A stretch of 64,000 nt of DNA, from assembly GCA_029007825.1 (NCBI GenBank), contig JAQXIO010000067.1, positions 3,147 through 67,146 on the forward strand, in the 5' to 3' direction. Both the position numbers and the translations under genes were made by a program. The stretch comes from Bacteroidales bacterium (GTDB lineage Bacteria; Bacteroidota; Bacteroidia; Bacteroidales; JAQXIO01). The notes under the pieces are model-generated. The model was given only the letters and a program-made list of their open reading frames with translations. It was not told the origin of the DNA and did not search any database. The first letter of the stretch is position 1. Each line of letters opens with the position of its first letter. Below are positions 1 through 64,000 of the stretch, one piece after another.

Positions 1-220
1 CCACGATATGAGTAAAAGCCATCAGCAGGAAACACGCCAGCACCCACCAGAAAAACAGGAAAGCCCCCGCATAAGGCCACACATTGGCAGAAAAGACTGC
101 TCCCTCCGTTTTACCCTGGAGCGCATTATGCACGGCAATACTCCCGAAAAGGCATCCCCACCCCACGAACCAGTTCCACAAAACCACGGCAGCGACCATT
201 CTTCTTTTTATGCGTACCAT
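1..220 (-). CDS. hypothetical membrane protein, N-terminal fragment (gene continues past left window edge)
   Basis: Not in ORF track because it is open at the edge. Manual reverse-strand translation from ATG at 220 (alternative ATG at 199) gives MVRIKRRMVAAVVLWNWFVGWGCLFGSIAVHNALQGKTEGAVFSANVWPYAGAFLFFWWVLACFLLMAFTHIV... It has a basic N-terminus then hydrophobic Trp-rich segments, with no stop down to base 2. It starts 13 nt after the stop of the upstream co-directional ORF. Confidence 0.4.
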   Translation of the reverse strand, partial: MVRIKRRMVAAVVLWNWFVGWGCLFGSIAVHNALQGKTEGAVFSANVWPYAGAFLFFWWVLACFLLMAFTHIV

Positions 221-233
221 CCCGATACCTCCC

Positions 234-515
234 CTATACAGATTCGGGAGTAAACCCGGTTACAGATGCCGTACCATGCACGGCAACCCTGTACGGCTCC
301 GTATTCCCGGCTTCTCCCCCATTCAGCTTTTCCAGCATCGACCTAAGTAAACCCTCGATCTCTTTCAATGCCGTCACCTCTCCGATCGACTCTATGCCGA
401 ACACCGAAATACCGTAACGGTCCGACTCCTTCTCCTTTCCAATGTTAATCGTCATAACTCTTAATTTTATTCGTTTATACATCTCTTTCGGTTCCGGTCG
501 AAAATATCCGGACAC
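234..515 (-). CDS. hypothetical protein
   Basis: 93-aa ORF from track. Position 515 is a GTG; in-frame ATGs at 482 and 455 are alternative starts. No recognisable motif. Co-directional with neighbouring small ORFs downstream of the Cro-position gene. Confidence 0.4.
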   Translation of the reverse strand: MSGYFRPEPKEMYKRIKLRVMTINIGKEKESDRYGISVFGIESIGEVTALKEIEGLLRSMLEKLNGGEAGNTEPYRVAVHGTASVTGFTPESV

Positions 516-698
516 TTACACCTCAAATCCGATCGGCATACCGATTCTACATTACATTACCGCCCGAACTCTCACCCATAGCTGAATCCGCATTCCCCTA
601 CCCTGCCACCCTTGCAGCCGTTACGGACAGGCTATGCGCAAAACCACCCGCCACCCCTTTGCCGCATGCAGGGACACTCTCCGGAAAAGACAGCAGCA

Positions 699-884
699 TC
701 AGGAAAAATCATCCGAAGGGCGCCGCACGATAAAAAATTCATTCTCTTCGACCACATAACCGTCGCCATCGCCATTACCATCCCCGGAACACTCGTAAGC
801 CTCGAACCATATTCGCTCCTCCCTCTCGGAAGTGGCAAATGACAAGCATTCGAAAAAATCCTTACGCATAACGGCAATTATCAA
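699..884 (-). CDS. hypothetical small acidic protein
   Basis: 61-aa ORF beginning 12 nt after the stop of ORF 897-1088. Acidic (GDGNGDGDG, EENEF). No motif. Coding status uncertain. Confidence 0.3.
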   Translation of the reverse strand: MIIAVMRKDFFECLSFATSEREERIWFEAYECSGDGNGDGDGYVVEENEFFIVRRPSDDFS

Positions 885-896
885 ATTATCAATAAA

Positions 897-1088
897 TTAA
901 CCTCTAATCTTAACCAATGTGCACGTCATCCGTTCCCGGTCGCTGTAACCGCTGAAACGCATACCGCTCGAAAGCTCCAGGCGCTTCTTCACATTATACA
1001 TATATCCCTGACGCAATATGCTGTCCGTATAGGATTGGTTCACTTTAAGTTCTTTTAAAATTGCCGGTAACGATTGTTGCATATTCAT
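897..1088 (-). CDS. small protein in Cro-like position, divergent from CI-type repressor
   Basis: 63-aa ORF transcribed divergently from the XRE/S24 repressor across a 105-bp AT-rich region that contains the palindromic repeats. The functional label rests on position only; no HTH could be confirmed by eye. Confidence 0.45.
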   Translation of the reverse strand: MNMQQSLPAILKELKVNQSYTDSILRQGYMYNVKKRLELSSGMRFSGYSDRERMTCTLVKIRG

Positions 1089-1145
1089 TAGTTTTTAACT
1101 ACGTTTGCGAATAATGTATATCTATTGTTTCAGTTGCAAATATAT

Positions 1146-1199
1146 AGTCATTTGACAACCATAACAACCATTTGACTATAATTTTATTGTCAAATGACT
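1146..1199. promoter_or_regulatory. candidate operator set: 13-bp perfect inverted repeat AGTCATTTGACAA / TTGTCAAATGACT plus a third half-site
   Basis: agtcatttgacaa at 1146-1158 and its exact reverse complement ttgtcaaatgact at 1187-1199. A third catttgac copy lies at 1169-1176. The right arm overlaps the repressor ATG (1194). Confidence 0.55.
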
Positions 1200-1928
1200 A
1201 ATTTGGAACATTTTTTAAATAAAGCCAGAATGATTAACGAAGATAGAATCCTGAGATTAAGGAAAGTACAAGCACATTTCAAGCTAAACAACAATCAGTT
1301 CGCCGAGAAAATCGGCATTGACAAATCGAATATTAGCAAAATCTATAATGGTCAAAGGACAATAGGAGACGGTATCATCAACAAAATCGTAGTAAATTGC
1401 AATGTGTCGAAAGAGTGGTTCCTTACAGGGCAAGGCAGCATGTTCCTGCCTAATTCGAACGTCTCCTCCTTTGGCCTGATGCCCGTCATGAACGTACCGC
1501 TCGTTCAGCAATACGCCTATGCCGGTTACCTTTGCGGCTACGCAGACCCCGAATACATAAGCGAGCTACCCACGGTACCGTTTATCGTCGACCACGAAGC
1601 CAAAGGCACCTATCTCTGTTTCGAAGTACGCGGCGACAGCATGTACGACGGCACAGAAGAGAGTCTCCTCGAAGGCGACAAGCTGCTGTGCCGGGAGATA
1701 AAACGCGAATTATGGACGACTTATAAACTCCACATCCGCAAATGGGATTTCGTAATTGTGCATCGTACAGACGGCATACTGGTAAAACGCATCAGCGAGC
1801 ACAACCTCGAACGTGGAAGCATAACCGTCCATTCCCTGAATCCGGAATATCCCGACCGTGAACTCCGTTTGGACGATATCTATCAGATATTCAACGTAAT
1901 TGAAGTTTCACGCGCCAGAAAGCGATAA
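1194..1928 (+). CDS. XRE-family HTH / S24 LexA-like peptidase repressor (phage CI-type)
   Basis: N-terminal HTH region (FAEKIGIDKSNISKIYNGQR). C-terminal S24 domain with the Ser motif GDSM and the Lys motif ILVKRI. Confidence 0.9.
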   Translation: MTNLEHFLNKARMINEDRILRLRKVQAHFKLNNNQFAEKIGIDKSNISKIYNGQRTIGDGIINKIVVNCNVSKEWFLTGQGSMFLPNSNVSSFGLMPVMNVPLVQQYAYAGYLCGYADPEYISELPTVPFIVDHEAKGTYLCFEVRGDSMYDGTEESLLEGDKLLCREIKRELWTTYKLHIRKWDFVIVHRTDGILVKRISEHNLERGSITVHSLNPEYPDRELRLDDIYQIFNVIEVSRARKR

Positions 1929-2112
1929 TCCGGACAATCGGCATCCACATCGGTTAAACTTTACTTTTATACTAAAGATCTCTTAATAAAAAGAATAGTT
2001 TTTGTCTTTCTGGTATAAGACAGGAACACCTTGGCACCCGTTATATAAAATTAACACGTAAAGCCAAGACAATTTTCTTGAAATTAAAAGCGAAACCTAA
2101 ATCAAAGAAATT

Positions 2113-2571
2113 ATGAACACACCAATAACTAACCCTCAACAGGATCGTATTCTACTATTACCGGATAAACCACAGGACTTACAAGTTTTCACGACAAATA
2201 CGGCAGAATCGCCAAGCCTTCTCCTCCGAAACGGCAAAAAAGAAAACACACCCTTCCATGTTTTTGAAATGCAGGACAACAGCATGTACGATGGAACCGA
2301 AAACAGCATTTTGATCGGAGACAGGCTCCTATGTCGCGAAATAAATCCACCGTTATGGCCCATTTTCCAGCCACACCCCGATAGAGATGAAATTATAATC
2401 GTTCACCGTTCCGAAGGTATACTGATAAAACGGATTGTTTCATATGATCCGGAAAACTCCCGAATTACCGTCCGTTCATTAAACCCGGAATACCCCGACC
2501 TTCACCTTTATACCGATGACATCATACAGATTTACAGCGTCGAAAACATACTACGCCCGGGCAGACGCTAA
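2113..2571 (+). CDS. S24 LexA/signal-peptidase-like domain protein lacking a DNA-binding domain (paralog of 1194-1928 C-terminus)
   Basis: Residues about 50-150 align by eye to the C-terminal domain of the upstream repressor (NSMYDGTE, GD.LLCREI, IVHR..GIL.KRI, SLNPEYPD, DDI.QI). Ser (DNSM) and Lys (LIKRI) positions are retained. The N-terminal 45 aa are Pro/Gln-rich with no HTH. Confidence 0.75.
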   Translation: MNTPITNPQQDRILLLPDKPQDLQVFTTNTAESPSLLLRNGKKENTPFHVFEMQDNSMYDGTENSILIGDRLLCREINPPLWPIFQPHPDRDEIIIVHRSEGILIKRIVSYDPENSRITVRSLNPEYPDLHLYTDDIIQIYSVENILRPGRR

Positions 2572-2611
2572 CAGCAGAACACATATCCGGAACAATTCAT
2601 AAAACTTCCCG

Positions 2612-2649
2612 GAATAAAAAACAGCCCCCCGTAATTCAAATTACGGGGG
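2612..2649 (-). terminator. rho-independent terminator (hairpin between convergent genes, U-tract on minus strand)
   Basis: Stem cccccgtaa (2626-2634) pairs with ttacggggg (2641-2649), 6-nt loop. The plus-strand A-run 2613-2623 gives a U-tract for the minus-strand MFS transcript. Confidence 0.6.
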
Positions 2650-2682
2650 ACCCAATACAATACCGGTCAAACGGTCGATAAA

Positions 2683-3885
2683 TCACTTCAGATAATCCGA
2701 ATCCGTATCGAAAGCAAAACCATTGCGGTAAAAAAGTATGACCATACTATAAATTGCCGCAAGCACAAGATTGAACTGGAACGGAAACAAATCACTCTTC
2801 GAACCTATCAGATCGCGTATTCCGTCTATTATAAACGGCGCAATCGTAATCGCAACATAATTCGTCGCAAGAATGATCGCGAGCGCCATCGTATTTTTAG
2901 TGGGAGTATCTACGGCCCGCGTCGCCTTATCGTAAACCGTCGGCTGGATAATTCCATATCCCCAACCCATCAGAAACGCACCCGTACAAAGCAGAGGCAT
3001 CGTGTAACCCACACACAGCAACCCCAGCCCCAGAGCAACCGAAAGCATCGCAAAAAAAACGGTACGACGGCGAAAAAGCTTAACGATCAGAGGCAATATA
3101 AAACCCGGCAGAAATATAGCAAAGAAAAATATAGCGGTGATCGTTCCCACTTTCGACGCATCGATACCGTGCTTCGCCAGAAGAAACGGCAAATAATAAG
3201 AAAGCACGATCACAAAAAAAGTCGTCCCGAAATAAAGAAGTACGATAGACACCATCCGTGGGATGATAAACCCCTTCCCCTCCACTTTTTGACCGGCAGG
3301 AGCCGACGGCACATTGGCATAAGAACGGATAGCCCCGAACATAACCAAAGGTATGACCGGCAACAGATAGACAATGAACGGCAAATGCCAGTTCCACCTC
3401 CCGAGCCAACCAACCACCAGCGTAGCCACAATAAGAGACAGATTCGCAACACCCGATTTGATACCCAGCATCTGCATACGCTCCTTACCGTCGAAATTAT
3501 CGGTGATAAGACTTGCCGCAAGAGGAATCAGTAAACCACACCCCACACCCAGCAGGCAACTGACGGCAATAAGCTGCCACATAGCATTCGTGAAGAGATA
3601 AATCACTCCGCTGGCAAGGTAAAAGCCAAGCCCCCAAAGCAAAATAACCGATTTGCTCGACGACGAGGCAATCTGCCCCGAAAGCAATACGAACGGAATG
3701 ATAAAAAGATTCGGAAGAATCGTCAGCATCTGAATCGAAAGCTGCGAAGAACCCGGAAAAATCTTATCCAGGTTAGCCAGCACAGGACTTATCGCCAATC
3801 CGGGCAGATTGACCAGAAGAGAAACAGATAAAATAGCGATCAATGAAGTCAGAGGCATCGTGCCTTTTCCCGTTTTGATATCCAT
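2683..3885 (-). CDS. MFS transporter
   Basis: 400 aa, about 12 hydrophobic segments by eye with a central loop. Composition is typical of the major facilitator superfamily. Substrate unknown. Confidence 0.8.
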   Translation of the reverse strand: MDIKTGKGTMPLTSLIAILSVSLLVNLPGLAISPVLANLDKIFPGSSQLSIQMLTILPNLFIIPFVLLSGQIASSSSKSVILLWGLGFYLASGVIYLFTNAMWQLIAVSCLLGVGCGLLIPLAASLITDNFDGKERMQMLGIKSGVANLSLIVATLVVGWLGRWNWHLPFIVYLLPVIPLVMFGAIRSYANVPSAPAGQKVEGKGFIIPRMVSIVLLYFGTTFFVIVLSYYLPFLLAKHGIDASKVGTITAIFFFAIFLPGFILPLIVKLFRRRTVFFAMLSVALGLGLLCVGYTMPLLCTGAFLMGWGYGIIQPTVYDKATRAVDTPTKNTMALAIILATNYVAITIAPFIIDGIRDLIGSKSDLFPFQFNLVLAAIYSMVILFYRNGFAFDTDSDYLK

Positions 3886-4007
3886 AATGGTAAATAATTA
3901 TTATTAACAGCAATGTAAGTCAAATTAATAACAACCATTATATCGTATTGTTCGCCCCGCTCTCCCCTGTTAATATAAAACCGGCAACGATAAATAATTC
4001 CGGCAAA

Positions 4008-5114
4008 TCAATCGATCCCCTTCCACCATTCGGAAAAGACCTGCGCCGTATCGTTCAGCAACACCCGTTCCCCGATTACAGGCGTAAGCAGGTGCACATG
4101 CCCGTCACTCTTCATCCCGTACGCATGTTTTAACGGATCGTCCCACGCATGCCTGCTCAAGGCAAACTTCGAGTTATGCACCGTCAAGACCTTTCCGGCG
4201 TGCAAATCGGAAACCGCCCTCTTCAGATCATCCGGCATCAGATGGATATACCGCCAATCCTCATTATACTGGCCGTTCTCCATAATAGCCAGGTCGATCG
4301 GCCCAAACCGCTCCGCTATCTCCGCAAAATGCTTGTCATATCCCCCGTCACCACTCATATAAATCCGTTGCGAAGGCGTCTCCAATAGGAAAGAAGCCCA
4401 CAAAGTACGGTTACGGGAAAAGCTGCGGCCCGAAAAATGACGGCTCGGCAAACAATAGACAGCAAAACCATCCGGTAAAGACACCTCCTCGTCCCAGTCC
4501 ATCTCTATAAGGCGGCTCCGGTCGAAACCCCAGTATTCAAAATGCTCACCTACACCCAAAGGGCAAATCACCTTTCCGATACGCCCCTTCAGGCTTTTGA
4601 CCGTTTCGTAATCCAAATGATCCCAATGATCATGCGTAACAATCAGGTAATCGATCTCCGGTATATCGTCGGGACTGAAAACACCCGTCCCTTTGAAAGG
4701 ATTGAACATCAGCGACATCGGAATCTTATCGGTCAGCACCGGGTCCACAAGGAAACGCTTTCCGTCCGTCTGGATAAAATACGACGAATGGCCGAACCAC
4801 ACCAGCACATCCCCCTCCCTGTCCAGACTATGCAGGTCCGGCTGCATAACCGGTAAATCCGCAACAGGTTTCAAACGCTCCCTTTTACTGAAGATAAAAT
4901 CCCACATCATGCCCAACATCCCCTTATCCGAAGTCATTTGCGCCGTCAGGCTCTGATTCCGGAACTCCCCATCCCGGAAATTCGGCGAACGCCGTATGCG
5001 CTCCATCCGCTCGCCCCGGGGCAACCGCCCGAAAGCCGGACGCACCATAAAAGCCGCCACACCCGCTATTGCAACCAACAGAAAAAAAATCACTACCATA
5101 CGCCTCTTTTTCAT
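4008..5114 (-). CDS. MBL-fold metallo-hydrolase (membrane-anchored)
   Basis: HxHxDH motif (VTHDHWDHLD) and later conserved His/Asp residues. I moved the start to ATG 5114 (MKKRRMVVIFFLLVAIAGVAAF, signal anchor). The track ORF extends to 5249 through an implausible Cys-rich leader. Confidence 0.85.
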   Translation of the reverse strand: MKKRRMVVIFFLLVAIAGVAAFMVRPAFGRLPRGERMERIRRSPNFRDGEFRNQSLTAQMTSDKGMLGMMWDFIFSKRERLKPVADLPVMQPDLHSLDREGDVLVWFGHSSYFIQTDGKRFLVDPVLTDKIPMSLMFNPFKGTGVFSPDDIPEIDYLIVTHDHWDHLDYETVKSLKGRIGKVICPLGVGEHFEYWGFDRSRLIEMDWDEEVSLPDGFAVYCLPSRHFSGRSFSRNRTLWASFLLETPSQRIYMSGDGGYDKHFAEIAERFGPIDLAIMENGQYNEDWRYIHLMPDDLKRAVSDLHAGKVLTVHNSKFALSRHAWDDPLKHAYGMKSDGHVHLLTPVIGERVLLNDTAQVFSEWWKGID

Positions 5115-5561
5115 AATCCATTCTATATAAAAACCGGACACCTCCGTTTCCCGTCTCCGGTACTTCAGCGAAGACAAAGAAATAACAGAAGAACAGCAAA
5201 CCACAATTCCACCCTTTGCATACCACCGGCATATCATTATTACCTGCAATTATCATTCCGGAAAACAGGAATTACAAAAAAATAACAACACGGCTTACCA
5301 GACCACACCCCGACCCTGTGTACTTTCATAAGCCGGAAAAGCGGAATATACGAGCATCCCCCCGATTTCCCTTCCATTATCCGCCCTTTTCATAGAAAAA
5401 TCTTCCCGAAACATCCGGACAAAACCCACCTATCCGGTAAAAAATTCCCTTTGCGCCCACCTCCGGCAAAAAACCTGTACCTTATCGGTTAAAAAAGCAC
5501 CCTTAAAACCCCTTTTTCTCCTTACAAAAAGAAATTATTTCCTCTTTTAGAAAGAAAAACG

Positions 5562-5569
5562 TAACTTTG
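5562..5569 (+). promoter_or_regulatory. candidate Bacteroidota -7 promoter box (TAnnTTTG) for ileS
   Basis: taactttg at 5562-5569, 35 nt upstream of the ileS ATG. T-rich stretch about 25-30 nt further upstream. Confidence 0.4.
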
Positions 5570-5603
5570 CACCCTAAAACAAATTACCTAAACAAAGAGT
5601 TAT

Positions 5604-8600
5604 ATGAGTCGGAAATTTGCGGAATACGGACGCTTGGATCTCTCACAGGTCAACAAAGAAATCCTGGAAAAATGGGAAAAAGACAACCTATTCAGGAAAA
5701 GTATGGAAATCCGCCAGGGCGCACCCTCGTTTGTTTTTTACGAAGGCCCTCCCTCGGCAAACGGAATGCCCGGAATTCACCACGTCATTGCCCGCTCGAT
5801 TAAAGATATATTCTGCCGCTACAAAACCATGAAAGGTTATCAGGTAAAGCGGAAAGCAGGATGGGACACCCACGGGCTGCCCGTCGAACTCGGCGTCGAA
5901 AAGAAACTCGGCATAACCAAAGAAGCGATCGGTAAAACCATCACCGTAGCCGAATACAACGCAGAATGCCGTAAAGACGTGATGAAATTCACCCGCGAAT
6001 GGGAAGACCTCACCAACAAGATGGGCTACTGGGTCGATATGGACGATCCCTACATCACCTACGACAACCGCTACATCGAAACCCTATGGTGGCTGCTCAA
6101 AGAACTCTACAAAAAAGGCCTTCTCTACAAAGGCTATACCATACAACCCTACTCCCCCGCAGCAGGTACGGGGCTCAGTACGCACGAGCTGAACCAGCCC
6201 GGCTGCTACCGCGACGTAAAAGACACCACCTGCACGGCACAATTCAAAATCAAAAACCCGAAACCCGAAATGACCGGGTTCGGCGACGCCTATTTCCTCG
6301 CATGGACCACCACCCCGTGGACACTGCCCTCGAATACGGCGCTCTGCGTAGGCCCCAACATAGACTACGTCGCCGTGCAAAGCTATAACCCCTACTCAGG
6401 ACAACCCATGACCGCCATTCTGGCAAAAGCACTGGTAAACACCCTGTTCAATCCGAAAGCCGCCGATATAGCCCTCGAAAACTATAAACCCGGTGATAAA
6501 CTCATACCCTTCAAAATCGTAGCCGGATGGAAAGGCACCGACCTCGTCGGCATGGAATACGAACAACTCATCCCCTGGGTAAACCCCGGCGAAGGCGCCT
6601 TCCGCGTTATCTCCGGCGACTACGTATCGACCGAAGACGGAACCGGAATCGTACACATCGCACCCACTTTCGGTGCCGATGACGACCGCGTGGCAAAAGC
6701 CGCAGGCATACCGCCCCTTATGATGACCGACAAAGACGGCAACCGCCGCCCCATGGTCGATATGACGGGAAAATTCTATCTTCTGAAAGACCTCGACGAA
6801 ACGTTCGTACTCAACTCGGTAAACACCGGACTCTACAAAGAATATGAAGGCCGTTTCGTTAAAAACGCCTTCGACCCGGCACTCAAAGACGACGATACCA
6901 CGCTCGACATCGACCTCTGCGTTATGCTCAAGCAGCAAAACCTCGTATTCAAAATAGAGAAGCACATGCATAACTACCCGCACTGCTGGCGCACCGACAA
7001 ACCCGTGCTCTACTATCCGTTAGACAGTTGGTTTATCCGCACCACAGCGTGCCGCGAACGCATGATCGAGCTCAACAACACCATCAACTGGAAACCCCAG
7101 TCCACCGGAACCGGACGTTTCGGCAAATGGCTCGAAAACCTGCAAGACTGGAACCTCTCCCGCAGCCGCTACTGGGGAACACCCCTGCCCATCTGGCGCA
7201 CCGAAGACGGCAGCGAAGAGAAATGCATCGGTTCGGTTGAAGAACTCTACGACGAAATAGAAAAAGCCGTTGCCGCAGGCGTAATGGAGAAAAACCCCTA
7301 CGCCGCGTTCAAACCCGGCAACTACACGAAAGAAAACTACGAAAAAATCGACCTGCACCGCCCCTATGTCGACGACATCACCCTGTTGTCCGACTCCGGC
7401 AAACCTATGAAACGCGAAAGCGACCTCATCGACGTATGGTTCGATTCCGGCGCTATGCCCTATGCACAGATACACTACCCCTTCGAAAACAAGGAACTGT
7501 TCGATTCACGCACCATCTACCCTGCCGACTTTATCGCCGAAGGCGTAGACCAGACACGCGGATGGTTCTTCACCCTGCATGCCATTGCCACGATGATCTT
7601 CGACAGCGTTGCATACAAAGCAGTAGTATCGAACGGCCTCGTGCTCGATAAAAACGGCAACAAAATGTCGAAACGGCTCGGAAACGCCGTAGATCCGTTC
7701 AGCACGATCGAAAAATATGGCTCCGACCCCCTCCGCTGGTACATGATCACCAACGCATCGCCTTGGGACAACCTCAAATTCGACGTTGACGGCATAGAAG
7801 AAGTACGCCGCAAATTCTTCGGCACCCTTTACAACACCTACTCCTTCTTCGCCCTCTACGCCAACGTAGACGGATTCACATACGAAGAAGCCGAAATACC
7901 CGTCGCGCAACGCCCCGAAATAGACCGCTGGATCATATCCCTCCTCAACTCCCTCATCAAAGAGGTAGACGAAAGCCTCGCAGCCTACGAGCCCACTAAG
8001 GCCGGGCGCGCCATATCCGACTTCGTCAACGACCACCTCAGCAACTGGTACGTACGCCTCAACCGCAAACGCTTCTGGGGCGGAGGGTACGACAACGACA
8101 AAATAGCAGCCTACCAGACACTCTATACCTGTCTGGAAACGGTCGCCAAGCTGATGGCACCCATCGCACCCTTCTTCGCCGACCGTCTCTTCGCCGACCT
8201 CACCTCGGCAACCGGACGCGAAAACGGCCTCTCCGTGCACCTTACGCTCTTCCCGCAATACGATGAAAAACTCATTGACAAAGCGCTCGAAGAACGTATG
8301 CAAATGGCACAAAGCATCTCATCCCTCGTTCTCGCATTACGCAAAAAAGTGAACATCAAGGTACGCCAGCCCCTGCAAACCCTGCTGATACCGGTGACAG
8401 ACGCCCACCAGCAGAAAGCCGTAGAAGCCGTGCAACACCTGATACAAAACGAAGTAAACGTAAAAGAGATCAAATTCGTCGATAATGCCGCCGGAATACT
8501 GGTAAAACGTGTGAAACCCGATTTCAAGAAACTCGGGCCCCGTTACGGTAAGATCATGAAACAGCTGGCAGCAGCCATACAAGCGCTCGATCAGGAACAA

Positions 8601-9023
8601 ATCACCCTGCTCGAAAAAGAAGGCACCCTCACCCTTACCGTCGAAGCACAACCTGTACAAATAACGACAGCCGACGTCGAAATCATATCGGAAGACATCC
8701 CCGGTTGGCTGGTAGCTAACGAAGGACGCCTCACCGTAGCGCTCGACATCACCATCACCGACGAACTGAAAAGGGAAGGCATCGCACGCGAACTCGTCAA
8801 CCGCATACAAAACATGCGCAAAGCGAATAACTTCGATATCACCGATAAAATAGAAGTAACCATCGAAAAGAACGCCGACATCACTCCTGCCGTCGAAGCC
8901 TACCGCGACTACATCGCCGGACAGGTACTCGCCACCTCGGTAACACTGGCCGACAAGCTCGAAGAAGGCGAACAACTCGACACCGACGACTTCGAAGCCC
9001 GCGTCGCCATACGGAAAGTATAA
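5604..9023 (+). CDS. ileS: isoleucine--tRNA ligase
   Basis: 1139 aa. Class I HIGH-region (PSANGMPGIHHV), KMSKS (KMSKRLGN), WDTHGLP editing-domain junction, GWFFTLH. Length and C-terminal extension are typical of the Bacteroidota form. Confidence 0.98.
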   Translation: MSRKFAEYGRLDLSQVNKEILEKWEKDNLFRKSMEIRQGAPSFVFYEGPPSANGMPGIHHVIARSIKDIFCRYKTMKGYQVKRKAGWDTHGLPVELGVEKKLGITKEAIGKTITVAEYNAECRKDVMKFTREWEDLTNKMGYWVDMDDPYITYDNRYIETLWWLLKELYKKGLLYKGYTIQPYSPAAGTGLSTHELNQPGCYRDVKDTTCTAQFKIKNPKPEMTGFGDAYFLAWTTTPWTLPSNTALCVGPNIDYVAVQSYNPYSGQPMTAILAKALVNTLFNPKAADIALENYKPGDKLIPFKIVAGWKGTDLVGMEYEQLIPWVNPGEGAFRVISGDYVSTEDGTGIVHIAPTFGADDDRVAKAAGIPPLMMTDKDGNRRPMVDMTGKFYLLKDLDETFVLNSVNTGLYKEYEGRFVKNAFDPALKDDDTTLDIDLCVMLKQQNLVFKIEKHMHNYPHCWRTDKPVLYYPLDSWFIRTTACRERMIELNNTINWKPQSTGTGRFGKWLENLQDWNLSRSRYWGTPLPIWRTEDGSEEKCIGSVEELYDEIEKAVAAGVMEKNPYAAFKPGNYTKENYEKIDLHRPYVDDITLLSDSGKPMKRESDLIDVWFDSGAMPYAQIHYPFENKELFDSRTIYPADFIAEGVDQTRGWFFTLHAIATMIFDSVAYKAVVSNGLVLDKNGNKMSKRLGNAVDPFSTIEKYGSDPLRWYMITNASPWDNLKFDVDGIEEVRRKFFGTLYNTYSFFALYANVDGFTYEEAEIPVAQRPEIDRWIISLLNSLIKEVDESLAAYEPTKAGRAISDFVNDHLSNWYVRLNRKRFWGGGYDNDKIAAYQTLYTCLETVAKLMAPIAPFFADRLFADLTSATGRENGLSVHLTLFPQYDEKLIDKALEERMQMAQSISSLVLALRKKVNIKVRQPLQTLLIPVTDAHQQKAVEAVQHLIQNEVNVKEIKFVDNAAGILVKRVKPDFKKLGPRYGKIMKQLAAAIQALDQEQITLLEKEGTLTLTVEAQPVQITTADVEIISEDIPGWLVANEGRLTVALDITITDELKREGIARELVNRIQNMRKANNFDITDKIEVTIEKNADITPAVEAYRDYIAGQVLATSVTLADKLEEGEQLDTDDFEARVAIRKV

Positions 9024-9043
9024 GATCATCTTTATTTACATAA

Positions 9044-9087
9044 AAGAGCGGTTGTTCTTATAAAAAGACAACCGCTCTTCTTTGTTT
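9044..9087 (+). terminator. rho-independent terminator of ileS
   Basis: Perfect 12-bp stem aagagcggttgt (9044-9055) pairs with acaaccgctctt (9068-9079), followed by ctttgttt. Confidence 0.8.
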
Positions 9088-9332
9088 CGGATGTATCTGA
9101 ACCGAATTGATTCGATTGCAAACAATTTACATGCTCTTATTGAAAAACGCCCGAAAAACTACAATATTACCCGCCGCACTCTGCTCCAAACACCTTAAAC
9201 AACCTCTATGATCCTCCTCGGTCACATATATTGCACCAAAGCAAAAATCCGGGGCCGCAAAATGCATATCCCTACAATAAACCAACACAACACCCTGCCC
9301 CGTCACACATGCGCTTTCCGGCACAAACACAA

Positions 9333-9368
9333 TCAAAAAAAATCCGGGTGCGAAAAACCACACCCGGA
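9333..9368 (-). terminator. candidate rho-independent terminator (minus strand)
   Basis: Stem tccgggtg (9343-9350) pairs with cacccgga (9361-9368). The plus-strand A-run 9334-9342 gives a U-tract on the minus transcript. It lies about 190 nt downstream of the wHTH gene. Confidence 0.45.
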
Positions 9369-9561
9369 AAACAGCATAAACAAACAAACTATTTTACTGA
9401 AGCGAACAGTCCGTACATCTTATAAGCCAGCCGTTTCAAATCCTCCACTCACCCGGAAAAAAACAAAGCTCTGGCCGCCGGAGTTACTTACCATACAATT
9501 CCGGCTCAATAAAGGGACTGTCATACAACAGATTTACAATCATAGGAACGGTACTGCCTTC

Positions 9562-9780
9562 TTAATAAAATATCTCGGAAACAGACGTATTCCGTTCAAT
9601 GAACAATTCGCCGTCCTCGTCCCGGAGAAGAATCTTATTCTCTTTACACAACCAGCCTAATGCAAAAAACAAATTCTTGTAATTTACCAGCTTGGTCAGC
9701 TCCTGGATAGACAGCTCACCTCTCTCTGAAATCAATTGCCATACGGCATTTACTCTGGTTTGGAAATCTTTCTGTAACAT
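9562..9780 (-). CDS. small winged-helix domain protein (DUF2582-like)
   Basis: 72 aa from ATG 9780 (MLQKDFQTRVNAVWQLISERGELSIQELTKL...GWLCKENKILL). The pattern matches the small wHTH family by recollection. The longer track start (9840) adds a hydrophobic leader that I consider unlikely. Confidence 0.6.
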   Translation of the reverse strand: MLQKDFQTRVNAVWQLISERGELSIQELTKLVNYKNLFFALGWLCKENKILLRDEDGELFIERNTSVSEIFY

Positions 9781-10143
9781 AGCGGTAAGTATTAAAGATG
9801 TAACGTTTACAAATATACAAGCCAAAACAACAAATGACAAATTTGATAAGCAAAAAGATGCAAACCCGCATTATATTATGCTAAAAAAAGCCCGTTATTT
9901 GCATAAAATCAAACACATTAACAGCATGTTACATTTCTGGATACTTTTAAACAGAGACCCAATAAAAAAGTATCAAAATTCATAACTAATAAAATAAGAA
10001 AGACAAAAAAAGGAAGAAAAAGCCACCTCTTATACAAAAACCAACCGAGAAAAATGCACAGCCGGAAGAATCAAGGAATAAGCAAACCCTTCCGGAAAAA
10101 ATAAAATACAGAACCCTCACGGATCGTTCCAGAACATCGAAAA

Positions 10144-10806
10144 TCAGAAATAACAAACCTCTGCATGCTCTGTACCGGCAAACTCACGCAAAAGAGAAAC
10201 CAGCAGAGTCACCGCATCGTCCAGACCGTCACGGCCGCTGTAACCGTTTATAATAGCCAGCAGATGCGAACTGTCCAAACCCAGCTTCGTTCGCTCATGG
10301 TCGCTTGTCGGGGTGCCGATACCCCCTGAAGCATCCCGGTAAACAGGCAGGCACTCGATATTCAGAACGCCCCTGCCGATACCTTCATACGGCTCTTCCG
10401 GACGCCCTACGCCCAATGTCAGCGTATCGCCTGAAATCTTTCCCGCATCGAACCCGCCGATCGAATACCCCGTCTTAGCCGAAACTAAATTAATCAGGTC
10501 GACCACCGTATTTACCCGGTACAGGGATAACCCCTTCACCAAGCGACGGCAAAGACTTTCCGACGAAGGACGGTAACGGTTCGGATCTTTTCCCAGCCGC
10601 TTATACGCCTCGCGTGTCGCCGCTACGGCAGGGTTCTTTTTTATATCCTCCATAACATGCGCCCCTCTGTACCCTTCCGCAAATACATCGATACACCTCC
10701 ACAACTCCTCGTTAAACTCCGTATTCTTTATTGCAGCAAAAACCGCTGCCCCCACGAATCCGGGGCAAGCCTCCCTTATCTCATCCGAAACAACAATCGA
10801 AACCAT
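10144..10806 (-). CDS. B3/B4 tRNA-binding-domain protein (PheT B3/4-related)
   Basis: 220 aa from ATG 10806 (track start 10818 is TTG). MVSIVVSDEIREACPGF...FDAGKI...LTLGVGR layout is typical of stand-alone B3_4 domain proteins. Confidence 0.8.
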   Translation of the reverse strand: MVSIVVSDEIREACPGFVGAAVFAAIKNTEFNEELWRCIDVFAEGYRGAHVMEDIKKNPAVAATREAYKRLGKDPNRYRPSSESLCRRLVKGLSLYRVNTVVDLINLVSAKTGYSIGGFDAGKISGDTLTLGVGRPEEPYEGIGRGVLNIECLPVYRDASGGIGTPTSDHERTKLGLDSSHLLAIINGYSGRDGLDDAVTLLVSLLREFAGTEHAEVCYF

Positions 10807-10971
10807 ATTCCTCAGCAAGCTTTAATTTATTTCATCGCGCCACACTCTGCAACAATATACATCGTTACAAAAATAACACATCTCAATCAAACAAAACATA
10901 CTTGCAAAAAGTCTATAAAAAAATATCCGGCAGAAATAATTCCGCCGGACAAACACCTCTGGAAACGCTAA

Positions 10972-11406
10972 TCACATTTTCAACAAATCATTATAAACAA
11001 GCACGCCCCCGAAATAACCTGTAACAGCAACAAAAACAGCAGCGAGCGAATAAAAAACAAAACCGATATTGCGGAAAAGAACACTATACTTTTTAAACAA
11101 ATGCCTTCCTATATAAAAAACACCGGCAACACAAAACATCGTAACCGTTATGCCGGCAAAAGTGCTATGGATATTCTTTGCCTCCATCAATTTCGGAACC
11201 GTAAAATCAGGAGTAAAAAAAGCTCCTGCCGATGCCGCCGCAATAGCCGATAACACGGCAAAATAAAGAATTATCTCCCCACAGGGGAAACTGCTTCTGC
11301 GCACAAGTGCCACAGCAGCCAGCAACCACCCCAACAGCCCAAGGGCAATCGGGAAATGCACCAGCATAGGATGAATATGAGCCACGTTAAACATAAAAAC
11401 ATTCAT
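10972..11406 (-). CDS. DUF2231-like integral membrane protein
   Basis: 144 aa with four hydrophobic segments and the N-terminal HPMLVHFPIAL motif characteristic of DUF2231. Confidence 0.75.
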   Translation of the reverse strand: MNVFMFNVAHIHPMLVHFPIALGLLGWLLAAVALVRRSSFPCGEIILYFAVLSAIAAASAGAFFTPDFTVPKLMEAKNIHSTFAGITVTMFCVAGVFYIGRHLFKKYSVLFRNIGFVFYSLAAVFVAVTGYFGGVLVYNDLLKM

Positions 11407-11415
11407 TTTTTACAA

Positions 11416-11444
11416 AGACAACAAATGTCTGACATTTGCTGTCT
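11416..11444. promoter_or_regulatory. 29-bp near-perfect palindrome in divergent intergenic region (candidate operator)
   Basis: agacaacaaatgtc (11416-11429), t, gacatttgctgtct (11431-11444). Arms are reverse complements with one mismatch. It starts 10 nt upstream of the DUF2231 start codon. Confidence 0.35.
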
Positions 11445-11643
11445 TCCCTTCGCATTTTTTTCGTAACACCCCTACAGAAAGAAAATATTTTCCCAAAAAC
11501 AAAAAAACTTTCACTAACGTATACGATTTAGTATTCCCCTATTTTCATAGTAGCTCCTCATGCAAAAGTTCCAGTCCAAAATAAAAAGAGAGTCTCAGCG
11601 TTCCTATAAAACAAACCGTAGCAAACAAGCTAACCTCCCGATC

Positions 11644-12153
11644 ATGAAAATTAAAATCTTCAATTTTTTACTCTACGCCCTGTTTCTTTTCCTCCTGTCC
11701 TCCTGCTTCTCATTTCAAGAGATCGGAACAAACGAATACGACAGCGCACAAATACCGTCGGGCACGGAAATAAAAGACATCACATCCGTAGAATGGAAAT
11801 TACTCTGCGGCAAACCCACCCACAATGCAGTCATGATACCACCGCCACAGGATATCCTTCTGACACTCAAAATTATGCCGGACGGACGTTTCAGCGGTTA
11901 TGACGGATGCAACGGTTTTGGAGGTGAAACCCGAATAAAAGGGAATACAATACAATTCCGGTACGGTATGAGTACATCAAGACTATGTGTTGACGACAGA
12001 AATAAGACCAAAGCCCTATTGGACGGGATGCAGCATGTCGACAATTATGCCATCGAAAACAATAAACTCTACCTGAAACAAGGCAATCAGATATGGATGA
12101 TATACGAATTTTTCAAAAAAATCGATCCTCCCTCTCAGGAAAACGATGATTGA
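11644..12153 (+). CDS. META-domain lipoprotein (HslJ-like)
   Basis: Start moved to ATG 11644 (MKIKIFNFLLYALFLFLLSSC, lipobox LSSC). META-type motif GYDGCNGFGG and a second Cys (SRLCV). Confidence 0.8.
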   Translation: MKIKIFNFLLYALFLFLLSSCFSFQEIGTNEYDSAQIPSGTEIKDITSVEWKLLCGKPTHNAVMIPPPQDILLTLKIMPDGRFSGYDGCNGFGGETRIKGNTIQFRYGMSTSRLCVDDRNKTKALLDGMQHVDNYAIENNKLYLKQGNQIWMIYEFFKKIDPPSQENDD

Positions 12154-12239
12154 CAACCCTGATCCGGAAAGCAATACTCAGTTTCTGCCATTTTATATTT
12201 TTCTTTTATCCCCTCATAACAGGAAATTACCAAACCATA

Positions 12240-12285
12240 AATAAAATTCATAAAACAATTATTTATATATTTGCCTTTGTCGGTA
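12240..12285 (+). repeat. orphan copy of a ~46-bp promoter-containing segment (copy 1 of 2)
   Basis: cataaaattcataaaacaattatttatatatttgcctttgtcggta matches 16038-16083 with 3 mismatches; the 34-bp core 12252-12285 has 1 mismatch. It contains tatatttg (TAnnTTTG) at 12266-12273. No plausible plus-strand gene lies downstream. Confidence 0.7.
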
Positions 12286-12313
12286 ACAGGCAAATATCAT
12301 ACAGATAAACCGT

Positions 12314-12604
12314 GTTAACCCGGTACAAGCCTCCCTTCACTAAACTCAGCAGAGACTTTCAGACGAGAAGGACAATAACGGTTCGGTCTTTCTCCAACCG
12401 CTTATCTCTCTTTCATGTGTCGCCACTACGGCAGAATTATACCTTCCATAACATGCGTCCCTCTGCACTCTTCTGTAAATGTATCGATACGCCTCCACAG
12501 CTCCCCTCGTTAAATTCCACATCTTTTATCGTAGCAAAAAACCGCTGCCCCCCAAATCTGGAACAAGTTTCCCTTATCCCATCCGAAACAACGATAAAAA
12601 CCAT
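12314..12604 (-). pseudogene. degraded duplicate of the 5-prime ~290 bp of the B3/4-domain gene
   Basis: DNA aligns by eye to 10510-10806 with many substitutions and small indels. Translation from ATG 12604 begins MVFIVVSDGIRETC.. (real gene MVSIVVSDEIREAC..), then frameshifts and stops. It is truncated at the 3-prime side. Confidence 0.75.
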
Positions 12605-12662
12605 AACATTCGCAATTAAAATCACCCTGTATATCATCATATAAGAACACGCATACCGCTAT

Positions 12663-12706
12663 CACAAAACAAAAACCGGTTTTACACAATCGTATAAAAC
12701 CGGTTT
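12663..12706 (-). terminator. rho-independent terminator of T9SS protease gene
   Basis: 12-bp perfect stem aaaccggtttta (12673-12684) pairs with taaaaccggttt (12695-12706). The plus-strand A-rich run 12663-12672 gives a U-tract on the minus transcript. It lies 20 nt after the stop. Confidence 0.6.
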
Positions 12707-12725
12707 CTACTGACATATCTGAAAT

Positions 12726-15629
12726 TTATTTCCTGATCAAAATCTGTTGTTCGGATTTTCCAACAGAAGATGAAATCTGCAAGACGTAAGCCCCATTATC
12801 CAGGAAAGACAAATCAAGCGAATGTAAACTCGTCGCACTATCGATAGTTTTCAACAAACTACCATTCATATCATACAAGGCAACTTTATTAATTTCAACA
12901 TATTCCGGTGTCATCATATTGACAACTCCGCTCGTAGGATTCGGATAAACCACAATTTCGGAAGAGTTAGAGTCCAATACATCAGTACTGGTCATTTCAC
13001 CAGTGGGCAGAATCTCCGGCGCCCGGAAATCCGCAGCCTCAGCCAAGGCTGAACGCACCACAGACGGGCACGGAACAATCTTCGCTGAAAAATCAGCCCC
13101 TAAAGGGATCGTAGTCCCCGGCTTTATCGTTATAGATTTATAAGCCTCTACGCTATATTTAAGCGCCGTAAAAAACTCGACACCCCGAATCTCTATTGTC
13201 CCAGCCCCTACACTCTTTTTATCTGAAACTTCTGCCAATAATAACGGATCTTTCGGAGTAGCAATAATTTTATCGCCATTACAGTCGGCCACCACAATTT
13301 TCTTATATGCATAAATCGCTTCTGAAGAATTCATGCCAAAAGGCAAAAAATATTTATTGGCGTCCGGATAGCATTGTCTAAATGCATCATGACCTACATA
13401 TCCGGCAGTTAAACGCATCAAAACCTGAGCTTTAATAACTCCTGGAGCTGTCAGTTCAATCTGCTTACTACTTGGCGTATAATATTTTCCGGGATTCGTT
13501 TCTTTATATTCATATGCCGTATTAAACGTATCCGCTGAAACAACATTGCCACTAATACTCCAAGCTCGCATACCGATTCCATAAAACCGCGGCGTATTCC
13601 AATATAAACACTCTTTTCCTGCAGATGAACCAGAATAACAACCCGCCTCTTCTTCTGTTATATTCATCTTCAATGTATTCGAAAGTTGTGCTGACTCCCT
13701 TAATGTTATACGGCTACCCGGAGCATATTTTTGCTGTGGATTTATGATCTCGAGCGTAACATTACCACATGTAGCTTCCCCCGCAGGCTTCACTACAATT
13801 CTAAACTCTTTTATCGAATATCCATCATGACCGTTCGCCTCACGAGAAATGCGGAGCACGGCTTTGTATTCTCCCGGCGCTGTCAACTGAGGTAAAGTTA
13901 TTCCATAATTATTCAAAACAGCTATATTACTATTATTCCCGCTTTTACCTAATGTTACAGCTGGCGCCACATAATAATAATTATCATCACTATAACTATG
14001 AAGCGGATAATATACCCTATCATCAAAAGGCTGCTTATTCACTGTCAAATGAAGAATTGCAACTTCTTTATCTTTATAAAACTGTCCTTGAAGAAAAACC
14101 TTCACAATTGGCTGCTGATCTTCAACCGCATTTGTAACAGTAGGCTGTATTGTTAAATCATAGCCGGAAGGTCCACCCCCATCAATCGGAGGAACATATG
14201 TTCCGGCCTCTGTTCCCATCAAATATCCCCAGAGATCACCGCTGTTTTTATTAGCATCCGATAATTTGCCATAACATGTAATTCTTTCAGTAAGAGGTGA
14301 ATTACATGTCACAGAAGGAACTCCTCCATGACAAACACCTATAACCTGATGTTTATGGTTAAACAAAGGCGATCCGGATGCCCCAGGCTCTGTCTTAAAA
14401 CCAGTTGTTGCCCGTACATCCCAATGGTCATCACCGGGCTTATTCCAACCTGTAGAAGTAGCCGCCGCCTCACTGATCAAAATCTTTTTCACATCTCCTT
14501 CCGGATGATAAACACCGACCAGCGGCTCGCTCGTACTGCCAAGGGGAATAAACGATTCTGAAAAGCTATAACCCGCAAAAGCAACATCGTACTTCGCTAT
14601 ATCCTTCACCGTATTATTCAACTCCAGCAATAAATAATCCGAACGCAACGAACCTTCGTCTCTCGACAGCACCTTAGCGCCCAGTGCCGATTTAGTCGTA
14701 TTTTTAATCAAATCGGATCCGTCACTGCTACACGAGCTGGATTCGTGCCTGAAAAGAAACAGCCAGTCTGCCACCTCCCCCAGCTCCCCCTTACTATTTT
14801 CATAGCAATGGTTAGACGTAAAAACCAACGGCTTAAACCGGGCAACATAATTTGTCCCGTCATTGACCAACACGCCGGAACAATGCCCCCAATACTCACC
14901 AACCGAGTCTTTCAGCAAAATCATTAGAGCCGATTTTATCTCGACATCATATCCACTTCCTGCCAAACAACTCGTATTGATCTGACATGCTGCCGATCCA
15001 TCCGGGCTAAACGGTCCCTTATTAGGAGTAAAACATTTATCGAAAATATAAACCACTCGATCTATAAAGATCGTACTCTTTTTAGCCCCTGCCGGCGCAA
15101 CATATTCCACATAAATGCTTCTGCCATTTATATATTGCGTCAGGAAGGTTTTATCCTCCCTGTTATTTTCAGAAGTAAATGAACCCAGCAACATCGACCG
15201 GTCTTCATTATATACAAAAAGTTTAGCCCCTTTTGCCATCTTAAATTTACTGAAAATCAACTGATACCCTTCAGCTTTCTCCGATTCGATTTTTAATAGC
15301 CACACTTTTTCATCGTTATCGGTCTCTATCTTCTGTGCCGATCTGAAAAAATCGATCCGGGTATATACCTCTTTACCATAATAAAAGCCATCGCTACACT
15401 CTCTGCAATTTCCGCCACGCTCCTCGAGTTCTCTCTTGATCTCTTCCCGGTCAAGATCTTCTACGATATAAGTAGAAACATCTTCGGCTCCGGCCGTTCT
15501 GGCACGTAAACCCTGATTCGAAAAAGAGTACGGCTGCCCTCCGTAGCTTATCTGAGCCGACACGGACGACACAAAAATCAAAAAGCCTGACAACAGGCAA
15601 CATTTCAGCAAAATTCCAATTTTATTCAT
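12726..15629 (-). CDS. secreted trypsin-like (S1-type) serine endopeptidase with T9SS C-terminal sorting domain
   Basis: 967 aa. Signal peptide (..VSSVSAQ). Candidate triad motifs TSNHCY (His), SDYLLLEL (Asp), EPGASGSPLF (Ser). C-terminus VVYPNPTSGVVNM...LDLSFLDNGAYVLQI...QILIRK is typical of T9SS type A CTDs. Confidence 0.85.
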   Translation of the reverse strand: MNKIGILLKCCLLSGFLIFVSSVSAQISYGGQPYSFSNQGLRARTAGAEDVSTYIVEDLDREEIKRELEERGGNCRECSDGFYYGKEVYTRIDFFRSAQKIETDNDEKVWLLKIESEKAEGYQLIFSKFKMAKGAKLFVYNEDRSMLLGSFTSENNREDKTFLTQYINGRSIYVEYVAPAGAKKSTIFIDRVVYIFDKCFTPNKGPFSPDGSAACQINTSCLAGSGYDVEIKSALMILLKDSVGEYWGHCSGVLVNDGTNYVARFKPLVFTSNHCYENSKGELGEVADWLFLFRHESSSCSSDGSDLIKNTTKSALGAKVLSRDEGSLRSDYLLLELNNTVKDIAKYDVAFAGYSFSESFIPLGSTSEPLVGVYHPEGDVKKILISEAAATSTGWNKPGDDHWDVRATTGFKTEPGASGSPLFNHKHQVIGVCHGGVPSVTCNSPLTERITCYGKLSDANKNSGDLWGYLMGTEAGTYVPPIDGGGPSGYDLTIQPTVTNAVEDQQPIVKVFLQGQFYKDKEVAILHLTVNKQPFDDRVYYPLHSYSDDNYYYVAPAVTLGKSGNNSNIAVLNNYGITLPQLTAPGEYKAVLRISREANGHDGYSIKEFRIVVKPAGEATCGNVTLEIINPQQKYAPGSRITLRESAQLSNTLKMNITEEEAGCYSGSSAGKECLYWNTPRFYGIGMRAWSISGNVVSADTFNTAYEYKETNPGKYYTPSSKQIELTAPGVIKAQVLMRLTAGYVGHDAFRQCYPDANKYFLPFGMNSSEAIYAYKKIVVADCNGDKIIATPKDPLLLAEVSDKKSVGAGTIEIRGVEFFTALKYSVEAYKSITIKPGTTIPLGADFSAKIVPCPSVVRSALAEAADFRAPEILPTGEMTSTDVLDSNSSEIVVYPNPTSGVVNMMTPEYVEINKVALYDMNGSLLKTIDSATSLHSLDLSFLDNGAYVLQISSSVGKSEQQILIRK

Positions 15630-16037
15630 AAGTATATCATATATTTATTTGCAAACATCTCCTATTCAACCCAACCTATTTTCCGAAAAGAAATAGCATC
15701 CTATAATAAAAAGCACTTGATATGCATATATATTTATAAACATTTACAAAAATATATAATTCATTTAATAAAACAACCATAATAATAATGATTATTTATA
15801 GCGCTGTTTAAGAAATCAAATAAACTTATTTTAACAAAACAGTTGATTACGCCTCAGCAATATGCCATATACCGACTTTTTTAACCGATAAGTCAGTCAT
15901 AATTCGCAGCACAAAGAATTAACATAATACAGCATAAATCATATCAACTGTGTATCAGCCACAACTACTCCTATATATTTTTTAATCATCTTAATACGAT
16001 TCGTCTATTACACCATTCCTCTTTATTTATCCCAAAT

Positions 16038-16083
16038 CATAAAATTTACAAAACAATTATTTATATATTTGTCTTTGTCGGTA
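16038..16083 (+). repeat. promoter-containing segment (copy 2 of 2), functional copy upstream of DUF975 gene
   Basis: cataaaatttacaaaacaattatttatatatttgtctttgtcggta. The -7 box tatatttg sits at 16064-16071, 59 nt upstream of ATG 16130. Confidence 0.7.
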
Positions 16084-16129
16084 GCAAACCACTGCTATGT
16101 AGATACACTTAACCTATAAAACAACACAT

Positions 16130-16762
16130 ATGGAAAAAATTCAAGCATCCGCTATGCGTGCAGAAGCACGCGAAGCACTCAAAGGCAAATGGAACATCTC
16201 TGCACTGGCAGCACTGGTGTATGTACTGGTTTCACTCGTTATACAGGCTCCCGCCGAACGCATGACAATCGTCACCATTATCCTCGCCCTCACCATCGGG
16301 GTTATGATGGGGATCAACCTCTATTACATTTTTCAGGACCTTCTCCTCGCTGGAAAAAAACCGGAAATCGGAGAACTCTTCTCCTTTAAGAACTACTGGA
16401 AAGTACTTGCCACCACACTTCTGGCAGGGGTATTGATAATCATCGGGGTTATCCTGCTGATTGTTCCCGGCATCATTGTAGCACTCGGCCTCTCCCAATA
16501 CTACTACATTCTGCGCGAACATCCCGAATACTCTCCCGCCGAAGTATTGAGCACAAGCTGGAAAATGATGAAAGGGCATAAAATGGAATTCTTTATACTC
16601 GGGCTGAGCTTTATCGGGTGGGTCCTTCTCGGAATCATCAGTGTCGTAGGAATCCTGTGGGTAATACCTTATATATACACCGCTATGGCAGCCTTTTACC
16701 GGAAGCTGAAAGAAATTGAAGGCGAAACCATCGTTATCGTGGAAGAAACTGTTACAGAATAA
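16130..16762 (+). CDS. DUF975-family integral membrane protein
   Basis: 210 aa. The N-terminal AREALKGKW motif and 4-5 hydrophobic segments are typical of DUF975. Confidence 0.75.
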   Translation: MEKIQASAMRAEAREALKGKWNISALAALVYVLVSLVIQAPAERMTIVTIILALTIGVMMGINLYYIFQDLLLAGKKPEIGELFSFKNYWKVLATTLLAGVLIIIGVILLIVPGIIVALGLSQYYYILREHPEYSPAEVLSTSWKMMKGHKMEFFILGLSFIGWVLLGIISVVGILWVIPYIYTAMAAFYRKLKEIEGETIVIVEETVTE

Positions 16763-16822
16763 AACGAAACTTTCCGGAAAAGAAGGGATAACGACCACCC
16801 CTTCTGATCACAATAAAAAGAG

Positions 16823-16857
16823 AGCCGCAGGAGAATCAACCCCTGCGGCTTTCATTC
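16823..16857 (+). terminator. candidate rho-independent terminator
   Basis: Stem agccgcagg (16823-16831) pairs with cctgcggct (16842-16850), followed by ttcattc (weak T-tract). Confidence 0.45.
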
Positions 16858-17176
16858 GTAAAACCGCCGCACTTCCGTCTATACCGTTCGGAAATATAAA
16901 CCGTACACATACCAGCTTCCCATACCGTAAAGACACGGCACCCTGTAAAGCGAAGGCAAGCCGGAGGAAACCCTCTCAGGAAAACAAGCTCCATTCCGTG
17001 AAACAAAGCCGGCTCAAACTATTCCGCAAATCCGGCGTTTTTCGTACCTTGCATACAAATTAAGGACAACGTGCCGGAAAATAAATAATCGTTGTTGTAT
17101 CGAGCAAAAAACAATTATTTTCATCACCCGAACCGCCGCCGCATAAAAGCCCGGTAAAAAAGAGAAAAATATTTTG

Positions 17177-18322
17177 ATGGATCTGAAAATTTTAAACATT
17201 ATCGAAGCGGTTACCATAACCACCTTCTTCCTGTCGGGACTCGTCTTACTCTTTTTATCGAAAGGCTGCAGCGCAAAAAAAGCGCTCGGCTGGGGTATGC
17301 TCTACGTCGGAGTCGTAATAACAGCCGGGAAATACCTCATGCACCACTATGCAGCGGCAACGCTGCAGATACTGAAACCCCTCACGATACTGATGGGACT
17401 TCCCGTTGCAGGCGTCTTTATCTTCTATCTTTACGAACTGGTTTATCCCGGATGGGTAACACGTAAAAAAATCGCATTGATCGCCGCACCCGCACTGCTG
17501 TCAATCGCTCTCTACTTGTGCGGATTCGCTTTCCTTTTCCGGCCCGTATCCATAACGTCGTACGGGCAGTTGTGGGACAACCTCTTCTCCTTCGACATTC
17601 TGATGCGTATACTAATGGTCTCCATCAGCATAGGCTACGCCGTTATGCTCCTGATCCTCTCCATACGCCTGTCGGAAATAAAAGAAAAACACATCATTGA
17701 GCTCTACTCTTTCCGCAGAAAAGTATCGATCGACTGGATGATTGCGGTTGCAGCGCTAAACTTCCTGCTATGCCTCATCTTCCTCTTCAACCTCTTTACC
17801 GTCAGCTCATCCGTAATCTTTCTCCACCACATACTCAGCGCAGCCATGTACTTCTTTATTGCCATCATGGCATTCAGGCAGGAAACGGTACTGAAAGAAG
17901 AAAACCCCGCAACCCCCGACACCAAAGACTACAAAGACTACAAAGACTACAAAGAGGCGTTGGCAGACGAATGGTACGGCCGGCTCGAACGCTATATGGA
18001 CGAAAAGAAACCCTACCTGAACCCCAAATTGACCTTGCCGCAACTGGCCTCCGAAATAGGTAAAAACCGCACCAACCTCTCCGCGTTGATACATGAACGC
18101 TACGGAACCAGTTTCCTGGACTTTATCAACCGTTACCGCATAAACGAGTTCAAGCGGATACTGGACGAATGCGGAGCGCAAAACATCAAGATCAGCGAAA
18201 TCTATACCGAAATCGGCTTCCAGTCACGAACTACCTTCTATAAATATTTTACAAAGCACGAAGGCGTCACCCCGTCGGAATATCTGCGCACCCGCAGAGA
18301 AACAAAAACACCCGAACCATAA
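17177..18322 (+). CDS. membrane-anchored AraC-family transcriptional regulator
   Basis: About 7 N-terminal hydrophobic segments, a KDYKDYKDYK linker, and a C-terminal AraC HTH (LTLPQLASEIGKNRTNLSALI...IGFQSRTTFYKYFTKHEGVTPSEY). Start set to ATG 17177 (track start 17174 is TTG). Confidence 0.8.
   Translation: MDLKILNIIEAVTITTFFLSGLVLLFLSKGCSAKKALGWGMLYVGVVITAGKYLMHHYAAATLQILKPLTILMGLPVAGVFIFYLYELVYPGWVTRKKIALIAAPALLSIALYLCGFAFLFRPVSITSYGQLWDNLFSFDILMRILMVSISIGYAVMLLILSIRLSEIKEKHIIELYSFRRKVSIDWMIAVAALNFLLCLIFLFNLFTVSSSVIFLHHILSAAMYFFIAIMAFRQETVLKEENPATPDTKDYKDYKDYKEALADEWYGRLERYMDEKKPYLNPKLTLPQLASEIGKNRTNLSALIHERYGTSFLDFINRYRINEFKRILDECGAQNIKISEIYTEIGFQSRTTFYKYFTKHEGVTPSEYLRTRRETKTPEP
17924..17955 (+). 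repeat. 9-bp tandem repeat (aaagactac x3 plus partial), in frame
   Basis: aaagactac at 17924-17932, 17933-17941 and 17942-17950, then aaagag. Encodes KDYKDYKDYKE. Confidence 0.9.
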
Positions 18323-18610
18323 AGACCGGCATCGTATATTCCGCTCCCACTCCCCCGCTTCATAAGCCCGGACCAACAAGAATCCGACCGGAAACCGCAA
18401 ACAACGGAAAAAAACACAGCAACATTATCCCGTATTCAAACAGGCTACTGCAACAACGCCTTCCCCTCGCAGGAGCCGCACCCTTCTCCGGCAGACTCGT
18501 TTCGCCCCTCCGGCAAAAGACATATCACAGTTCCCCTTAGAAGTGCCGCCTACGTACCTTGCGGCAGCAGAAAAACATTCCCCTGCAAAAAAACACTTGA
18601 CGGCAACCGG

Positions 18611-18651
18611 AATAAATAAAGAGAGGATATCCCTTTTCCGGATACCCTCTC
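18611..18651 (-). terminator. rho-independent terminator of the giant T9SS gene pair
   Basis: Stem gagaggatatcc (18621-18632) pairs with ggataccctctc (18640-18651), 1 mismatch, 7-nt loop. Plus-strand aataaataaa (18611-18620) gives a U-rich tract on the minus transcript. It lies 23 nt after the stop. Confidence 0.6.
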
Positions 18652-18673
18652 CTCTCATTCGACTATGCCTGTT

Positions 18674-21600
18674 CTATTCGACATACAGCAATACCGGGTT
18701 GCCGTCAACCGTAACAACATACATACCGCCCTCCGTGACGGGAATCCGTATATCGTTCTCTTCGTGGAAGCCCGCATAAACGGTTTGCCCCGCAAGATTA
18801 TTCAGAACCACCGTACACCCCCCGGCCTCCAGGCGTACGATATGAACGGTACGGCGGCTCGCAAACACCTTCGGCACATCCTGTCCCGCGTCGCCGATAC
18901 CCGTAACCGGTTCGAATTCGGCGGCTATATAAACATCGCCAACCACCACAAGCGTATTCGCGGCAAGCGGCAATCCGTTTACAGTCAGTTTTACCAGCTG
19001 GTAGTTATTCCCCGCCTCCGTTTTCACGGTGATAACCGAACCGTATTCCACCTTACCGCCTCCCGTAACCAGCGTATCGGCATTCCATACCTCTACACTT
19101 CCGTTTCCGGTCGCCACTGTCGTTACCGCATAACGGTTCAGAACCACACCCTCTACCGTCACCGTCTTATCTTCGCGTATATCGTCGATCACATAAACAC
19201 CCTCGCTCTTCCGGATTTCCGTTCCGTTCACCTTCACCACCGGAACCGACTGGCTGTAACTCTCCAGCAACTCGACCTTAAATTTGAATACACCCCCCTC
19301 GGGCACATTCTCTGCATCATATCCCTCTGCCGCCGTAGCCACGACACCTTTTATACGGGGCAACTCAACGGTATAAGAAGGAATCGGCTCGAAGAATGCC
19401 GAAAGCTCGACGGTATCGGTCACCGTAAAGGCACACGGATTCACCGTAGTGGCCGCCCTATCGTTCCAGTGCACGAAACGGTAACCCTCGTCGGGCACTG
19501 CCATAGCGCTTACCGACGTGCCGTACTTATACGTACCCGTATAGTCGGTAAGAGGCACCACCGTTCCCCCCTCCGTCTGTTTTACGGTAACAGGGTAAGC
19601 GTTCGCCTTAACATGTACCCATACCAAAGTATGCTTCGTTATATTTTCGATGCGGTAAACCCCGTCGTCCGCCGCCGCAACGGTAGCGCCCTGCCCGGCA
19701 ACCACTGCCGGCGAATAATGGTTATACGCATCCGACTTCGTCACTTTAAACGAGAACGGTGCCGGATAAAGCACAATGCCTCTCGGCGGCGTTACCGTAA
19801 TACCCTGCGAAGCCACCGTCGTTACGGTATAGCTGTCGGGCGTTATACCCGCCACCGTTACCGTTATATCCTTGTTCACATTTTCGATACTGTATTTTCC
19901 GTTCGACGGAAGCAGGCGCACACCATCGGCAAAAACGGTAAAATCCGAATTTCCGTATCCCTGTTCCGGAACCACGGCAAAAGCAAACGTACTGCCTTCC
20001 GGAACTGCCGCCGCATCGCAACCGTTCAGCGAAACGAAAAGCACCTTGTCCGTATCGGGGAAAACCACCCGGTAATAGCTTTTCTCCGGCTTCTGTACAA
20101 ACAGCGCCGCAAACGACGTATCGCTCTCGACAACCACTTTGTACGGATTACCGATCTCCCCGCTGCTCCATGAATCGAACAACCTGCCCTCTCCTGCCGC
20201 AGCGGTAAGAGTTATAGACTGCCCGTGCAAAACGTCCGACGACTGGCTGGCCGTAATAATACCCCCATCGGTCTGCGTCAGCGACACGTTATAACGGTTC
20301 CGCTCGAGACCGCTTACCAGAACCAACACATTCTCCGTTACCGGACTCACCGTATAAACATCCTGGTTTATACCGATCACCTTGCCGTTAGCGACAACAG
20401 TCACCTGCGAACGGTCATACCCCTCATCCGGCACTACCCGGAACGAGAAATCCCCGCCCTCGGGTACATAATCGGCATTATACCCGTTCACGGCGCTCAC
20501 CGTCGCACCCTCCGTTGCGGGAAGCGTCACCTTATAAAACGATACCGGAGGTTTTTCTTCAAACACCGCTTCATACGTAACATCATCCGTCACGATCACC
20601 ATGCGCGGGTTAGCGTCCGGCTGGCTGCCGTCCGTCCAGTGGCTGAACGTCATTCCCTCATCGGCCTTCGCCTGCAGCAGCACAGGCGAACCATGCGGCA
20701 CCCCCGCGCTTTTTCCGGCATAAATCATACCGCCCGACGATTGTTTCAACGTCAGATCATAAGTGTTCCGCCTGATACCCCCGATCGAAACGACCGTGTG
20801 GCCGGTAACATTTGTCAACGTATACCGGTTGCCCGACGAAGTCAAAGTCCCGTTCGTCACATTCACCACCGGAACAGAAGCGCTGTAAGCCGCATCCGTA
20901 AGAAGGTCGAAGACAAAAGGCTCGCCGTATTTCACCGTATGCGAGGCAGCCTCTACCGTCACGCCCTTTACCGGCGGCACAGCCACCTTATACACATCCG
21001 TAACCACACCTTCCACGGTAATATTCACATCCGCATGCACATCCGGAACGCTGTATATTCCCGCAGCCGGAACCAACACCTCCCCATCGGCACGTACCGT
21101 AACGACCGATTGCGTATGCCCCTCTTCGAGCACCGCGCTGAAACGGAACGTAGCGCCGTCGGGCACAGCCGTAGCGTCACCCTCAGCCGCGGCAAAATGA
21201 ATCCCCGCCTCCGTCGGGAATACGACACGGTAATACAGCGTCTCCTCTTTCGTACGGAACAAAGCCGACAAGACAGTATCACCAGTCAGAACTATTTCAT
21301 ACGGATTGGCCATACTGCCGTTGCTCCACCTTTCGAAAAGATGCTCCTCATCCGCTTCGGCTTTCAGCAACACCCGGCTCCCTACCGGAAACTGTTGCGC
21401 CTGGCCGCTTCCGTTCGCCGTCACTGTTCCGCCTTCCGACGGCTCCGGCGTAAGCGTATAACTGTTCAGTACAACCCCTGATATTTCTATGTTTTTATCC
21501 TCTTTCACAGCTGTTACGGTATAGTACCCGTCCGCACCGGGAACCAAAGGCAAACCGTTCGCAGACACCTCTATCTGCGACTCGTCGTACAAAAGCTCCG

Positions 21601-24600
21601 GCATTACCGTAAAACGGAAATCATCGCCGTAAGAAACCGCCGTCATTCCCGCCGGAGTGACACTCGCACCTTCCGGTTGCGGCACCGACACCGTATATTG
21701 GTTTTTCGTTACTCCGTAAACAAACACAGACAAATCGCCCTCTACCGCACCGATCTCATACTTTCCTTCGTCAAACGGCAACAATACCTTTCCTCCGGCA
21801 ACCACCTGCGGCTGCGATTCGCTGCAACTCTCGTCAGGAAGCACCTCGAAGCGGTAGCTATCTCCGTGCTCTACCTCCGTTATACCTTCCGGAATACTCT
21901 GCACGACCGCATTTACGACCGACGGCAAAGTTACCTTATAGCGGTTCTTCACTACCCCTTCTACCGTCACGGTCATATTTTCCCTTACAGCATCGATCGT
22001 ATAAATACCGTTATCCTGGGCGATTATCCGTCCGTTTGCCTTCACCGTCACCTCCGACCGGTCGAACGGCTCCTGCAGGAACAGGCGGAAAGCAAAGTCG
22101 TTGCCTTCCACTACCCCCGAAGCGTTATAACCCGCAACGGCAACGGCAACATACTCGTCGCTCACCGGCAATGCAACACTATAATAAGTCACACCCGGCT
22201 CCTTCTCCTCGAACGAAGCGCCGAAAGTCAGGTTCTCCGTCACCTTCACCATACGGGGATTCGACGTCAGGCCATCGTTCCATTTCCCGAAATAATAGCC
22301 GTCGGAAGGAATCGCCTTCAAAGCAACTGTGCTTCCGTGCGGAACAGCACTTGCAGAAGGAGTAACCTCGAAAGAACCGGAAGCACTGGGAGTAAACCCG
22401 ATCGTATAGGTATTCAAAGCGAGCCCCTCTACCGTAACCGCCACATCCGACGTTACATTCGTTATCCGGTAGGTATTCGCCGAAACCGGACTCAGAACGC
22501 TGCCGCCGGCCTTCACGACAGGAACAGACTGGCTGCAACTCACCGCCGGCGTCACCGTAAAGGTAAAATCATCGCCGTGGTAAACGGAATTCTTCCCCTT
22601 TTGCGGAATTGCGGCAAACGCATTGTCAGGTATGGAAACCGTATAACTGTTTTTCCGTATCCCCTCCACCGAAACCGTAAGGTCGCCCGTCACCGCACCG
22701 ATGGTATAGACGCCCGCCGACGGTATCAACAACACATTCCCGATATGCACCACCGGCTCGGAACGGTCGTAAGCCACAGCCGGCGTTACCGTAAAGCTGC
22801 ACGCCTCGCCGTGCAAAACGCCCGACTGCCACGCCGGATCGGTAAATGCAAGGGAAGCTCCCTCCACGACAGGCAATGTAACGCTATAGCGGTTTTGTAC
22901 GATCCCCTCAACAGAAACCGCTGTGTTCTGCCGTACATCCGGCAGGACATATACACCGTTCGTCCCCCTCGGCAACACAGCAGACCCCGATTTTACGGTA
23001 AACGGCGACTCCGTATACCCCTTCCCGGGCGTTACCGTAAACAGAAAGTCACTCCCCTCGGGAACCGCATTTATATCGTACCCCTCGGCCGAAACAACCG
23101 ACGCATGCTCCGTGCCCGTAAAAGAAACCTTATACGTTACCGCCGGAACGACGCTAAAAGAGGCGGTAAAAGCCGTATCGCCGTACACCGGAACCTGCCG
23201 GGGATTACTCTTGTTCCCATCCGTCCATGTGTCGAAACGGTAACCCTCGTCCGGCGTTGCCGTCAGCACGGCAAGCGAACCGTACGGAACCGTCTCCGGC
23301 GCAGCAGCACTGCCGCCCGTACCCGAATATACCCTGACATCGTACATATTGACCCGGACTCCTTTCACCGAAACGGTCACATCCTCCTGTACGTTCCGTA
23401 TCTCGTAAACTCCGCCCCCCATGTCCGACAGGCGTATGCCCCGCGCCGAAACCTCCGGCTGCGATTCGGAATAAGCTTCATCCAGAGACATCCTAAAGCG
23501 GAACGTACCCCCATGCTCCGTCGTATTGCCGCTCCCGGCCGTCAGCACCGCGCCTTCCACATCGGGCAAAGTAACCGTATAGCGGTTTTTCGTCACATTC
23601 GTTATAGATACCGCCACATCCGACGTCACATCCTCGATCGTATAAACACCCGACTGTGAAGCAAGAATTACCCCCCCAGCCGTTACGACAGGCTCCGAAT
23701 GCGAATAAGCCCCGTCAAGCAGCAGCGAAAAGCTGAAATCGTCTCCGTGCCGCACCGTCAACGACTCCGGAGCCTGTATCGTAACGCCCGCCACATAAGA
23801 AGGCATCGTAACCTTGTAACTATTCAGTTCGCTGCCCGTTGCCCGCACCGTAACGTCCTCACGCACATGCTCCACCGTATAAACACCGTTTACTTCGTCG
23901 AGAAGCTCGTTTCCCGCCCACACGCTGATATCCGAACGGTTATAGGCAGGCTCCAGCTTCACCTCGAACTTAAAATCCTGGAGAAAACCGATCCCCGTAG
24001 CGTTATACCCTTCGGCCGCAGCATAAATCACACCCGGTGCCGGGCTGAACGTTACGGCATGTTTTCCCACGGCTATAAACCGGGCGGTAATATCCACAGC
24101 CTTCGTCACCGCAAACGGACCGAACGGATTGGCAGAACTCAGCCCATCGTTCCACGAAACAAAACGGGCATTCGCATCGGGCGAAGCGTTAAGCACGATA
24201 CGCGTACCGTGCGGAAGCAAATAAGTAGCCGGTTCCGTTACGCCACCCTCTTTAAAAGGATCGTACACAGTCCCGGTCGCCGCATCGAAAATATTGATCC
24301 TGCCGCCCTCCGAAGGATGCAGCGTAACAGGATAACTGTTCAACATCGGAGGCGATACCGTCACCGTCATATCGCCCACCACCGAATCGATCCGGTACAC
24401 GCCATTGGCAGGCAAAAGGGAAATACCGCTTCCGGTCGTAACCGAAAGCTCCGAATTACTGTACTCCTCATCTACACGCAGCATAAAGCTGAACGGCTCC
24501 CCGTGGGGTATATCGGTATAATCGCCGGAAGCCTCCAGCTCCACATGCTCCGGAAGCCCGAATTCGATCGAGTAACGATTAAGTTCGAATGCCGCATCGA

Positions 24601-26203
24601 ACACGGTATTTCCGCCGATCGTCAGGCTGTCGCCCTCCAGCGGCTCGCCATTGGCGGTAAGGCGCGAAAGATGATAGCCGTTACCGGGCACCGTCGTAAC
24701 CCCGACTACCGAACCCACCGGAAGCGAACTGCCGCTGATTACCGCCGCGCCGCCGCAGCTTAACTGCAACATGCCGTTTTCCGGCTGCCGGTAAGTTATA
24801 ATACACTGTTTCAAACGGAACGAAGCATACACCGTCGTATCCCTCATCAGTACGAAACTGCTGTTATTCGCTATCGGATTGGCGCCTATGCGAAGCTCGT
24901 CGAGCTCATAACCGTTCGCCTCGTCGGGCGTAGCCCGAACAGTCAGCGTCGTATTTCCTTTCAGCAAGCTTCCGCTCTCTACCGGCTCGTCACCGTTCAG
25001 GACAACAAGCGCACCGTTCTCCGGCTGTGCGTAAGTAACACTCACCTCCCGCTGGCTCAACAACAGCCGGAACGTTTTCTGCACCCCCTGCAAAGAGGCG
25101 GTCAGCAACACCCCCGCATCGGAAGTCAGGCTGTTTACCACGGTAGCATTTGCCCCCTTTACGGATAAAGCGTTTTCGTCAGACGAGCTCCACGCCGCTC
25201 CTGCCGCCGTACTCACCATAAAACTGCTCTTTACATCGGCATACGTCTCACCCGCATTCAAAAATACGGGCGTAGCGGCAACCTTTGCGGCCGCGCTTCC
25301 CGACATACCTTTCAGCAACGGATAAAGTTCCGGAGAATACTCCCATACCGTATAGTCGCCCAGCAGCGAAAGCAAACCGCTTCCCGTCATTTCGGACGAC
25401 AATTTGCCGGTGCCCCCTTCACCCTCGTAAACCGGGCAAAGCTGCTTATCGAAAATGCAATTACTGATGCTACCCCTCGTCTGTCCTGCAATATTTCCCG
25501 TCACCGATACGCCTTCAACAAAGCCGCTATTATAACAATTCTGTATCGATATTCTTCCTGCCGGAGAACGCCCCAGCAAGCCGCCGACCCCCGCGTTTCC
25601 TTTCACCGGGGCAGCATTATAGCAATATTGTATCTTGCCCGGCAGCGTTCCCGAACTTCCGCCGGCTATACCGCCGACCTGATCGGCACCCTCCACGCCG
25701 GCAACGTTAAAACAACGCGTAATCGTTGCGCCGTTGGCGTCGCCCGCAAGGCCGCCGCACATCGAACCGCCCCTTACCGTCCCCGACAAAACGCCGAGAT
25801 TGGAGACAGAGCCGCCTTCAAAGCGCCCGAACAACCCCGCGTTATCGCGCCCGTTCGTTATGCTCAGGTTCAGGATCACATGATTGTTTCCGTCGAAATT
25901 TCCCATAAACGTACCTTGCGTACCGATCGGCGTCCACTCCTTGCCGTTCAGGTCGATATCCGTTTCGAGACGGAACCAGACATCTTCGAAATGTACGTTC
26001 GAAATCCCCTCCGGGTCGGCCAACATAGCCAGTTGCGCCGCCGTTTTGATCAGGAATGGGTTCGACTTGGTGCCGTTTCCGTTCCCTTCGGCAATAAAAC
26101 TCTCCTTCGTTATGCCGTCCCATACGGAAACGGTCTGGGAAAATATCGTATGAACGGACAGAATCACACTCGCCAGTAATAAAATGCTTTTGCTCGCTTT
26201 CAT
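18674..26203 (-). CDS. giant T9SS-secreted surface protein: GLUG-motif region plus many InlB-B-repeat-like / Ig-like modules
   Basis: 2509 aa. Signal peptide (..HTIFSQ). N-terminal repeated GG(L/I)(A/L)G motifs (GGLAGD, GGIAGG, GGLLGR). The rest has recurring modules of form GG.V...G..V.L.A.P..GY.F..W.DG...NP....V..D....A.F interleaved with ~85-aa modules (Y.V.LP...GA...HG..F.F.V.P...Y..S.P.V...G..L....G.Y.I..V..D..V.V.G). The C-terminal ~70 aa resemble a T9SS CTD. Confidence 0.9.
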   Translation of the reverse strand: MKASKSILLLASVILSVHTIFSQTVSVWDGITKESFIAEGNGNGTKSNPFLIKTAAQLAMLADPEGISNVHFEDVWFRLETDIDLNGKEWTPIGTQGTFMGNFDGNNHVILNLSITNGRDNAGLFGRFEGGSVSNLGVLSGTVRGGSMCGGLAGDANGATITRCFNVAGVEGADQVGGIAGGSSGTLPGKIQYCYNAAPVKGNAGVGGLLGRSPAGRISIQNCYNSGFVEGVSVTGNIAGQTRGSISNCIFDKQLCPVYEGEGGTGKLSSEMTGSGLLSLLGDYTVWEYSPELYPLLKGMSGSAAAKVAATPVFLNAGETYADVKSSFMVSTAAGAAWSSSDENALSVKGANATVVNSLTSDAGVLLTASLQGVQKTFRLLLSQREVSVTYAQPENGALVVLNGDEPVESGSLLKGNTTLTVRATPDEANGYELDELRIGANPIANNSSFVLMRDTTVYASFRLKQCIITYRQPENGMLQLSCGGAAVISGSSLPVGSVVGVTTVPGNGYHLSRLTANGEPLEGDSLTIGGNTVFDAAFELNRYSIEFGLPEHVELEASGDYTDIPHGEPFSFMLRVDEEYSNSELSVTTGSGISLLPANGVYRIDSVVGDMTVTVSPPMLNSYPVTLHPSEGGRINIFDAATGTVYDPFKEGGVTEPATYLLPHGTRIVLNASPDANARFVSWNDGLSSANPFGPFAVTKAVDITARFIAVGKHAVTFSPAPGVIYAAAEGYNATGIGFLQDFKFEVKLEPAYNRSDISVWAGNELLDEVNGVYTVEHVREDVTVRATGSELNSYKVTMPSYVAGVTIQAPESLTVRHGDDFSFSLLLDGAYSHSEPVVTAGGVILASQSGVYTIEDVTSDVAVSITNVTKNRYTVTLPDVEGAVLTAGSGNTTEHGGTFRFRMSLDEAYSESQPEVSARGIRLSDMGGGVYEIRNVQEDVTVSVKGVRVNMYDVRVYSGTGGSAAAPETVPYGSLAVLTATPDEGYRFDTWTDGNKSNPRQVPVYGDTAFTASFSVVPAVTYKVSFTGTEHASVVSAEGYDINAVPEGSDFLFTVTPGKGYTESPFTVKSGSAVLPRGTNGVYVLPDVRQNTAVSVEGIVQNRYSVTLPVVEGASLAFTDPAWQSGVLHGEACSFTVTPAVAYDRSEPVVHIGNVLLIPSAGVYTIGAVTGDLTVSVEGIRKNSYTVSIPDNAFAAIPQKGKNSVYHGDDFTFTVTPAVSCSQSVPVVKAGGSVLSPVSANTYRITNVTSDVAVTVEGLALNTYTIGFTPSASGSFEVTPSASAVPHGSTVALKAIPSDGYYFGKWNDGLTSNPRMVKVTENLTFGASFEEKEPGVTYYSVALPVSDEYVAVAVAGYNASGVVEGNDFAFRLFLQEPFDRSEVTVKANGRIIAQDNGIYTIDAVRENMTVTVEGVVKNRYKVTLPSVVNAVVQSIPEGITEVEHGDSYRFEVLPDESCSESQPQVVAGGKVLLPFDEGKYEIGAVEGDLSVFVYGVTKNQYTVSVPQPEGASVTPAGMTAVSYGDDFRFTVMPELLYDESQIEVSANGLPLVPGADGYYTVTAVKEDKNIEISGVVLNSYTLTPEPSEGGTVTANGSGQAQQFPVGSRVLLKAEADEEHLFERWSNGSMANPYEIVLTGDTVLSALFRTKEETLYYRVVFPTEAGIHFAAAEGDATAVPDGATFRFSAVLEEGHTQSVVTVRADGEVLVPAAGIYSVPDVHADVNITVEGVVTDVYKVAVPPVKGVTVEAASHTVKYGEPFVFDLLTDAAYSASVPVVNVTNGTLTSSGNRYTLTNVTGHTVVSIGGIRRNTYDLTLKQSSGGMIYAGKSAGVPHGSPVLLQAKADEGMTFSHWTDGSQPDANPRMVIVTDDVTYEAVFEEKPPVSFYKVTLPATEGATVSAVNGYNADYVPEGGDFSFRVVPDEGYDRSQVTVVANGKVIGINQDVYTVSPVTENVLVLVSGLERNRYNVSLTQTDGGIITASQSSDVLHGQSITLTAAAGEGRLFDSWSSGEIGNPYKVVVESDTSFAALFVQKPEKSYYRVVFPDTDKVLFVSLNGCDAAAVPEGSTFAFAVVPEQGYGNSDFTVFADGVRLLPSNGKYSIENVNKDITVTVAGITPDSYTVTTVASQGITVTPPRGIVLYPAPFSFKVTKSDAYNHYSPAVVAGQGATVAAADDGVYRIENITKHTLVWVHVKANAYPVTVKQTEGGTVVPLTDYTGTYKYGTSVSAMAVPDEGYRFVHWNDRAATTVNPCAFTVTDTVELSAFFEPIPSYTVELPRIKGVVATAAEGYDAENVPEGGVFKFKVELLESYSQSVPVVKVNGTEIRKSEGVYVIDDIREDKTVTVEGVVLNRYAVTTVATGNGSVEVWNADTLVTGGGKVEYGSVITVKTEAGNNYQLVKLTVNGLPLAANTLVVVGDVYIAAEFEPVTGIGDAGQDVPKVFASRRTVHIVRLEAGGCTVVLNNLAGQTVYAGFHEENDIRIPVTEGGMYVVTVDGNPVLLYVE

Positions 26204-26219
26204 TTTCTGTTCTGCTTTA

Positions 26220-29200
26220 TTATTGCTTGATAATCTTTACTCTCCTCGTCTCGTCGCCCGTAACCACCAGCATATACACGCCCGAAGCGAAATGGGCGAT
26301 ATTGACGGTGCCGCCCTCGAAACGGTCGGCCTGCCATACCACGGCACCCGAAGCGTCCAGAATCACTGCCTTTTCGGCAGGTGCATCGAGATTTACGGTA
26401 ATCTCATAATCGGCAGGAACCGGATAAACCGATATTCCGTCCGAAACGGCATCATCCGTACCGCTCCAGTTTTTCAGCGACAACACAAACGGATCGGCAA
26501 GCGAACCGGTCAGCCCGTCGGAAACGAACGTCGTGCTTTCGGCTATATCGAACACCTGCCCCCTTGCAGCGTCGTAATACCTGAACGTAAGCTTCTCACC
26601 CGGCGTATCGCCATAGACATAGAGCAGATAACGCCAACCCTCGCCGTCCACATACTGCGGCACCGCTGCGCCGCGTAATTCCGATCCCGCAAACACACCG
26701 ATCTCGTCGGCACCTCCGGGTATATGGTTATTTATTTGAGCGATCACGATCATCGTTCCGGCATAAGCATACGGATCGGGTTTCCAGTACGAAGTCTCCG
26801 GAACAGCTTCGGCCAGTGCGCTCCGGCTGTTAAGGGTCGTTTCCGGATAAATAAAACTGCGCGGCGACAATGCCTTATACATATAGCCCGTTCCCGGACG
26901 CAGAGTTGTCAGCGAACCGATCCACCCCATACCGCTGTGATAAACGGCAAAGCCATCCTGGCTCTTCACCATCTCGCCCTCCTGCGGAACGGCATTCACG
27001 AAGGCCTCTTTCAGCGACAGCGGCACCGATGGCGTGTAGCCGATCCAGTTCCAGCCGTGCGGAACGGCAGGATTGTCCGACGTAGACAAGTGAATAAGGC
27101 GCCGGACTCCTCCCAGCGAAGCCCCCTGTATCTCAACCGTAGTCCCCGTTGTGCTCTTCACCTTATACATCTCTTCCGGTATCATCGAAAGTGCGCCGTT
27201 CAGCCATTTGCCATCCTGGTAAATAGCTCCGCCGCTCTGCGACTTTATCATTGAAATTCCGCCTTCATGCCCTTCGAACAAGGCGCTTACCGAATTGGCG
27301 CCTTTCGCATCGACGGTAAGGGAAACCCAGTTCCATCCCTGTTGCAGCGCCATATTCTGCTGCAAAGTATTTCCCGTTACAAAATGAACGGGCGCACCGG
27401 GCGTACCCAAAGGCCTGTCGGCATTGAAAACAATATCGTCCGGAAGCACATGCGAGTAAATTTTACCCGTGCTGGCATCCCATACCTTGAATACGATCGG
27501 CTGCGAAGACTGGGGATTATACACATTCATAAATACGAACGTCTCGTACAGTTTGTCACTCACCCGCTGGGGCGAAGCCACCCCGATACACGTATTGCCC
27601 GAGAACGCCCCGATAAGGTCTTCCGTATCGGCAGACAACTCTCCGCCTACGGTCAGGTCGCCCAGTATCGTCATCACCACATCGCGGCCTATCGACGGAT
27701 CGACCGCCCACACGGGAGCATCCCCGTACACTTTCAGGCTGATACGCAAAGGCTCGGCAATCCCGTTGTCCTCATTATACAAATAAACCAACTCTTCATA
27801 CTCGCCGATAGAAAGCTCGTCGTCCACATGGAAAGTGAGTTCCGTAGCCCCTACCGAACCGATATCGCCCGAAACCTCCGAAACGCTCAGCCACCACGGC
27901 AAATGCCGGATGCTGTACGACACGCTTTTACTGCCGAGGTTGGTTACCGAAGCGGTAAAGCTGAGAGGCTCGTCGACCGGTTTCTGCGTTTCGACAAAGC
28001 TGCTTTTCCATTTCAGCGTATTGCGCAGAACATATACATTCCACGAATGCGCCCCCTCTATATCGTTCCCGTTCAGGTCTTTGATGCCCGAAGCCGTAAC
28101 CGTCAGATTCTGTTTCTCTATATATTTGTCTTCCAGGTTGATATTTACCACTACCCGTTCGGAAGAAGCCACATACGTCGACGCGATATTCTGTGTCGGG
28201 CGCGCATCGCGCAACAACGGCACATCGCTACCGAACACAAGCGCCGTTCCGTCAACACATTCCGCCGGCCCTGCCGGAACCGTACTGTTCAAAAGCCCCG
28301 ACTCTGCCGTAGCCTCGACCGTCTGCTGCCCGAAACTGTCTTCCACGTAGCGTTCGAACGGATAATATACGGTCAGTCCCGCCTCATCGCCCCGCATCTT
28401 CGTGTGCATCCAGTGCGAAATAAGCGGCGGCTCCCGGTAACTGTTCCACATGCGCACCTCATCGATCGACCCGGTAAACGGACTGCTGTAAACGACACCC
28501 GCCGTTTCCGCATAACCCAAAACCCCGAGGTAAGTATAAGTCTGCTCTATACCCCCGATCTCATTACCCGGCACACGGTAAGTCTGCACCCCGTCGAGCA
28601 GCACGTCGGCATACCCGTTACGGTTGACCGTCAGGGCGAAATGGTGCCATGACCCGTCCGTATAACGGTCGGGAGCCACGTTATGCTTACGTCCCGCGCT
28701 CCAGAGCACGACACTGTCGCCGTACACAATACGCACCGACAACGCCCCCCTGCGGTTAATCTCGTTCCCCGCATCGGTACCGTCGCCCTTGCCTGCCGAG
28801 AAGAGGGCCGCCTCCGTGCCCGAGGGCTGCCCGCCGGACTTAAACCAGAATTCGAGCGTAAAGTTTTCGTCCGGAAGCACAAGGCCGTTTACCGAACTGT
28901 TATACCGCAATGCCTTACCCTCGCTCCCGATCACGGCAGCCTTTCCGCCGGCGCCCGCAAACCAGTCGGTAGCTACGGTCATATGCCGCGACGAAGTCCT
29001 GTCTTCCGCCAGATCGCCGTGCGCCTCGTTCATCGGCCAGTAATGCATCAATCCAAGCTCGCTACCCGATAAGACGGAACTCTGCGAAGCATAGATATCG
29101 CCCTGCATCCGCGCCTCGTTCCAGATACGGACATCCCGTATCTTACCTTTCAGCGAAGCCGCGCCGCCCGGATTAGCCCCTAAGTAAAGAACCCCTATGC

Positions 29201-32200
29201 TGGCGGTCGAATCAGGCACCGCCACATGGTCGATTGCCACTACATCTTTATCCTCATAAGAAACATAGGCGCACAGGCTCCTCGTCACCCGGTCGAACGT
29301 TACCGCCACATGCTGCCATGAAGCTTCGCCATACGCATCTTTCAACGGAACAATAGCCTTTTCCGATACGACCGTCGTTCCCCCGATACGTATCCGCAGC
29401 TTATTATCGGCCGTATAGCCGATGCCCAGTTTCTCTTTCGTCGCATAAAGCGATACGGCATCCTCGTCCCGGTCGCCGTTACGCTGCAGCCAGAACTCCG
29501 TCGTAAACGACTTCCCGTTCAGGTTCACCGGACCCGTTGTATAAGCCGTGCCCCCGTCGCCGTCGAACGACAGCCCCTCGTTATTGGCCGTACGCGCGCC
29601 GTTCGTAACCCCCTCGATCAGGAAACTTTCACTCGTAAGAGCCCCCTGATTGATCGGTTCGTTGAAATTCACCGCAATCTGCGACGACGGCAACAAAATT
29701 CCGTTCGCCGGCTCGGTACTCATTACCTGCGGGCGCTGCATATCTTTGATAATCGAAACCGGCTCGGTCGCATTCTCCCGCGCCGCACCCGTCGCAATGC
29801 ATTCGCTCACGGCACGCACCTCGTACGTGCCGTCGTTCAGGGCATTCATATCGATCGTATATTGTATATCGTTCCCCTCGATCACATATTTCGGTGTCGT
29901 CGTCTCAGATTCCCATGCAGCAGAATCAACGCAGAAAACGGCCGCCGTCACCCAGTCGCTCGTTCCGCTGCGCCGGTATTGCAAGGCAATCTTTGTAAAA
30001 TCCTTATAGCTCGTATCGAAACCGTCCACACGCACATAAAGCTGGTCGCCCGTATTATTGTTCAGCAAATCGTTGTTCTCGGGCGCCGTCATACGCAAGT
30101 CACTGCATGAAGGAGTGAAATAGACAGAGAAACGATCCACGTCGTAAACCTCGCTCGCCGACTGGAAACCGAACCACTGGCAATTCGAATGCAGTATCAA
30201 TTCTATATTTTCATAGTTAAGGCTATCCAGCCGCGACTGCACGAACTTAATCTGCTTATGAACCGTTTGTCCGGCAGGAATCGTAATATTGATGCCGCTG
30301 TTCAACGGATTCCCTTCAAGGGTAATATCCGCACCATAAGCATCGATTTTGGAGTTCGTGCACAACCCGTAGGTAATCTCCTTCCCTGCCTCCGAATTAT
30401 TGGACAACTTCACGTCGATCAGCACCTCTGTACCCGTAGGCACATCGGTCACCGTCTTATTGACAATTTCGATTTTCGGATTCTCGACCTTCTGTGTAGC
30501 CGTTTGCAACAAATGCTTGCCTGACTCGTAATACTTCGTCCGCACCTCGCCTTCATAAGGACAGGCAGTCTGTCCGCCCCGTAACACGAACACCGGCGAA
30601 GAAGCCGCCTCCTCGTAAACATCGACCGAAAGGTACGAATTCACATTCGACTCTTTCAACGTGTAAGTCGTCGTATGCGACGTTTCATCCGACCCGGAAA
30701 AAGAGGGCGTAATACCGAAAGAGAATTTCTGTCCGGGCATCGCCGTTACCCCGTTGCTGAATATATCACCGAAAAATCCGGTATACTGGTGCAGATCGAG
30801 ATGCAAGGCAACAGAGAAACCTCCACCATGGCTATCGGAGCGGGATGAAGTTTGCGTAAAAGAAGTTCCGCTATCGAACGAATAATTGTTCGTCACCTTT
30901 CCCCCTCCTATCGCTTCCACTTTTTCCCGCTCGTTTCTCGCCAAAGTCTCTTTCCACGCCGCAATCTGGTCGTTGCAGTTAAGAACAGCGTCGCCCGGCA
31001 CATAATCCGGTTGGCGTTGGGCTTCTTCCGAAGGTAAAAACATCATATAACTTTGTCCTTTCGACAAGTCGTTTTCGGGTCCCAGCGGATCATCGCCCCA
31101 CACCGGATCGTTATTACTCGTTCCATAGCCGGCATCACCCGGCCTCAAAGTCGTCAGGTAAATATTCTGGTCGGTCGTATTCACGAAATCGGACGGTATC
31201 GACTCTACCGTAGTAAGGTAACTGTTCCGCAACTCCTCCAGGTTCGGAATCACTTCGCCCTCGATTTGGGCGCCCGAATAGAGGAACGTCGTTTCGAAAT
31301 CGGTCGATACCCCGATCTCCTTATTCCTTCCGACAGTAAAAGTTTTAGCTTCCTGCTGATATTCCATATCGATATGAGCACCTTCTTCCAAACGATCTGT
31401 CTCATAGATACCGACCCAATTCATCTCACCCACCGACAAATTAGTACTCGTCCCGACAAACACATCGCCCGAAGCCCCCACATGCGAAGCATCGGTTCCC
31501 GTACTGACCGCCGATGTCGTCGTATTGCGCAACGTATAATTATAATTCCCGTTCAAAGTCAAGCCCAAATTAAATCCCAGATTCATCTTATTTCCTACCT
31601 GAGCTTTAATATTAGTCTGGACAAAAGGTGTTCCCACCGACTTATCCACATGATAACCGGTTACGACATAGGCTCCGAAACCAAACGAAGTAGAAAGCGG
31701 CATCGCGTCTATTTTCAGGTTGAAAGTCGAAGTAGAACCCTCCGACCGCGTGGCGCTGCTTGCCGACCCGGGAGGATCGCGGAGAATATCGGTAACAAGG
31801 TCGGGGCCTTTCGTTACAAAATTATTGCCCGTCGGGATACCGCCCAGCACAAAAGCCGAAAAGGTATCGTTCTCTTCCCACTCGTAAACCGTATTGGCCT
31901 TCGTCTTTACCGAAACGGACAAGCCGAGTTGGAAACTCTTATCCGGATTCGACGAATCGTAGTTGATATTCGGGAATCCTGCAATAAAACCGTAAGTACA
32001 AACCGTATCGAACGGCAGCTCCATATCTTTGCCGCTCACCGTAGAACCGTCGAGCGCCACCGAATCGAGTGCCAGAGCGTTGTTGACAAGCAACGTCGCA
32101 TCGGTAACCGGCACATAATCCTCTTCACCCGTATCGCCGTTGACATAAATCTCGTCGGCCGTTATTTCGAATTCGTAATACTGGTCTTTCAGGTAAACCG

Positions 32201-35200
32201 GAGCCCCGAAAGCATATTGCACGGCACTCTCCTCGTCGGCAAGCGAAGTAAGCGGGATCGTAATCGTATCGCCCGTAAGCACGTCGATATACTTATATTT
32301 GTCTTCACCGAACGAAGGAACCGAACCATTGTAAATCTTCGCCATTTTATCGGTCACCCGGATAGACGGGGTTTCGTAATGCACGAATTTCTGCAGCACA
32401 TTGCACGTAAACGTATCCTGCAACAGCTCCTTATGATCGCCCACCGTAACCGAGTCGCTGAAATACTGCGTCTCCATGGCCGCCATATCGGAAAGATCGA
32501 CCGTTATGACATCTTCACCGAAATACCCCTCTTCCGTGTAAGGCCGGTTTTTCAGGTAAGCCTTTACCGTATATTTCTCAGGAAGCAGCCGGGCTACATA
32601 TTCGCCCGAACCCGCTTCCGTACCGATTATATATGAATCGTTCCCTTCGGCATTGTTCTCGATCGCAAGCGACGACCGGAGCTTTTTACCGACACCGAAC
32701 GTTTCTACAGTATCCGAAGCGGTAATCCCCGGCAGCCTGTACTTCGACTTTTGCGGGGAAAGCTCGATCAGCACTTCGCCGATATTATTCCTGCTGAGCC
32801 CAAAGCCCACCTCGAGGGCGTTCTGCACGGCACCCCCTACGGCACTTCCGGCAATCACGGCGCGCGTCACGTCATAAAACATAAGCGGACTGGTCAGGTC
32901 AGACTGGAAATTATAGGTTTCATTCTTGGCCGGATAACAACCGTCGTTTTCAAACACATGCCCCTCTTTCGAAACGCTCAGCGTATGATTGCCCACAGGC
33001 ACGCTCAATTCGAAATACCCCTCGGTATCCGTCGTCACCATCGCACCGTCCGTACCGCTGATGGCCGGACTGCCGTCGATCATAACCACGGCGTTTTCCA
33101 CCGGAAACAAAGCGGTTTGTTCATCTCCGATACGTGTAGAATCGCGGTACTTCACATAACCCGTCACACGAAACGAAGAACGATCGAGAAAATCCACACC
33201 GTTTTGCACCGTCGCTCCGTTCGCCCCGATATGAATGGAAACCTCCGAAGGCGTAAACTGGTGCGTACCCATCATAGGCACTACCGAATAAGTCGTACCC
33301 TGTCCTTCGTAAGGCACACCCGAAATAACGTACGAACCGTCGGCATTGGTAATCCCTCTGAGCCAGAACTGGTTTTCGGAAGGTACCACAGGCGACGAAG
33401 CCACATTGAATAAATTACCGTTATTCTGGTTATAATTGTCGGCATTGACAAACGAAGCGTCGAAGAAATAATCCTTCAGCCCCTCGTCCAGGCGCCAGTA
33501 CGCATACAACCCAGCCTCATTACCGGCCAACGTACGGCCGTAATTATCTTTTATATGATCGGCGGTAAGCGCCTTCTTCCACAGGCGTACTTCATCCAGC
33601 AAACCGCAATAACCGCTTTCAATAGAGGGATCGGCAAGATTTCCGATCGTCGTTTTCCCCTTTGCCCCGGTGGTAAAAGACGGTGTTCCCGCAACCTGCG
33701 CCTTGCGCTCGCCGTCGATGTAAATCTCCATGCCATTCCCCACCACAATCGATACATGGCAAAAACGGGGACCCGATTGTCTGGCTCCGGGAATTTCCGC
33801 ATGCGCCATATCCAAAGGCGCCGATATAAGAGGCGACGCCATATTCTGATCCTGGCAAAGCGCGATCCGGTTGCCCGTAAGATAAATCGTAAACTCATGC
33901 TCCTGGTGGTACAACACAGCCTGCTCCTTCTCCATAGGGAGAATCCAGGCCTGCCACGTAAAGCCCTCAGAAGGCACGATAGACAAAGGCTCCTTCTTAA
34001 AGTTGACAACCGCGTATGCAGGCTTTCTCGCACCGTCCGAAGCCATCTTCGAAGTATTGAAAAAGAAGAGGCTGCGCCATCCGATGGAAAGGTCGCCCTC
34101 GTCACGCAGGTACAGCATAGCCGATGCACCCTGCACTGCATTACCGCCCGAATACGCTATTTTTCCCGTAATGGTTGCCAGAGGCTGTATAAAACCAACG
34201 ACCCCCGAACCGATTACCTTTTCGGAATAAGCCCCCTCCGCAGAAGCATCCTCCTGCGAACAATAATACTTCGCCACTACCTTATATTCATAGTACAATC
34301 CCGCCGCAGGCGTGTTGTCCGTATAATTTTCCGTCGTATTCTTTCCGTCCGAATTATACTCGTCTACCAACGCATATTCGGCCGACGAATCGCCTACCAC
34401 CCGCCGGTAAATCTGGTATTTTCCCACGAGCGAAGGAGACGTGATGCTCCACGTCAGCATTACCTTATCGGAATAAATACCCTGCGAAGCTTTTAGGGGC
34501 GATGTCACCTCGACCTCGGCCGACACGATCTGCGGATCGGTAGCCTCGCCCGTAACCACGGTTTTCTCCGGATAATTCGTAGAAAGCTTGAAATAATAGG
34601 AATAAGGTGTACAATAATCGACCCGGTCCGTATAAACCCGTTCGATATACGACTGGCAACTGCGTACCACCACGATCTCCTCGCCGCCGCCCGACCGCCA
34701 CAGGTCAAGCTGCTCCGACTCGCAATTCGGTTCGCTCCACTCGATCTTCATCTGCGCCTTATTTTCCGATGAAACAGGCGTTACCCTCAGCGAAGGCACA
34801 GTACCGTTATCTATGTTCACATTTACATTCATCGAAGAAGTATTGCAATCTCCGGAAGGAAATTCATCGGGAAACGTTCCGTGATAAATCAGGTACGTAT
34901 AATCCAGCGTACGTCCCGAAGTCCCGATCTTATGTACATAACTTTTATCCGAATAAAGCGGATTACCGGGCAGACGTACAAACTCGCCTCCGTTTTCGCT
35001 GCACCAGATAGATACCGGCGAATTTCGCGTATCGGCATTCGCCTCATTATCATATGCATCCCATTCGATCAGCATGGAACCGGAACAACGGTCGTAACCG
35101 ACATTTCGCAGATACGCCGCATCGTAACCCAGAAAATGCACCGGAGCCGTTTCGAGGTAACACCACATATTCCTGTACCCGTCGGAATTCGCATACTTAA

Positions 35201-36047
35201 AAGTTATGCTGGCATCCCATGGCCAGCTTTCGCTGAAAGCATCGAAATCATAACTGCCTTCAGATTCTAGCCCGGACATTTCCCGACTGTAGCCTATTCG
35301 GCCAAATTCACTGAAAGCGCCTATTTCCACTTTACTGGAAGAATTATTCGACCATTCGGCATTCCTCCAGCTGAAACGAAACGTATTACACGACTTCCGC
35401 TCTATTGTAATCGAAGGTGTTCTGGGTGGACTGACAGTTATCTGGTAATTCACCGTACTGTGATGGTCGCCACCTCCCTGCGAATAATTGCCGCCGCAGT
35501 CCGAATCCCTGTCCCAGAAATATTCGAGTGAAACCTCCACCCGCTGACCAATCAGATGAGACGGGCAATACCAACGGACATACGCCCAGCGGCAATCGCC
35601 CCAGTCTTCCAGGTCGCCGTAGCCAGACTCCTTCCGCAAATCCTTCTGGTGCACCAAATCCTTTATCACTTCGACATAGCCGCCGCAGTCGTCATAATCC
35701 CCGAAACCATACTCGCTGCTGCGCGACAAACGCCAGTCATTATCCCCATCGTTCCCCTTCTGGGGTTTCAGCGTCGATACGAGAATCCCGTTGACCCTCA
35801 CTTTTACATAGGCCATACGGTCTTCTACCCCGTAATTGTCATAATACAGGTAACGGAACTCCACATAAGGCTGGTCCAGAAAATCGACCGATACGTTTTT
35901 GTCCTTATGGTCGTACCCCCCCTCATGAAGGCGGATATGCCGGTCTTCGATAAAATCGACATCGGCAAACACGGAAACCGCAAAAAACAAACCGAAAAAC
36001 GATAACAATAAACGAATATCGAAAAAATGTAAAAATTTTGCCCTCAT
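26220..36047 (-). CDS. giant T9SS-secreted surface protein with three LamG/ConA-like lectin modules and carboxypeptidase-regulatory-like module
   Basis: 3275 aa. Signal peptide (..AVSVFAD). Three LamG-type endings (LDEVRLWKKALTADHI, IRDVRIWNEARMQGDI, IDEVRMWNSYREP). A CarbopepD_reg-like stretch (ITNADGSYVISGVPYEG). C-terminus ISVYPVPADYEITVNL...GVYMLVVTGDETRRVKIIKQ is typical of a T9SS CTD. The stop is 16 nt before the start of the next gene. Confidence 0.9.
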   Translation of the reverse strand: MRAKFLHFFDIRLLLSFFGLFFAVSVFADVDFIEDRHIRLHEGGYDHKDKNVSVDFLDQPYVEFRYLYYDNYGVEDRMAYVKVRVNGILVSTLKPQKGNDGDNDWRLSRSSEYGFGDYDDCGGYVEVIKDLVHQKDLRKESGYGDLEDWGDCRWAYVRWYCPSHLIGQRVEVSLEYFWDRDSDCGGNYSQGGGDHHSTVNYQITVSPPRTPSITIERKSCNTFRFSWRNAEWSNNSSSKVEIGAFSEFGRIGYSREMSGLESEGSYDFDAFSESWPWDASITFKYANSDGYRNMWCYLETAPVHFLGYDAAYLRNVGYDRCSGSMLIEWDAYDNEANADTRNSPVSIWCSENGGEFVRLPGNPLYSDKSYVHKIGTSGRTLDYTYLIYHGTFPDEFPSGDCNTSSMNVNVNIDNGTVPSLRVTPVSSENKAQMKIEWSEPNCESEQLDLWRSGGGEEIVVVRSCQSYIERVYTDRVDYCTPYSYYFKLSTNYPEKTVVTGEATDPQIVSAEVEVTSPLKASQGIYSDKVMLTWSITSPSLVGKYQIYRRVVGDSSAEYALVDEYNSDGKNTTENYTDNTPAAGLYYEYKVVAKYYCSQEDASAEGAYSEKVIGSGVVGFIQPLATITGKIAYSGGNAVQGASAMLYLRDEGDLSIGWRSLFFFNTSKMASDGARKPAYAVVNFKKEPLSIVPSEGFTWQAWILPMEKEQAVLYHQEHEFTIYLTGNRIALCQDQNMASPLISAPLDMAHAEIPGARQSGPRFCHVSIVVGNGMEIYIDGERKAQVAGTPSFTTGAKGKTTIGNLADPSIESGYCGLLDEVRLWKKALTADHIKDNYGRTLAGNEAGLYAYWRLDEGLKDYFFDASFVNADNYNQNNGNLFNVASSPVVPSENQFWLRGITNADGSYVISGVPYEGQGTTYSVVPMMGTHQFTPSEVSIHIGANGATVQNGVDFLDRSSFRVTGYVKYRDSTRIGDEQTALFPVENAVVMIDGSPAISGTDGAMVTTDTEGYFELSVPVGNHTLSVSKEGHVFENDGCYPAKNETYNFQSDLTSPLMFYDVTRAVIAGSAVGGAVQNALEVGFGLSRNNIGEVLIELSPQKSKYRLPGITASDTVETFGVGKKLRSSLAIENNAEGNDSYIIGTEAGSGEYVARLLPEKYTVKAYLKNRPYTEEGYFGEDVITVDLSDMAAMETQYFSDSVTVGDHKELLQDTFTCNVLQKFVHYETPSIRVTDKMAKIYNGSVPSFGEDKYKYIDVLTGDTITIPLTSLADEESAVQYAFGAPVYLKDQYYEFEITADEIYVNGDTGEEDYVPVTDATLLVNNALALDSVALDGSTVSGKDMELPFDTVCTYGFIAGFPNINYDSSNPDKSFQLGLSVSVKTKANTVYEWEENDTFSAFVLGGIPTGNNFVTKGPDLVTDILRDPPGSASSATRSEGSTSTFNLKIDAMPLSTSFGFGAYVVTGYHVDKSVGTPFVQTNIKAQVGNKMNLGFNLGLTLNGNYNYTLRNTTTSAVSTGTDASHVGASGDVFVGTSTNLSVGEMNWVGIYETDRLEEGAHIDMEYQQEAKTFTVGRNKEIGVSTDFETTFLYSGAQIEGEVIPNLEELRNSYLTTVESIPSDFVNTTDQNIYLTTLRPGDAGYGTSNNDPVWGDDPLGPENDLSKGQSYMMFLPSEEAQRQPDYVPGDAVLNCNDQIAAWKETLARNEREKVEAIGGGKVTNNYSFDSGTSFTQTSSRSDSHGGGFSVALHLDLHQYTGFFGDIFSNGVTAMPGQKFSFGITPSFSGSDETSHTTTYTLKESNVNSYLSVDVYEEAASSPVFVLRGGQTACPYEGEVRTKYYESGKHLLQTATQKVENPKIEIVNKTVTDVPTGTEVLIDVKLSNNSEAGKEITYGLCTNSKIDAYGADITLEGNPLNSGINITIPAGQTVHKQIKFVQSRLDSLNYENIELILHSNCQWFGFQSASEVYDVDRFSVYFTPSCSDLRMTAPENNDLLNNNTGDQLYVRVDGFDTSYKDFTKIALQYRRSGTSDWVTAAVFCVDSAAWESETTTPKYVIEGNDIQYTIDMNALNDGTYEVRAVSECIATGAARENATEPVSIIKDMQRPQVMSTEPANGILLPSSQIAVNFNEPINQGALTSESFLIEGVTNGARTANNEGLSFDGDGGTAYTTGPVNLNGKSFTTEFWLQRNGDRDEDAVSLYATKEKLGIGYTADNKLRIRIGGTTVVSEKAIVPLKDAYGEASWQHVAVTFDRVTRSLCAYVSYEDKDVVAIDHVAVPDSTASIGVLYLGANPGGAASLKGKIRDVRIWNEARMQGDIYASQSSVLSGSELGLMHYWPMNEAHGDLAEDRTSSRHMTVATDWFAGAGGKAAVIGSEGKALRYNSSVNGLVLPDENFTLEFWFKSGGQPSGTEAALFSAGKGDGTDAGNEINRRGALSVRIVYGDSVVLWSAGRKHNVAPDRYTDGSWHHFALTVNRNGYADVLLDGVQTYRVPGNEIGGIEQTYTYLGVLGYAETAGVVYSSPFTGSIDEVRMWNSYREPPLISHWMHTKMRGDEAGLTVYYPFERYVEDSFGQQTVEATAESGLLNSTVPAGPAECVDGTALVFGSDVPLLRDARPTQNIASTYVASSERVVVNINLEDKYIEKQNLTVTASGIKDLNGNDIEGAHSWNVYVLRNTLKWKSSFVETQKPVDEPLSFTASVTNLGSKSVSYSIRHLPWWLSVSEVSGDIGSVGATELTFHVDDELSIGEYEELVYLYNEDNGIAEPLRISLKVYGDAPVWAVDPSIGRDVVMTILGDLTVGGELSADTEDLIGAFSGNTCIGVASPQRVSDKLYETFVFMNVYNPQSSQPIVFKVWDASTGKIYSHVLPDDIVFNADRPLGTPGAPVHFVTGNTLQQNMALQQGWNWVSLTVDAKGANSVSALFEGHEGGISMIKSQSGGAIYQDGKWLNGALSMIPEEMYKVKSTTGTTVEIQGASLGGVRRLIHLSTSDNPAVPHGWNWIGYTPSVPLSLKEAFVNAVPQEGEMVKSQDGFAVYHSGMGWIGSLTTLRPGTGYMYKALSPRSFIYPETTLNSRSALAEAVPETSYWKPDPYAYAGTMIVIAQINNHIPGGADEIGVFAGSELRGAAVPQYVDGEGWRYLLYVYGDTPGEKLTFRYYDAARGQVFDIAESTTFVSDGLTGSLADPFVLSLKNWSGTDDAVSDGISVYPVPADYEITVNLDAPAEKAVILDASGAVVWQADRFEGGTVNIAHFASGVYMLVVTGDETRRVKIIKQ

Positions 36048-36330
36048 ATAGCACCTTTATTAAACTAAATCAGTTGTATTTAATCAATTAGCTGCACAAA
36101 GTAAGAAAAAAAATATTTATTTCTTTGTCCAAAGTTTACATTTTCATGTACAGATTCTACATAAATTCACACACAAGGAATATTTATTACACTGTAAAAA
36201 AACAAATTACACCCTGACAAAAAACAAACGGCAAAATAGAATATCTTTCTTCAAAAAAAGCGGAGAACCCGATTTATACGCGGAAGCATACAATCGTCGA
36301 ACCTTTCAGATACAACTCAGACAGATATAC

Positions 36331-36376
36331 ATAAAAAACCGGCAACAGTAGAGCGCAAAGGCTCCACCGTTGCCGG
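36331..36376 (-). terminator. rho-independent terminator after MarR gene (hairpin usable in both directions)
   Basis: Stem ccggcaac (36339-36346) pairs with gttgccgg (36369-36376), with inner gagc/gctc pairing. A-run 36333-36338 upstream on plus gives the U-tract on minus. T-rich sequence lies downstream on plus. Confidence 0.55.
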
Positions 36377-36469
36377 ATATAAAATTTTCAGAAAATAATC
36401 CGGATACTTCCTGCCGTTCCGTTTTGTCCCGCAACATACCATTTCCGGCAGCAACGATACCCGGCGAAA

Positions 36470-36823
36470 CTACCTGCCGAGAACCGACTTCAACAATTCG
36501 GGAATCTCCACCGAACCGCACTTTATTTCAGACAGGCGTTTCCGCCCCTCCTCCGTAAGGGAAAAATACATCTGGCGCTTATCCTTTTCTCCCAGTACAC
36601 GCTCGATCAGCCCCTTGCCCTCTACCGAACGGATTACCTTCGATGTATTCGAAGCTGTAAGCCCCAGCAGCTCCGCGATCTCTCCCGACGAAAGCCGCTC
36701 TGCCCTGCTCAGGCTGCACAGCAACATCCCCTCGTTGAGGCATAGACGATGCTCCTTCTCGAAACGCCCCTCGAATTCGGCGATCGAACGGTAAATATCA
36801 CGTATTTTACATAAAGTCTCCAT
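36470..36823 (-). CDS. MarR-family transcriptional regulator
   Basis: 117 aa from ATG 36823. wHTH core (LNEGMLLCSLSRAERLSSGEIAELLGLTASNTSKVIRSVEGKGLIERV..DKRQMYFSLTEEG). Confidence 0.85.
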   Translation of the reverse strand: METLCKIRDIYRSIAEFEGRFEKEHRLCLNEGMLLCSLSRAERLSSGEIAELLGLTASNTSKVIRSVEGKGLIERVLGEKDKRQMYFSLTEEGRKRLSEIKCGSVEIPELLKSVLGR

Positions 36824-36939
36824 AAAACGTTCTTCTTTTTTCTCTGAATTACTCACGGCGCAGGAAAATATTCCCGCCACCGGAAGAATAACACCTGCAA
36901 AAATAGCAACTATGTACCTTTCACAGGTATAATCCCCTC

Positions 36940-37431
36940 TTATTTATTCAGCAACACCTTGTCGATCGCCTCCTTGAACGACGCCTTCGGCATAGCCCCC
37001 TGCGCCATCTGAGGCTGTCCCTCCATAGGAATAAACAACAGCGACGGAATACTGCGGATACCGAAAGCCGCCGCAAGCTCCTGCTCCCTCTCCGTATTTA
37101 CCTTATAAATATAAATCTCGCCGGCATATTCGGCGGCAAGCTCCTCGAGGATAGGAGCAATACTCTTGCACGGCCCGCACCAGGAAGCGTAAAAATCGAC
37201 GATCGCAGGCTTATCGCCCAGATATTTCCACTCCGAAGGATTCCCCTCGAAATCCGCCACTTTACTCAAAAAATCCGCTTTTGTCAATTCGATTGTTTTC
37301 ATCTTATTTTCACTTTTTAATTGATTATTGTTCTGTTTCTCCTGTGTCTGCGCATTACCGCAAGCCACAAGCCCCCCTGCCATAAACAATACGGCAAAGA
37401 GTTTTCTTATCTGTATTCTATTCATTTTCAT
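36940..37431 (-). CDS. thioredoxin-family lipoprotein
   Basis: Lipobox LVAC. WCGPC active site. Thioredoxin fold motifs (VDFYASWCGPCK, RSIPSLLF). Confidence 0.9.
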   Translation of the reverse strand: MKMNRIQIRKLFAVLFMAGGLVACGNAQTQEKQNNNQLKSENKMKTIELTKADFLSKVADFEGNPSEWKYLGDKPAIVDFYASWCGPCKSIAPILEELAAEYAGEIYIYKVNTEREQELAAAFGIRSIPSLLFIPMEGQPQMAQGAMPKASFKEAIDKVLLNK

Positions 37432-37528
37432 AATTCCTAATCATTATGCCGGACCCCTCCCGCCCGCGATGCAGCCGAAAGAACGGCACAACTCAGAGGC
37501 AACGGAACACATCCGGCGGTTTTACAAC

Positions 37529-37738
37529 CTATTTCTCTTTCGGCACATCCCGCTCGAAAGCATTAAAAAGCAGGCCGCCCAGAACCGCCCCCCATAGAGC
37601 GCTGTTTACGGGCGAAGAGGTAATCGGGCACGAACCGCTGCTGCACCCTATAAAATACCAGTACAGAAAGCCACCCAACGCACCAGTCAGTACGCCGGTC
37701 AATGTCACCCAGTGACGCTTTAAAAACATCTTTATCAT
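37529..37738 (-). CDS. small two-helix membrane protein with CSSGSC motif
   Basis: 69 aa, two Gly-rich hydrophobic helices flanking IGCSSGSCPI. Positioned between the persulfide reductase and thioredoxin genes on the same strand. Confidence 0.55.
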   Translation of the reverse strand: MIKMFLKRHWVTLTGVLTGALGGFLYWYFIGCSSGSCPITSSPVNSALWGAVLGGLLFNAFERDVPKEK

Positions 37739-37899
37739 AACCCGTTCATTTTTTAATTAGACACTCTTTTTTATCCGGTAACGATCCGGATTCTGTCACC
37801 TTCCGGCACATGCCCCGTCAGACACGCACACTCTCTCTTTTCAGGGAAAACCCCGCTACCGGAAATATTCCGGCGGCACAGCATTCCGCATACGCCTTT

Positions 37900-40347
37900 C
37901 TATATAAACAAATTCACGTTCGCTTTGTCGGCACGCTCCATATAAGTCGCTACGCCACCCACCGTTACCTCGTCGAGCAGCTCCTCACGCTTTACCCCCA
38001 TCACATCCATAGACATCTGGCACGCGATAAACTCAACGCCCTGTCCGAGCGCCTGGCTGCGGAGCGTCTCGAGCGATTCGATACCCTTTCGTTTCATAAT
38101 ATACCGCATCATACGGTCGCCGATACCGAACATACTCATCTTCGAAAGCGACAGGCGCAGCGAATCCGACGGCAGCATCATTGAAAACATCCTGCCGAAC
38201 AAATCCTTTTTCACCTTGGGCTTCTCCGTTTTCTTGATGACATTCAACCCCCAGAAGGTAAAGAAAATCGAAACCTTCCGGCCCGTAGCCGCCGCACCGT
38301 TGGCAAGCACGAAAGTCGCCAACGCCTTATCCAGGTCATCGCTGAACAGAATCAGCGTCTTTCCCTTTTCGTCGCACGAAGTCGCCACGCTGCACTTTTC
38401 CGGCGCACCCTTTTCGATCACCACCGTATAGCGCCCTTTATCTTCCATATTCGAGATAAGCTTATGCCCCGTCGTATTGCACCACGCCCCGGCATCGCGC
38501 GAAAAACCGGCATCCGTTGCCACCACTTCCGCACGTTCACCCTCCTTTATCGCATCGATAGCCTGTTTCACCCGCAGGATAGGTCCCGGGCATTGCATAC
38601 CGCAGGCATCGATCTTAACCGTTTTCACCGGACTCTCCGCTACAGAATCGCTCACACGATCCCTCTTCTCATTCGATACCGGCGAAACCGGATTTACGAT
38701 AGGAGCCGTAGCCGCCGAATAAGTACGGTAACCGCCCGAAAGATTCTTCACGTCGGCAAAACCCCGCGCCATCAGGATTCTCTGTGCGAGGTAACCCCGT
38801 ACGCCCACCGAACAGTAAACATAAACTTCCCTGTCCGACGGAATCTCCGGAAGGCGTCCGCGCACCTCGTCCAGCGGAATATTCACCGCACCGGCAATCG
38901 CCCCGAAAGCAAACTCCTCCTTCGTGCGCACATCCAGCACGAACACCCCTCTTTCCACGGCACCCGCCATATCCCGCCACGTAACGGCAGGCATAGCGCC
39001 GCTAATAATATTTCCGGCCACATAACCGGCAATCGCGATAGGATCTTTCGCCGATGAGAAAGGCGGCGCATAAGCCTGCTCGAGTCGCGCAAGGTCATAA
39101 ACCGTACCACCCAGCTTGATAACCAACGCAGCCTGGTCGATACGCTTATCCACGCCATCGTACCCCACACCCTGAGCACCGTACAATTTCCCGTTCTCCG
39201 GGTCGAAAGTCAGTTTCAGGCTCAAAGGCAGTGCACTAGGATAATAGCCCGCATGCGACAAAGCATGCGTCGCCGCGCTACGGTACGCTATATCCATCTG
39301 CTTCAGCCGTTTTGCCGGAAGCCCCGTCGAAGCCACCGTCATATCGAACACCTTTGCGACCGAAGTTCCGATAGCCCCCTCATATTTCGTGATATTTCCG
39401 AAAACCATATTATCCGCTACGATACGCCCCTGACGATTAGCAGGATTGGCAAGATAGTTAAGCCACGGCTTTCCCGTAAGCGGATGCGGATATTCGATAG
39501 CATCACCCACCGCATACACATCCTTCGCCGAAGTCTCCAGAAACTCGTTCACCCGTATTCCGCCCGTCTCGCCCGTTTCGATACCGGCAGCCTTTGCAAG
39601 CGTTGTCTCCGGACGCACGCCGATAGACAAGATAACCAGATCGGCATTTATACTCTCCCCGTTATCGAAAAAGACCTTCAAACCATCGTCCCCACGTTCG
39701 AAACGCTTCACACTCCGGCCGAGAAACAACCGCACCCCCTTCTGCAGAAGATGCTGGTGAATAAGCGACGCCATGGAGAAATCGAGCGGAGCCATCACCT
39801 GGTTACCCATCTCCACGACAGAAACCTCGGCACCCGCATGATACAGGTTCTCCGCCATCTCCAAACCGATAAATCCGGCGCCTACCACAACGGCCTTCCC
39901 GATTTTATGCCTCTCCATATAGCTCTTGATACGATCGGTATCCTCCACATTGCGGAGCGTGAAAATCCCTTCCGAACCGATCCCCTCCAAAGGCGGCTTC
40001 ACCGGAACGGCACCCGGCGAAAGCAACAGCCGGTCGTAACTCTCGATATAAGAACTTCCGTCCGAACGCCGCACCGTAACGGTTTTCGCAGCGGTATCGA
40101 TAGCCGTAACCTCGTTCTCCACACGCACGTCCACATTCAGACGCCGTCCGAACGAAGCGGGCGTCTGCACGAACAACTTCTCCCGGTCGGTAATCGTCCC
40201 CCCGATATAATAGGGCAACCCGCAATTCGCATACGAGATATACTTTCCCTTCTCCATCAAAACGATCTCGGCAAACTCATCCGCCCTACGGATTCTTGCC
40301 GCCGCCGTAGCACCTCCGGCTACACCTCCGATAATAACATGTTTCAT
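37900..40347 (-). CDS. four-domain CoA-disulfide/persulfide reductase - rhodanese - TusA-like - DsrE-like fusion protein
   Basis: 815 aa. FAD GxGxxG (GGVAGGATAA). CoADR-type redox Cys (SYANCGLPYY). NAD site (VVVGAGFIGLE). Rhodanese loop (VYCSVGVRG). TusA CPxP motif (CGMQCPGP). C-terminal DsrE/F-like domain. Confidence 0.9.
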   Translation of the reverse strand: MKHVIIGGVAGGATAAARIRRADEFAEIVLMEKGKYISYANCGLPYYIGGTITDREKLFVQTPASFGRRLNVDVRVENEVTAIDTAAKTVTVRRSDGSSYIESYDRLLLSPGAVPVKPPLEGIGSEGIFTLRNVEDTDRIKSYMERHKIGKAVVVGAGFIGLEMAENLYHAGAEVSVVEMGNQVMAPLDFSMASLIHQHLLQKGVRLFLGRSVKRFERGDDGLKVFFDNGESINADLVILSIGVRPETTLAKAAGIETGETGGIRVNEFLETSAKDVYAVGDAIEYPHPLTGKPWLNYLANPANRQGRIVADNMVFGNITKYEGAIGTSVAKVFDMTVASTGLPAKRLKQMDIAYRSAATHALSHAGYYPSALPLSLKLTFDPENGKLYGAQGVGYDGVDKRIDQAALVIKLGGTVYDLARLEQAYAPPFSSAKDPIAIAGYVAGNIISGAMPAVTWRDMAGAVERGVFVLDVRTKEEFAFGAIAGAVNIPLDEVRGRLPEIPSDREVYVYCSVGVRGYLAQRILMARGFADVKNLSGGYRTYSAATAPIVNPVSPVSNEKRDRVSDSVAESPVKTVKIDACGMQCPGPILRVKQAIDAIKEGERAEVVATDAGFSRDAGAWCNTTGHKLISNMEDKGRYTVVIEKGAPEKCSVATSCDEKGKTLILFSDDLDKALATFVLANGAAATGRKVSIFFTFWGLNVIKKTEKPKVKKDLFGRMFSMMLPSDSLRLSLSKMSMFGIGDRMMRYIMKRKGIESLETLRSQALGQGVEFIACQMSMDVMGVKREELLDEVTVGGVATYMERADKANVNLFI

Positions 40348-40400
40348 CTTCTGACTGATCTATATTTTTATTAATTAAATTCTAAAAGAAAATAATTCTA

Positions 40401-40466
40401 TTGGAAATAATAATGCAAAGATACTATTATTTTCCAATAAAACAAATTTCCAATGGAAAATAAATA
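40401..40466. promoter_or_regulatory. cluster of TGGAAA(A)TAA half-sites in inverted orientation (candidate operator) upstream of persulfide reductase operon
   Basis: ttggaaataata (40401-40412) faces tattattttccaa (40425-40437). A further palindrome tttcca-a-tggaaa lies at about 40447-40459, followed by ataaa. All sit 54-120 nt upstream of ATG 40347. Confidence 0.5.
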
Positions 40467-40821
40467 CATCGATTGAAAAATAACATTCCGGCACTCCGCC
40501 GCACCCCTCCACCCAAAAAGTTTTTCCTTATAAAAACAAAAAAACAGGCACAGTTTTCTTACTGCCGCAACCGCCTTATCCCCCCCCGATCCTGCTTATC
40601 TGCGCATCAGTTGCACACCGTTTCTGCCGTCTGCATATCCGGCTAAGAAACAAGCCGTTAAAAACGGCCTTGTATTTTCCGCAAATCCGTTTTTCCTATT
40701 TGCGGAATATGTCATTCCCAAATCCCGGGTACTATTGTAGGTGTAAAAATTATTGAATATCTTAGCGCCCTCAACAGAACAATTCCCTATTGGATTTGTT
40801 TCACTATAAATCTTTAAAACT

Positions 40822-41202
40822 ATGTCAGAGAAAACAAGATATTCAGACGCCGAATTGGAAGAATTCCGCGCCATTATAGTGGAAAAACTGGAGAAAGCGA
40901 AAACCGATTATGAGATTTTAAAAGGCACTCTGATGAATACCGATGGCAACGACGTATCAGACACCTCCCCCACTTTCAAAGTGTTGGAAGAAGGCGCCGC
41001 CACCCTCTCGAAAGAGGAAGCCGGACGGTTGGCGCAACGCCAGATGAAATTCATCCAGAACCTGCAGGCAGCACTGGTGCGCATCGAAAACAAGACCTAC
41101 GGGGTTTGCCGCGAAACAGGCAAGCTGATACCAAAGGAACGCCTTCGCGCCGTACCACATGCAACCCTCAGCATCGAAGCAAAATCGGCAAAAAAGAGAT
41201 AA
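40822..41202 (+). CDS. DksA/TraR-family protein (Cys-poor zinc-finger variant)
   Basis: 126 aa. Coiled-coil region, then YGVCRETGKLIPKERLRAVPHATLSIEAK. Only one of the four canonical Cys is present. Confidence 0.8.
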   Translation: MSEKTRYSDAELEEFRAIIVEKLEKAKTDYEILKGTLMNTDGNDVSDTSPTFKVLEEGAATLSKEEAGRLAQRQMKFIQNLQAALVRIENKTYGVCRETGKLIPKERLRAVPHATLSIEAKSAKKR

Positions 41203-41243
41203 GGCGGAAGCTGCGGCTCTCCGTCCTGCAGGACATTCCGGAT

Positions 41244-41290
41244 CAAGGCTCGGAGGCCGGAAAAGCCTTTGAGCCTTGTCGTGGATTTTA
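41244..41290 (+). terminator. candidate terminator/attenuator hairpin between dksA-like gene and lspA
   Basis: Stem caaggctc (41244-41251) pairs with gagccttg (41271-41278), with inner aggc/gcct pairing, followed by tcgtggattttattt. Confidence 0.4.
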
Positions 41291-41315
41291 TTTACACTAA
41301 AACAGGCATTAAAAG

Positions 41316-41969
41316 GTGAAACAGGACAGCGTAAAAAAACTCATTAAAGCGCTCTTACTAATTTTCGTAATACTGCTGATCGACCAGGCTTCTAAAATCT
41401 GGATCAAGACACACATGCAGCTATACGAAAGCATCGAGATAACCAAGTGGTTCTACATATACTTTACCGAAAACAACGGCATGGCATTCGGCATGGAGAT
41501 ATTCGGAAAACTCTTCCTCTCCCTCTTCCGCATCGTAGCCATCGGCTTTATAGGCTATTACCTCTTTACGCTGATACGTAAAAACTACTCTTTCGGTTAC
41601 ATCGCCACCATAGCACTGATTTTCGCCGGAGCACTGGGCAACATCATAGACAGTATCTTTTACGGCGTAATCTTCAACCACAGTTTCGGACAGGTAGCCA
41701 CCCTCTTCCCGTCCGAAGGAGGATACGAAACGTTCCTCTACGGAAAAGTGGTCGACATGCTCTACTTCCCCCTTTTCAGCACCGTCCTGCCCGAATGGCT
41801 GCCCTTCTGGGGAGGAGAAGAATTCCTCTTCTTCCGTCCCATATTCAACATTGCCGACTCCTCCATTACGATAGGCGTCTTTATCCTCATACTCTTTTAC
41901 AGGAAAACGCTTTCCGCCAGTCTGAACAACGACGCCAAAACGGAAAAGCAAAGCAAGGCGACCACCTGA
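41316..41969 (+). CDS. lspA: lipoprotein signal peptidase II
   Basis: GTG start in track. Conserved ENNGMAFG and PIFNIADSSI (catalytic Asp motifs). Four TM segments. Confidence 0.9.
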   Translation: MKQDSVKKLIKALLLIFVILLIDQASKIWIKTHMQLYESIEITKWFYIYFTENNGMAFGMEIFGKLFLSLFRIVAIGFIGYYLFTLIRKNYSFGYIATIALIFAGALGNIIDSIFYGVIFNHSFGQVATLFPSEGGYETFLYGKVVDMLYFPLFSTVLPEWLPFWGGEEFLFFRPIFNIADSSITIGVFILILFYRKTLSASLNNDAKTEKQSKATT

Positions 41970-42010
41970 AACCATACGGATAAACAGCAGGAAACAAACA
42001 CCCCCGATAT

Positions 42011-42772
42011 ATGTACCGCATCTTCTTACTCCTTACGCTTACGCTTGCACTCCTGACAACAACAGGCTGCAAGAAAGACTCCGTGCTCAGCGAACGGAAA
42101 ACGGAAGAATTGCTGTACGATATGCACCTCGCCGATGCCATTATGGAAAGAGAATTTCAGAAAGGCAGTCTCTCCGACAGCATACGCAACAGTATGTACG
42201 CCTCGGTATTCGAAAAACACGGCGTAACGAAGGCACAGTTCGACACAACAATTTCGTGGTACGGACGCAACCTCGACAAATACATCGGAATATACAAACG
42301 CCTCTCCGCCCGCTTCGCAGAAGAAAGCAACACCTACCAGAAACTGGCGGAACAGCAAACCGGTGAAACCATACAAAACGATACGACCACCATTCTGGAC
42401 GGTGAAAAAAGAGTAATATTCTCCAATTTCGATTTCCCCCTCATCCGGAAATTTAAAATGCCCCTGTCTCCCGATACGACGGCAGACAAACAATATCAGC
42501 TTAAATTCTCCACCTTCGGCATCAACCCGAAAATGAAGTACTTCCCGCGCGTACAGCTCTCCCTGCACTACGCCGACACCACCGACACGAAAAGCCTTAC
42601 ATTGCAGAACGACAGCACATACACACTCGACATTCCAGTATTGAAACAGCATACGCCCACCGGAATATCCGGCTTCTTTTTCGTGCGCCCCTACAGCAAC
42701 TACTTCTACCGCGTGATATTCGACGACATATCGCTCACCGATACCATCGCCGCACAGCAACCCGACCGATGA
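42011..42772 (+). CDS. DUF4296-like lipoprotein
   Basis: Lipobox TTGC. N-terminal KTEELLYDMHLADAI motif. Position directly after lspA, as commonly seen in Bacteroidota. Confidence 0.7.
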   Translation: MYRIFLLLTLTLALLTTTGCKKDSVLSERKTEELLYDMHLADAIMEREFQKGSLSDSIRNSMYASVFEKHGVTKAQFDTTISWYGRNLDKYIGIYKRLSARFAEESNTYQKLAEQQTGETIQNDTTTILDGEKRVIFSNFDFPLIRKFKMPLSPDTTADKQYQLKFSTFGINPKMKYFPRVQLSLHYADTTDTKSLTLQNDSTYTLDIPVLKQHTPTGISGFFFVRPYSNYFYRVIFDDISLTDTIAAQQPDR

Positions 42773-43158
42773 AACGCTTCGCCGCACACCGCATCTGCTT
42801 TTCTCCCGGAGCCTGCTTCGACATCTACTGGATCGGACTTGACGACGACGGCTCCCTCCTCCAACTGGAGCCCCTCGAAAACGAAATAGCCGCAACCGTT
42901 TTCCTCAACGGCTTGATCCTGATGGTTCCCGCAGGGCAATACGCAAGCCCGGAAGAAGCCGAAGAGCAATTCAACCGCTACATAACACGACACCCCCGCC
43001 GGAAACTCACGGAATTTCTGGAAGAAACAGGATTGACCGCCCCACCCCGCATCGGTGGGCACTACTATCCCCTACACCTTGAAAACTTCGATTTCCCTGC
43101 GTCGGAACTCCGCGCAGACAACAGCCGTGGCGACCGCCACGTTAAGCGACTTATCTGA
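42769..43158 (+). CDS. hypothetical protein; last 22 codons lie inside the left 65-bp direct repeat
   Basis: 129-aa ORF with ATGA start/stop overlap with the upstream gene. No motif. Its 3-prime end (FDFPASELRADNSRGDRHVKRL) is encoded by the repeat copy at 43087-43151. Confidence 0.5.
   Translation: MKRFAAHRICFSPGACFDIYWIGLDDDGSLLQLEPLENEIAATVFLNGLILMVPAGQYASPEEAEEQFNRYITRHPRRKLTEFLEETGLTAPPRIGGHYYPLHLENFDFPASELRADNSRGDRHVKRLI
43087..43151 (+). repeat. 65-bp direct repeat, left copy (att-like)
   Basis: ttcgatttccctgcgtcggaactccgcgcagacaacagccgtggcgaccgccacgttaagcgact is identical base for base to 53931-53995. It contains the internal palindrome cgtggcg-ac-cgccacg (43126-43141). Confidence 0.95.
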
Positions 43159-43531
43159 CAACATCCATTCCGGAAACCTGCAAAAACCGCCTCTGCCTTT
43201 CGTTTTCGGGAACACCCATTTCCGCTTAATCGCAAAAAATTCCGTACAAACAAAATCTTATAAATATACCCGTTCCAGGTACCAGCGCCGGAATTTAGCC
43301 CGGTATTTGGAAAAAAGATAAGACTCATCCGGAGCATAAAACAGTTGTCCACTCACCCTTCTCCGCAATCGGTACCCCATTCGCATTTTGCAAAATGGCA
43401 AGAAAAGAAAAACCAGCCACTGCGCCGGAACAGATTCGAAAAATATAGGAGAAACTCGGCAATGAAATACCTTCATTTTTCGGTGTAAGTTTATAAATCC
43501 TACTCACTATCTTTTTTATACGATAGAGATA

Positions 43532-45928
43532 CTATCGTGATCTCTCTTCTTCGTTTCCTATCTGTGCCTTTTTTACATTAACCTCTTTTCCTGCACGAAA
43601 ATTCCAACGGGCAGATATTCCAAAAGCACGTCCGGCAATCGATTGATGAGAAATTACAGTTCGGGTGCTTATCCCCGGCTGTTCCATTTCGGCTCTCATA
43701 GTCCATTTACCATTATCAAATATATTATTAACAACAGCCGATACGGTCAATCTATTTTGCAAGAAACTTTTTCGAAGACCCATATCGAACGAGTTATAAG
43801 CCTTTGTTTTCATATTTCCTTCAAGTCCTCCTGACATATAAGAAAAATTAGCTTCTAAACTCCAATTTTTCATGAAAGTAAATATATTATTAATACGGCC
43901 TTGAAATATGCTTTTATTATATTCATAATCATTTACCACGTTTCTTGCATAGGCATATGTCGCATCAACTCCTAATCGCCACCATTTAAAGGGATTAAAC
44001 GGCATATTGAGAGAAGTATAATATTGTTGGGACTTGCCGATATTTTGACTTTGATAAAGAGTAACCTCCGGATTGTCAATGTCTTGCATCATGACTTGAG
44101 CTACCATTCCTTTACCATCAAAAAATCCTAATGTCAATGAATATTTCTGTCTCAAAATACCCGTCACATTGTAATGATTATAATAAGATGGTTGAAGGTC
44201 GGGATTTCCCACTATATAACTGTAACTGCTGATTTGCTGTCGATAAGGATTAAGATTGCTAAAACTAGGACGATCGATGCCTTGACTAAAACTTGCATTG
44301 ATCATATTTCCTTTTTCTTTATTTAAAATATATTGAAGACTGATAAAACCAAAGAAATCTGTGTAATGAAGTTTTTTAACATCTTCCGGATGAGAATATG
44401 AATAAGGATTAACCAAAGTATTTTCCACTCTTAAACCAGCATTCAAATTAATCTTTCCTAAAGAAGCAGATCCATTAATGTAGGCTCCTAAAACACCTTC
44501 TTTGTATATATAATTATCGTCGAGATCAGGATCAGGAATCATATTGCCATCTTCTAATTTCGAATTGATTAATTCTGTGTTCATATTCGTATATGTATAT
44601 TTTATTCCCGTTTCCGCTCGAAATTTCGAATTAAAGATATGATTATAATCCGCCTTAATAGTATACAGATCAGTTTGTCCGTTCCAATCCATCGTATTCC
44701 CCTTTTCAATCGACTGCAACAGATCAAGTTTCTCAAATGAATAACTATCCGAATACCTATTGTTCCGATCATATAGATAATCAGCAATTACTTTTAAATT
44801 AGACCCCTTTTCATCTATGGTAATATTATAATTTAATGATGCCATATATCTATGATTTTTAATATCCGAATCATAAGTACTGGTTAAATCGGAGATCTCA
44901 TCTGAAACTTTTGTGTATCCCGAAGATGGGCTTTGAGTAGCATTATTATTAATTGAATAATCAAAATTTACGCCAATATTCTGTTTATCGGTAATTTCAT
45001 AAACGCTACCCAAACGCCCTGAATAAGATTTTACTTTTGCAGAACCCTTACTTATATTATGAATTTCTCTTTTATTTCCCGTAAGATAATGGGTTAACTC
45101 CTCCACAGTGGACTTAATCTTTTTATCGTCATAATTAAAGTTTGAATAGAAACTAAGTTTATTGATTCGATAATCAAGATTCACACTCGGACGGAGCAAG
45201 GAAGGGAAAATATTTTTTTGCATATTCATATTCATGCCAACAGAACCTGTAAGCCCGGCATTAACCGAACGTTTCAACTTGATCTTAATTACTCCGCCCA
45301 TTGCATTAGCATCATATTGTGCTCCTGCTGTCGGTATAATTTCAATTGAACTTACTTGTTCTGCATCTATGCTTTCCAAATATACCATCAATTCTTCATG
45401 AGACATTTTCAACTCCCGATCGTTTACATAAATCTGCGATACGTTATTGCCGTTAATAGAAAGTCCTTTTCCCCTTGCATACCAGACTCCCGGCGCTAAG
45501 CCCAACAGTTCTAAAGAAGTTCTGCCGATAGCAATGGGCTTTCCTGCAGTAATAAATGTATAGCTATCAGCGGTACGTCGGATCATATCGGCTGTTATCA
45601 TGACATCATTGAGTTGGTTTACAGATTCTTTTAAAATCAAATCACCGATATTTATTTTTCCTTCTACTTTGATTGGCTTTATTAGTGTCTCGTAACCTAA
45701 AAATGCAACCCGTAAAATATAATTATTTTTAGCAATATTTGCTATCTCGAATTTTCCGTCATTATCAGCAACAGTTCCTGAAACTGTAAGGGAATCAGTA
45801 TCTAACAGACTAACTGTAGCAAATGCTAAAGGATTATTCTGTTGATCTTTTATAGTTCCGTTAATGGATTCTCCTAAAACAGGGAAAGATAAGTAAACTA
45901 AAACGAAAATTAATGTGTGTTTTTTCAT
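43532..45928 (-). CDS. outer-membrane beta-barrel protein with CarboxypepD_reg-like and plug domains (TonB-dependent-receptor-like)
   Basis: 798 aa. Signal peptide. INGTIKDQQNNPLAFATVSLLD...DGKFEI (CarbopepD_reg). Plug-like segment (LELLGLAPGV...GGVIKIKLKR). Alternating beta-strand pattern to the C-terminus. Starts 11 nt after the upstream gene. Confidence 0.85.
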   Translation of the reverse strand: MKKHTLIFVLVYLSFPVLGESINGTIKDQQNNPLAFATVSLLDTDSLTVSGTVADNDGKFEIANIAKNNYILRVAFLGYETLIKPIKVEGKINIGDLILKESVNQLNDVMITADMIRRTADSYTFITAGKPIAIGRTSLELLGLAPGVWYARGKGLSINGNNVSQIYVNDRELKMSHEELMVYLESIDAEQVSSIEIIPTAGAQYDANAMGGVIKIKLKRSVNAGLTGSVGMNMNMQKNIFPSLLRPSVNLDYRINKLSFYSNFNYDDKKIKSTVEELTHYLTGNKREIHNISKGSAKVKSYSGRLGSVYEITDKQNIGVNFDYSINNNATQSPSSGYTKVSDEISDLTSTYDSDIKNHRYMASLNYNITIDEKGSNLKVIADYLYDRNNRYSDSYSFEKLDLLQSIEKGNTMDWNGQTDLYTIKADYNHIFNSKFRAETGIKYTYTNMNTELINSKLEDGNMIPDPDLDDNYIYKEGVLGAYINGSASLGKINLNAGLRVENTLVNPYSYSHPEDVKKLHYTDFFGFISLQYILNKEKGNMINASFSQGIDRPSFSNLNPYRQQISSYSYIVGNPDLQPSYYNHYNVTGILRQKYSLTLGFFDGKGMVAQVMMQDIDNPEVTLYQSQNIGKSQQYYTSLNMPFNPFKWWRLGVDATYAYARNVVNDYEYNKSIFQGRINNIFTFMKNWSLEANFSYMSGGLEGNMKTKAYNSFDMGLRKSFLQNRLTVSAVVNNIFDNGKWTMRAEMEQPGISTRTVISHQSIAGRAFGISARWNFRAGKEVNVKKAQIGNEEERSR

Positions 45929-45939
45929 ATCTTAAAAAA

Positions 45940-48111
45940 TCAATATGGAGTAAAAACGAAAAGATTTGACATATACCATCCAATATATTTAGAAATATAA
46001 TTTTGCACCCCAAAATCTTGAATCTTTAATTCATCTTTATATTGCATTAGCATCTTTTGTTTATCATCCTGTAAAGATTTCAATTGACTTTGTCCGCTTA
46101 AAACCAAATATCTGGTCGCATATAGCTCATAATTTAATTTATTATTCTTGTCAAACTCCACCAATGCCAAATTAAGCCATGCTTTAGGCAAATTTGGCAT
46201 CATCTCTAAGGCTTTGGAAATAAATTTTTCTGCTTCTGATTTTCTATCTAGTAAATATAGGCTCTTCCCGATATTCGAAATGATTATTGGATTTTGTTCA
46301 CGCTCGGCACTATTTATCAAGGACTCAATAAGAATGTCTTTTACATAAGGATCTGCATTATCAATTTCCTTCCAATAACAAGAGTTCAGTACAGACGGAT
46401 TATATTTTACCGCTTTAATTAAATAATCAGTCCATTTATTATTATTTTTATTTAAATATAAAATACGTGACAATGATAAATTATATAGAGCATTTTCTGG
46501 AAATTCTTCTACTAAAGTTTTTAGTCTATTTATAGCAACAATAGTATTTCCTCTCTCATAAATCATATAAGCAATATTGTGGTCAAGCAAAGGACTCCTA
46601 TAATAATTGGTTACGCATCGAAAATATTTAATCGCAATATTTAAATTTACAGTATCGTTCATTTCGTAATACTGTTTCCAATACATATATCCCTTGTTTA
46701 TAAAAGTTGGCATAAAATCGTCACAGTCTTTCAATATTTTTAGCGCACTATCAATATTGCCCCCTTCGGCCAATTTTACAGCTTTATCATTAAGTTTATT
46801 AGAGTTGCTTAAAGAAAGAGAAATCGATAAGATGCCTAGGCAAATAATAAAAGGTATAATTGAAATCCATTTAGTTATGTCTTTATTTATTATAAATGTA
46901 TTCTTTGCGTCAATATTCTGAACTGCCGCTAATAGTGTAAACATAACTAATTTCAGAGACATAGAATTCAACAATACCGGAAAAGACAACTCTCTAATCA
47001 AAATTGTTACGGATATAATTAGAAACAGAGGGAAAATAAGATTTAAATGGATCCGTTTAAGCAGATAAACAAAAATTACAATTAAGAATAATAACCATAG
47101 ACTAAATCCAATTATCCCTTTCTCTATCAATAATTGAGATATTATATGGGGAGCGAATGTTGTGAAACTTGTTTTATCAGATTCGTATCTCTTTGTATTT
47201 ATTATTTGAGAAAATGTACCTGAACCAGCCCCGAAGAATAAATTTTCATTTATTTTTTTGAAAGATGCTTTAGATGACAGAACCCTCCCCTCTATACTTT
47301 TTTGTTGGGAGATAGTTTCTGTAAAATTTAAAGTTTGAAAAACTTCCGAAACAAATGGCCTTATTATTAGCAATAGACATATGGCTACACAACAAGATAA
47401 ACATAGTTTAGTAATCAATTTTGTTTTGCTAAATACAAGAAGCAAAAATAAAGATATCAAAAGAAAAATAAACGCAACATAAATCCCTCTTGAAAAGGAT
47501 GTTATTATTCCATATGTTACAGGAATCAAGCAGAAAATAAGTATTATTCTCAATCTTAAAAGTTTTCTACAATATAAAATTGAAAATAGTATTAATCCTG
47601 CAAATCCTAAAAGATACGAACTCCATATATTTATAGATTGGCCTAATGGTTTATATAAATACCTAAATGGATATAGACTGTCAAATTGGGCAATATTATA
47701 AATTAAATCCTCAAAATAGAAAAATGCGACACAACCTAATAATGCTGCGACTCCTATTATTAAACCATAAGAAAATAACAAATATTCAAATTCAACTTTT
47801 TTGTTAAAACATAATCTCAATACCAAATAATATAGCGTGCAAATAACGCTTATTTTTAAGTGTATGAAATTTGTAATGAAATTTACCGATATAAATTGCA
47901 GTATTATTTCGTATAATAATAAAATTACAATTAGCGTATCAATACAAGTAAGACGTAAAACAGCCGATTTTAACTTAATAAATATTACAAAGGATAATAT
48001 AATTCCGATTGAGAAAAACGGATCATTAATCTTTGAAGTTAATGATAATATAAATAAAATTGCTAATAAAAATAGGCTTACTATCAATTGAGGCTTTATA
48101 GATGAAGTCAT
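45940..48111 (-). CDS. polytopic membrane protein with O-antigen-ligase-like (Wzy_C) core and C-terminal TPR repeats
   Basis: 723 aa. About 10-12 TM segments. Wzy_C-type motifs (SFSRGIYVAF ... R..S.K..F.KI....FFGAGSGTF ... FAPHIISQLLIEKGIIGF). The C-terminal ~300 aa have TPR-like repeats (AEKFISKALEMMPNLPKAWLNLALV). Starts 3 nt after the M50 gene. Confidence 0.8.
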   Translation of the reverse strand: MTSSIKPQLIVSLFLLAILFILSLTSKINDPFFSIGIILSFVIFIKLKSAVLRLTCIDTLIVILLLYEIILQFISVNFITNFIHLKISVICTLYYLVLRLCFNKKVEFEYLLFSYGLIIGVAALLGCVAFFYFEDLIYNIAQFDSLYPFRYLYKPLGQSINIWSSYLLGFAGLILFSILYCRKLLRLRIILIFCLIPVTYGIITSFSRGIYVAFIFLLISLFLLLVFSKTKLITKLCLSCCVAICLLLIIRPFVSEVFQTLNFTETISQQKSIEGRVLSSKASFKKINENLFFGAGSGTFSQIINTKRYESDKTSFTTFAPHIISQLLIEKGIIGFSLWLLFLIVIFVYLLKRIHLNLIFPLFLIISVTILIRELSFPVLLNSMSLKLVMFTLLAAVQNIDAKNTFIINKDITKWISIIPFIICLGILSISLSLSNSNKLNDKAVKLAEGGNIDSALKILKDCDDFMPTFINKGYMYWKQYYEMNDTVNLNIAIKYFRCVTNYYRSPLLDHNIAYMIYERGNTIVAINRLKTLVEEFPENALYNLSLSRILYLNKNNNKWTDYLIKAVKYNPSVLNSCYWKEIDNADPYVKDILIESLINSAEREQNPIIISNIGKSLYLLDRKSEAEKFISKALEMMPNLPKAWLNLALVEFDKNNKLNYELYATRYLVLSGQSQLKSLQDDKQKMLMQYKDELKIQDFGVQNYISKYIGWYMSNLFVFTPY

Positions 48112-48114
48112 ATA

Positions 48115-49335
48115 TTAAAGCGTTTTAGCTGCATCATTTATCTTTAGCAAGTGTTTTTTTACAAGCGGATATAAGGTTTTATATAAAACATATACAGTAA
48201 ACATGAAAAAAATAAGTTGCCCGAAACACCTCTGCATCAACTGTAAATCAGGCATGGATCCAGTAGAAATCATAAATATCAATTCCTTTATATGCCCCGG
48301 AAAGGTCCTGAAGAATTTTATTATAAACACAGGTATGAAATATAAAAAATAAAAACCGAAAATCAAGTTAACTAGTATTGTATATATAATTGCAACCGTT
48401 CTTTGCTTTTTTGAAATAGCTAAAAGGTAGGGTCGCTTATTAATAGGCTTTTTAAAAGATCGATTAAAATAATACTTAAATACTTCAGAAGTTCTTTGCC
48501 TTAAGTTGGGAATACCCAATAAATCTGACATAATCCAATAACCATCAAATTTTAAAAATGGATTAAGAGTAATCGCCATATTAATATTTACCGACAGGAT
48601 ATAATACTTTAATATATTATTTCCGGTTTCAGCATATATCAAAAACATGGGAATCAGTAATATTAGTTGAAAATATATTCCCGCTATATTTACCACCATT
48701 TTTTGTAGTTTTGGTAACTGCCATACTTCAGAAACATCGGTGTAAAAAACAGGAAAATTTATATAAAGCCCAAATCCAATTCCTCCGTGATTAACTCCAA
48801 AATATCTGCATGCGGAGGCATGCCCTAACTCATGAAAAAATGAAGATAATATAAACAATCCCAATAATCCGATAATCATATAAAGATCTATCTGGTTAGT
48901 ATTGAATATTGTTAAATTATTCGTAAAAAACAGTATCTCTAAAACCACTATCGCTACCATAATAAGTAACGATATCCATTTATTAAATAATACCTTAAGA
49001 ATATTGGATAATGTACCTATTGTTTTTTCAGAAAGCAGCTCTATATTAAAAATAAATGGAGAAGATTTTTCCTTAGAAGCAGGCTTCAATATTTTACCCA
49101 AACAATTTTCTATTATAGATTCAATTTCTTCATCATTAAATATCCGCCCTTTTTTTGCATAAAACTCTTTCAACCCGTCTATAGATGATTTTTCTTTCAA
49201 AAGATCTATTAACTCAAAGACTGTTTCGTTAATTTCAAAATTTCTTTCTTTATAACATACTATATAGCGCTGATCGACATTCGATGTTGCCAGCTTTCGT
49301 ATTTCAAGCTCATGAATCAATTTGAGATCTACCAT
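48115..49335 (-). CDS. M50-family (site-2-protease-like) intramembrane zinc metalloprotease with PqqD/RRE-like N-terminal domain
   Basis: 406 aa. HExxH in a TM helix (FFHELGHA). Second M50 signature NxxPxxxxDG (NPFLKFDGYW). N-terminal ~85 soluble aa (YIVCYKERNFEINETVFELIDLLKEKSSIDGLKEFYAKKGRIFNDEEIESIIENCLGKIL) have the layout of PqqD-type peptide-binding domains. Confidence 0.85.
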   Translation of the reverse strand: MVDLKLIHELEIRKLATSNVDQRYIVCYKERNFEINETVFELIDLLKEKSSIDGLKEFYAKKGRIFNDEEIESIIENCLGKILKPASKEKSSPFIFNIELLSEKTIGTLSNILKVLFNKWISLLIMVAIVVLEILFFTNNLTIFNTNQIDLYMIIGLLGLFILSSFFHELGHASACRYFGVNHGGIGFGLYINFPVFYTDVSEVWQLPKLQKMVVNIAGIYFQLILLIPMFLIYAETGNNILKYYILSVNINMAITLNPFLKFDGYWIMSDLLGIPNLRQRTSEVFKYYFNRSFKKPINKRPYLLAISKKQRTVAIIYTILVNLIFGFYFLYFIPVFIIKFFRTFPGHIKELIFMISTGSMPDLQLMQRCFGQLIFFMFTVYVLYKTLYPLVKKHLLKINDAAKTL

Positions 49336-49353
49336 AATTTAGAACAATTGAGA

Positions 49354-49376
49354 GGGGGTATAAATTATATACCCCC
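49354..49376 (-). terminator. intra-operon GC-clamped stem-loop just after precursor gene (possible partial terminator or mRNA-stabilising/processing hairpin)
   Basis: gggggtata (49354-49362) pairs with tataccccc (49368-49376), 5-nt loop, 18 nt downstream of the precursor stop on the minus strand. Only a weak U-tract follows. Confidence 0.5.
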
Positions 49377-49394
49377 AAAAGTTTAGCCTACAAG

Positions 49395-49583
49395 TTATGA
49401 TACCGGAGAACAAACGTTTTGTTCTGAGCTACACTGAACGGCGCAAAAACAAGCGGCACCGTCAATCCCATCTACAGGGCCAAACAGATCCAACAAGCCT
49501 CCCACCGTAAGAATGTCTGTTTCAAGACGTTTCTCAAGTTCCTGAACAAAAAAATCATCATACAACTGCTCATTAAGAGGCAT
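49395..49583 (-). CDS. candidate RiPP precursor peptide (acidic helical leader, GG motif, Cys-rich C-terminal core)
   Basis: 62 aa: MPLNEQLYDDFFVQELEKRLETDILTVGGLLDLFGPVDGIDGAACFCAVQCSSEQNVCSPVS. Cys at 45, 47, 51 and 58. Lies 65 nt after the rSAM/SPASM gene and 59 nt before the M50 gene, on the same strand. Confidence 0.75.
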   Translation of the reverse strand: MPLNEQLYDDFFVQELEKRLETDILTVGGLLDLFGPVDGIDGAACFCAVQCSSEQNVCSPVS

Positions 49584-49648
49584 TAATTCCTCTTTTTTTC
49601 ATTTTTTTTCATAGTGAAAATTTAAAATTAAATTAATAAAAACACAGG

Positions 49649-51052
49649 TTACTGCATAGCCGGCATAACACACTCCTCGTACGCTTTATTAGCAGCATAT
49701 TTAAAGGTATTAGAATAGCCATCACAATAATTGCTGTTTATATCTTTATTTCTTGTAATAGAAAGGTGTAGGCATCCTCCACTACATAGCAGAGCGTATT
49801 TGCACACGGAACAATTTTCTGATCCATTTATATTTCTGGCATGCCATCTACTAAGCTCTGGTGTCCACTGTATTTTATCGGAGTATTTGCCTATTACATT
49901 TTGAGGGTTTCCCACAAGGCTCCAACAGCCATAAATATTTCCATACGGATCAAAAATATAAGAACCGCTTTGGGCTGCACAAAATGTTGAATTTAAATAT
50001 ATCTTCCTTTTTTCTTTAATCGCTTTTGATAATTTATTATATATTCCAAAATCCTGACACCCGTACTTATTACCATTAAATTCTAATTGCTTGTAATTTA
50101 TTCTATTAAATTCTTCTCTATTTAAATAGTTTAAAACAGCGCTTTTATTATTAGCATCGGGAGAATAATCCTTTAACAAGGCCGACTTAAATGCGAATTT
50201 TTCAAATTTACTATATCCAAGTTCGTCGAAATAATTTAAAATTTTTTTAATGTCACTGATGTTATTTTTATCAGTATTGTAACGTATCGCAACAGCTATA
50301 TCTTTTTTTAATGCAATTCCTATATTTTTCACTATCTTATCAAACGATCTTCCCGTTAAATAATGAATACGCCTATTATCATGTTCTTCCTTAAACCCAT
50401 CAATGGTTATCTGCAAAGTATTAATCTTTTCAGGAGAAAGCAGATCTTCATAGTGATCTAAATCATAGCCATTGGTTATAGCCATAAAAGTCATTCCAAA
50501 TTTTTGTGCCCTTGATACTATATATTCTACTATTTCTTTATTTTCTTTAAGTAAAGGCTCTCCCCCATATAAAATACTTTGCCGGCTTCTTAATTCTGCC
50601 CGAGGTTCTATTTGTTCCATTGCATAGAATGCTTTATCAACCAGCTCTTTAGTAAATTTTCTCTTTGTCCATTGATGTCCCTCCCCTGATATCTCGTTTT
50701 CATAACAATATGGGCATCTAAAATTACAATCATAGGAAATTAAAAACATGAAATTTTTAAAAAGGCTTTTATCTTTACGATGCATCAGATTTGCAAGCTT
50801 TTTTACATATTCTCTCTCTTCCCGCAATGTCTTTGTTGTAATATATCCTCTACTAATTAATAATTTCAAAGTATCATCATTTAGGCCATCTGATTGTAAA
50901 TTTATGAAGCTTCCATTTTCCTTTAAATACTTCACTATTTGTTTACTTGCAACATCTATAGCTCCTGTGTAGCCATGAATTAGCATGTATTTTTCCGATG
51001 CTTTTTCTAATTTAATGAAAATAGTATACGAAGATAAACGATAATTAATCAT
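49649..51052 (-). CDS. radical SAM / SPASM-domain peptide maturase
   Basis: 467 aa. CNFRCPYC (Cx3Cx2C at C109/C113/C116) after a ~100-aa N-terminal extension. GGEPLL. Full SPASM Cys pattern: CAAQSGSYIFDPYGNIYGC (with Gx4C), CSVCKYALLCSGGC (Cx2Cx5Cx3C) and a final NYCDGY. Confidence 0.92.
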   Translation of the reverse strand: MINYRLSSYTIFIKLEKASEKYMLIHGYTGAIDVASKQIVKYLKENGSFINLQSDGLNDDTLKLLISRGYITTKTLREEREYVKKLANLMHRKDKSLFKNFMFLISYDCNFRCPYCYENEISGEGHQWTKRKFTKELVDKAFYAMEQIEPRAELRSRQSILYGGEPLLKENKEIVEYIVSRAQKFGMTFMAITNGYDLDHYEDLLSPEKINTLQITIDGFKEEHDNRRIHYLTGRSFDKIVKNIGIALKKDIAVAIRYNTDKNNISDIKKILNYFDELGYSKFEKFAFKSALLKDYSPDANNKSAVLNYLNREEFNRINYKQLEFNGNKYGCQDFGIYNKLSKAIKEKRKIYLNSTFCAAQSGSYIFDPYGNIYGCWSLVGNPQNVIGKYSDKIQWTPELSRWHARNINGSENCSVCKYALLCSGGCLHLSITRNKDINSNYCDGYSNTFKYAANKAYEECVMPAMQ

Positions 51053-51547
51053 AATGCATTAGATTGTTAATTATTTATAATTATAGATAGAAATAATATT
51101 ATTTTACTATAAATATAATATTATCCCCAAAACAAGCAGATTATTATCTAATAATTAGGATTTCCTAAATAAGAAGAAGTCCTGATTTTTCCATAAAATA
51201 AAAATTTAAGGTGTGGCTTATATAGTAACTCAATTACAAATCTATAATTAAACTTTCATTATTTGAAATAGTCAATGCTATAAAATACGTTAATTATATA
51301 AAATTATACTTTTATTATGATATTCATAAATACCGATAGGTATCCGTTCGCTCCGATTATAAATTTCTCCATATATTTTTTTTAACCTAATACTCTATTA
51401 AAATTTTGGATTCCGATAAAATGGAATAACTTTTTCAATTCGAGATTTTAAAAGACGAAGCCTGAATATTACCATAGTCCTACCAACCACAAAACAACAG
51501 AAAAGTAATAGATCGCACTTTTAAACTTTCTCATTATTTTCATACGG

Positions 51548-53380
51548 CTATTCTACTGGAGATCTATAAATATCCGAGAAATAACGAAAAAACAGTTCAT
51601 CCCTGTTTTCGGCAGGATTGAAATGGCCTTCATTCTCGACACGCCGGTAAAGAATACGGTTATTATATTTCTTTGCCTTTTCCACAAATTTGTCCGCCTG
51701 ACTGATAGGAATTTCATTATTACGCGAATGCGATATGAATAAATACGTCTGCGCGGGCAATTTATTTAAACTGTCAATCAAATAATCGGGATAAATCCCG
51801 TTTGAAACTCCAACCCCAGCAGCCAGCGCCGGATTACGCTGGCAGGCACTCAACGCTTTGGTACCACCGGCGCATCCACCCAACAAATAAATACCTCGGT
51901 CGTCGATAGCATAATGCCGTTTCAAATCGCTCAACGCTTCATTCAGATCTGTATCCGCTTCGGCATTGTAAATAAGCTGGGCACGCAAATAAGGAAATAA
52001 CAAAGCAAAACCGTACTCATCGGCAAGACGGTACTCCCAACTAAGGAAATCAATATCCGAAATATACCAGCTAAGAGGCATAATCGGAGGATCGGCAAAA
52101 TAGTAGGGCATATAAATGACCAATGGAACCTTACGGGTGCTATCGGCACATAACTGCGGGGAAATATGGAAAAGATAATATTGTTCCGACGAATCCGACG
52201 GAGATACATACTTTTTTAGAAAAGTTCCCGGTCGGTTGCGCAAAGTCGAACCACTCGAAACAGCCCGGTCTATATCCTGCAATTGAAGCAAAGTCGATAA
52301 TTTATTCCTCGAATTAAATGAAACATCATGCACCCGGTAAGCCGCCGAACGCTGCTCCTTCAAATGATCGTACCGCTGTTGCAGAGAAGAGACATAATCC
52401 CCGGCATCTGCCCTCTCTCCCGATTCGCAATACACCTCTGAAACCAAAGCATCGAAAAACGGATCTATTTCTCCTATAAAACAATACTCTGCCAAAACCG
52501 TATCCGGCAATGATAATTCAGACCGGTACAAACCGTCCGATAATCCTTCGGGAAGCGCTACTTTCCAACTACTATATCTCTCTACAACACCAGCCTCTCC
52601 CGCCGGTAAAGTATTCCGGTCAACCCCGAATTGTTTACAGTCCTGCAAATCATACAATGCAAACCCGACCTTCTCCGAATAGGCGTAAGGCCCCAAATAA
52701 ATCTCCACCGAATCGTCCCTTCCCTCAATAACAGGATCGACAACGAAATCACACCAGTAATCGTTCCGGTAATGACTTCTGGCAACCAGCTCATCCTGTA
52801 CCGAACAATAAAACTCCCAGTGGGAAACACCCTTCTCTACTTCCGTTTGTGAAAGTTTTACAACCACCGTATTATCGCCCTCAGCAAGAGAAGCGACAAT
52901 ATGGTTCTCTACCTGTTTTTTTATATTTCTTTTCCACTGACATGCAAAAATATTCTCCGAATTCAGCCAGACTTCCATCTGCTGCGCAAAGTTAAAACCG
53001 AAAACAACTGTCTTGGCCTGAGAAGAATACACATTAAAAAACAAATACACACACGATGGTTCTTTAACACTTGGAAAAAAATCATTAAAATCAAAATAAT
53101 TCTCCAGATTTGGCGACAAAGTCCGCACCTTAACACCCCGCTTTCTCAAAACATCCAAAGCGGCAAATCCACCTTTATATATTTCCGGATCGAAATTACC
53201 GGATAAATCCGAACAGCTTGCACTATCGATACGGAGCGGAAACGAAGCACAAACCTTATTTATCACTACTTCCGAATTGCCTTCGGAAAAATCGACCGAA
53301 AACCGGGGGGTTTTTGTACATGAACAAATCAGCACACAAAAAACAGGGAAAACTCGAAAGAAAATACATGTGGTTTTCAT
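51548..53380 (-). CDS. lipoprotein with C-terminal alpha/beta-hydrolase-like domain (Cys at nucleophile-elbow position)
   Basis: 610 aa. Lipobox LICSC. C-terminal ~200 aa are esterase/peptidase-like with IYLLGGCAGG where GxSxG is expected, and a late His (ENEGHF). Confidence 0.7.
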   Translation of the reverse strand: MKTTCIFFRVFPVFCVLICSCTKTPRFSVDFSEGNSEVVINKVCASFPLRIDSASCSDLSGNFDPEIYKGGFAALDVLRKRGVKVRTLSPNLENYFDFNDFFPSVKEPSCVYLFFNVYSSQAKTVVFGFNFAQQMEVWLNSENIFACQWKRNIKKQVENHIVASLAEGDNTVVVKLSQTEVEKGVSHWEFYCSVQDELVARSHYRNDYWCDFVVDPVIEGRDDSVEIYLGPYAYSEKVGFALYDLQDCKQFGVDRNTLPAGEAGVVERYSSWKVALPEGLSDGLYRSELSLPDTVLAEYCFIGEIDPFFDALVSEVYCESGERADAGDYVSSLQQRYDHLKEQRSAAYRVHDVSFNSRNKLSTLLQLQDIDRAVSSGSTLRNRPGTFLKKYVSPSDSSEQYYLFHISPQLCADSTRKVPLVIYMPYYFADPPIMPLSWYISDIDFLSWEYRLADEYGFALLFPYLRAQLIYNAEADTDLNEALSDLKRHYAIDDRGIYLLGGCAGGTKALSACQRNPALAAGVGVSNGIYPDYLIDSLNKLPAQTYLFISHSRNNEIPISQADKFVEKAKKYNNRILYRRVENEGHFNPAENRDELFFRYFSDIYRSPVE

Positions 53381-53915
53381 AGCGGTAATTTCATTAATAT
53401 AATAAAGTCAATCCAAGCTTCTCTCCCTTCTTGTCCAAACCGGGAAACGCCTACCACCTACAGAAAATTCTACAAAAAGGCCTTCCCTCAATTCAGAGAC
53501 AGCAACAAAAGACGGAACAAAACACCCTTCATAATAGCAAACCTCAGTATAAATCAAAGGTCATTTACAAACATCGGAAATATATTCGAAAAAATAAGCT
53601 CCAACCTTTAATTTATAAAATTTCCAAATAACCTTTTCCTATATCCTTCTCCGGAACACCGACAAAAGTAAAAAAGAAAAAACCGCCACACCCTATAAAT
53701 AAAGCTATTTCAACATTAGCATAAAGCGCTGCGGACATTATTCGCAAAAAGACCTCTTGCCCCAACCATTATGCAACGTCTGAAAATCGAAAAATCTCGA
53801 ACAAACGGAAGCGATCAATATACTTAAAAGTAAAAGTACAAACTACGTATATATCAATCACAAAAAAACAATTGGCATATCCCGGTAAACATTATCCGCT
53901 ACGAAAATAAAACCT

Positions 53916-54680
53916 CTATTTTTTCGGAAATTCGATTTCCCTGCGTCGGAACTCCGCGCAGACAACAGCCGTGGCGACCGCCACGTTAAGCGACTCTGAC
54001 GTAACACTGTCAGGCGGAAAATTCGGAATATAAAGCCGGTGCGTCAGAAGGGCATCCACCTCCGCACTGATACCGTTCCCCTCGTTCCCCATAACGATCA
54101 TACCCTTTCCGTCCAGTTTTTCACCATACAGGTTATTACCGTCCAGAACGGTTCCGTAAAGAGGCATATCCAACGTTTTCAGAAACGGTACAAGATCAGT
54201 ATAATGCACCCTCACGCGTGCCAGCGCACCCATCGTAGCCTGCACCGTCTTCGGGTTATACACATCCGCGCACTGGTGCGAACAAAACACCTCGCCGATA
54301 CCGAACCAATCCGCCAGACGGATAATCGTACCCATATTGCCCGGATCCTGCACCCCGTCCAACGCCAACGACAATTTCCCTTTCAGCGCCTCCCTGTCCG
54401 GCTCGTAAACCGGTTGGCGGAATACTGCCAGCACATCCTGCGGCGACTTCAGCAGCGAAGCGCTACGGATATCCTGCTCGTCCGCCACCACTAACTCCTC
54501 CGTATGTAAATCGCCCTGCGTAGCCATCCATTGCGGCTTTGCCACCAGCAACTCACACTCGAAATGCCCTAACAGGTCGGCCACTAATTTATTCCCTTCG
54601 GCAAGAAAAACACCGTACTCATCCCGAAACTTCTTTTTCTCTAACGACTTAATATATTTGATTTTATTCTTACTCAGCAT
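53916..54680 (-). CDS. TrmH/SpoU-family RNA 2-prime-O-methyltransferase
   Basis: 254 aa. SpoU motifs DPGNMGTIIRLAD, MGNEGNGIS and SLNVAVATAVV. The last ~21 codons before FPKK-stop lie in the right 65-bp repeat. Confidence 0.9.
   Translation of the reverse strand: MLSKNKIKYIKSLEKKKFRDEYGVFLAEGNKLVADLLGHFECELLVAKPQWMATQGDLHTEELVVADEQDIRSASLLKSPQDVLAVFRQPVYEPDREALKGKLSLALDGVQDPGNMGTIIRLADWFGIGEVFCSHQCADVYNPKTVQATMGALARVRVHYTDLVPFLKTLDMPLYGTVLDGNNLYGEKLDGKGMIVMGNEGNGISAEVDALLTHRLYIPNFPPDSVTSESLNVAVATAVVCAEFRRREIEFPKK
53931..53995 (+). repeat. 65-bp direct repeat, right copy (att-like), inside 3-prime end of TrmH-family gene
   Basis: Identical to 43087-43151. On the minus strand it encodes SLNVAVATAVVCAEFRRREIE. 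Confidence 0.95.
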
Positions 54681-54705
54681 CTGTTTATAATGTTATCAAA
54701 CAAAA

Positions 54706-55146
54706 TTATAAGGTTAGCACTTGGGTAAACTCATTATTTTTTTGAAAGTCATCATCCCATATAAATTTCACTTTAATTGTTTTCGGAAATCCCACTATTA
54801 ATCGAAATATCACTTCAGTCGAATCTTGAGGATTTAACAATTCATAAGGAAATGGGTTTTTAAATATATCTAAACGGTCAGCATTACTTATTAACTCAAA
54901 TCGCACATTTAATGCCTTAGATCGCCCCTTATTATATACTTTTAATGTTCTTGGCCCTTTTCCTACTTTTACAATATTTCCTCTTATCTGAGCCTTTTTT
55001 ATCTCAAGTTCTTCTATTTCGTTCTTTTTAAGTTGATAATCATTTAATTTTCTTTCTTGTTTTTTCAACTTATTATCATGAAATATAAAAGTAAAAATAC
55101 CAAATAATAAAGCAATACATGCCACAATAAGACTAGCTAATTCCAT
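54706..55146 (-). CDS. hypothetical membrane-anchored protein
   Basis: 146 aa. One N-terminal TM helix, a Lys/Glu-rich coiled segment, then a beta-rich C-terminal domain. AT-rich. Starts 3 nt after the upstream ORF. Confidence 0.55.
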   Translation of the reverse strand: MELASLIVACIALLFGIFTFIFHDNKLKKQERKLNDYQLKKNEIEELEIKKAQIRGNIVKVGKGPRTLKVYNKGRSKALNVRFELISNADRLDIFKNPFPYELLNPQDSTEVIFRLIVGFPKTIKVKFIWDDDFQKNNEFTQVLTL

Positions 55147-55149
55147 ATT

Positions 55150-55422
55150 TCACTTAAATCTTATAAATTTATTTCCACTGAATATTTTCCTAAATTTTCT
55201 AGTAATATCTTCTTCAATCTCAGCACTAATCTCCGCTTTAAATGAATCCACTCCTTCCAGAATTGTTCCTTCATTTAATTCAACCAATTCATCATACCCT
55301 CCCGGATATTCCCTATTACAAAGATTACATTTAATATGACTTCTATCCTCATCAAATTCAAAATCTTCACCACCACATGTTATACATCTAAGAATAATAT
55401 TTCTCGTATAATATTTTTTCAT
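55150..55422 (-). CDS. hypothetical zinc-ribbon protein
   Basis: 90 aa with CITCGG ... CNLCNREY (CxxC-x17-CxxC) and an acidic C-terminal half. AT-rich. Confidence 0.55.
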   Translation of the reverse strand: MKKYYTRNIILRCITCGGEDFEFDEDRSHIKCNLCNREYPGGYDELVELNEGTILEGVDSFKAEISAEIEEDITRKFRKIFSGNKFIRFK

Positions 55423-55532
55423 ATTCTAATATCATTTTAATACTAAATTAGACTTAAAAATGCAAAACACAAAACACTTTAGACGAATCATGTTGATTAG
55501 ATTAAAATATTTCTGTAAATCCAAAATTTTGT

Positions 55533-55572
55533 ATCAATAAAAAATTATCCCCTCTGATAAACCAGAGAGGAT
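55533..55572 (-). terminator. weak candidate terminator after TolC-family gene
   Basis: cccctctg (55549-55556) pairs with cagagagg (55563-55570), one mismatch. The plus-strand A-run at about 55538-55545 gives a U-tract on the minus transcript. Confidence 0.35.
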
Positions 55573-55616
55573 AATAACATACTTTTTTATTTACACTTTT
55601 AAAGTCTGAATATTTT

Positions 55617-56936
55617 TTACTCCAAACGTCCCGTTGCCCGCAGATATTCCGTTTCATAAATCTTATACTGCGTCTGAGCCTCTATATAATTGCTCTGAGA
55701 CTGCTGCCATTGCGACTGCGCATCTAACAAATCGGTCAGCGTACACATCGAAGCATCGTAACGCCCCTGCATCACGCGCAGATTCTCATCAGCCTGCCGG
55801 CACCCCAGCTCAGCCGTCTCCACCATACGATAACCATCCGTCACATTCTGGACAGCCTGGCGCACCTCGATACTCAGCAAACGCGTATTCCTCTGTAAAT
55901 CCAGTTCTGCATTCTGCAGATCCAGCCTCGCCTTCTTCACCTTCTTCAACCCCTCGCCCCAGTGGAAAAGCGGAATATTGACCGAAAGCATGGCAAGGCC
56001 GAAACCATCCTGGAACTTTTGGGTATAAGGAACATATCCGCCCATACCGTCGCTCGCCACACCATTCATCTTCACATTACCGTAATAAGAATATCCTGCC
56101 GAAAGTCCCACCATAGGAAGAATATCGGCACGGACAGACTTGATCTGTTCCTGCTGCGCCCCTACCTGCATCTGCAAAAGCTTCAGTTCGGGACGTTCGG
56201 CAATGCTCTCGTCCATCCGTGTAGGAGCCGCAACCGAAATAACCGTATCGGTCGGCACGATTTCCGTGTCCAATGATTTGCCCAACACATTGCAAAGCGC
56301 CAGTCGACACAAGTCAGAACCGTTCCGCGCCTTCTGCAACTGGTACTCTATCTCGCTCCGCTTCGTCGTGATACGCAGCAAATCGTTCTCCGTTCCCATC
56401 TCCGCGGCAACACTTACCTCCGCCTGCCTGTACAAAGCCTCCATCTGCCGGCTGTACGTTTCGAGCATACGCACCTTCCTCTCCACCGCGATAAAAGTCC
56501 AGTAAGCATGATCGGCATCCGCTATCACCTCCATACGCGTTTTACGCTGCGTCTCGGCAGCACATTCGCGCCCGATCTTAGCTAACTTATTACCGGCCAT
56601 GATACGCCCTCCGGCATAAATAGGCTGTGTCAGCGTTATACCCGCAAAATACATGCCCCGCATCTGCAATTCCGCACCCATCATATCGAGATCGGGAAAC
56701 ACATAAGTACCTGAAGCCATAGCATCGAACTTAGGCAGATAAGCCGTAAAAGCAATTGCCTTGTCCAGTTCCGCCTGCCGCAAAGCATTATCAGCCTTCT
56801 TAAGCTCTTCGTTATGGGCAAGAGCCATCTGCCGGCACTCCGCCTGCGAAAGAACGAGAGGATTCTGTGCGGCAGCACCCATGCCCGGCACCACGATAGC
56901 AGCGATATATATAAGAATTCGTTTCATCTTTTTCAT
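55617..56936 (-). CDS. TolC-family outer-membrane efflux protein
   Basis: 439 aa. Signal peptide. Two-repeat coiled-coil/barrel organisation with typical motifs (LSLSQAECRQMALAHNEELK-type N-terminus, YLPKF, NIPLFHWG). Last gene of the efflux operon. Confidence 0.9.
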   Translation of the reverse strand: MKKMKRILIYIAAIVVPGMGAAAQNPLVLSQAECRQMALAHNEELKKADNALRQAELDKAIAFTAYLPKFDAMASGTYVFPDLDMMGAELQMRGMYFAGITLTQPIYAGGRIMAGNKLAKIGRECAAETQRKTRMEVIADADHAYWTFIAVERKVRMLETYSRQMEALYRQAEVSVAAEMGTENDLLRITTKRSEIEYQLQKARNGSDLCRLALCNVLGKSLDTEIVPTDTVISVAAPTRMDESIAERPELKLLQMQVGAQQEQIKSVRADILPMVGLSAGYSYYGNVKMNGVASDGMGGYVPYTQKFQDGFGLAMLSVNIPLFHWGEGLKKVKKARLDLQNAELDLQRNTRLLSIEVRQAVQNVTDGYRMVETAELGCRQADENLRVMQGRYDASMCTLTDLLDAQSQWQQSQSNYIEAQTQYKIYETEYLRATGRLE

Positions 56937-57001
56937 CTTAATTTAAAATCGAAACACAATACAGGTTTCTGTTACTCTTTATACAATACTGAAATACCCG
57001 G

Positions 57002-60000
57002 TCACTTCTGCGTTTTTTCCGGCTTCTTCACATGGAACAGCGCCGTATAGAACAAAGGCAGCAAAATCAGGGTAATAATCGTACCCACCGTCAGGCCGCC
57101 CATAATGGTAATAGCCATCGAACCGTACATCGGGTCGGCAACCAGCGGGATCATACCCACGATCGTGGTAAGCGACGCCATGATTACCGGACGCACACGC
57201 GATACAGTAGCATTGATCACGGCATCGTACGGATGCTGGTGCTCCTCCTTATACAGGCGGTTGATCTCATCCACCAGCACAATAGAATTTTTCACCATCA
57301 TACCGATCAGCCCCATCATACCGATAATCGCCATAAACGTAAACGGCTCGCGGAAAGTAAGCAGCGCCACGGTAATACCGCAGAACACGAACGGGAAACA
57401 GATCAGGATCAGGAAAACCTTCTTCCAGTTATTGAAAAGCAGCAGCAAAATACCAAGAATGATAAACATCGTGATAGGCATATACTTCATCAGGTTATTG
57501 ATCGCATCATCCTGCATCTCGATTTCACCCACCCACTTCATATTATAGCCCTCCGGCAGATGAATCGCATCAATATCGTCTTTGATAGACTCCATTACCT
57601 TGGCCGGCGTAGCGTCGTACAGCTCGTAATCCGGGTCGCATTCCGCCTCGATCGCACGCTGGCCGTTTTCGCGGAGCACCAAATCCTCCTCCCAGTCCAA
57701 GCGCACATCGCGCGTAACATTGCTCAGCGGCGTGCTTCGGAACATTTTATCCTGCAGCTCACTCATCCCCTTCGAGCCGGTCATAACACCCTTCATATCC
57801 TCGTCGGTCATCCGCACGTTCATCATGCTCCACACCGGTATGTCGTTCAGGTTCTTGATCTTGCTCCCGTCGGCATTGCGTACCATCAGGTTTACAATCA
57901 CCATACGGTCCTGATCGTTCAGCAAACCCACAGGCATGCCGTCCGTAGCAGCCATCAGGGCATTCCCCACGTCACCGCGCTCGATGCCAGAACGCAAAGC
58001 ATCCTGCTGCACATATTCGGCAATAAGCGATTTACCCTTCGGCTTCCAGTTATTCTGCACCGAGTACGGGTCCACATACGGGCAATTGCGCATAATAGCC
58101 TCCGCCTGCCCGGCAAGGTCGCGAAGCACGGAAGGATCGGGGCCTGTAAACTGCACCTCCACCGTATGGGTAGTAGAGATAGAGAAATTATATTTACGGA
58201 GACGGATATAAGCGTCGGGATACTTCTCCCGCAACAACTTACGAACCGACGGAATCTGTTCCACAACGGTAGCATAATCCTTACAATCCACGATCAGCTC
58301 GCCGTAACAATCGCCCCCCGATGTCATCGGACGCACTAAGCAGTAACGCGCCGGAGCACTCCCCATACTGGCAGCCACGCGTTCCACCTCCGGGTTCTGC
58401 ATCAGCAGCTCGCTCATCTCCAGCAGGTCATGGCGCACACGTTCCGGGTCTGTCTGCGCAGGCAGGTAATACTCTACGATAAACTGTTTGTAATCGAAAT
58501 CGGGGAAAAAGATATTCTTCACCTTGCTCATTCCGAAAATACAAAGAGCCAATACCGCAAAAGCCACGACAATAGTCGTTTTCTTATATTCGATCAAGAA
58601 AGCGATGCTGCGGCGCACAAAACGGTGAATAGGCGAATTCATCACCTCCTCGCTCGTTTTTTTCTTATCATCCTTCTCTCGCGCCGGCAGCCACGCCTTG
58701 GCACACATCGGCACCTGCACCAATGCCAGCACCCAGCTCGCCAACAAACTCACGCACAAAACGAGGAACAAATCGTGCGCATACTCCCCCGCCGAATCGG
58801 GCGAAAGGTAAACATTCACGAAAGTAGAAGCAGCGATTATGGTAGCCCCCAGCAACGGCATCGCCGTATTCCGCCCGATGCGGTACAGGTACGTCTTCGG
58901 CCCCAGACCCCGCTTCTTATCGATCAGGATACCGTCCATAATAACGATGGCATTATCCACCAGCATACCCATAGCGACAATAAAAGCCCCTAACGAAATA
59001 CGCTGCAAGGTAGTGCCCAGACTAAGCAAAATCGGGAAAGACACAGCAATCGTAAGCACCAGACCAAAGCCGATAATAACGCCGCTGCGGAATCCCATGG
59101 TAAAAATCAAAACCAAAATCACGATAGCCACCGACTCGATCAGGTTAATCATAAACGAATTGATCGCCTCGTCAACCTTTTCAGGCTGGAAAAAAACCTT
59201 CTCCGTCTCCATGCCGGCAGGTACCTCTTTCATCACCTCCGCCAGCCGCGCATCCACCGCTTTACCCACATCGGGCACGATAGCACTTGACTCCATAGCG
59301 ATACAAATAGCCAGAGCCGGCTTTCCGTCCACAAAAAAGCCGTTGCGCTGAGGCTCGGCATACGTCCGCTCGATCATTGCGATATCGCCCAAGCGCATCT
59401 GCTTGCCATCCATCGTGCTGATAAGCAAATTACGAATATCTTCCTCGTTCTCGATCGCCTCGTCCACGCGAAGCTGAATCTTGTCGTCGCCGTTCTGGTA
59501 AGCCCCCGCATTCACCGTCTTCCCCGCATTCTGCAAAGACATCATAATCTGCGCCGGCACAATACCGTTGCGCGAAATCTTCTCCTTCGGCACGATAATA
59601 TTGATCACCTCGTCGCGGTTCCCGACAATATTGATGCGCTTCACACCTTTTACCCCGAGCAACTCGCGGCGCAGCATCTTCGCATACTTGTACATCTCAG
59701 GATAAGAATAACCGTCGCTCGTAAAAGCATAGAAAATACCGTACACATCCATCATATCGTCCACCACGATCGGATCGTAACAATCCTGCGGCAACTTCAT
59801 CCGCGCATCGCTCACCTTACGGCGCAGCAAATCGAAATGCTGCTCTAAGTCCTTCATCAACACCGTTGTCTGGAACTCGACCGTAAACATAGCCGACCCG
59901 CTCTGACACTCGGTCTTTATCTTTTTTACGTTCGGCAAGGCACGGAGCTCGTCCTCCATAACCTGTGCCACTTTCAACTCTACCTCATGGGCACTGGCGC

Positions 60001-60157
60001 CGGGATAAGGCACCACCACCATTGCCTGCTTTACGGCGATAGCCGGGTCTTCTAACTTCGGCATCTGCAGGAACGAAAGCACACCCGCTATCAGGATACC
60101 GGCCATCAACGACCAGAACAAGGTCGGACGGCGGATAAAAAATTCGGTCAGCTTCAT
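57002..60157 (-). CDS. RND efflux permease (AcrB/AcrD/AcrF family)
   Basis: 1051 aa. 12-TM pattern with two large periplasmic loops. FFIRRPTLFW N-terminus. The start overlaps the adaptor stop (ATGA at 60155-60159). Confidence 0.95.
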   Translation of the reverse strand: MKLTEFFIRRPTLFWSLMAGILIAGVLSFLQMPKLEDPAIAVKQAMVVVPYPGASAHEVELKVAQVMEDELRALPNVKKIKTECQSGSAMFTVEFQTTVLMKDLEQHFDLLRRKVSDARMKLPQDCYDPIVVDDMMDVYGIFYAFTSDGYSYPEMYKYAKMLRRELLGVKGVKRINIVGNRDEVINIIVPKEKISRNGIVPAQIMMSLQNAGKTVNAGAYQNGDDKIQLRVDEAIENEEDIRNLLISTMDGKQMRLGDIAMIERTYAEPQRNGFFVDGKPALAICIAMESSAIVPDVGKAVDARLAEVMKEVPAGMETEKVFFQPEKVDEAINSFMINLIESVAIVILVLIFTMGFRSGVIIGFGLVLTIAVSFPILLSLGTTLQRISLGAFIVAMGMLVDNAIVIMDGILIDKKRGLGPKTYLYRIGRNTAMPLLGATIIAASTFVNVYLSPDSAGEYAHDLFLVLCVSLLASWVLALVQVPMCAKAWLPAREKDDKKKTSEEVMNSPIHRFVRRSIAFLIEYKKTTIVVAFAVLALCIFGMSKVKNIFFPDFDYKQFIVEYYLPAQTDPERVRHDLLEMSELLMQNPEVERVAASMGSAPARYCLVRPMTSGGDCYGELIVDCKDYATVVEQIPSVRKLLREKYPDAYIRLRKYNFSISTTHTVEVQFTGPDPSVLRDLAGQAEAIMRNCPYVDPYSVQNNWKPKGKSLIAEYVQQDALRSGIERGDVGNALMAATDGMPVGLLNDQDRMVIVNLMVRNADGSKIKNLNDIPVWSMMNVRMTDEDMKGVMTGSKGMSELQDKMFRSTPLSNVTRDVRLDWEEDLVLRENGQRAIEAECDPDYELYDATPAKVMESIKDDIDAIHLPEGYNMKWVGEIEMQDDAINNLMKYMPITMFIILGILLLLFNNWKKVFLILICFPFVFCGITVALLTFREPFTFMAIIGMMGLIGMMVKNSIVLVDEINRLYKEEHQHPYDAVINATVSRVRPVIMASLTTIVGMIPLVADPMYGSMAITIMGGLTVGTIITLILLPLFYTALFHVKKPEKTQK

Positions 60158-61215
60158 CAGATCAATCCTCCCACATTGGTTTCGGCAGGCTCCTCTATCA
60201 CCCGCACCTTCTCATTCTCCTGCAAAGCATTCACTCCGGCCTTTATAACCCGCTCGTCACCGTTCAGGCCCGATGTAATCACCGCATTGCCCGATGCATC
60301 GGTACCGTCTACCGTAACCTCTCTCCGCACAACAGTAGTATCGTTGCCCAGCACCCATACATACGTGTTCTCCTTCTCCCGGAAAAGAGTATGCAAAGGC
60401 AACGTGAAAAAACCGGCATTCTCCGAACCGGCTATACGGATTCCGATCTCGACGTTCATACCGGCGGTCAAGCGTTTATCGTCCGCCCCGTCGAATACAA
60501 GGCGCATTCTGTACAACTGGTTTCCGTCAGCCTTCGGCGTAATACTGATCAACTTCATCGGCAACTCTTCGCCCCCCGTAAAAGCCGACTGGCAGAAAAA
60601 TCCGGTGAAACGGTCGCGCTGTACGAACAGACTCGCAGGAATATCGACTTCCACCTCCATTCGCTTTACATCTAACAGGTTCACGATCGGAGTTCCGGCA
60701 TCCACCATCTCGGCAGGTTCGAAATTCACACTCTGCACATACCCGTCCACAGGCGCATAAAGGCGCGTATAATCCAGCTTGTTCTGGTTCGTCTGCAACT
60801 GTACCTTCAACTGCTGCAGCCCCGCTACCGCCTTCTCATAGTCATTCCCCGAGAGGCTCTTTTCATCGTACAACTTCTTCATACGCGCCACCTCGTTTTT
60901 CATCTGGTCGTATTGAATCTGAGCCGCCTCGACCCCCAGCTTATAATCGGCATCGTCCAGACGCGCAATCAACTGTCCCTGACGCACGTAATCACCCTCC
61001 TTCACCGCTATACGTTCAATCTGTCCGGGCGTCTTAAACCCCAAACTGATTTCATGCGCCTCCTGCACGATACCCGAAAACGATTTTACGCTTTCCGTAC
61101 CCAGCCGTACAGGTTCGGTCAATACTACGCTGCGGGTGAACGTCTCCTGCTGTTTTTCCGCACATCCGCAGAGAAGGCACGAAACAGCTACCATGGTTGT
61201 CATTATTCCTTTCAT
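60157..61215 (-). CDS. RND efflux periplasmic adaptor (MFP/HlyD-like) lipoprotein
   Basis: Start set to ATG 61215 (MKGIMTTMVAVSCLLCGC lipobox). Lipoyl/barrel-sandwich motifs (VKEGDYVRQGQLIARLD, APVDGYV). Confidence 0.9.
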   Translation of the reverse strand: MKGIMTTMVAVSCLLCGCAEKQQETFTRSVVLTEPVRLGTESVKSFSGIVQEAHEISLGFKTPGQIERIAVKEGDYVRQGQLIARLDDADYKLGVEAAQIQYDQMKNEVARMKKLYDEKSLSGNDYEKAVAGLQQLKVQLQTNQNKLDYTRLYAPVDGYVQSVNFEPAEMVDAGTPIVNLLDVKRMEVEVDIPASLFVQRDRFTGFFCQSAFTGGEELPMKLISITPKADGNQLYRMRLVFDGADDKRLTAGMNVEIGIRIAGSENAGFFTLPLHTLFREKENTYVWVLGNDTTVVRREVTVDGTDASGNAVITSGLNGDERVIKAGVNALQENEKVRVIEEPAETNVGGLI

Positions 61216-61396
61216 CAATTTTTCGAATTTGGATTTCTCGGCCGCAAAGTTCACACTTTTCCACCTCTTCTCAATAACCTTATTATCCGATAAAATGGTC
61301 TAAAGGATGGATTTTCGCTAAAAATCGGACAAAAAGGACAAATTTATTGTCCGGGAAAAGATATATTTGTAATAAAATTGATTTGTCCGACAAAAT

Positions 61397-62314
61397 ATGG
61401 TTATAAAAGAAAGCTCCATATTCAGCCAGCTCGACCTGATGATGCTTCCCTCGACCGAGCGCACACTGATTTTCGAAGACGAACTTATGCTAACCGACAA
61501 CATCGGATATCCTCCCGAGCTGGAACCAGTTCCATCGTTCGTCACATCCTCCTCCTACCCTTTCAAACTGATGTTCACCCTCGTAATGTGCTGCACGAAA
61601 GGACATATGCGGGTAAGGCTGAACCTGATGGAATACGAACTGAAAGCAAACGGCGTACTCATAGCCATCCCCAACTCGATCGGCGAATGCCTGGAAATAA
61701 GCAGCGATTTCCAAGTAGCGGTACTGGCAATATCCGGCAATAGCCTCCCGGCGGAAAGCAATCCGGCAGGAAGCATACAAGCGCTGAAATTCCTCACCCA
61801 ACAAGCTCTCCTTCATCTCTCTGACGAAGAACTGGAAGAATTTCTCTCCATCTACAACCTGATGCGCCGGAAAATACAGCAGCCAAACTATGCATTTACA
61901 CGCGAAGCATTGAAAGGCTATATGCAAGTACTTTTCTGCAATGGCTACAATACGATGGTGACACACGGAAAAGCGGAAAAATCGGCAGCGGGAAACCGCC
62001 AGCAAATGTTGTTCGATACCTTTCTGGAACAGGTGCAGAAGCATTACACCCGGCAACGAAGCATCAGCTACTATGCCAACGCACTCTGCATCACCCCGAA
62101 ATACCTCTCGCAGGCAGTATACAAAGTAAGTGGCCGCTACGCCGGCGAATGGATAAAAGATTACGTGATTCTGGAAGCGAAAGCCCTGCTGAAAAGCAAA
62201 AAATACACAGTGCAGCAGGTAAGCGACCTGCTCGATTTCGCCAATGTCTCCTTCTTCGGAAAGTATTTCAAGGCGGCAGTAGGGTGCTCGCCGAGAAAAT
62301 ACCAGATGGGATAA
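61397..62314 (+). CDS. AraC-family transcriptional regulator, divergent from efflux operon
   Basis: 305 aa. C-terminal double HTH (ISYYANALCITPKYLSQAV ... VQQVSDLLDFANVSFFGKYFKAAVGCSPRKY). Confidence 0.9.
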   Translation: MVIKESSIFSQLDLMMLPSTERTLIFEDELMLTDNIGYPPELEPVPSFVTSSSYPFKLMFTLVMCCTKGHMRVRLNLMEYELKANGVLIAIPNSIGECLEISSDFQVAVLAISGNSLPAESNPAGSIQALKFLTQQALLHLSDEELEEFLSIYNLMRRKIQQPNYAFTREALKGYMQVLFCNGYNTMVTHGKAEKSAAGNRQQMLFDTFLEQVQKHYTRQRSISYYANALCITPKYLSQAVYKVSGRYAGEWIKDYVILEAKALLKSKKYTVQQVSDLLDFANVSFFGKYFKAAVGCSPRKYQMG

Positions 62315-62508
62315 GAGAAGCACGGCACGTTCCTTTCCCGATTCGCCCGCCAAAGCGATTTTTTTGCGGGGCAAAGAGAAAAAGAAGCACCGAATAAGCT
62401 ATCTTTGCGATAGATAAGCAAACTCTGCAACACATCCGTCCGTTGGCACGCAACGGCAATACGCAGAGAAAATACAAACCAAAACCCTCTAAAAGCGAAC
62501 GCAGGTCG

Positions 62509-64000
62509 ATGAACGTCAAACCATTTCTTTTGTGGCTGCTATGTTTCACATTGGCTGCGTGCAGCACGACCAAGTACGTGCCCGAAGGCCAGTTCCTGCT
62601 CGATAAGGTAAACCTCGAGATCGACGATAAAAGCGTCAACAAAAAAGACGTCCGTAACTCCATCCGGCAATTGCCCAACATGGAATTTTTAGGAATCGCC
62701 AAAACGACCCTGATGATCTACAGCCTCTCCAACCGCGACAGCTCCCGTTGGTTCAGCAAGCTGCTGCGGAAACTGGGCGATCCCCCCGTTATCCTCGACA
62801 CCACGCTCGTCGAACGTTCCAACCACGACCTCCGGCTCACCCTTATAAACAAAGGCTATACCGACGCAACCGTCTCGTCGGAAGTAAAAACGAAAAAGAA
62901 AAAAGCCGTCGTGACCTACACCGTCGAAGCCGGGTTGCCCTTCCGCATCCGGGAATACGGCCGCATCATCCCCGACACAGCCATCGCAAAAATCGTCGAA
63001 CGCGAAATGCAGCGCCCCCCACGAAACATCTTCAAATCACGAAGCAACACCTATAAAGGCACACTGATAAAACCCGGCGACCTCTTCGACCGGAATATAC
63101 TCGACGAAGAGCGCCAGCGCATAGCCTCCGGCCTCCGCAGGTCGGGCTACTACGGATTCGGCAAAAACAACCTCGGCTACCTCGCCGACACCACCGTAGC
63201 CTTCAAGGAAGCCGACATAACCCTCTATACCCAGCTTGCAAACGACTCCGTCCCCACCGAACAGTACAAAAAATACCGTATCGGACAAGTCTTTGTCTAT
63301 ACCGGCTTCGATCCCCTCACAAACCCCGAAAGCAACCCCGCCTCCATCCGCGACACCATACAATTCCGCAACATCAACATCGTACGCGGAAAAGGCGACC
63401 GCCTCCGCTCCAGCATACTCTGGCGCAACAACTACATCGAACCCGGCTCCCTTTACAACGAACGGCGCGTCGAACAAACCTATTCCGCCTATGCCGGGCT
63501 CCGTGCACTCAAAAGCTCCAACATCCGCTTCTCCGAATACATGGAAAACGACTCGGCAATGCTCAAATGCTCCATACTCACCATACCAGGCAAAAAAATG
63601 GGATTCGGGATCGACCTCGAAGGCACCAACACCGCCGGCGACCTCGGCGTCGCCTCCATCTTCACCTACCAGCACCGCAACCTCTTCAAAGGCTCTGAAG
63701 TGCTGGCACTGAAAGTGCGCGGCGCATACGAAGCAATCACCAGCAACGACATAAACAACTTCTTCGAGATAGGTGGCGAAGCAAGCATCAACATCCCCAC
63801 CGTAGTGTTCCCCTTCCTCTCGGCCAACACACGGAAAAGACTGAAAGCCTCTACCGAGTTCGCCATCAGCTACGATTACCAGACACGTCCCGAATACGAC
63901 CGCACCCTCACCTCCGGATCGTGGAAATACATCTGGCAAAACCGCTTTGCTACTGCCGACCGGCACACCTTCCGGCTGCTCGACATCGACTACGTGTACC
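62509..64000 (+). CDS. BamA/TamA (Omp85)-family outer-membrane protein, N-terminal ~497 aa (continues past right window edge)
   Basis: Not in ORF track (open at the edge). Manual translation from ATG 62509 gives MNVKPFLLWLLCFTLAACSTTKYVPEGQFLLDKVNLEIDDKSV... It has POTRA-like units (KAVVTYTVEAGLPFRIREY) then beta-barrel-like strands (MGFGIDLEGTNTAGDLGVASIFTYQHRNLFKG). No stop occurs up to 64000. Confidence 0.65.
   Translation, partial: MNVKPFLLWLLCFTLAACSTTKYVPEGQFLLDKVNLEIDDKSVNKKDVRNSIRQLPNMEFLGIAKTTLMIYSLSNRDSSRWFSKLLRKLGDPPVILDTTLVERSNHDLRLTLINKGYTDATVSSEVKTKKKKAVVTYTVEAGLPFRIREYGRIIPDTAIAKIVEREMQRPPRNIFKSRSNTYKGTLIKPGDLFDRNILDEERQRIASGLRRSGYYGFGKNNLGYLADTTVAFKEADITLYTQLANDSVPTEQYKKYRIGQVFVYTGFDPLTNPESNPASIRDTIQFRNINIVRGKGDRLRSSILWRNNYIEPGSLYNERRVEQTYSAYAGLRALKSSNIRFSEYMENDSAMLKCSILTIPGKKMGFGIDLEGTNTAGDLGVASIFTYQHRNLFKGSEVLALKVRGAYEAITSNDINNFFEIGGEASINIPTVVFPFLSANTRKRLKASTEFAISYDYQTRPEYDRTLTSGSWKYIWQNRFATADRHTFRLLDIDYVY

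Follow-up and report, generated by a model that had tools for sequence, protein, structure and literature searches.

Gene content and direct repeats of the island

The locus is an AT-rich island bracketed by two direct repeats and lies within a 64-kb window, i.e., the whole stretch of DNA that was analyzed (Table 1). Base-by-base comparison revealed that the two repeat copies are identical at 65 of 65 positions. They are the sole matches to each other in the window, even with three mismatches permitted; there were no such pairs in 100 shuffles, and none is expected by chance. A repeat search gave a slightly longer match of 68 nt with 99% identity, and beyond 65 to 68 bp the similarity of the flanks was at chance level in a global alignment against shuffles. 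The perfect repeats and their rapid decay, as given in the original prediction, were thus reproduced.

Table 1. Features at the island locus, in order of position
Feature	Coordinates	Strand	Basis
Conserved gene (129 aa), converges on trmH	42769..43158	+	38-46% aa identity to positional counterparts
Displaced ancestral trmH 3' end, pseudo-fragment	43072..43151	-	Translation ends ...RREIEVFKV*; stop 43072-43074
Left direct-repeat copy, attL-like	43087..43151	none	GC 61.5%
Distal non-coding island end (380 bp, 41% GC)	43152..43531	none	Sequence
Outer-membrane beta-barrel protein (798 aa), CarboxypepD_reg N-terminal domain	43532..45928	-	Pfam OMP_b-brl_3, E = 1.3e-87
Polytopic Wzy_C (O-antigen-ligase-like) and TPR protein (723 aa)	45940..48111	-	Pfam Wzy_C, E = 4.2e-13
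Intramembrane HExxH metalloprotease (406 aa), motif HELGH	48115..49335	-	NCBIfam daptide_HExxH, YydH/LiaK
Predicted RiPP precursor (62 aa)	49395..49583	-	Homology to small ORF after maturase gene
Radical-SAM/SPASM peptide maturase (467 aa), CNFRCPYC cluster motif	49649..51052	-	Pfam Radical_SAM, E = 4.9e-18
Intergenic region 5' of maturase gene, very AT-rich (24-31% GC)	51053..51547	none	Base composition
Predicted lipoprotein (610 aa), signal peptide with ...LICSC	51548..53380	-	Sequence
Proximal non-coding island end (35% GC)	53381..53930	none	Sequence
Right direct-repeat copy, attR-like	53931..53995	none	Within working trmH
SpoU/TrmH-family RNA 2'-O-methyltransferase (254 aa), target gene	53916..54680	-	Pfam SpoU_methylase (E = 5.8e-31) and MRM3-like_sub_bind

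The right copy had been described as the last ~21 codons of the methyltransferase gene. It does encode SLNVAVATAVVCAEFRRREIE of this protein, but four further codons (FPKK) and the TAG stop lie outside the repeat and occupy the last 15 nt of the proximal non-coding end (53916-53930). At the opposite side, the last ~22 codons of the 129-aa gene are the antisense of the left copy, and the distal non-coding end provides the new stop of this gene (T ATC TGA). The distal end also contains a terminator-like hairpin on the minus strand (43413-43428), and it had no match elsewhere in the window or in any of the loci fetched.

Since the GC content of the island is 0.334, compared to 0.495 in the rest of the window, and the GC3 of its core is 0.24 to 0.28, compared to 0.57 to 0.66 in host genes, the island is, judged by its composition, foreign and horizontally acquired. 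The proposed compositional chimerism holds for the AT-rich core, whereas the 610-aa lipoprotein gene, with a GC3 of 0.42, is intermediate rather than host-like. The repeat itself (61.5% GC) contrasts with the surrounding island (33%).

In agreement with the original prediction, no ORF between the repeats matched integrase, excisionase, or transposase families in Pfam, NCBIfam, or PADLOC. There was no recombinase among the window ORFs of at least 120 aa, and a tblastn search with a Bacteroidales integrase returned no match. Neither the island nor the 64-kb window contains an integrase, excisionase, or relaxase, and no terminal inverted repeats were found at the island. The observation of a repeat-bracketed island without a recombinase is thus confirmed. 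A palindrome in the repeat (cgtggcg-ac-cgccacg) had been considered a possible core-type site. It is no evidence for such a site because four of its six pairs are dictated by the codons of V-A-V-A-T and, across 69 trmH genes, its two wobble pairs are complementary at frequencies close to chance (0.43 observed versus 0.35 expected, and 0.14 versus 0.21); the palindrome is a by-product of the codons.

Predicted RiPP cargo

Judging from its genes, the cargo is an uncharacterized radical-SAM RiPP biosynthetic gene cluster. The SPASM domain of the maturase scored over its cut-off (TIGR04085), whereas the best equivalogs (CefB, TIGR04463, FlmE/OhkG, and PapB) all remained far under theirs; 959 homologs were retrieved at E <= 1e-10, the nearest with 52% identity. 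The precursor has a conserved leader, ...LYDDFFVQELEKRLETD.L.VGGLLDL, and a Cys-rich core, AACFCAVQCSSEQNVCSPVS. It is 65% identical, with 27 invariant columns, to the small ORF located directly 3' of the maturase gene in two related clusters (L081 and L082). The HExxH protease, a probable leader peptidase, matched daptide_HExxH (E = 4.3e-28) and YydH/LiaK (E = 1.5e-16), both under the curated NCBIfam cut-offs, and shares 36 to 54% identity with the syntenic gene of relatives. The Wzy_C/TPR protein is a conserved cluster member and is 30 to 34% identical to its syntenic counterparts in L081, L082, L093, L095, and L097. The barrel protein, which has a weak Plug match, may be an export or uptake/immunity component of the cluster; OMP_b-brl_3-type proteins are also encoded inside the related clusters L097 and L254. 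The intergenic region 5' of the maturase gene presumably contains its promoter. For the 610-aa lipoprotein, there was no Pfam match, no match in related clusters, and only four homologs among 5.8 billion proteins, of which the two looked up are both on 33%-GC contigs; this protein is accessory and outside the conserved cluster.

The order of the genes for the maturase, precursor, HExxH protease, and Wzy_C/TPR protein is kept in ~20 Bacteroidota loci, most of which are AT-rich relative to their flanks. Based on family resemblance, the precursor would be cross-linked at its Cys-rich core by the maturase and freed of its leader by the HExxH membrane protease, and the Wzy_C/TPR protein together with the outer-membrane barrel would serve export, immunity, or uptake. 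The island shares with known rSAM/SPASM RiPP pathways (CefB Cys-every-fifth, TIGR04463, FlmE/OhkG, PapB, and SCIFF ranthipeptide) a CxxxCxxC rSAM enzyme with a SPASM domain and, next to it, a short precursor that combines a conserved leader with a Cys-rich core; it also has a membrane HExxH protease, as found in daptide and YydH/LiaK systems. In contrast, its scores are well under the cut-offs of the named equivalogs (128 versus 600 bits for CefB and 98 versus 300 for daptide HExxH), and the Wzy_C/TPR protein and the OMP_b-brl_3 barrel are additions to the known pathways. Some cluster relatives have MacB/OEP/MFP exporter genes, which the copy in the window lacks.

The empty site and a second island in Segatella copri

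The gene order dksA-lspA-DUF4296-trmH was found in 9 of 80 species-level genomes. An empty site is present in L086, L089, and L090 (TrmH 74% and 69% identical), where trmH converges on a 128-aa gene with an 84-bp overlap (measured in L086 and L089); DUF4296, lspA, and dksA come next, which is also the arrangement in the window. The comparison with relatives suggested in the original prediction thus yielded ORF 42769 convergent with trmH and a single repeat copy. The counterparts of the 129-aa gene at this position encode 128 to 132 aa (L086, L087, L089, and L090), and TrmH has the same length as in the 74%-identical relatives. Removal of the island and one repeat copy in silico restored the 84-bp overlap, a 128-aa instead of a 129-aa product that ends in HVKRL* as in relatives, and a TrmH tail (RREIEVFKV*) alignable with those of relatives. 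This tail, now stranded at the left copy, runs unbroken into the native left flank and has the length and final V of the tails of relatives (RREVQSAQV* and RREVQPVQV*). These comparisons show that the left copy marks the ancestral trmH end and that the last four codons of the working gene are supplied by the island. Because its nearest relatives (TrmH 69 to 74% identical) have an empty site, the interval 43152-53930 is shown to be a real insertion. The repeat lies wholly inside the 84-bp overlap, and the two genes end 4 nt and 15 nt from the joins. The 65-mer is a lineage-specific allele, with 65/65 matches to its own lineage and 47 to 49 of 65 in the nearest relatives. Among the trmH loci of 80 other species, the gene end was in no case present twice within 10 kb, and there was no integrase-bearing element at the trmH 3' end.

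A second island of this cluster family, 11.6 kb long and without a recombinase domain, is located 3' of mutS in S. copri (L097/L173). On either side of it is a copy of a 44-bp stretch from the mutS 3' end (41/44 identical), and all three differences are synonymous third positions. The polarity is the same at both loci, namely, target gene, repeat, cluster, and repeat. L174 and L175 are mutS empty sites, in which the single copy matches the distal repeat (98 and 95%, respectively) and continues directly into the right flank of L097 (99 and 97%). In the proximal mutS copy, differences from the empty-site allele cluster in the final 19 nt, over a background of 2 to 3%, which places the crossover within the preceding 25 to 32 identical bases; this position would be expected from short element-borne homology rather than from a long chromosomal anchor. 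The island-borne part of the repeat resembles the natural mutS allele GGAAGATAA of other S. copri clades (L178, L179, L184, and L218). The S. copri and window islands have different target genes and no common arm or core motif. Most of the well-delimited islands of this family have no flanking repeat. The RiPP cargo, the 84-bp gene overlap as a target, and the second island of the same family had been missed in the original prediction.

Route of insertion

We consider the chances to be about even that the island arose by Campbell-type insertion of a circle carrying the short 3' end of its target, with the integrase lost or acting in trans. The incoming circle would have contained at least 65 bp identical to the overlap of trmH and the 128-aa gene, and one reciprocal crossover in this segment would have left the island between two copies. 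The island side would then complete trmH with four codons and a stop and extend the 128-aa gene by one codon and a new stop, so that both host genes stay intact, and the old trmH end would be stranded 10.8 kb away. The likeliest catalyst would be a site-specific (tyrosine-type) integrase, not encoded by the island, that was lost after integration or is supplied by another genomic element. As for the predicted attL/attR signature of tyrosine-recombinase integration, the geometry agrees with an element exchanging the 3' end of its target gene for its own; a tyrosine recombinase may have acted here, and the island may be either immobilized or mobilized in trans, as proposed.

Since an integrase is absent, att sites are kept, and integration and transfer genes are gone, the island would be CIME-like. 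CIMEs (cis-mobilizable elements) have lost integration and transfer genes and retain attL and attR (PMC5704250). Like those of streptococcal ICESt1/ICESt3-type islands, the island has att-like direct repeats that include a protein-gene 3' end and carries only cargo, with no integrase, relaxase, or conjugation genes. It differs in that no cognate ICE/IME was seen at its site, in its occurrence in Bacteroidota, in its target, which is an overlap of two genes, and in its repeat, which at 65 bp is longer than the 27 bp at the fda site. Prophage e14 and phage 21 integrate inside the icd coding region of Escherichia coli and bring a substitute 3' end. The island is likewise inserted upstream of a stop codon, supplies a replacement end, and has displaced the original one as a pseudo-fragment, and the synonymous-only differences between the icd copies are paralleled in S. 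copri. However, e14 and phage 21 encode their own integrase beside the att site, which neither island does.

Several findings weigh against an integrase. The enzyme is one that we infer entirely, as neither the island nor the window encodes an integrase, excisionase, or relaxase; no cognate integrating element was found at the trmH 3' end in the 80 other species; and flanking repeats are missing from most well-delimited islands of the family. Because the two islands share no motif and have different targets, two unrelated integrases and two independent losses would be needed. A foreign attP would explain the lineage-specific allele and GC content of the repeat no better than a duplication of host DNA or a previous stay of the island in this lineage. 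A rather unlikely but serious alternative is RecA-dependent Campbell cycling, in which a circle excised by homologous recombination between the repeats gets into another cell, by whatever route, and re-enters there by one homologous crossover of its repeat copy with the 3' end of the resident gene. It agrees with the lack of a recombinase in both islands, the window allele, the resemblance of the island-borne L097 repeat to a natural mutS allele with only synonymous differences, and the different targets without a common motif, as would follow if the homology could be provided by any conserved gene end. Against this, homologies of 25 to 65 bp come close to the minimum that a RecA-mediated crossover requires, no transfer function is evident, and cycling accounts for the spread of the island but not for the first duplication at each gene.

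Clearly improbable is an illegitimate insertion that duplicated its target, either by two staggered joins 65 bp apart or by one homology-anchored end, in trmH, and one illegitimate join upstream of the homology end; only insertions sparing both overlapping genes would then have survived selection. The sharply bounded, identical, and host-like repeat, its position within the overlap with joins close to both gene ends, as selection for intact genes would demand, and the lack of a recombinase and of inverted repeats are consistent with this scenario. A simple target duplication, however, is excluded for the L097 island, whose two repeat copies represent different alleles, and a long mutS anchor would seldom place the crossover in the last ~50 nt, where it falls. 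We also know of no bacterial insertion mechanism with target duplications of 44 to 65 bp. The anchored variant recalls homology-facilitated illegitimate recombination and the displacement arrays of Rhs, CDI, and T6SS effector-immunity loci (PMC5361080). In such arrays, an incoming module with upstream homology shifts the old 3' end downstream, and a partial duplicate remains. There, it is a segment of the polymorphic toxin gene that is duplicated and long anchors are involved, whereas the island has as its handle a short stretch of a housekeeping gene unrelated to it.

That the assembler ran the chromosome path through a separate circle with one 65-mer is highly unlikely. The proteins of the window are on record from one contig of 81,985 bp, and the repeat exceeds the largest k-mer of some metagenome assemblers, but a circle with the trmH allele of its own lineage would still be an excised integrating element, with little change to the biology, and the analogous S. 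copri island, with only 25 identical bases in a row, is unambiguously integrated. Practically negligible is the reading that the repeat belongs to a larger segmental duplication with no link to an insertion, which the original prediction anticipated as a refutation, or that the 10.8 kb are ancestral and were lost in relatives. No point in its support was found, and it is contradicted by the abrupt end of identity at 65 to 68 bp, the foreign composition, the uninterrupted overlap in several lineages, and the lack of a nearby trmH in all 26 cluster-family loci other than the window.

The insertion site and its junctions

As had been claimed, the direct repeats that bracket the island are identical at 65 of 65 positions. 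They were the sole matches with 3 or fewer mismatches in the window, none was obtained in 100 shuffles, and a repeat search of the window extended the pair to 68 nt with one mismatch. The claim that similarity decays rapidly outside the repeat was equally supported: blastn did not extend the match, and global alignments of the flanks were no better than those of shuffled sequences, bar one of the 10 window lengths tested. The boundaries of the repeat are thus sharp. Reading the island-side sequence in the frames of trmH and of its convergent neighbour, a 128-aa gene, revealed no convincing protein similarity.

On the minus strand, the repeat reads SLNVAVATAVVCAEFRRREIE, which corresponds to the conserved third motif and the C-terminal helix of the SpoU/TrmH-family methyltransferase (SpoU_methylase, E = 5.8e-31). 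The right copy had been described as the 3' end of this gene; it does encode the C-terminal helix, but the end itself lies beyond it, since the working trmH uses the right copy and then takes its last four codons (FPKK) and a TAG stop from the island. The left copy directly adjoins the ancestral tail and stop of trmH and therefore represents the displaced original 3' end. The 128-aa gene reads through the left copy and ends in island sequence (CTT ATC TGA), gaining one residue. The repeat occupies bases 16 to 80 of the 84-base overlap between the two genes, so that both are essentially intact after the insertion.

The original prediction also considered a palindrome in the repeat, CGTGGCG-AC-CGCCACG, as a core-type site. 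We rejected this candidate as a coding by-product, since 4 of its 6 central pairs are fixed by the V-A-V-A-T codons and its wobble pairs are close to base-frequency expectation: in 69 trmH genes, the two wobble-wobble pairs were complementary in 43% and 14% of cases, compared with an expectation of 35% and 21%.

The nearest TrmH proteins are 74 to 75% and 69% identical to that of the window. In three loci of these relatives (L086, L089, and L090), the 128-aa gene follows trmH on the opposite strand with a 3' overlap of exactly 84 bp, and DUF4296, lspA, and dksA come next, which are the genes to the left of the island in the window; a fourth locus (L087) has the same genes without the overlap. 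Of 80 species-level genomes, 9, belonging to several families of Bacteroidales, have the dksA-lspA-DUF4296-trmH arrangement. Sharing 38 to 46% identity with the 128- to 132-aa proteins of the relatives, the convergent ORF of the window is a real gene. Removal of positions 43152-53995 from the window rebuilt the 84-bp overlap, a 128-aa product with the terminal residues HVKRL, as in L086 and L089, and a TrmH tail (RREIEVFKV) that shares its length and last residue with the tails of the relatives (RREVQSAQV and RREVQPVQV), a stop following in each case. The rebuilt empty site reads ...CACCTTGAAAAC + 65-mer + CTGACGTAACACTG..., and the predicted circle junction ...TTTTTTCGGAAA + 65-mer + TATCTGACAACATCC....

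The empty site that had been predicted therefore exists in L086, L089, and L090, and the reconstructed window site agrees with it. The attL/attR-like geometry is likewise confirmed, with the repeats at both boundaries and an uninterrupted attB in the relatives; a segmental duplication unrelated to insertion was excluded. An exact 38-mer of the repeat had no match in genome and metagenome contig collections, and exact look-ups of the DUF4296, TrmH, and maturase proteins of the window returned no record. As these searches yielded no strain-level relatives, the empty sites were taken from relatives at 69 to 75% protein identity.

Several features of the surroundings deserve mention. A second very AT-rich patch between trmH and tolC, so that foreign DNA lies on both sides of trmH, contains two small ORFs, encoding a CxxC zinc-ribbon protein of 90 aa (ECs_2282 family, scoring slightly under the cut-off) and a protein of 146 aa that has a membrane helix at its N-terminus. 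After tolC there is a strong terminator-like hairpin. Two giant ORFs (2509 and 3275 aa) with Listeria-Bacteroides repeats, Laminin_G_3 domains, and a Por_Secre_tail (T9SS) signal are located between IleRS/B3_4 and dksA, neighbours that are adjacent in L087 and L089. Farther to the left are two adjacent Peptidase_S24 (LexA-like) genes, the first of which also has an HTH domain.

Features of the island and its surroundings, with window positions and base composition
Feature	Position	Strand	Order in transcription	GC	GC3
Island	43152-53930			0.334	
Rest of window				0.495	
65-bp repeat, left copy	43087-43151			0.615	
65-bp repeat, right copy	53931-53995			0.615	
128-aa gene	42769-43158	+			
Ancestral trmH tail and stop	43072-43086	-			
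trmH	53916-54680	-			
Island-borne end of trmH	53916-53930	-			
610-aa predicted lipoprotein	51548-53380	-	First		0.42
Radical-SAM/SPASM maturase	49649-51052	-	Second		
62-aa ORF, Cys-rich C-terminus (precursor)	49395-49583	-	Third		
HExxH intramembrane metalloprotease	48115-49335	-	Fourth		
Wzy_C + TPR membrane protein	45940-48111	-	Fifth		
OMP_b-brl_3 outer-membrane barrel	43532-45928	-	Sixth		
Four core cluster genes					0.24-0.28
Host genes					0.57-0.66
AT-rich patch	54681-55616				
Two small ORFs of the patch					0.17-0.20
Terminator-like hairpin	55544-55575				
Two giant ORFs	18674-36047	-			
Two Peptidase_S24 genes	1194-2571				

The cargo and its family in Bacteroidota

The island contains six genes, all in the direction of trmH. 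A chimeric composition had been proposed for it; the island is indeed AT-rich, but the GC3 of the 610-aa gene is not host-like. The maturase matched Radical_SAM (E = 4.9e-18) and TIGR04085 (SPASM; 53 bits versus a cut-off of 27), and the cysteines of its CxxxCxxC motif (C109, C113, and C116) were invariant in 21 homologs. It produced many matches to named maturase families of ribosomally made, post-translationally modified peptides (RiPPs), among them CefB, PapB, and SCIFF, all far below the curated cut-offs; the best was CefB (128 bits versus 600), and the generic SPASM domain was the only model above its cut-off. The 62-aa ORF shares 65% identity with syntenic small ORFs in two other loci, L081 and L082, and their alignment revealed a leader with the conserved sequence LYDxFFVQELEERLETDPLxVGGLLDL, after which comes a Cys-containing core. 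By domain content, the cargo classifies as a radical-SAM/SPASM RiPP cluster under the generic definition, outside every named equivalog family. No relevant similarity to plasmid DNA and no relevant Rfam match were found; scanning for sigma-70 promoters gives no useful information in Bacteroidota. Of the four known homologs of the 610-aa lipoprotein, two (47 to 48% identity) are on 33%-GC contigs (L091 and L092) from ENA samples ERZ27245258 and ERZ27245261, the same two samples that hold the nearest trmH-locus relatives.

A single-protein locus search for close maturase relatives returned none, and the relatives were obtained by an alignment-based search. The maturase has 959 homologs at E <= 1e-10, the nearest with 52% identity; among the named sources are Butyricimonas virosa, Paraprevotella clara, Bacteroides pyogenes, B. 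acidifaciens, and Rikenella microfusus. Many gut Bacteroidota have the cluster family, Phocaeicola coprocola and Bacteroides species among them, and the genes for the maturase, small ORF, HExxH protease, and Wzy_C/TPR protein keep this order across the loci examined. Some family loci also encode the OMP_b-brl_3 barrel (L097 and L254), and others MacB-type ABC, OEP, and MFP export genes (L081 and L082). AT content is clearly higher in the cluster than in its flanks in several hosts. The single relative from IMG/VR (L253) does not have the remaining cluster genes. No flanking repeats above chance were detected at eight family islands (L081, L082, L095, L099, L100, L101, L254, and L258), and among 26 family loci trmH or mutS adjoins the cluster only in the window and in Segatella copri. 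We found no account of this cluster architecture in the literature.

Two further duplications were noted in this set. In L081, an Orn/Arg decarboxylase gene has a second copy of its 3' end only 140 nt downstream (3213-3292 and 3353-3433; 81 nt, 90% identical), a few kb from the family RiPP cluster, which may be an island scar or a small tandem duplication. In L096 (Balneola), a 99-nt perfect repeat (1-99 and 7413-7511) links the contig end to an internal position beyond the RiPP cluster and is probably an assembly break at a repeat.

A second island at mutS of Segatella copri

In the S. copri locus (L097/L173), mutS, with all five MutS domains, ends at position 5535 and is followed by an 11.6-kb island of about 35% GC. 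This island encodes a TPR protein, two unknown proteins, the maturase, the precursor, the barrel, the HExxH protease, and the Wzy_C/TPR protein, and no recombinase domain was detected in it. The final 44 nt of mutS occur again directly after the Wzy_C stop codon. The two copies are identical at 41 of 44 positions, and all three differences are synonymous, at third codon positions. Its empty-site relatives, L174 and L175, contain one copy, which matches the distal repeat at 98% and 95%, respectively, and runs on into the L097 right flank at 99% and 97%. Among S. copri sequences, JAXYNY010000002.1 is an example with the island and JAJWLX010000006.1 one without it. As in the window, the distal copy is ancestral and the gene-completing copy partly island-borne; the variant bases of the latter look like mutS alleles that occur naturally in other S. 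copri clades. L097 and L174 differ by about 2 to 3% across mutS and by about 1.5% in the right flank, whereas the terminal 19 nt of the proximal copy, preceded by 32 identical bases, contain 3 to 4 differences, which places the crossover within that short identical stretch. The polarity is the same in both islands, namely, target gene, repeat, cluster, repeat, and in both the gene end has been swapped for element-borne sequence and the old end stranded distally.

A palindrome-containing element, AAGTTACCCTAAGGTAACTT...CTTTGGGTAACTT, recurs 3' of mutS in S. copri (L097, L174, L175, L176, and L177). In L097 it is found at 5589-5630 and 19214-19255, and the island has a diverged copy at its proximal end. 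A smaller, separate rSAM/SPASM gene (17808-18884) is also located in the right flank of this island.

Recombinase searches and possible routes of entry

The absence of an integrase, excisionase, or transposase, as noted in the original prediction, was upheld: Pfam, NCBIfam, and PADLOC detected no recombinase, excisionase, transposase, or relaxase family among the island ORFs, and none of these ORFs matched Phage_integrase or resolvase. All window ORFs of at least 120 aa were scanned and none encodes a recombinase. The possibility of an overlooked integrase pseudogene was checked by tblastn with a Bacteroidales integrase, which gave noise only and no integrase remnants. The window has no tRNA gene, and the island ORFs include no transfer functions (relaxase/oriT, conjugation, or virion genes). 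At the island ends, inverted repeats did not exceed chance, the words in common were A-rich 9- to 10-mers barely above chance, and there was no match to the rest of the window or to any fetched locus.

Compared with known systems, the island shares att repeats and an empty site with self-sufficient integrative elements (ICE, IME, or prophage) but fails as one, lacking both an integrase and transfer genes. The textbook parallel for att-type junctions combined with a replacement 3' end is provided by e14 and phage 21 in icd, which the island resembles in both respects. Unlike a transposon or IS, it has neither a transposase nor terminal inverted repeats, and its duplication is 65 bp rather than short. 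Cis-mobilizable elements (CIMEs) are defined by the retention of att sites and the absence of integration and transfer genes (PMC5704250). This description applies to the island, which has kept attL and attR; however, the companion that would define a CIME, a functional element on the same att site, was not found in 80 trmH loci of other species.

The incoming molecule would have been a circle carrying a short copy of the target's 3' end, within which it would have recombined in Campbell fashion. We favour such a circle with a short handle because the S. copri crossover lies inside a homology of just 44 nt and because both islands have the same polarity. There is roughly an even chance that the catalyst was the conventional one, a site-specific integrase, lost or acting in trans, which would make the islands CIME-like. 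Against it, neither island holds an integrase, and no arm or att motif is common to the two cases. Furthermore, other species show no integrating element at the 3' end of trmH or mutS: in the 80 trmH loci, the 3' end of trmH was not repeated within 10 kb, and tblastn searches with the L089 integrase as single query gave no homolog of it downstream of trmH. Finally, the 65-mer of the window is GC-rich and carries the own-lineage allele at 65 of 65 positions, compared with 47 to 49 of 65 in the nearest relatives.

These four points keep two alternatives alive, namely, RecA-dependent cycling on short homology, which we consider rather unlikely, and an illegitimate insertion in which the target was duplicated, followed by selection in favour of intact genes, which seems improbable. 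It is very improbable that the chromosome path runs through a free circle because of an assembly error, and the biology would be little changed even if so. It is also conceivable, though unlikely, that islands of this Bacteroidota RiPP cluster family travel without their own recombinase on a portable housekeeping 3'-end handle, or that one of the conserved cluster proteins has an unrecognised recombination activity. In the handle variant, the island would carry a short conserved-gene 3' end (trmH here, mutS in S. copri), enter by crossover in it, and replace the gene end with its own. Either variant would mean that this kind of mobility is a strategy in its own right that has recurred, rather than the outcome of two accidental losses of an integrase.

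The finding has proved real, tells more than the original prediction did, and is of a generally known kind. New are the target, an overlap of two convergent genes that were both repaired; the cargo, an uncharacterised radical-SAM RiPP family, itself of interest, that is present in many gut Bacteroidota; and the same integrase-less architecture at a different housekeeping gene in S. copri. The exact empty site makes this a clean, reconstructable entry of a biosynthetic gene cluster, in which donor and host sequence can be separated at each junction. It also illustrates how insertion between overlapping convergent genes is tolerated, the overlap being duplicated and the element completing both genes. 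With S. copri being a cultivable human-gut bacterium, the movement of integrase-less Bacteroidota islands becomes directly testable, the candidates being a trans-acting integrase, RecA on short homology, or something new.

Two integrases near the target genes in other species were considered and set aside. The one 3' of mutS in L237 (Carboxylicivirga) is part of a tRNA-Gly/tRNA-Leu duplication: a 401-aa integrase lies alone between two copies of the tRNA pair (12753-14799), forming a minimal integrase-only unit with duplicated tRNA genes on either side, just 3' of mutS. The other, in L089 (8648-9838) and L090 (3559-4749), the relatives with 69% TrmH identity, is upstream of trmH and has no equivalent in the window. 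It is a 396-aa tyrosine integrase (Phage_int_SAM_5 and Phage_integrase) about 160 bp from trmH, and in L089 it is enclosed, together with the neighbouring OEP gene, by a 20-nt direct repeat (18 of 20 positions; 6964-6983 and 9937-9956).

Follow-up and report, generated by a model that had tools for sequence, protein, structure and literature searches.

The closest described counterparts of the locus reported here are RiPP systems built around a radical SAM (rSAM) enzyme. Ranthipeptide/SCIFF and sactipeptide systems (CteB/ScfB, PapB) place a short precursor with a Cys-rich core next to an rSAM/SPASM maturase whose N-terminal domain is of the leader-binding type. The epipeptide system of Bacillus subtilis (YydFGHIJ, or EpeXEPAB) combines core modification by an rSAM enzyme with a polytopic M50 protein that cleaves off the leader and may also export the product; this M50 protein, EpeP, has been reported to suffice for making the epipeptide (PMC10885120). 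Both likenesses are found in a five-gene operon within the window, the whole 64-kb stretch of Bacteroidales DNA that was analyzed. We consider it likely that the five genes were acquired horizontally and are a copy of a widespread, uncharacterized rSAM RiPP cassette of Bacteroidota/FCB bacteria and, judging from the sequences, that the cassette product is very probably a small cysteine-cross-linked peptide.

Features of the locus are collected in Table 1. The five ORFs, all on the minus strand, run in the order rSAM, precursor, M50, Wzy_C-TPR and outer-membrane barrel and are tightly spaced, with gaps of 65, 59, 3 and 11 nt between consecutive genes; the ORF list agrees in coordinates, motifs and spacing with the first-pass annotation, which had described five codirectional genes 3 to 65 nt apart. 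That annotation had also called the operon far more AT-rich than its surroundings, and the computed GC content is indeed 0.27 to 0.34 across 44 to 52 kb, compared with 0.49 to 0.53 (about 50%) in the flanks. Low GC is common to such cassettes in general (25 of 31 loci). No Rfam family matches the 495-nt upstream region, and because the count of -7-like motifs in the window is not above chance, the promoter assignment is a putative one.

Table 1. Coordinates of features in and around the five-gene operon, as positions in the window.
Feature	Position	Strand	Remarks
Left copy of 68-nt direct repeat	43084..43151	.	Duplicated 3' end of trmH
Genomic island, 10,844 bp	43152..53995	.	p610 plus five-gene operon
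Terminator-like hairpin + T-run	43413..43428	-	About 100 nt past OMP stop codon; consensus scan only
Outer-membrane protein, 798 aa	43532..45928	-	Signal peptide, CarboxypepD_reg, Plug, OMP_b-brl_3; TonB-dependent-receptor-like
Wzy_C (O-antigen-ligase-like) membrane protein, 723 aa	45940..48111	-	PF04932 E 4e-13
Polytopic M50-like metalloprotease, 406 aa	48115..49335	-	HELGH + NPFLKFDG; NCBIfam RiPP protease matches
Precursor peptide, 62 aa	49395..49583	-	Leader HMM E 3e-18; directly after rSAM gene
Radical SAM/SPASM peptide maturase, 467 aa	49649..51052	-	Pfam PF04055 E 4.9e-18; TIGR04085
Upstream region	51053..51547	-	495 nt, AT-rich, noncoding; presumed promoter region of rSAM gene
Bacteroidetes -7-like TAGATTTG	51237-51244	-	Candidate promoter motif 5' of rSAM gene
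p610, lipoprotein-like orphan ORF, 610 aa	51548..53380	-	Inside island
Right copy of 68-nt direct repeat	53928..53995	.	99% identical; inside 3' end of trmH-like gene
trmH-like RNA methyltransferase, insertion target	53916..54680	-	Final ~25 codons within repeat

In the rSAM enzyme, the CX3CX2C motif (CNFRCPYC, residues 109 to 116) follows a leader-binding-type N-terminal domain of about 100 residues, the SPASM model TIGR04085 matches with 53 bits (cutoff, 27), and SPASM cysteines 358, 376, 414, 417, 423, 427 and 443 are invariant among 16 homologs; Pfam, TIGR04085 and the alignment thus uphold the architecture that had been annotated. Its top NCBIfam matches are CefB (128.1 bits), TIGR04463 (119.3 bits), FlmE/OhkG and PapB (114.6 bits), every one below its own cutoff. 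CefB and TIGR04463, which outscore PapB, are uncharacterized families named for Cys-rich targets. Since the curated maturase models all fall far short of their cutoffs, function is not transferable from them. The best PDB match is CteB (5WGG; E 2e-14 with the single sequence and 5e-25 with the profile), and the nearest characterized relatives are the thioether-forming peptide maturases CteB and PapB. Identity to uncharacterized relatives is 29 to 52%.

The 62-aa precursor is the single match of the leader HMM in the window, and neither Pfam nor NCBIfam has a family for it. Its leader comprises approximately residues 1 to 34 (LNEQLYDDFFVQELEKRLETDILTVGGLLDLF), and its core is approximately GPVDGIDGAACFCAVQCSSEQNVCSPVS, with four Cys; the translation confirms the earlier count of four Cys among the last 18 residues (CFCAVQCSSEQNVCSPVS). 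The family pairs the leader consensus LNxxLYxxFxxxELExRLETDPL with a hypervariable core, the window leader reading ETDI where nearly all relatives read ETDP (Ile for Pro), and the core closest to that of the window is GFCFIQCSSEQNICSPVTR (P0241, locus L165). The precursor adjoins the rSAM gene in 72 of the 85 sequences searched, in one to six tandem copies, so that rSAM homologs generally keep the small ORF at their side, with a conserved leader and a variable, Cys-rich core. A contrary reading dismisses the small ORF as spurious and takes the enzyme for an anaerobic sulfatase-maturating enzyme (anSME) or a maturase of some other protein or cofactor. anSME structures do rank second among the PDB matches (E 1.5e-15), but peptide maturases score best, with 11 of their families above the anSME model (66 bits; cutoff, 349), and no sulfatase is encoded nearby. 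Together with the retention of the small ORF, these scores effectively refute that reading, which we regard as extremely improbable.

Across the 87 unique cores the median is 4 Cys (13% Cys) and the commonest count is three; the cores are K/R-poor and acidic, and Cys is the sole residue universally enriched in them. We put at about even the chance that the rSAM enzyme binds the leader and links core Cys to other residues as thioethers of the sactionine or ranthionine type, an assignment drawn from distant homology and the Cys-rich cores. The cassette might instead make a RiPP by other rSAM chemistry, such as epimerization, C-C or C-O cross-linking or side-chain modification, with the Cys forming disulfides or binding metal. 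The low scores of the curated maturase models are compatible with this, the rSAM profile also matches the cyclopropyl synthase TvgB (8VPO; E 4e-11), and the known pairings of an rSAM enzyme with an M50 protein in RiPP clusters are epimerase systems (epipeptides). We nonetheless judge nonthioether chemistry unlikely: no residue but Cys is enriched throughout the cores, the commonest count of three Cys fits simple disulfide pairing poorly, the best-scoring characterized relatives, CteB and PapB, make thioethers, and no epimerase family (YydG or EpeE) is among the top NCBIfam matches.

The HELGH (residues 168 to 172) and NPFLKFDG (258 to 265) motifs by which the next protein had been identified as an M50 protease are invariant among 30 homologs. 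Homologs of this protein carry the JGI name “putative peptide zinc metalloprotease protein.” The Pfam M50 model gives 18 bits, under its cutoff of 27.2; the best model is NCBIfam daptide_HExxH (NF041824; E 4e-28, 98 bits against a cutoff of 300, residues 97 to 292), and YydH/LiaK also matches (E 1.5e-16, 61 bits; cutoff, 225). In an AF2 model (pLDDT 85), SpoIVFB is the top fold match, and the soluble N-terminal domain (residues ~11 to 83) has a beta3-alpha3 topology. This domain matches no PqqD/RRE model in sequence; the RRE that the first-pass annotation had assigned to the protein is thus a predicted fold that the sequence searches did not confirm. We presume from its sequence relationships that the M50 protein is the leader peptidase. 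It would, with somewhat better than even probability, cleave off the leader and perhaps assist passage of the peptide through the inner membrane, a role also suggested for EpeP, while the wHTH-like N-terminal domain would keep the leader bound at the cytoplasmic side.

Searching with the rSAM sequence gave 959 homologs at E<=1e-10, and relatives are encoded in at least 539 species-representative genomes, mostly of Bacteroidota. Cultivable carriers of the cassette include Bacteroides acidifaciens DSM 15896, Phocaeicola sartorii DSM 21941, Tannerella forsythia ATCC 43037 and Paraprevotella clara YIT 11840. Among the 39 loci with enough flanking sequence for co-occurrence to be counted, 35 have the M50 gene, 32 the precursor, 25 the barrel and 22 the Wzy_C-TPR gene, and 16 have the exact five-gene set of the window. 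In relatives, the M50, Wzy_C-TPR and CarboxypepD_reg/plug barrel genes lie on the same strand downstream of the rSAM and precursor genes. As the neighborhood is conserved in dozens of genera, the arrangement is more than chance. No family model for the rSAM enzyme, the M50 protein or the peptide in NCBIfam and Pfam reached its cutoff, and our literature search found no paper on the five-gene set. The view of the first-pass annotation that this is an uncharacterized rSAM/SPASM RiPP system is therefore supported by the maturase-like enzyme, the conserved small ORF and the lack of a curated match.

The fourth protein, annotated earlier as O-antigen-ligase-like with TPR repeats, is above the Pfam cutoff for Wzy_C and has a C-terminal TPR domain of ~260 aa. 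The profile of its membrane domain matches the oligosaccharyltransferase 9RMK (E 1.9e-5) and WaaL (7TPG; E 5e-4), and the SxxRG Arg, loop Arg, GxGxG and ExGxxG features of WaaL/PglL are kept, R208, R276, G294xG296 and E330xGxxG335 being present in all 39 cassette homologs. Unlike WaaL/PglL, however, it has another residue at the place of the HN-motif His (Pro in 29 of the 39 homologs and His in none), has an additional TM helix besides the TPR domain, and is accompanied by the RiPP trio and/or a transglutaminase-like protein rather than by LPS genes. Its TPR domain is probably periplasmic, and in that compartment the protein may handle either the peptide or a glycan of the envelope. The peptide may be no substrate of it at all, since Wzy_C-TPR also accompanies the transglutaminase-like protein c3 in genomes of Flavobacteriales, Cyclobacteriaceae, Marinilabiliaceae and other Bacteroidota that lack the rSAM, M50 and precursor genes. 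If so, the RiPP system could be limited to precursor, rSAM and M50, with Wzy_C-TPR and the barrel as a co-travelling envelope or glycan module serving, for example, self-protection; the lack of Wzy in non-Bacteroidales cassettes, and a Bacillus plasmid bearing the trio with an ABC transporter and without the rest, fit this arrangement. We give such a split only a minor share of the probability. The M50 gene lies immediately upstream in all 12 of the closest Wzy_C-TPR relatives, the two ORFs overlap or abut at most loci, Wzy is present at over half of the well-flanked loci, and the module would be functionally coupled to the trio even if the split were correct.

The last gene product had been described as a plug-containing outer-membrane barrel, and Pfam concurs (OMP_b-brl_3, PF14905, E 1.3e-87; CarbopepD_reg_2, E 5.9e-16; Plug, E 1.7e-5). 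It is distant from the usual cassette barrels, matching them over ~200 N-terminal residues and being weakly collinear in the barrel part. At the position of the window barrel, after Wzy, the closest relative (L165) and Butyricimonas have a MacB-type ABC/OEP/MFP pump, which favors export as the task of the last module, and in Prevotella the barrel and the M50 protease form one in-frame fusion, which ties the barrel to maturation and export. Our tentative proposal, which we hold at a little under even confidence, is that the peptide passes the outer membrane through the barrel, which would stand in for such a pump; the product would be a secreted antagonistic or signaling peptide. The self-contained route from cytoplasm to outer membrane that the first-pass annotation had suggested is likewise hypothetical.

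Import is the usual direction for TonB-dependent-type barrels, and the product could instead be a pheromone or metallophore, rather than an exported antibiotic, that is taken back up as methanobactin is by MbnT. The Plug and TBDT-like architecture, the acidic, Cys-rich cores and the presence in many cassettes of c4, a TPR membrane protein and potential sensor, would all suit this. We think re-uptake improbable, however, as hypervariable cores and tandem precursor arrays are better suited to diversifying antagonism or signaling than to a fixed metal site, and the pump and the fusion just described point outward. Outward transport has a precedent in Oar, a TonB-dependent-type barrel that exports PopC in Myxococcus (PMC6434023). 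The likeness is one of barrel type, the window protein having an N-terminal CarboxypepD_reg and Plug; the cargo of Oar is a protein, unlike the peptide proposed here.

Horizontal acquisition, which the first-pass annotation had deduced from AT-richness, gains support from the 68-nt repeat that bounds a 10.8-kb insert at trmH and from the displacement of the trmH neighbors: lipoprotein-lspA-dksA lies within about 1 kb of trmH in other Bacteroidales and 11 kb away here. The island contains no integrase ORF. Upstream of the operon it also carries p610, which has no close relatives among species-representative genomes and whose C terminus has a weak alpha/beta-hydrolase-like region with a GGCAGG motif. 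p610 occupies the position of a transglutaminase-like/discoidin protein in relatives but has no homology with c3 or c4. In a Terriglobia MAG (L192), a single homolog (E 1e-19) immediately follows a Wzy_C-TPR gene, and p610 is possibly an accessory gene of the cassette.

The window copy has no ABC pump and none of the c3, c4 and DUF3244 genes that Bacteroidales cassettes commonly contain. These absences, with that of an integrase, could indicate a decaying, nonfunctional remnant, as could the Ile at a near-invariant leader Pro, the short N terminus of the precursor and a barrel that is not orthologous to the usual ones. Decay nevertheless seems improbable to us, because none of the five ORFs is disrupted or truncated, no catalytic motif or family-invariant residue is missing, the spacing is tight, and a near-orthologous core is known elsewhere.

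Taken as an intact cassette, the locus differs from each of the described systems. Compared with ranthipeptides and sactipeptides, its rSAM enzyme is far under the family cutoffs (SCIFF, 85 versus 425; PapB, 115 versus 340), no curated precursor model is related to its leader, and the M50, Wzy_C-TPR and TBDT-like barrel genes are not the partners seen in the known clusters. Compared with epipeptides, its rSAM enzyme is of the SPASM type and near thioether synthases rather than an epimerase, the precursor is unrelated, there is no ABC immunity transporter, and outer-membrane and Wzy_C-TPR parts are added in a diderm host. Daptide clusters share the intramembrane metalloprotease family that best matches the window M50, yet well short of its cutoff, and none of the remaining daptide tailoring enzymes is present at the locus. 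The same core trio occurs in an unnamed, uncharacterized cluster on the Bacillus thuringiensis plasmid pIS56-233 (NC_020394, 155.9 to 159.1 kb), which encodes two rSAM/SPASM enzymes and a 54-aa precursor with eight Cys in its core. One of the two enzymes is ~29% identical to that of the window over 91% of its length, and the M50 proteins share 29% identity across 276 aa that take in the N-terminal domain (E 2e-27); similarity between the leaders is not significant. The plasmid cluster is Gram positive and has an ABC transporter instead of Wzy_C-TPR and the barrel. The family being widespread and common, the cassette is notable mainly for its unusual membrane partners rather than for uniqueness.

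Five minus-strand ORFs, encoding a radical SAM (rSAM) enzyme, a Cys-rich precursor peptide, an M50 protease, a Wzy_C-TPR protein, and an outer-membrane barrel, lie exactly where the first-pass annotation had placed them, with intergenic gaps of 65, 59, 3, and 11 nt. That annotation had judged the operon by eye to be more AT-rich than its surroundings and had read this as a sign of horizontal acquisition; the GC content, now computed, is 0.27 to 0.34 over 44-52 kb versus 0.49 to 0.53 outside. An Rfam search of the island found no riboswitch or other RNA, and a sigma-70 promoter scan is uninformative for Bacteroidota. Further 1-kb segments with a GC content of 0.36 to 0.39, against a background of about 0.50, occur at 9-10, 12-13, 15-16, and 55-56 kb.

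Coordinates of features in the window and in compared homologous loci (L numbers)
Feature	Sequence	Coordinates	Strand	Remarks
rSAM/SPASM enzyme	window	49649-51052	-	
Precursor peptide	window	49395-49583	-	62 aa
M50 protease	window	48115-49335	-	406 aa
Wzy_C-TPR protein	window	45940-48111	-	723 aa
Outer-membrane barrel	window	43532-45928	-	798 aa
p610	window	51548-53380	-	610-aa lipoprotein-like orphan ORF; GC about 0.45, above that of the operon
Direct repeat, left copy	window	43084-43151		
Direct repeat, right copy	window	53928-53995		3' end of a trmH-like gene
RND efflux operon	window	55617-61254	-	365-aa MFP, 1051-aa RND pump, 439-aa outer-membrane factor
M50-barrel fusion	L033	3142-6426		
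M50-barrel fusion	L034	6660-9944		
M50-barrel fusion	L035	2552-5836		
M50-barrel fusion	L036	2728-6012		
M50-barrel fusion	L042	6181-9474		
M50-barrel fusion	L044	6247-9528		
Wzy_C-TPR + c3, RiPP-free	L172, L175, L176, L178, L183-L185, L191	match at ~10 kb		
p610 homolog	L192	12113-14827		Terriglobia MAG
Bacillus thuringiensis cassette	L166	5267-9977		plasmid pIS56-233

The two copies of a 68-nt direct repeat, 99% identical, bound an insert of 10,844 bp that holds the operon and p610. A GC-rich hairpin (CGTGGCGGTCGCCACG) is present in both copies. The ORFs of at least 100 aa in the insert (43152-53995) are the five genes, p610, and a 101-aa ORF antisense within p610, with no integrase or recombinase among them. 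An exact DNA search of the species representatives did not find the trmH/repeat junction, and because no empty site was found in a close relative, we used synteny in more distant Bacteroidales. In at least eight of these, trmH is followed by a convergent lipoprotein-lspA-dksA set within about 1 kb, whereas the two are 11.1 kb apart in the window. The closest TrmH, 65% identical, is encoded in termite-gut Dysgonomonadaceae MAGs, and neither the window rSAM enzyme nor a flanking protein had an identical database entry. Across the family, 25 of 31 cassette loci have a lower GC content than their flanks (median difference, -8.9 points) and none differs in the opposite direction. An 18.8-kb Muribaculaceae plasmid (L078, CP061010.1) carries an entire rSAM-precursor-barrel-M50 cassette, direct evidence for the cassette on mobile DNA. 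Since low GC is a family trait, one member is plasmid borne, and the insert is bounded by a repeat, horizontal acquisition of the window cassette is well supported; the local GC shift and the interrupted trmH synteny agree with the earlier proposal.

At E≤1e-10, a search with the rSAM enzyme yields 959 homologs, of which the best non-self match is 52% identical, and relatives are encoded in at least 539 GTDB species representatives. The hosts are mostly Bacteroidales, with some Flavobacteriales/Elizabethkingia, Saprospiraceae, Balneolaceae, Ignavibacteria, Latescibacterota, and Kryptoniota. When six-frame ORFs of the homologous loci were searched with the window proteins, the M50, peptide, Wzy_C-TPR, and barrel genes were found downstream of the rSAM gene on the same strand. 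The M50 gene is present in 35, the precursor in 32, the barrel in 25, and the Wzy_C-TPR gene in 22 of the 39 well-flanked loci (at least 6 kb upstream and 9 kb downstream). The exact set of the window, whose co-occurrence the first-pass annotation had proposed to check, recurs in 16 of the 39.

Comparison of the loci revealed three modules. Module A, nearly universal across the family, comprises one or more precursors, the rSAM/SPASM enzyme, and an M50 protease with a soluble N-terminal domain. Module B is the Wzy_C-TPR protein, usually accompanied by c3, a protein of about 650 aa that combines a transglutaminase-like core with a discoidin domain. Module C takes one of two forms: a CarboxypepD_reg/plug/barrel protein, or OEP and MFP together with a MacB-type ABC system made up of an ATPase and two FtsX proteins. 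The closest cassette, L165 (rSAM 52% and M50 54% identical to those of the window; core GFCFIQCSSEQNICSPVTR), has the gene order c3-rSAM-precursor-M50-Wzy-MacB pump. The window shares the order rSAM-precursor-M50-Wzy, but its terminal gene encodes a PF14905 barrel, and it is without c3, the TPR-membrane protein c4, and DUF3244. In six non-Bacteroidales loci (L015, L019, L031, L061, L063, and L068), the Wzy and barrel genes are absent downstream of the rSAM gene and are replaced by a 278-aa CarboxypepD_reg protein and a protein of about 660 aa that has an alpha-alpha toroid domain of squalene-hopene-cyclase-C/prenyltransferase-like type; some of these cassettes add a 400-aa TPR protein.

The window precursor ends in CFCAVQCSSEQNVCSPVS, with four Cys within its final 18 residues. 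A leader HMM detected precursors in 72 of 85 sequences, the window included, in one to six tandem copies each, and exactly one precursor in the whole 64-kb window. The family leader reads LNxxLYxxFxxxELExRLETDPLxxGGLLDL, of which LNxxLYxxhxxxELExRLE is the minimal conserved part. The window leader has ETDI at residues 21 to 24, where nearly all of about 100 relatives have ET(D/K/A)P, and its N terminus is about 8 to 10 residues shorter than usual. The median length of the 87 unique cores is 31 aa, and they are hypervariable and acidic, with few K/R residues; Cys makes up 13% of their residues overall (median 4, mode 3 per core), and small motifs recur among them, for example, CP(N/E/Q)L and FCSPIC..C.(I/V)Y. 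The window peptide and two homologs gave no match to NCBIfam and Pfam precursor families even at E≤1.

All the elements on which the first-pass annotation had based its rSAM/SPASM assignment are present, including the adjacent precursor. The enzyme matches PF04055 (Radical_SAM) with an E value of 4.9e-18, and its CX3CX2C motif, CNFRCPYC at residues 109 to 116, follows an N-terminal domain of about 100 aa, with C109, C113, and C116 invariant. The SPASM domain scores 53.2 bits against TIGR04085 (cutoff, 27), and its seven Cys (C358-x12-G-x4-C376, C414xxC417x5C423x3C427, and C443) are invariant in 16 homologs. The N-terminal domain aligns with the N-terminal parts of the CefB, FlmE/OhkG, Clo7bot, and geopeptide maturase models, and its profile by itself found no match in the PDB. 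A defence-system reading was also considered for the enzyme and rejected: the PADLOC match reflects only generic viperin-like similarity of the rSAM core.

The third protein had been labeled an M50-RRE protease. The M50 part of the label agrees with the motifs: H168, E169, and H172 of HELGH and N258, P259, D264, and G265 of NPFLKFDG are invariant in 30 homologs, and RiPP metalloprotease models are matched, although below their cutoffs (98.5 bits versus 300 for the daptide metalloprotease model NF041824 and 60.9 versus 225 for the YydH/LiaK model NF058609). The score against PF02163, 18 bits, is below the gathering score of 27.2. An AF2 model (pLDDT 85) has SpoIVFB as its top Foldseek match, with a probability of 0.99 but an E value of 0.02 and a TM score of 0.27 to 0.37. 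The N-terminal domain is modeled with strands at residues 11-15, 23-28, and 31-35 and helices at 37-49, 52-61, and 68-83 (pLDDT about 80 to 87). Foldseek returned no significant fold match for this domain, a Pfam scan of 19 such domains gave no match to PF05402 or another RRE, and its profile retrieved only spurious helical repeats from the PDB. The RRE assignments are structural guesses drawn from predicted topology.

In the Wzy_C-TPR protein, as annotated, a Wzy_C domain (PF04932, 49.8 bits; cutoff, 31.7) is followed by a C-terminal TPR domain. Foldseek with the model returned only TPR proteins, and the membrane domain was therefore examined by sequence profile, with homologs sought by word index (at least 11 matches). 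R208, R276, G294, and G296 are kept in all 39 homologs and align to WaaL (7TPG) and an OTase (9RMK). Both share these Arg residues and the loop motif GxGxG with the cassette homologs, but the HN-motif His, which is catalytic in WaaL and PglL, is missing: its column holds Pro in 29 of 39 homologs, otherwise G, S, A, or N, and never His, the window reading A-P-H322. From the helix count of the model, with the topology of WaaL as the reference, we infer that the TPR domain is periplasmic. In the reverse neighborhood search, all 12 of the closest Wzy_C-TPR relatives have an M50 gene directly upstream. More distant ones (Flavobacteriales, Cyclobacteriaceae, Marinilabiliaceae, Spirosomataceae, and Prolixibacteraceae) have no RiPP genes (rSAM, M50, or precursor) within 10 kb, yet most still adjoin c3; Wzy_C-TPR and c3 are a two-gene module in their own right.

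The annotation of the last gene as a plug-containing outer-membrane barrel was borne out by scores above the curated cutoffs for the PF14905 barrel (OMP_b-brl_3; 295 versus 27 bits), Plug (25.7 versus 23.9), and CarboxypepD_reg (58.7 versus 32.2). The usual cassette barrels are no more than distant relatives of this one. In six Prevotella-type loci, the M50 protease is in frame with a plug-plus-barrel protein (about 1094 aa in all) through a signal-peptide-like segment, KKIMAAAVMILAVVTDAGAQQ, and the fusion gene lies upstream of the rSAM gene and up to four precursors of identical type (…DFCSPICDFTCLVY). The in-frame fusion links protease and barrel.

A weak alpha/beta-hydrolase/S9-like region of p610 includes a GGCAGG elbow. 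The ORF was considered as a divergent c3 or c4, and the HMMs of both gave no match. No close relative was found among the species representatives; one homolog (E 1e-19) directly follows a Wzy_C-TPR gene in a Terriglobia MAG. A tie between p610 and the system is possible, given its position and this one distant co-occurrence. The RND efflux operon has a host-like GC content and lies just past trmH, beyond the island; L015 and L068 have similar pumps upstream of the cassette. The proximity of pump and cassette is probably a coincidence.

We propose that the leader would be recognized by the N-terminal domain of the rSAM enzyme and the core Cys then cross-linked. Thioether formation appears to be the most likely chemistry, because CteB and PapB, the best-matching characterized families, make thioethers and because Cys is the one constant of the cores. 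At the inner membrane, the M50 protease would cut off the leader, and it may also aid export, by analogy with EpeP, the M50 protease of epipeptides, for which both leader removal and a contribution to export have been proposed (PMC10885120). The barrel would carry the peptide outward across the outer membrane; this direction is favored by its occupying the position of the export pump in the nearest relatives, and the export of PopC by Oar is a precedent for outward transport through such a barrel (PMC6434023). It seems rather improbable that the Wzy_C-TPR protein acts on the matured periplasmic peptide, with c3 in the relatives or p610 in the window, either ligating it to an envelope acceptor or handing it to the barrel. 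The acceptor would then be an undecaprenyl-linked glycan or another envelope component and p610 a Cys-type alpha/beta-hydrolase-like partner; the product, a RiPP conjugated to a glycan or anchored in the envelope, would be made by an O-antigen-ligase-like enzyme and leave by a TonB-dependent-type barrel. To our knowledge, no RiPP has been described as matured and exported by a route of this kind.

The gut is dominated by Bacteroidota, and we know of almost no modified peptides characterized from this phylum. The cassette occurs in hundreds of species, including members of Bacteroides, Phocaeicola, Prevotella, Parabacteroides, Tannerella, Paraprevotella, and Elizabethkingia, and its hypervariable, often tandem cores are the signature of competition or communication molecules. 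The leader motif can be used for genome mining, and several carriers are cultivable and genetically tractable, so that direct tests are feasible. The system offers a test case for the passage of a RiPP over two diderm membranes without a C39/PCAT transporter, and the recruitment of an O-antigen-ligase-like TPR protein into a RiPP cassette calls for an explanation. The window copy is further evidence for horizontal movement of the cassette in the form of a compact island.

The earlier view that the operon fits no described RiPP class stands. In NCBIfam release 20 and Pfam, the rSAM enzyme, M50 protease, and peptide all fall below every curated family cutoff, and the open-access literature, searched for the leader motif, the gene combination, and Bacteroidales RiPP mining, yielded no account of the system. 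Nine Bacteroidales RiPP clusters have been reported (PMC10352776), mostly PCAT/GG-type with YcaO, LanC-like, or LanM partners; all are of that type or otherwise different and were rejected as matches, as were the unrelated Flm/Ohk clusters. Module A is also present in a Firmicute: an uncharacterized cluster on a plasmid of B. thuringiensis encodes a 54-aa Cys-rich precursor (…MACFNCSICCDNCCFNCCFQV), two rSAM/SPASM enzymes, and an M50 protease, followed by an ABC gene. Its protease is 29% identical to that of the window over 276 aa, N-terminal domain included (E 2e-27), and the similarity of its leader to the family leader is not significant. The maturase logic is like that of ranthipeptides and sactipeptides, but the rSAM enzyme scores 85.5 bits against the SCIFF maturase model (ScfB/CteB, TIGR03974; cutoff, 425) and 114.6 against the PapB model (NF047865; cutoff, 340). 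The membrane protease is of the type found with epipeptides (YydFGHIJ/EpeXEPAB) and daptides, but it scores below the cutoffs of both, and the ABC transporter and immunity genes of epipeptides have no counterpart in the island, where, as first noted, there is no ABC gene. Judged from sequence, the cassette resembles a ranthipeptide/sactipeptide maturase joined to an epipeptide/daptide-type membrane protease while scoring outside each of these families, and we rate it as a large, unnamed putative RiPP family whose leader is new and whose accessory set is unusual and specific to diderms.

Follow-up and report, generated by a model that had tools for sequence, protein, structure and literature searches.

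A WaaL-like/TPR protein encoded beside a HExxH protease: a possible new step in the maturation or export of peptides

Introduction

The closest described relatives of the membrane protein reported here are enzymes with a Wzy_C domain. WaaL of Cupriavidus metallidurans (7TPG/7TPJ) combines a fold of 12 transmembrane (TM) helices with two arginines, a G-x-G loop and a His in an H-A-H-N stretch, and its gene lies in the context of LPS core and O-antigen genes. O-oligosaccharyltransferases of the PglL, PglS and TfpO types are also Wzy_C enzymes; PglL and PglS act on folded proteins. In these two enzymes, Wzy_C is accompanied by the domains PglL_A and Wzy_C_2, and substrates of TfpO, TfpM and PglS are encoded next to the enzyme (PMC12645811). 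According to PMC3643930, a His is essential in both groups (E. coli WaaL H338, NmPglL H349), and two arginines (E. coli WaaL R215 and R288) are functionally important. PMC12800693 describes PglS as a protein of 13 TM helices whose C-terminal domain is periplasmic, reports its H324A variant to be inactive, and assigns the equivalent arginines to diphosphate coordination. A general protein O-oligosaccharyltransferase of the phylum Bacteroidetes was still unidentified in 2022 (PMC8729774).

Not all Wzy_C proteins carry the ligase His. Wzy O-antigen polymerases and other His-less members are found among sugar genes and have no tetratricopeptide repeats (TPR). To our knowledge, no pathway for ribosomally synthesized and post-translationally modified peptides (RiPPs) makes use of a membrane protein with the WaaL/PglL fold, and we know of no Wzy_C protein in the YydH/LiaK and daptide HExxH systems, which include leader proteases. 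A search of the full-text literature combining radical SAM/SPASM with O-antigen ligase turned up no publication that connects the two.

TPR domains in the periplasm are known from a different setting. The conduits AlgK/AlgE, BcsC and PgaA pair a periplasmic TPR with an outer-membrane barrel, and TPR-assisted transfer across the periplasm during polysaccharide export is covered in PMC9601211. A TonB-dependent barrel of the CarboxypepD_reg type (Oar) can secrete a protein (PMC6434023).

Results

We analyzed a window of 64,000 nucleotides of contig JAQXIO010000067.1 from a Bacteroidales bacterium. The gene under study (45940..48111, minus strand) encodes 723 aa, with the stop codon at 45940-45942. 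Its translation places the coding frame on the minus strand, the plus strand being riddled with stops over the same positions. Given its 723 codons in DNA of 25-30% GC and its full-length homologues (E-values down to 4e-90), the reading frame is not a product of chance. An initial annotation of the window had described an O-antigen-ligase-like (Wzy_C) membrane protein with TPR and quoted the motifs SFSRGIYVAF, FFGAGSGTF and FAPHIISQLLIEKGIIGF; all three were found in the minus-strand translation, and the domain call was borne out. Residues 195-340 (47092..47529, minus strand) matched Pfam Wzy_C (PF04932, 49.8 bits, gathering cut-off 31.7; E = 4.2e-13). In a single-sequence Pfam search, TPR matches stayed below the cut-offs. 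The assignment of about 287 C-terminal residues to TPR (residues 437-723; 45943..46803, minus strand) is based on the family profile, which matched solved TPR proteins with E-values of 9e-19 to 1e-11, and on the AlphaFold2 (AF2) model of the full-length protein (pLDDT 88, pTM 0.88), in which about 17 paired helices span residues 437 to 713. No NCBIfam model recognized this Wzy_C-TPR protein, the precursors described below or a transglutaminase-like lipoprotein. An exhaustive profile search recovered 446 representative clusters at E <= 1e-30; the first homology search had returned 11 relatives, a number reflecting a word-index limit and not rarity. Architectures combining Wzy_C and TPR are common in Bacteroidota, Acidobacteriota and Chloroflexota. 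Protein Atlas clusters carried only the generic label 'O-antigen ligase/TPR'.

Foldseek searches with the full-length model returned TPR proteins only (probability 1.00 to CTPR and OGT TPR domains), and the TM domain was therefore folded separately, yielding a model with a pLDDT of 85.6. This domain (residues 1-436; 46804..48111, minus strand) comprises 13 TM helices. In the AF2 model, TM1-12 have the WaaL fold, and TM13 (residues 419-436, nt 46804-46857) is an extra helix. The best Foldseek match was 7tpg_B (E = 2.3e-4, TM scores 0.47/0.50), and VIA-align superposed residues 5-403 on residues 5-407 of WaaL 7tpj_B (Z = 21.2, rmsd 4.8, 347 aligned residues). By profile, the domain matched WaaL with E = 6.8e-7. 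Compared with WaaL, the protein thus has a thirteenth helix and a 287-aa TPR domain predicted to be periplasmic. PglS shows the same layout, but the C-terminal domain is TPR here instead of Wzy_C_2.

Short loops assigned to the 'in' side contained 12 K/R among their 49 residues, compared with 3 among 51 for the 'out' side. Based on this positive-inside pattern, the count of 13 helices and the homology to WaaL, both the large loop (residues 253-322; 47146..47355, minus strand) and the TPR domain are predicted to be periplasmic. The description of the loop draws on conservation counts, loop charges and the alignment with WaaL and 9rmk_A. A cytoplasmic TPR domain, which would have spoken against the initial annotation, was not predicted.

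The gene is embedded in a cassette of five genes, all on the minus strand and all within an island of low GC content (43500..51500; 23-37% GC against 38-55% in the flanks). A radical SAM/SPASM peptide maturase of 467 aa (49649..51052) was recognized by Pfam Radical_SAM (E = 4.9e-18) and an NCBIfam SPASM domain model (53.2 bits, cut-off 27); its best NCBIfam family models, i.e. CefB, TIGR04463 and PapB, all scored far below their cut-offs. The following reading frame (49395..49583) encodes a precursor peptide of 62 aa, with a leader containing ELExRLETD and a core with four Cys, and has homologous precursors. Next is a HExxH/M50-like intramembrane metalloprotease of 406 aa (48115..49335) with HELGH at residue 168, identified by alignment and by matches to Pfam Peptidase_M50 (E = 0.002, below cut-off) and NCBIfam. 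Its best NCBIfam scores were to the RiPP leader-protease models daptide_HExxH (98.5 bits, cut-off 300) and YydH/LiaK (60.9 bits, cut-off 225), both far below the cut-offs. The protease frame ends at 48115, stop included, and the ATG of the Wzy_C-TPR gene lies at 48111-48109, leaving exactly 3 nt between them. These coordinates agree with the spacing noted initially and uphold the tight coupling of the two genes. Further downstream, 11 nt past the Wzy_C-TPR stop, starts the gene for an outer-membrane TonB-type barrel of 798 aa (43532..45928) with CarboxypepD_reg, Plug (25.7 bits, cut-off 23.9) and OMP_b-brl_3 (E = 1.3e-87) domains. The peptide-maturation operon proposed as the setting of the gene was therefore confirmed as a context of maturase, Cys-rich precursor, protease, Wzy_C-TPR protein and barrel in one island, which differs from the LPS context of WaaL.

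No glycosyltransferase, flippase or sugar-nucleotide genes were found in the cassette, either by Pfam or in the mapped loci. Searching residues 1-110 of the protease and 1-100 of the maturase against Pfam at E <= 10 gave no meaningful match, which settles the presence of an RRE-type leader-binding domain neither way. A complex prediction for the Wzy_C TM domain and the protease gave no answer (scores of 0.21 and 0.14, with the mark at 0.32); it was run without controls and was counted neither way. A scan for sigma-70 promoters found 52 sites with 48.7 expected, i.e. background, under a model that does not cover Bacteroidetes promoters. The stretch was present in four DNA sequencing runs of one pig-gut study, and no RNA run was among those listed.

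Conservation of the gene pair was assessed across homologous loci. The protease by itself served as the seed for 80 metagenome loci, and in 76 of them the Wzy_C-TPR gene followed the protease gene. These comprise every locus with at least 350 bp of downstream sequence (76/76), the four misses having at most 312 bp, and in 75 of the 76 the gene lay within 700 bp of the protease gene. Conversely, when the Wzy_C-TPR protein was the seed, 17 of 19 Bacteroidales loci had the protease gene immediately upstream. In all 16 mapped loci with both genes whole, the window included, the two genes were adjacent or overlapped by at most 17 nt, and both close orthologues of the protease among 401 genomes of the order adjoin a Wzy_C-TPR gene. 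The Wzy_C-TPR gene is hence a fixed, obligate partner of the HExxH protease gene, and conservation in homologous operons was as the initial annotation had implied. The gene as a chance neighbour was rejected on the basis of this synteny.

Other components of the cassettes were more variable. MacB-type components with OEP were detected in only three of the 19 loci (L001, L002 and L006), and these three lacked the barrel and retained the TPR domain. In most Bacteroidales cassettes, no obvious inner-membrane exporter, of the ABC type or otherwise, was encoded. Saprospiraceae cassettes with this family encode a GG-leader peptide together with a C39-ABC exporter and have neither protease nor maturase, which implies that the role of the family is not solely to translocate across the inner membrane or to cleave leaders. 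Gut Bacteroidales carry the cassette repeatedly, among them culturable strains of Tannerella forsythia, Phocaeicola sartorii (DSM 21941), Bacteroides acidifaciens (DSM 15896) and Phocaeicola coprophilus (DSM 18228).

At the position of the WaaL active site, the family has 13 invariant, mostly polar residues. The counterparts of R208 and R276 are R191 and R265 in WaaL (7TPG) and R224 and R298 in the PglL-numbered chain 9rmk_A, the arginines implicated in function and in diphosphate coordination. R208 is Arg in 79/79 members and 144/147 representatives, R276 in 78/79 and 147/147, respectively. Polar invariants at ends of loops and helices predicted to face the periplasm further include N161, W163, Q269, S272, E330 and E/D374. 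The hallmark of the large loop is T260..T266-x-S-Q-Q-x-S272..R276 followed by G294-x-G296; this invariant T..T-x-S-Q-Q-x-S..R motif, the TPR domain and the location outside sugar gene clusters set the family apart from other His-less Wzy_C proteins, with which it shares the missing ligase His. In the same genome, Wzy_C paralogues beside glycosyltransferase genes also lack this His. Conserved residues of the TPR domain are mainly structural. Taken with the polar invariants of the WaaL-like domain, this is more readily explained by ligand binding or catalysis than by a passive scaffold.

The catalytic His is absent from the family. In the 79 members, the corresponding column contains Pro (58), Ala (7), Asn (6), Ser (5) and Met (1) and never His; among the six commonest residues in the 147 representatives (Pro 88, Ser 16, Asn 15, Thr 11, Gly 6, Met 4), no His was listed. 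In the window, the position is Pro321, which aligns to the His of the H-A-H-N stretch of WaaL, to E. coli WaaL H338, to PglS H324 and to H349 of NmPglL and 9rmk_A. P321-H322 occupy the place of the canonical His-Asn. His at 322 is peculiar to the window protein; 71 of the 79 members have Asn there. Besides R224 and R298, P313, G316 and G318 of 9rmk_A align to conserved positions, and Q-L-L-x-E-x-G after the His site is common to both; the match to 9rmk_A is weak, with an E-value of 0.13 or 1.3e-6 depending on the query. All 79 members have an acidic residue at E/D374, 53 residues past the His column, compared with 55 for the PglL Glu (NmPglL E404, PglS E379); the profile alignment with 9rmk_A ends before residue 374. 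The alignment of PglL Q178/N180 with N161/W163 was ambiguous. PglL_A (PF15864) and Wzy_C_2 (PF11846) were absent from the protein in Pfam searches at E <= 0.01. Judging from its sequence, the protein falls outside the canonical ligases and O-oligosaccharyltransferases.

The presumed substrate is a small peptide modified by the radical SAM enzyme, as opposed to the folded proteins recognized by PglL and PglS. The leader with its ELExRLETD motif is common to 48 distinct homologous precursors, whereas their hypervariable cores hold 2-10 Cys and have no sequence in common. No Ser or Thr is conserved in these cores, and the spacer before the first Cys of the window precursor contains neither residue. 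The Bacteroidetes O-glycosylation sequon D-(S/T)-(A/I/L/V/M/T) was depleted, occurring in 1 of 48 post-leader parts compared with 6.6 +/- 2.4 in shuffles; the extended sequon was depleted likewise (5 of 48 compared with 13.6 +/- 3.0), figures that do not translate into a probability since the 48 precursors are related. The idea put forward initially, that the processed peptide is glycosylated or ligated to a lipid or glycan carrier, was thus weakened in its canonical form by the missing His, PglL_A, Wzy_C_2 and sugar genes and by the sequon depletion; a non-canonical transfer stays among the readings weighed below.

Discussion

Tentatively, and with rather less than even confidence, we favor the reading that the Wzy_C-TPR protein is a non-canonical member of the WaaL/PglL (Wzy_C) superfamily dedicated to the exported peptide of its own cassette, which it would modify at the periplasmic face of the inner membrane as a polyprenyl-diphosphate-dependent tailoring enzyme. 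What has been observed of it comprises the fold, the topology logic, the residue conservation and the obligate synteny. According to this proposal, the radical SAM/SPASM enzyme would cross-link the Cys-rich core in the cytoplasm, and the HExxH/M50-like protease would cut off the ELExRLETDPL-type leader at the membrane. The TPR arm would capture the leader-less peptide in the periplasm and present it to the WaaL-like pocket, where the two invariant arginines would hold a putative polyprenyl-diphosphate-linked donor. If a group is transferred to the peptide, it would most simply be a glycan from the host's pool. The TonB-type barrel, or the MacB/TolC set in some cassettes, would then move the peptide across the outer membrane, presumably outward. 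The lack of an obvious inner-membrane exporter in most cassettes counts against a tailoring enzyme and favors a transport role for the protease/Wzy_C-TPR pair.

Such a role is the core of a somewhat unlikely alternative, in which the protein is a non-catalytic escort or export partner whose WaaL-like domain would form an inner-membrane complex with the protease and let the cleaved peptide go on the periplasmic side, the TPR arm then handing it across the periplasm to an outer-membrane exporter. The strict pairing of the two genes is in line with this alternative, as is the absence of the catalytic His. However, 13 invariant and mostly polar residues, both arginines among them, are hard to square with a passive scaffold, and the family is kept in Saprospiraceae, where a C39-ABC exporter already performs cleavage and export. 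Moreover, the TPR domain persists in the three barrel-less cassettes, and we know of no WaaL-fold protein that translocates peptides. Some precedent for an escort comes from the TPR/barrel conduits for polysaccharides and from the secretion of a protein by a CarboxypepD_reg-type barrel (PMC9601211 and PMC6434023), and the TPR gene adjoins a barrel gene here as well. The likeness is one of analogy only: those systems move polysaccharides or a protease, while the TPR studied here belongs to a protein with a WaaL-fold inner-membrane domain and would handle a small peptide.

Conserved diphosphate-binding arginines without the His that serves as transfer base would also suit a self-protection factor, which might bind or alter a polyprenyl-diphosphate-linked envelope intermediate or surface glycolipid, or sequester the peptide by its TPR. 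The family is invariant in two kinds of bacteriocin-like cassettes, i.e. the radical SAM type and the GG-leader/C39-ABC type, and many cassettes have no other candidate immunity gene. Still, we consider this explanation improbable. The cores are extremely diverse while the pocket residues are invariant, so that a single mechanism of immunity would have to act on a target shared by all of them, and strict translational coupling to the leader protease, not to the precursor, is more in keeping with maturation. A further reading, in which an ordinary O-antigen ligase or polymerase of surface polysaccharide synthesis happens to be encoded next to a peptide operon, is suggested by the Pfam family name, by the frequent Wzy_C+TPR architectures in the three phyla named above and by the paralogues next to glycosyltransferase genes. 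Set against these are the location inside the low-GC island with spacings of 3 and 11 nt to the neighbors, the absence of sugar genes from the cassette and the pairing with the protease in 76/76 loci across many lineages, a synteny that brings this explanation close to refutation and makes it extremely improbable.

The role of the Wzy_C-TPR protein would be either a new periplasmic peptide-tailoring reaction or a peptide exit that does without an ABC exporter, and, once known, it would supply a function for one clade of the large, unassigned group of Wzy_C+TPR proteins. It is also conceivable, if doubtful at present, that the His-less WaaL-fold/TPR protein and the HExxH protease constitute a new inner-membrane machine for ribosomal peptides in Bacteroidota, which would couple leader cleavage to periplasmic delivery, possibly via a polyprenyl-phosphate-linked intermediate or adduct. 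If true, this machine would stand in for the peptidase-ABC exporters normally used, and RiPP maturation would gain a step that depends on a lipid carrier.

Wzy_C-TPR gene and its operon

The Wzy_C-TPR gene is a single minus-strand ORF (45940-48111) with 723 codons; read on the plus strand, this interval is interrupted by stops. The three motifs quoted in the initial annotation were found in the minus-strand translation, as was the Wzy_C domain it had named, which Pfam places on residues 195-340 (E = 4.2 × 10−13; 49.8 bits, cut-off 31.7). Single-sequence Pfam matches to TPR stayed under the cut-off. A profile of ten family members matched solved TPR proteins at E values of 9 × 10−19 to 1 × 10−11, in agreement with the earlier TPR assignment, and the AlphaFold2 model of the protein (31-sequence alignment, pLDDT 88, pTM 0.88) has paired helices at 437-713.

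The five operon genes, all on the minus strand, lie within a low-GC stretch (approximately 43500-51500; 23-37% GC vs. 38-55% outside). The first encodes a radical SAM/SPASM enzyme (49649-51052; Pfam Radical_SAM, E = 4.9 × 10−18; SPASM domain, 53 bits), followed by a precursor of 62 aa (49395-49583) and an HExxH membrane protease (48115-49335), whose Pfam M50 match (E = 0.002) is under the cut-off. The protease ORF including its stop ends at 48115 and the ATG of Wzy_C-TPR, the fourth gene, lies at 48111, leaving exactly the 3 nt previously noted. The fifth, a CarboxypepD_reg/Plug/OMP_b-brl_3 barrel gene (798 aa; 43532-45928; E = 1.3 × 10−87), starts 11 nt past the Wzy_C-TPR stop. The best NCBIfam family models for the radical SAM/SPASM enzyme (CefB, TIGR04463, and PapB) were all far under their cut-offs; those for the protease were daptide HExxH (98.5 bits vs. 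a cut-off of 300) and YydH/LiaK (60.9 vs. 225). No curated NCBIfam model recognized the Wzy_C-TPR protein, its precursor, or the transglutaminase-like lipoprotein of related loci. Upstream of the region studied, a single ORF of 3275 aa occupies 26220-36047 (minus strand).

Conservation of the cassette

A genome search with the Wzy_C-TPR family returned 25 loci. Nineteen were of Bacteroidales type, from Dysgonomonas, Bacteroides, Parabacteroides, Phocaeicola, Prevotella, Rikenella, Tannerella forsythia ATCC 43037, and one bin labelled Veillonella. In 17 of these 19 the M50 gene stood directly upstream of Wzy_C-TPR; the radical SAM gene was present in 14, the barrel in 12, and a transglutaminase-like/F5_F8 lipoprotein in 11. 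Of the two loci lacking M50, L015 holds an orphan copy next to a transposase-like gene and L018 a split one. Wherever both genes were whole (16/16 loci, window included), they overlapped or lay at most 17 nt apart, as judged from simple ATG-first ORF calls.

As an independent test of linkage, a metagenome scan was seeded with the protease alone and gave 80 loci. Wzy_C-TPR followed the protease in 76, and the four misses had just 150-312 bp of DNA past the protease gene. For the initial annotation, a lack of conservation in homologous operons would have counted against its proposal; the gene is clearly conserved, being found in all 76 protease-seeded loci with at least 350 bp downstream, in 75 of them no more than 700 bp from the protease. 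Among the 28 metagenome loci with approximately 6 kb on both sides, Wzy_C-TPR was present in 28, the barrel in 27, the lipoprotein in 25, the radical SAM gene in 24, and a detectable precursor in 22.

A close protease orthologue (E ≤ 1 × 10−87) occurred in only three of 401 sampled genomes of the order, the one containing the window included. Both others adjoin a Wzy_C-TPR gene, one read through a single in-frame TGA and one in two pieces with a TAA; these interrupted copies lie in two complete genomes (G251:C1:341531-343512 and G303:C1:2960606-2962651). Three weaker M50 relatives in the same sample (28-30% identity) had no adjacent Wzy_C-TPR gene, and in 40 further genomes sampled from the order the Wzy_C-TPR protein was not found at E ≤ 1 × 10−20. 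Since so few sampled genomes carry either gene, the cassette is patchy.

Fold and topology

Folded by itself, the membrane domain reached a pLDDT of 85.6. VIA-align matched this model to WaaL with a Z of 21.2 (rmsd 4.8 over 347 residues; model 5-403 on chain 5-407), far above FtsW (12.8) and RodA (11.4) as the next matches, and Foldseek returned 7tpg_B, a WaaL chain of Cupriavidus metallidurans (E = 2.3 × 10−4). Based on these matches, TM1-12 are WaaL's twelve helices and helix 419-436 is a thirteenth. With helix limits taken from the model, the short loops contain 12 Lys/Arg in 49 residues where they are presumed to be cytoplasmic and 3 in 51 on the other side. Because the WaaL-like loop 253-322 would be outside and the thirteenth helix makes the number odd, the TPR domain is predicted to be periplasmic too; a cytoplasmic location would have spoken against the initial proposal. 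PglS is described as having 13 TM helices plus a periplasmic C-terminal domain (PMC12800693, in part), a layout that the Wzy_C-TPR protein is predicted to share.

Active-site residues

Active-site columns were read from profile alignments to WaaL (E = 8.6 × 10−7 and 6.8 × 10−7) and to 9rmk_A, a PglL-numbered oligosaccharyltransferase chain of 610 residues, with residues counted along; 9rmk_A matched the family alignment A1 at E = 1.3 × 10−6 but the Wzy_C TM-domain alignment A5 at only 0.13. In these alignments R208 corresponds to WaaL R191 and 9rmk_A R224, R276 corresponds to R265 and R298, and the P-x-x-G-x-G loop pairs with P313, G316, and G318 of 9rmk_A. Pro321 takes the place of the second His of the WaaL stretch H-A-H-N and of 9rmk_A H349. 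According to the available part of PMC3643930, R224, R298, and H349 of N. meningitidis PglL, equivalent to R215, R288, and H338 of E. coli WaaL, are functionally important, and PglS is reported to be inactive with H324A (excerpt of PMC12800693).

Conservation was scored in two sets. The first comprised 79 distinct members, i.e. the 31 rows of alignment A2 and 57 complete ORFs no shorter than 600 aa, identical sequences merged; these ORFs came from the 76 matching metagenome loci, 19 truncated ones having been dropped. The second comprised 147 representatives of an exhaustive search (the best 150 minus rows P0002, P0003, and P0005). In the His column, no His was among the five commonest residues of the first set (P58, A7, N6, S5, M1) or the six commonest of the second (P88, S16, N15, T11, G6, M4). 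The following column of the first set was N71, S7, H1, the sole His being that of the window's protein. Invariant in the 79 members were R99, N161, W163, F206, R208, T260, Q269, S272, G294, G296, E330, G332, and G335; R276 was Arg in 78, and position 374 was Glu or Asp in all. S272 and R276 were each retained in 147/147 of the wider set. Going by the helix limits in the model, almost all of these residues lie in the large loop or where helices end on the periplasmic side; TPR-domain conservation mainly concerns Ala, Pro, Leu, Gly, Trp, and Tyr positions.

Judged from these alignments, the protein retains the putative diphosphate-binding half of the WaaL/PglL site and a polar cluster of its own, which includes the loop motif T..T-x-S-Q-Q-x-S..R, without the base. 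Same-genome Wzy_C paralogues adjoining glycosyltransferase genes also have no ligase His, so its absence marks a protein as not a ligase or O-OTase of known type, and not as dead. A second Wzy_C+TPR paralogue of the own genome (L028; contig C74:1-1666) is truncated at the contig end and likewise lacks a His in front of the conserved Asn; the gene after it resembles, by eye, a membrane-fusion (efflux adaptor) lipoprotein.

Precursor peptides

A common leader (S-L-N..., then E-L-E-x-R-L-E-T-D-P-L) is present in the 48 distinct precursors; behind it come a spacer that is acidic and Ser/Gly-rich and a core that is hypervariable and has 2-10 Cys. None of the Ser or Thr positions is conserved among the precursors. 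The Bacteroidetes O-glycosylation motif as given in PMC8729774 (in part) was rarer in post-leader parts than in shuffles, for both the core form (1/48 vs. 6.6 ± 2.4; 11 of 2000 shuffles as low) and the extended form (5/48 vs. 13.6 ± 3.0; 3 of 2000), counts that are not probabilities, the 48 peptides being related to one another. Secreted T9SS cargo avoids the motif similarly (same excerpt). This depletion is compatible with periplasmic passage of the peptides and speaks against the general sequon being used.

With a mean net charge of −4.5, the cores are acidic; Cys, Gly, Ser, and Asp are abundant in them, and in several so is His. Combined with the TonB-type barrel, these features might indicate metal binding. 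None of the other 47 precursors has an N-terminus as short as that of the window's, which begins directly at the conserved L-N motif. A mini-ORF of nine codons, M-K-K-N-E-K-K-R-N-stop (49583-49612, minus strand), overlaps the ATG of the window's precursor in a TAATG and resembles the Lys-rich N-termini of homologous precursors (e.g. L001); it may reflect a frameshift in an A-run or a coupled upstream ORF.

Variant cassettes

The radical SAM gene is absent from part of the loci (present in 24 of the 28 with both flanks), and the barrel/protease/Wzy_C-TPR trio is nearly constant among these 28 (27, 28, and 28). In L003, L019, L054, and L079 the trio is kept with no radical SAM match in approximately 6-8 kb upstream; L054 nevertheless encodes a precursor bearing the common leader. 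In place of the barrel, three loci (L001, L002, and L006) contain MacB/FtsX-type ABC parts, an outer-membrane efflux protein, or both. The two solutions look like alternative outer-membrane routes, which suggests that the barrel is used for passage of the outer membrane. Protein secretion is known for a CarboxypepD_reg-type TonB-dependent barrel (PMC6434023, in part), and PF14905 barrels were previously noted in Bacteroidetes RiPP loci (PMC8939145, in part).

Six Saprospiraceae loci (L020-L025, MAG contigs) have the family without protease or radical SAM gene. Their five-gene module, flanked by housekeeping genes, combines Wzy_C-TPR with a GG-leader peptide of 70 aa, an ABC exporter carrying a C39 peptidase, a small membrane protein, and, in five of the six loci, the transglutaminase-like lipoprotein. 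Cleavage and inner-membrane export are already supplied here; the conserved role of Wzy_C-TPR should therefore come after export, in the periplasm.

The transglutaminase-like lipoprotein, whose C-terminal domain is of discoidin type, accompanies Wzy_C-TPR in both lineages (L003-L019 and many of L030-L109; 5/6 Saprospiraceae modules). The window's low-GC island has none; a 29%-identical paralogue lies elsewhere in the genome (contig C21:2661-4580), where its neighbors are a signal peptidase, a DUF1573 protein, and a glutaminase. The island likewise lacks two kinds of protein often encoded upstream of the radical SAM gene in L004, L007, L012, L014, and L017, namely small DUF3244 proteins and a protein of approximately 640 aa that combines TPR with a helix-turn-helix-like part.

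Possible function

We tentatively rank highest a dedicated periplasmic tailoring enzyme. The TPR domain would hold the leader-less peptide, the arginine pair would hold a donor linked to polyprenyl diphosphate and drawn from the host pool, and a group would be transferred to the peptide by chemistry needing no ligase His. This reading is favored by the polar WaaL-site-like pocket, invariant across about 150 diverged representatives, by the PglS-like layout, by the Saprospiraceae variant, and by narrow-range O-OTases being, as a rule, encoded next to their substrates (PMC12645811, in part). Against it speak the missing ligase His, the lack of glycosyltransferase and flippase genes in the cassette, the cores without a conserved Ser or Thr, and the depleted sequon.

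That the protein is an escort or export partner is somewhat less likely; this reading draws on the strict coupling to the protease and on most cassettes being without any inner-membrane exporter. A role in immunity is less likely still, as one invariant pocket fits poorly with hundreds of unrelated cores, and a chance neighbor from polysaccharide synthesis is excluded in practice. The probability left over from these four goes to something else.

The Wzy_C+TPR architecture is common and annotated generically. Full-text searches (subscription journals and closed supplements lay outside their reach) found no literature linking radical SAM/SPASM RiPP peptides to an O-antigen ligase. As of 2022, Bacteroidetes were reported to have a general O-OTase that was still unknown (PMC8729774, in part); it is not named in the available text of two later papers, one of them PMC12645811. 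The Wzy_C-TPR protein represents a His-less, TPR-fused clade of the WaaL fold that is tied to peptide cassettes.
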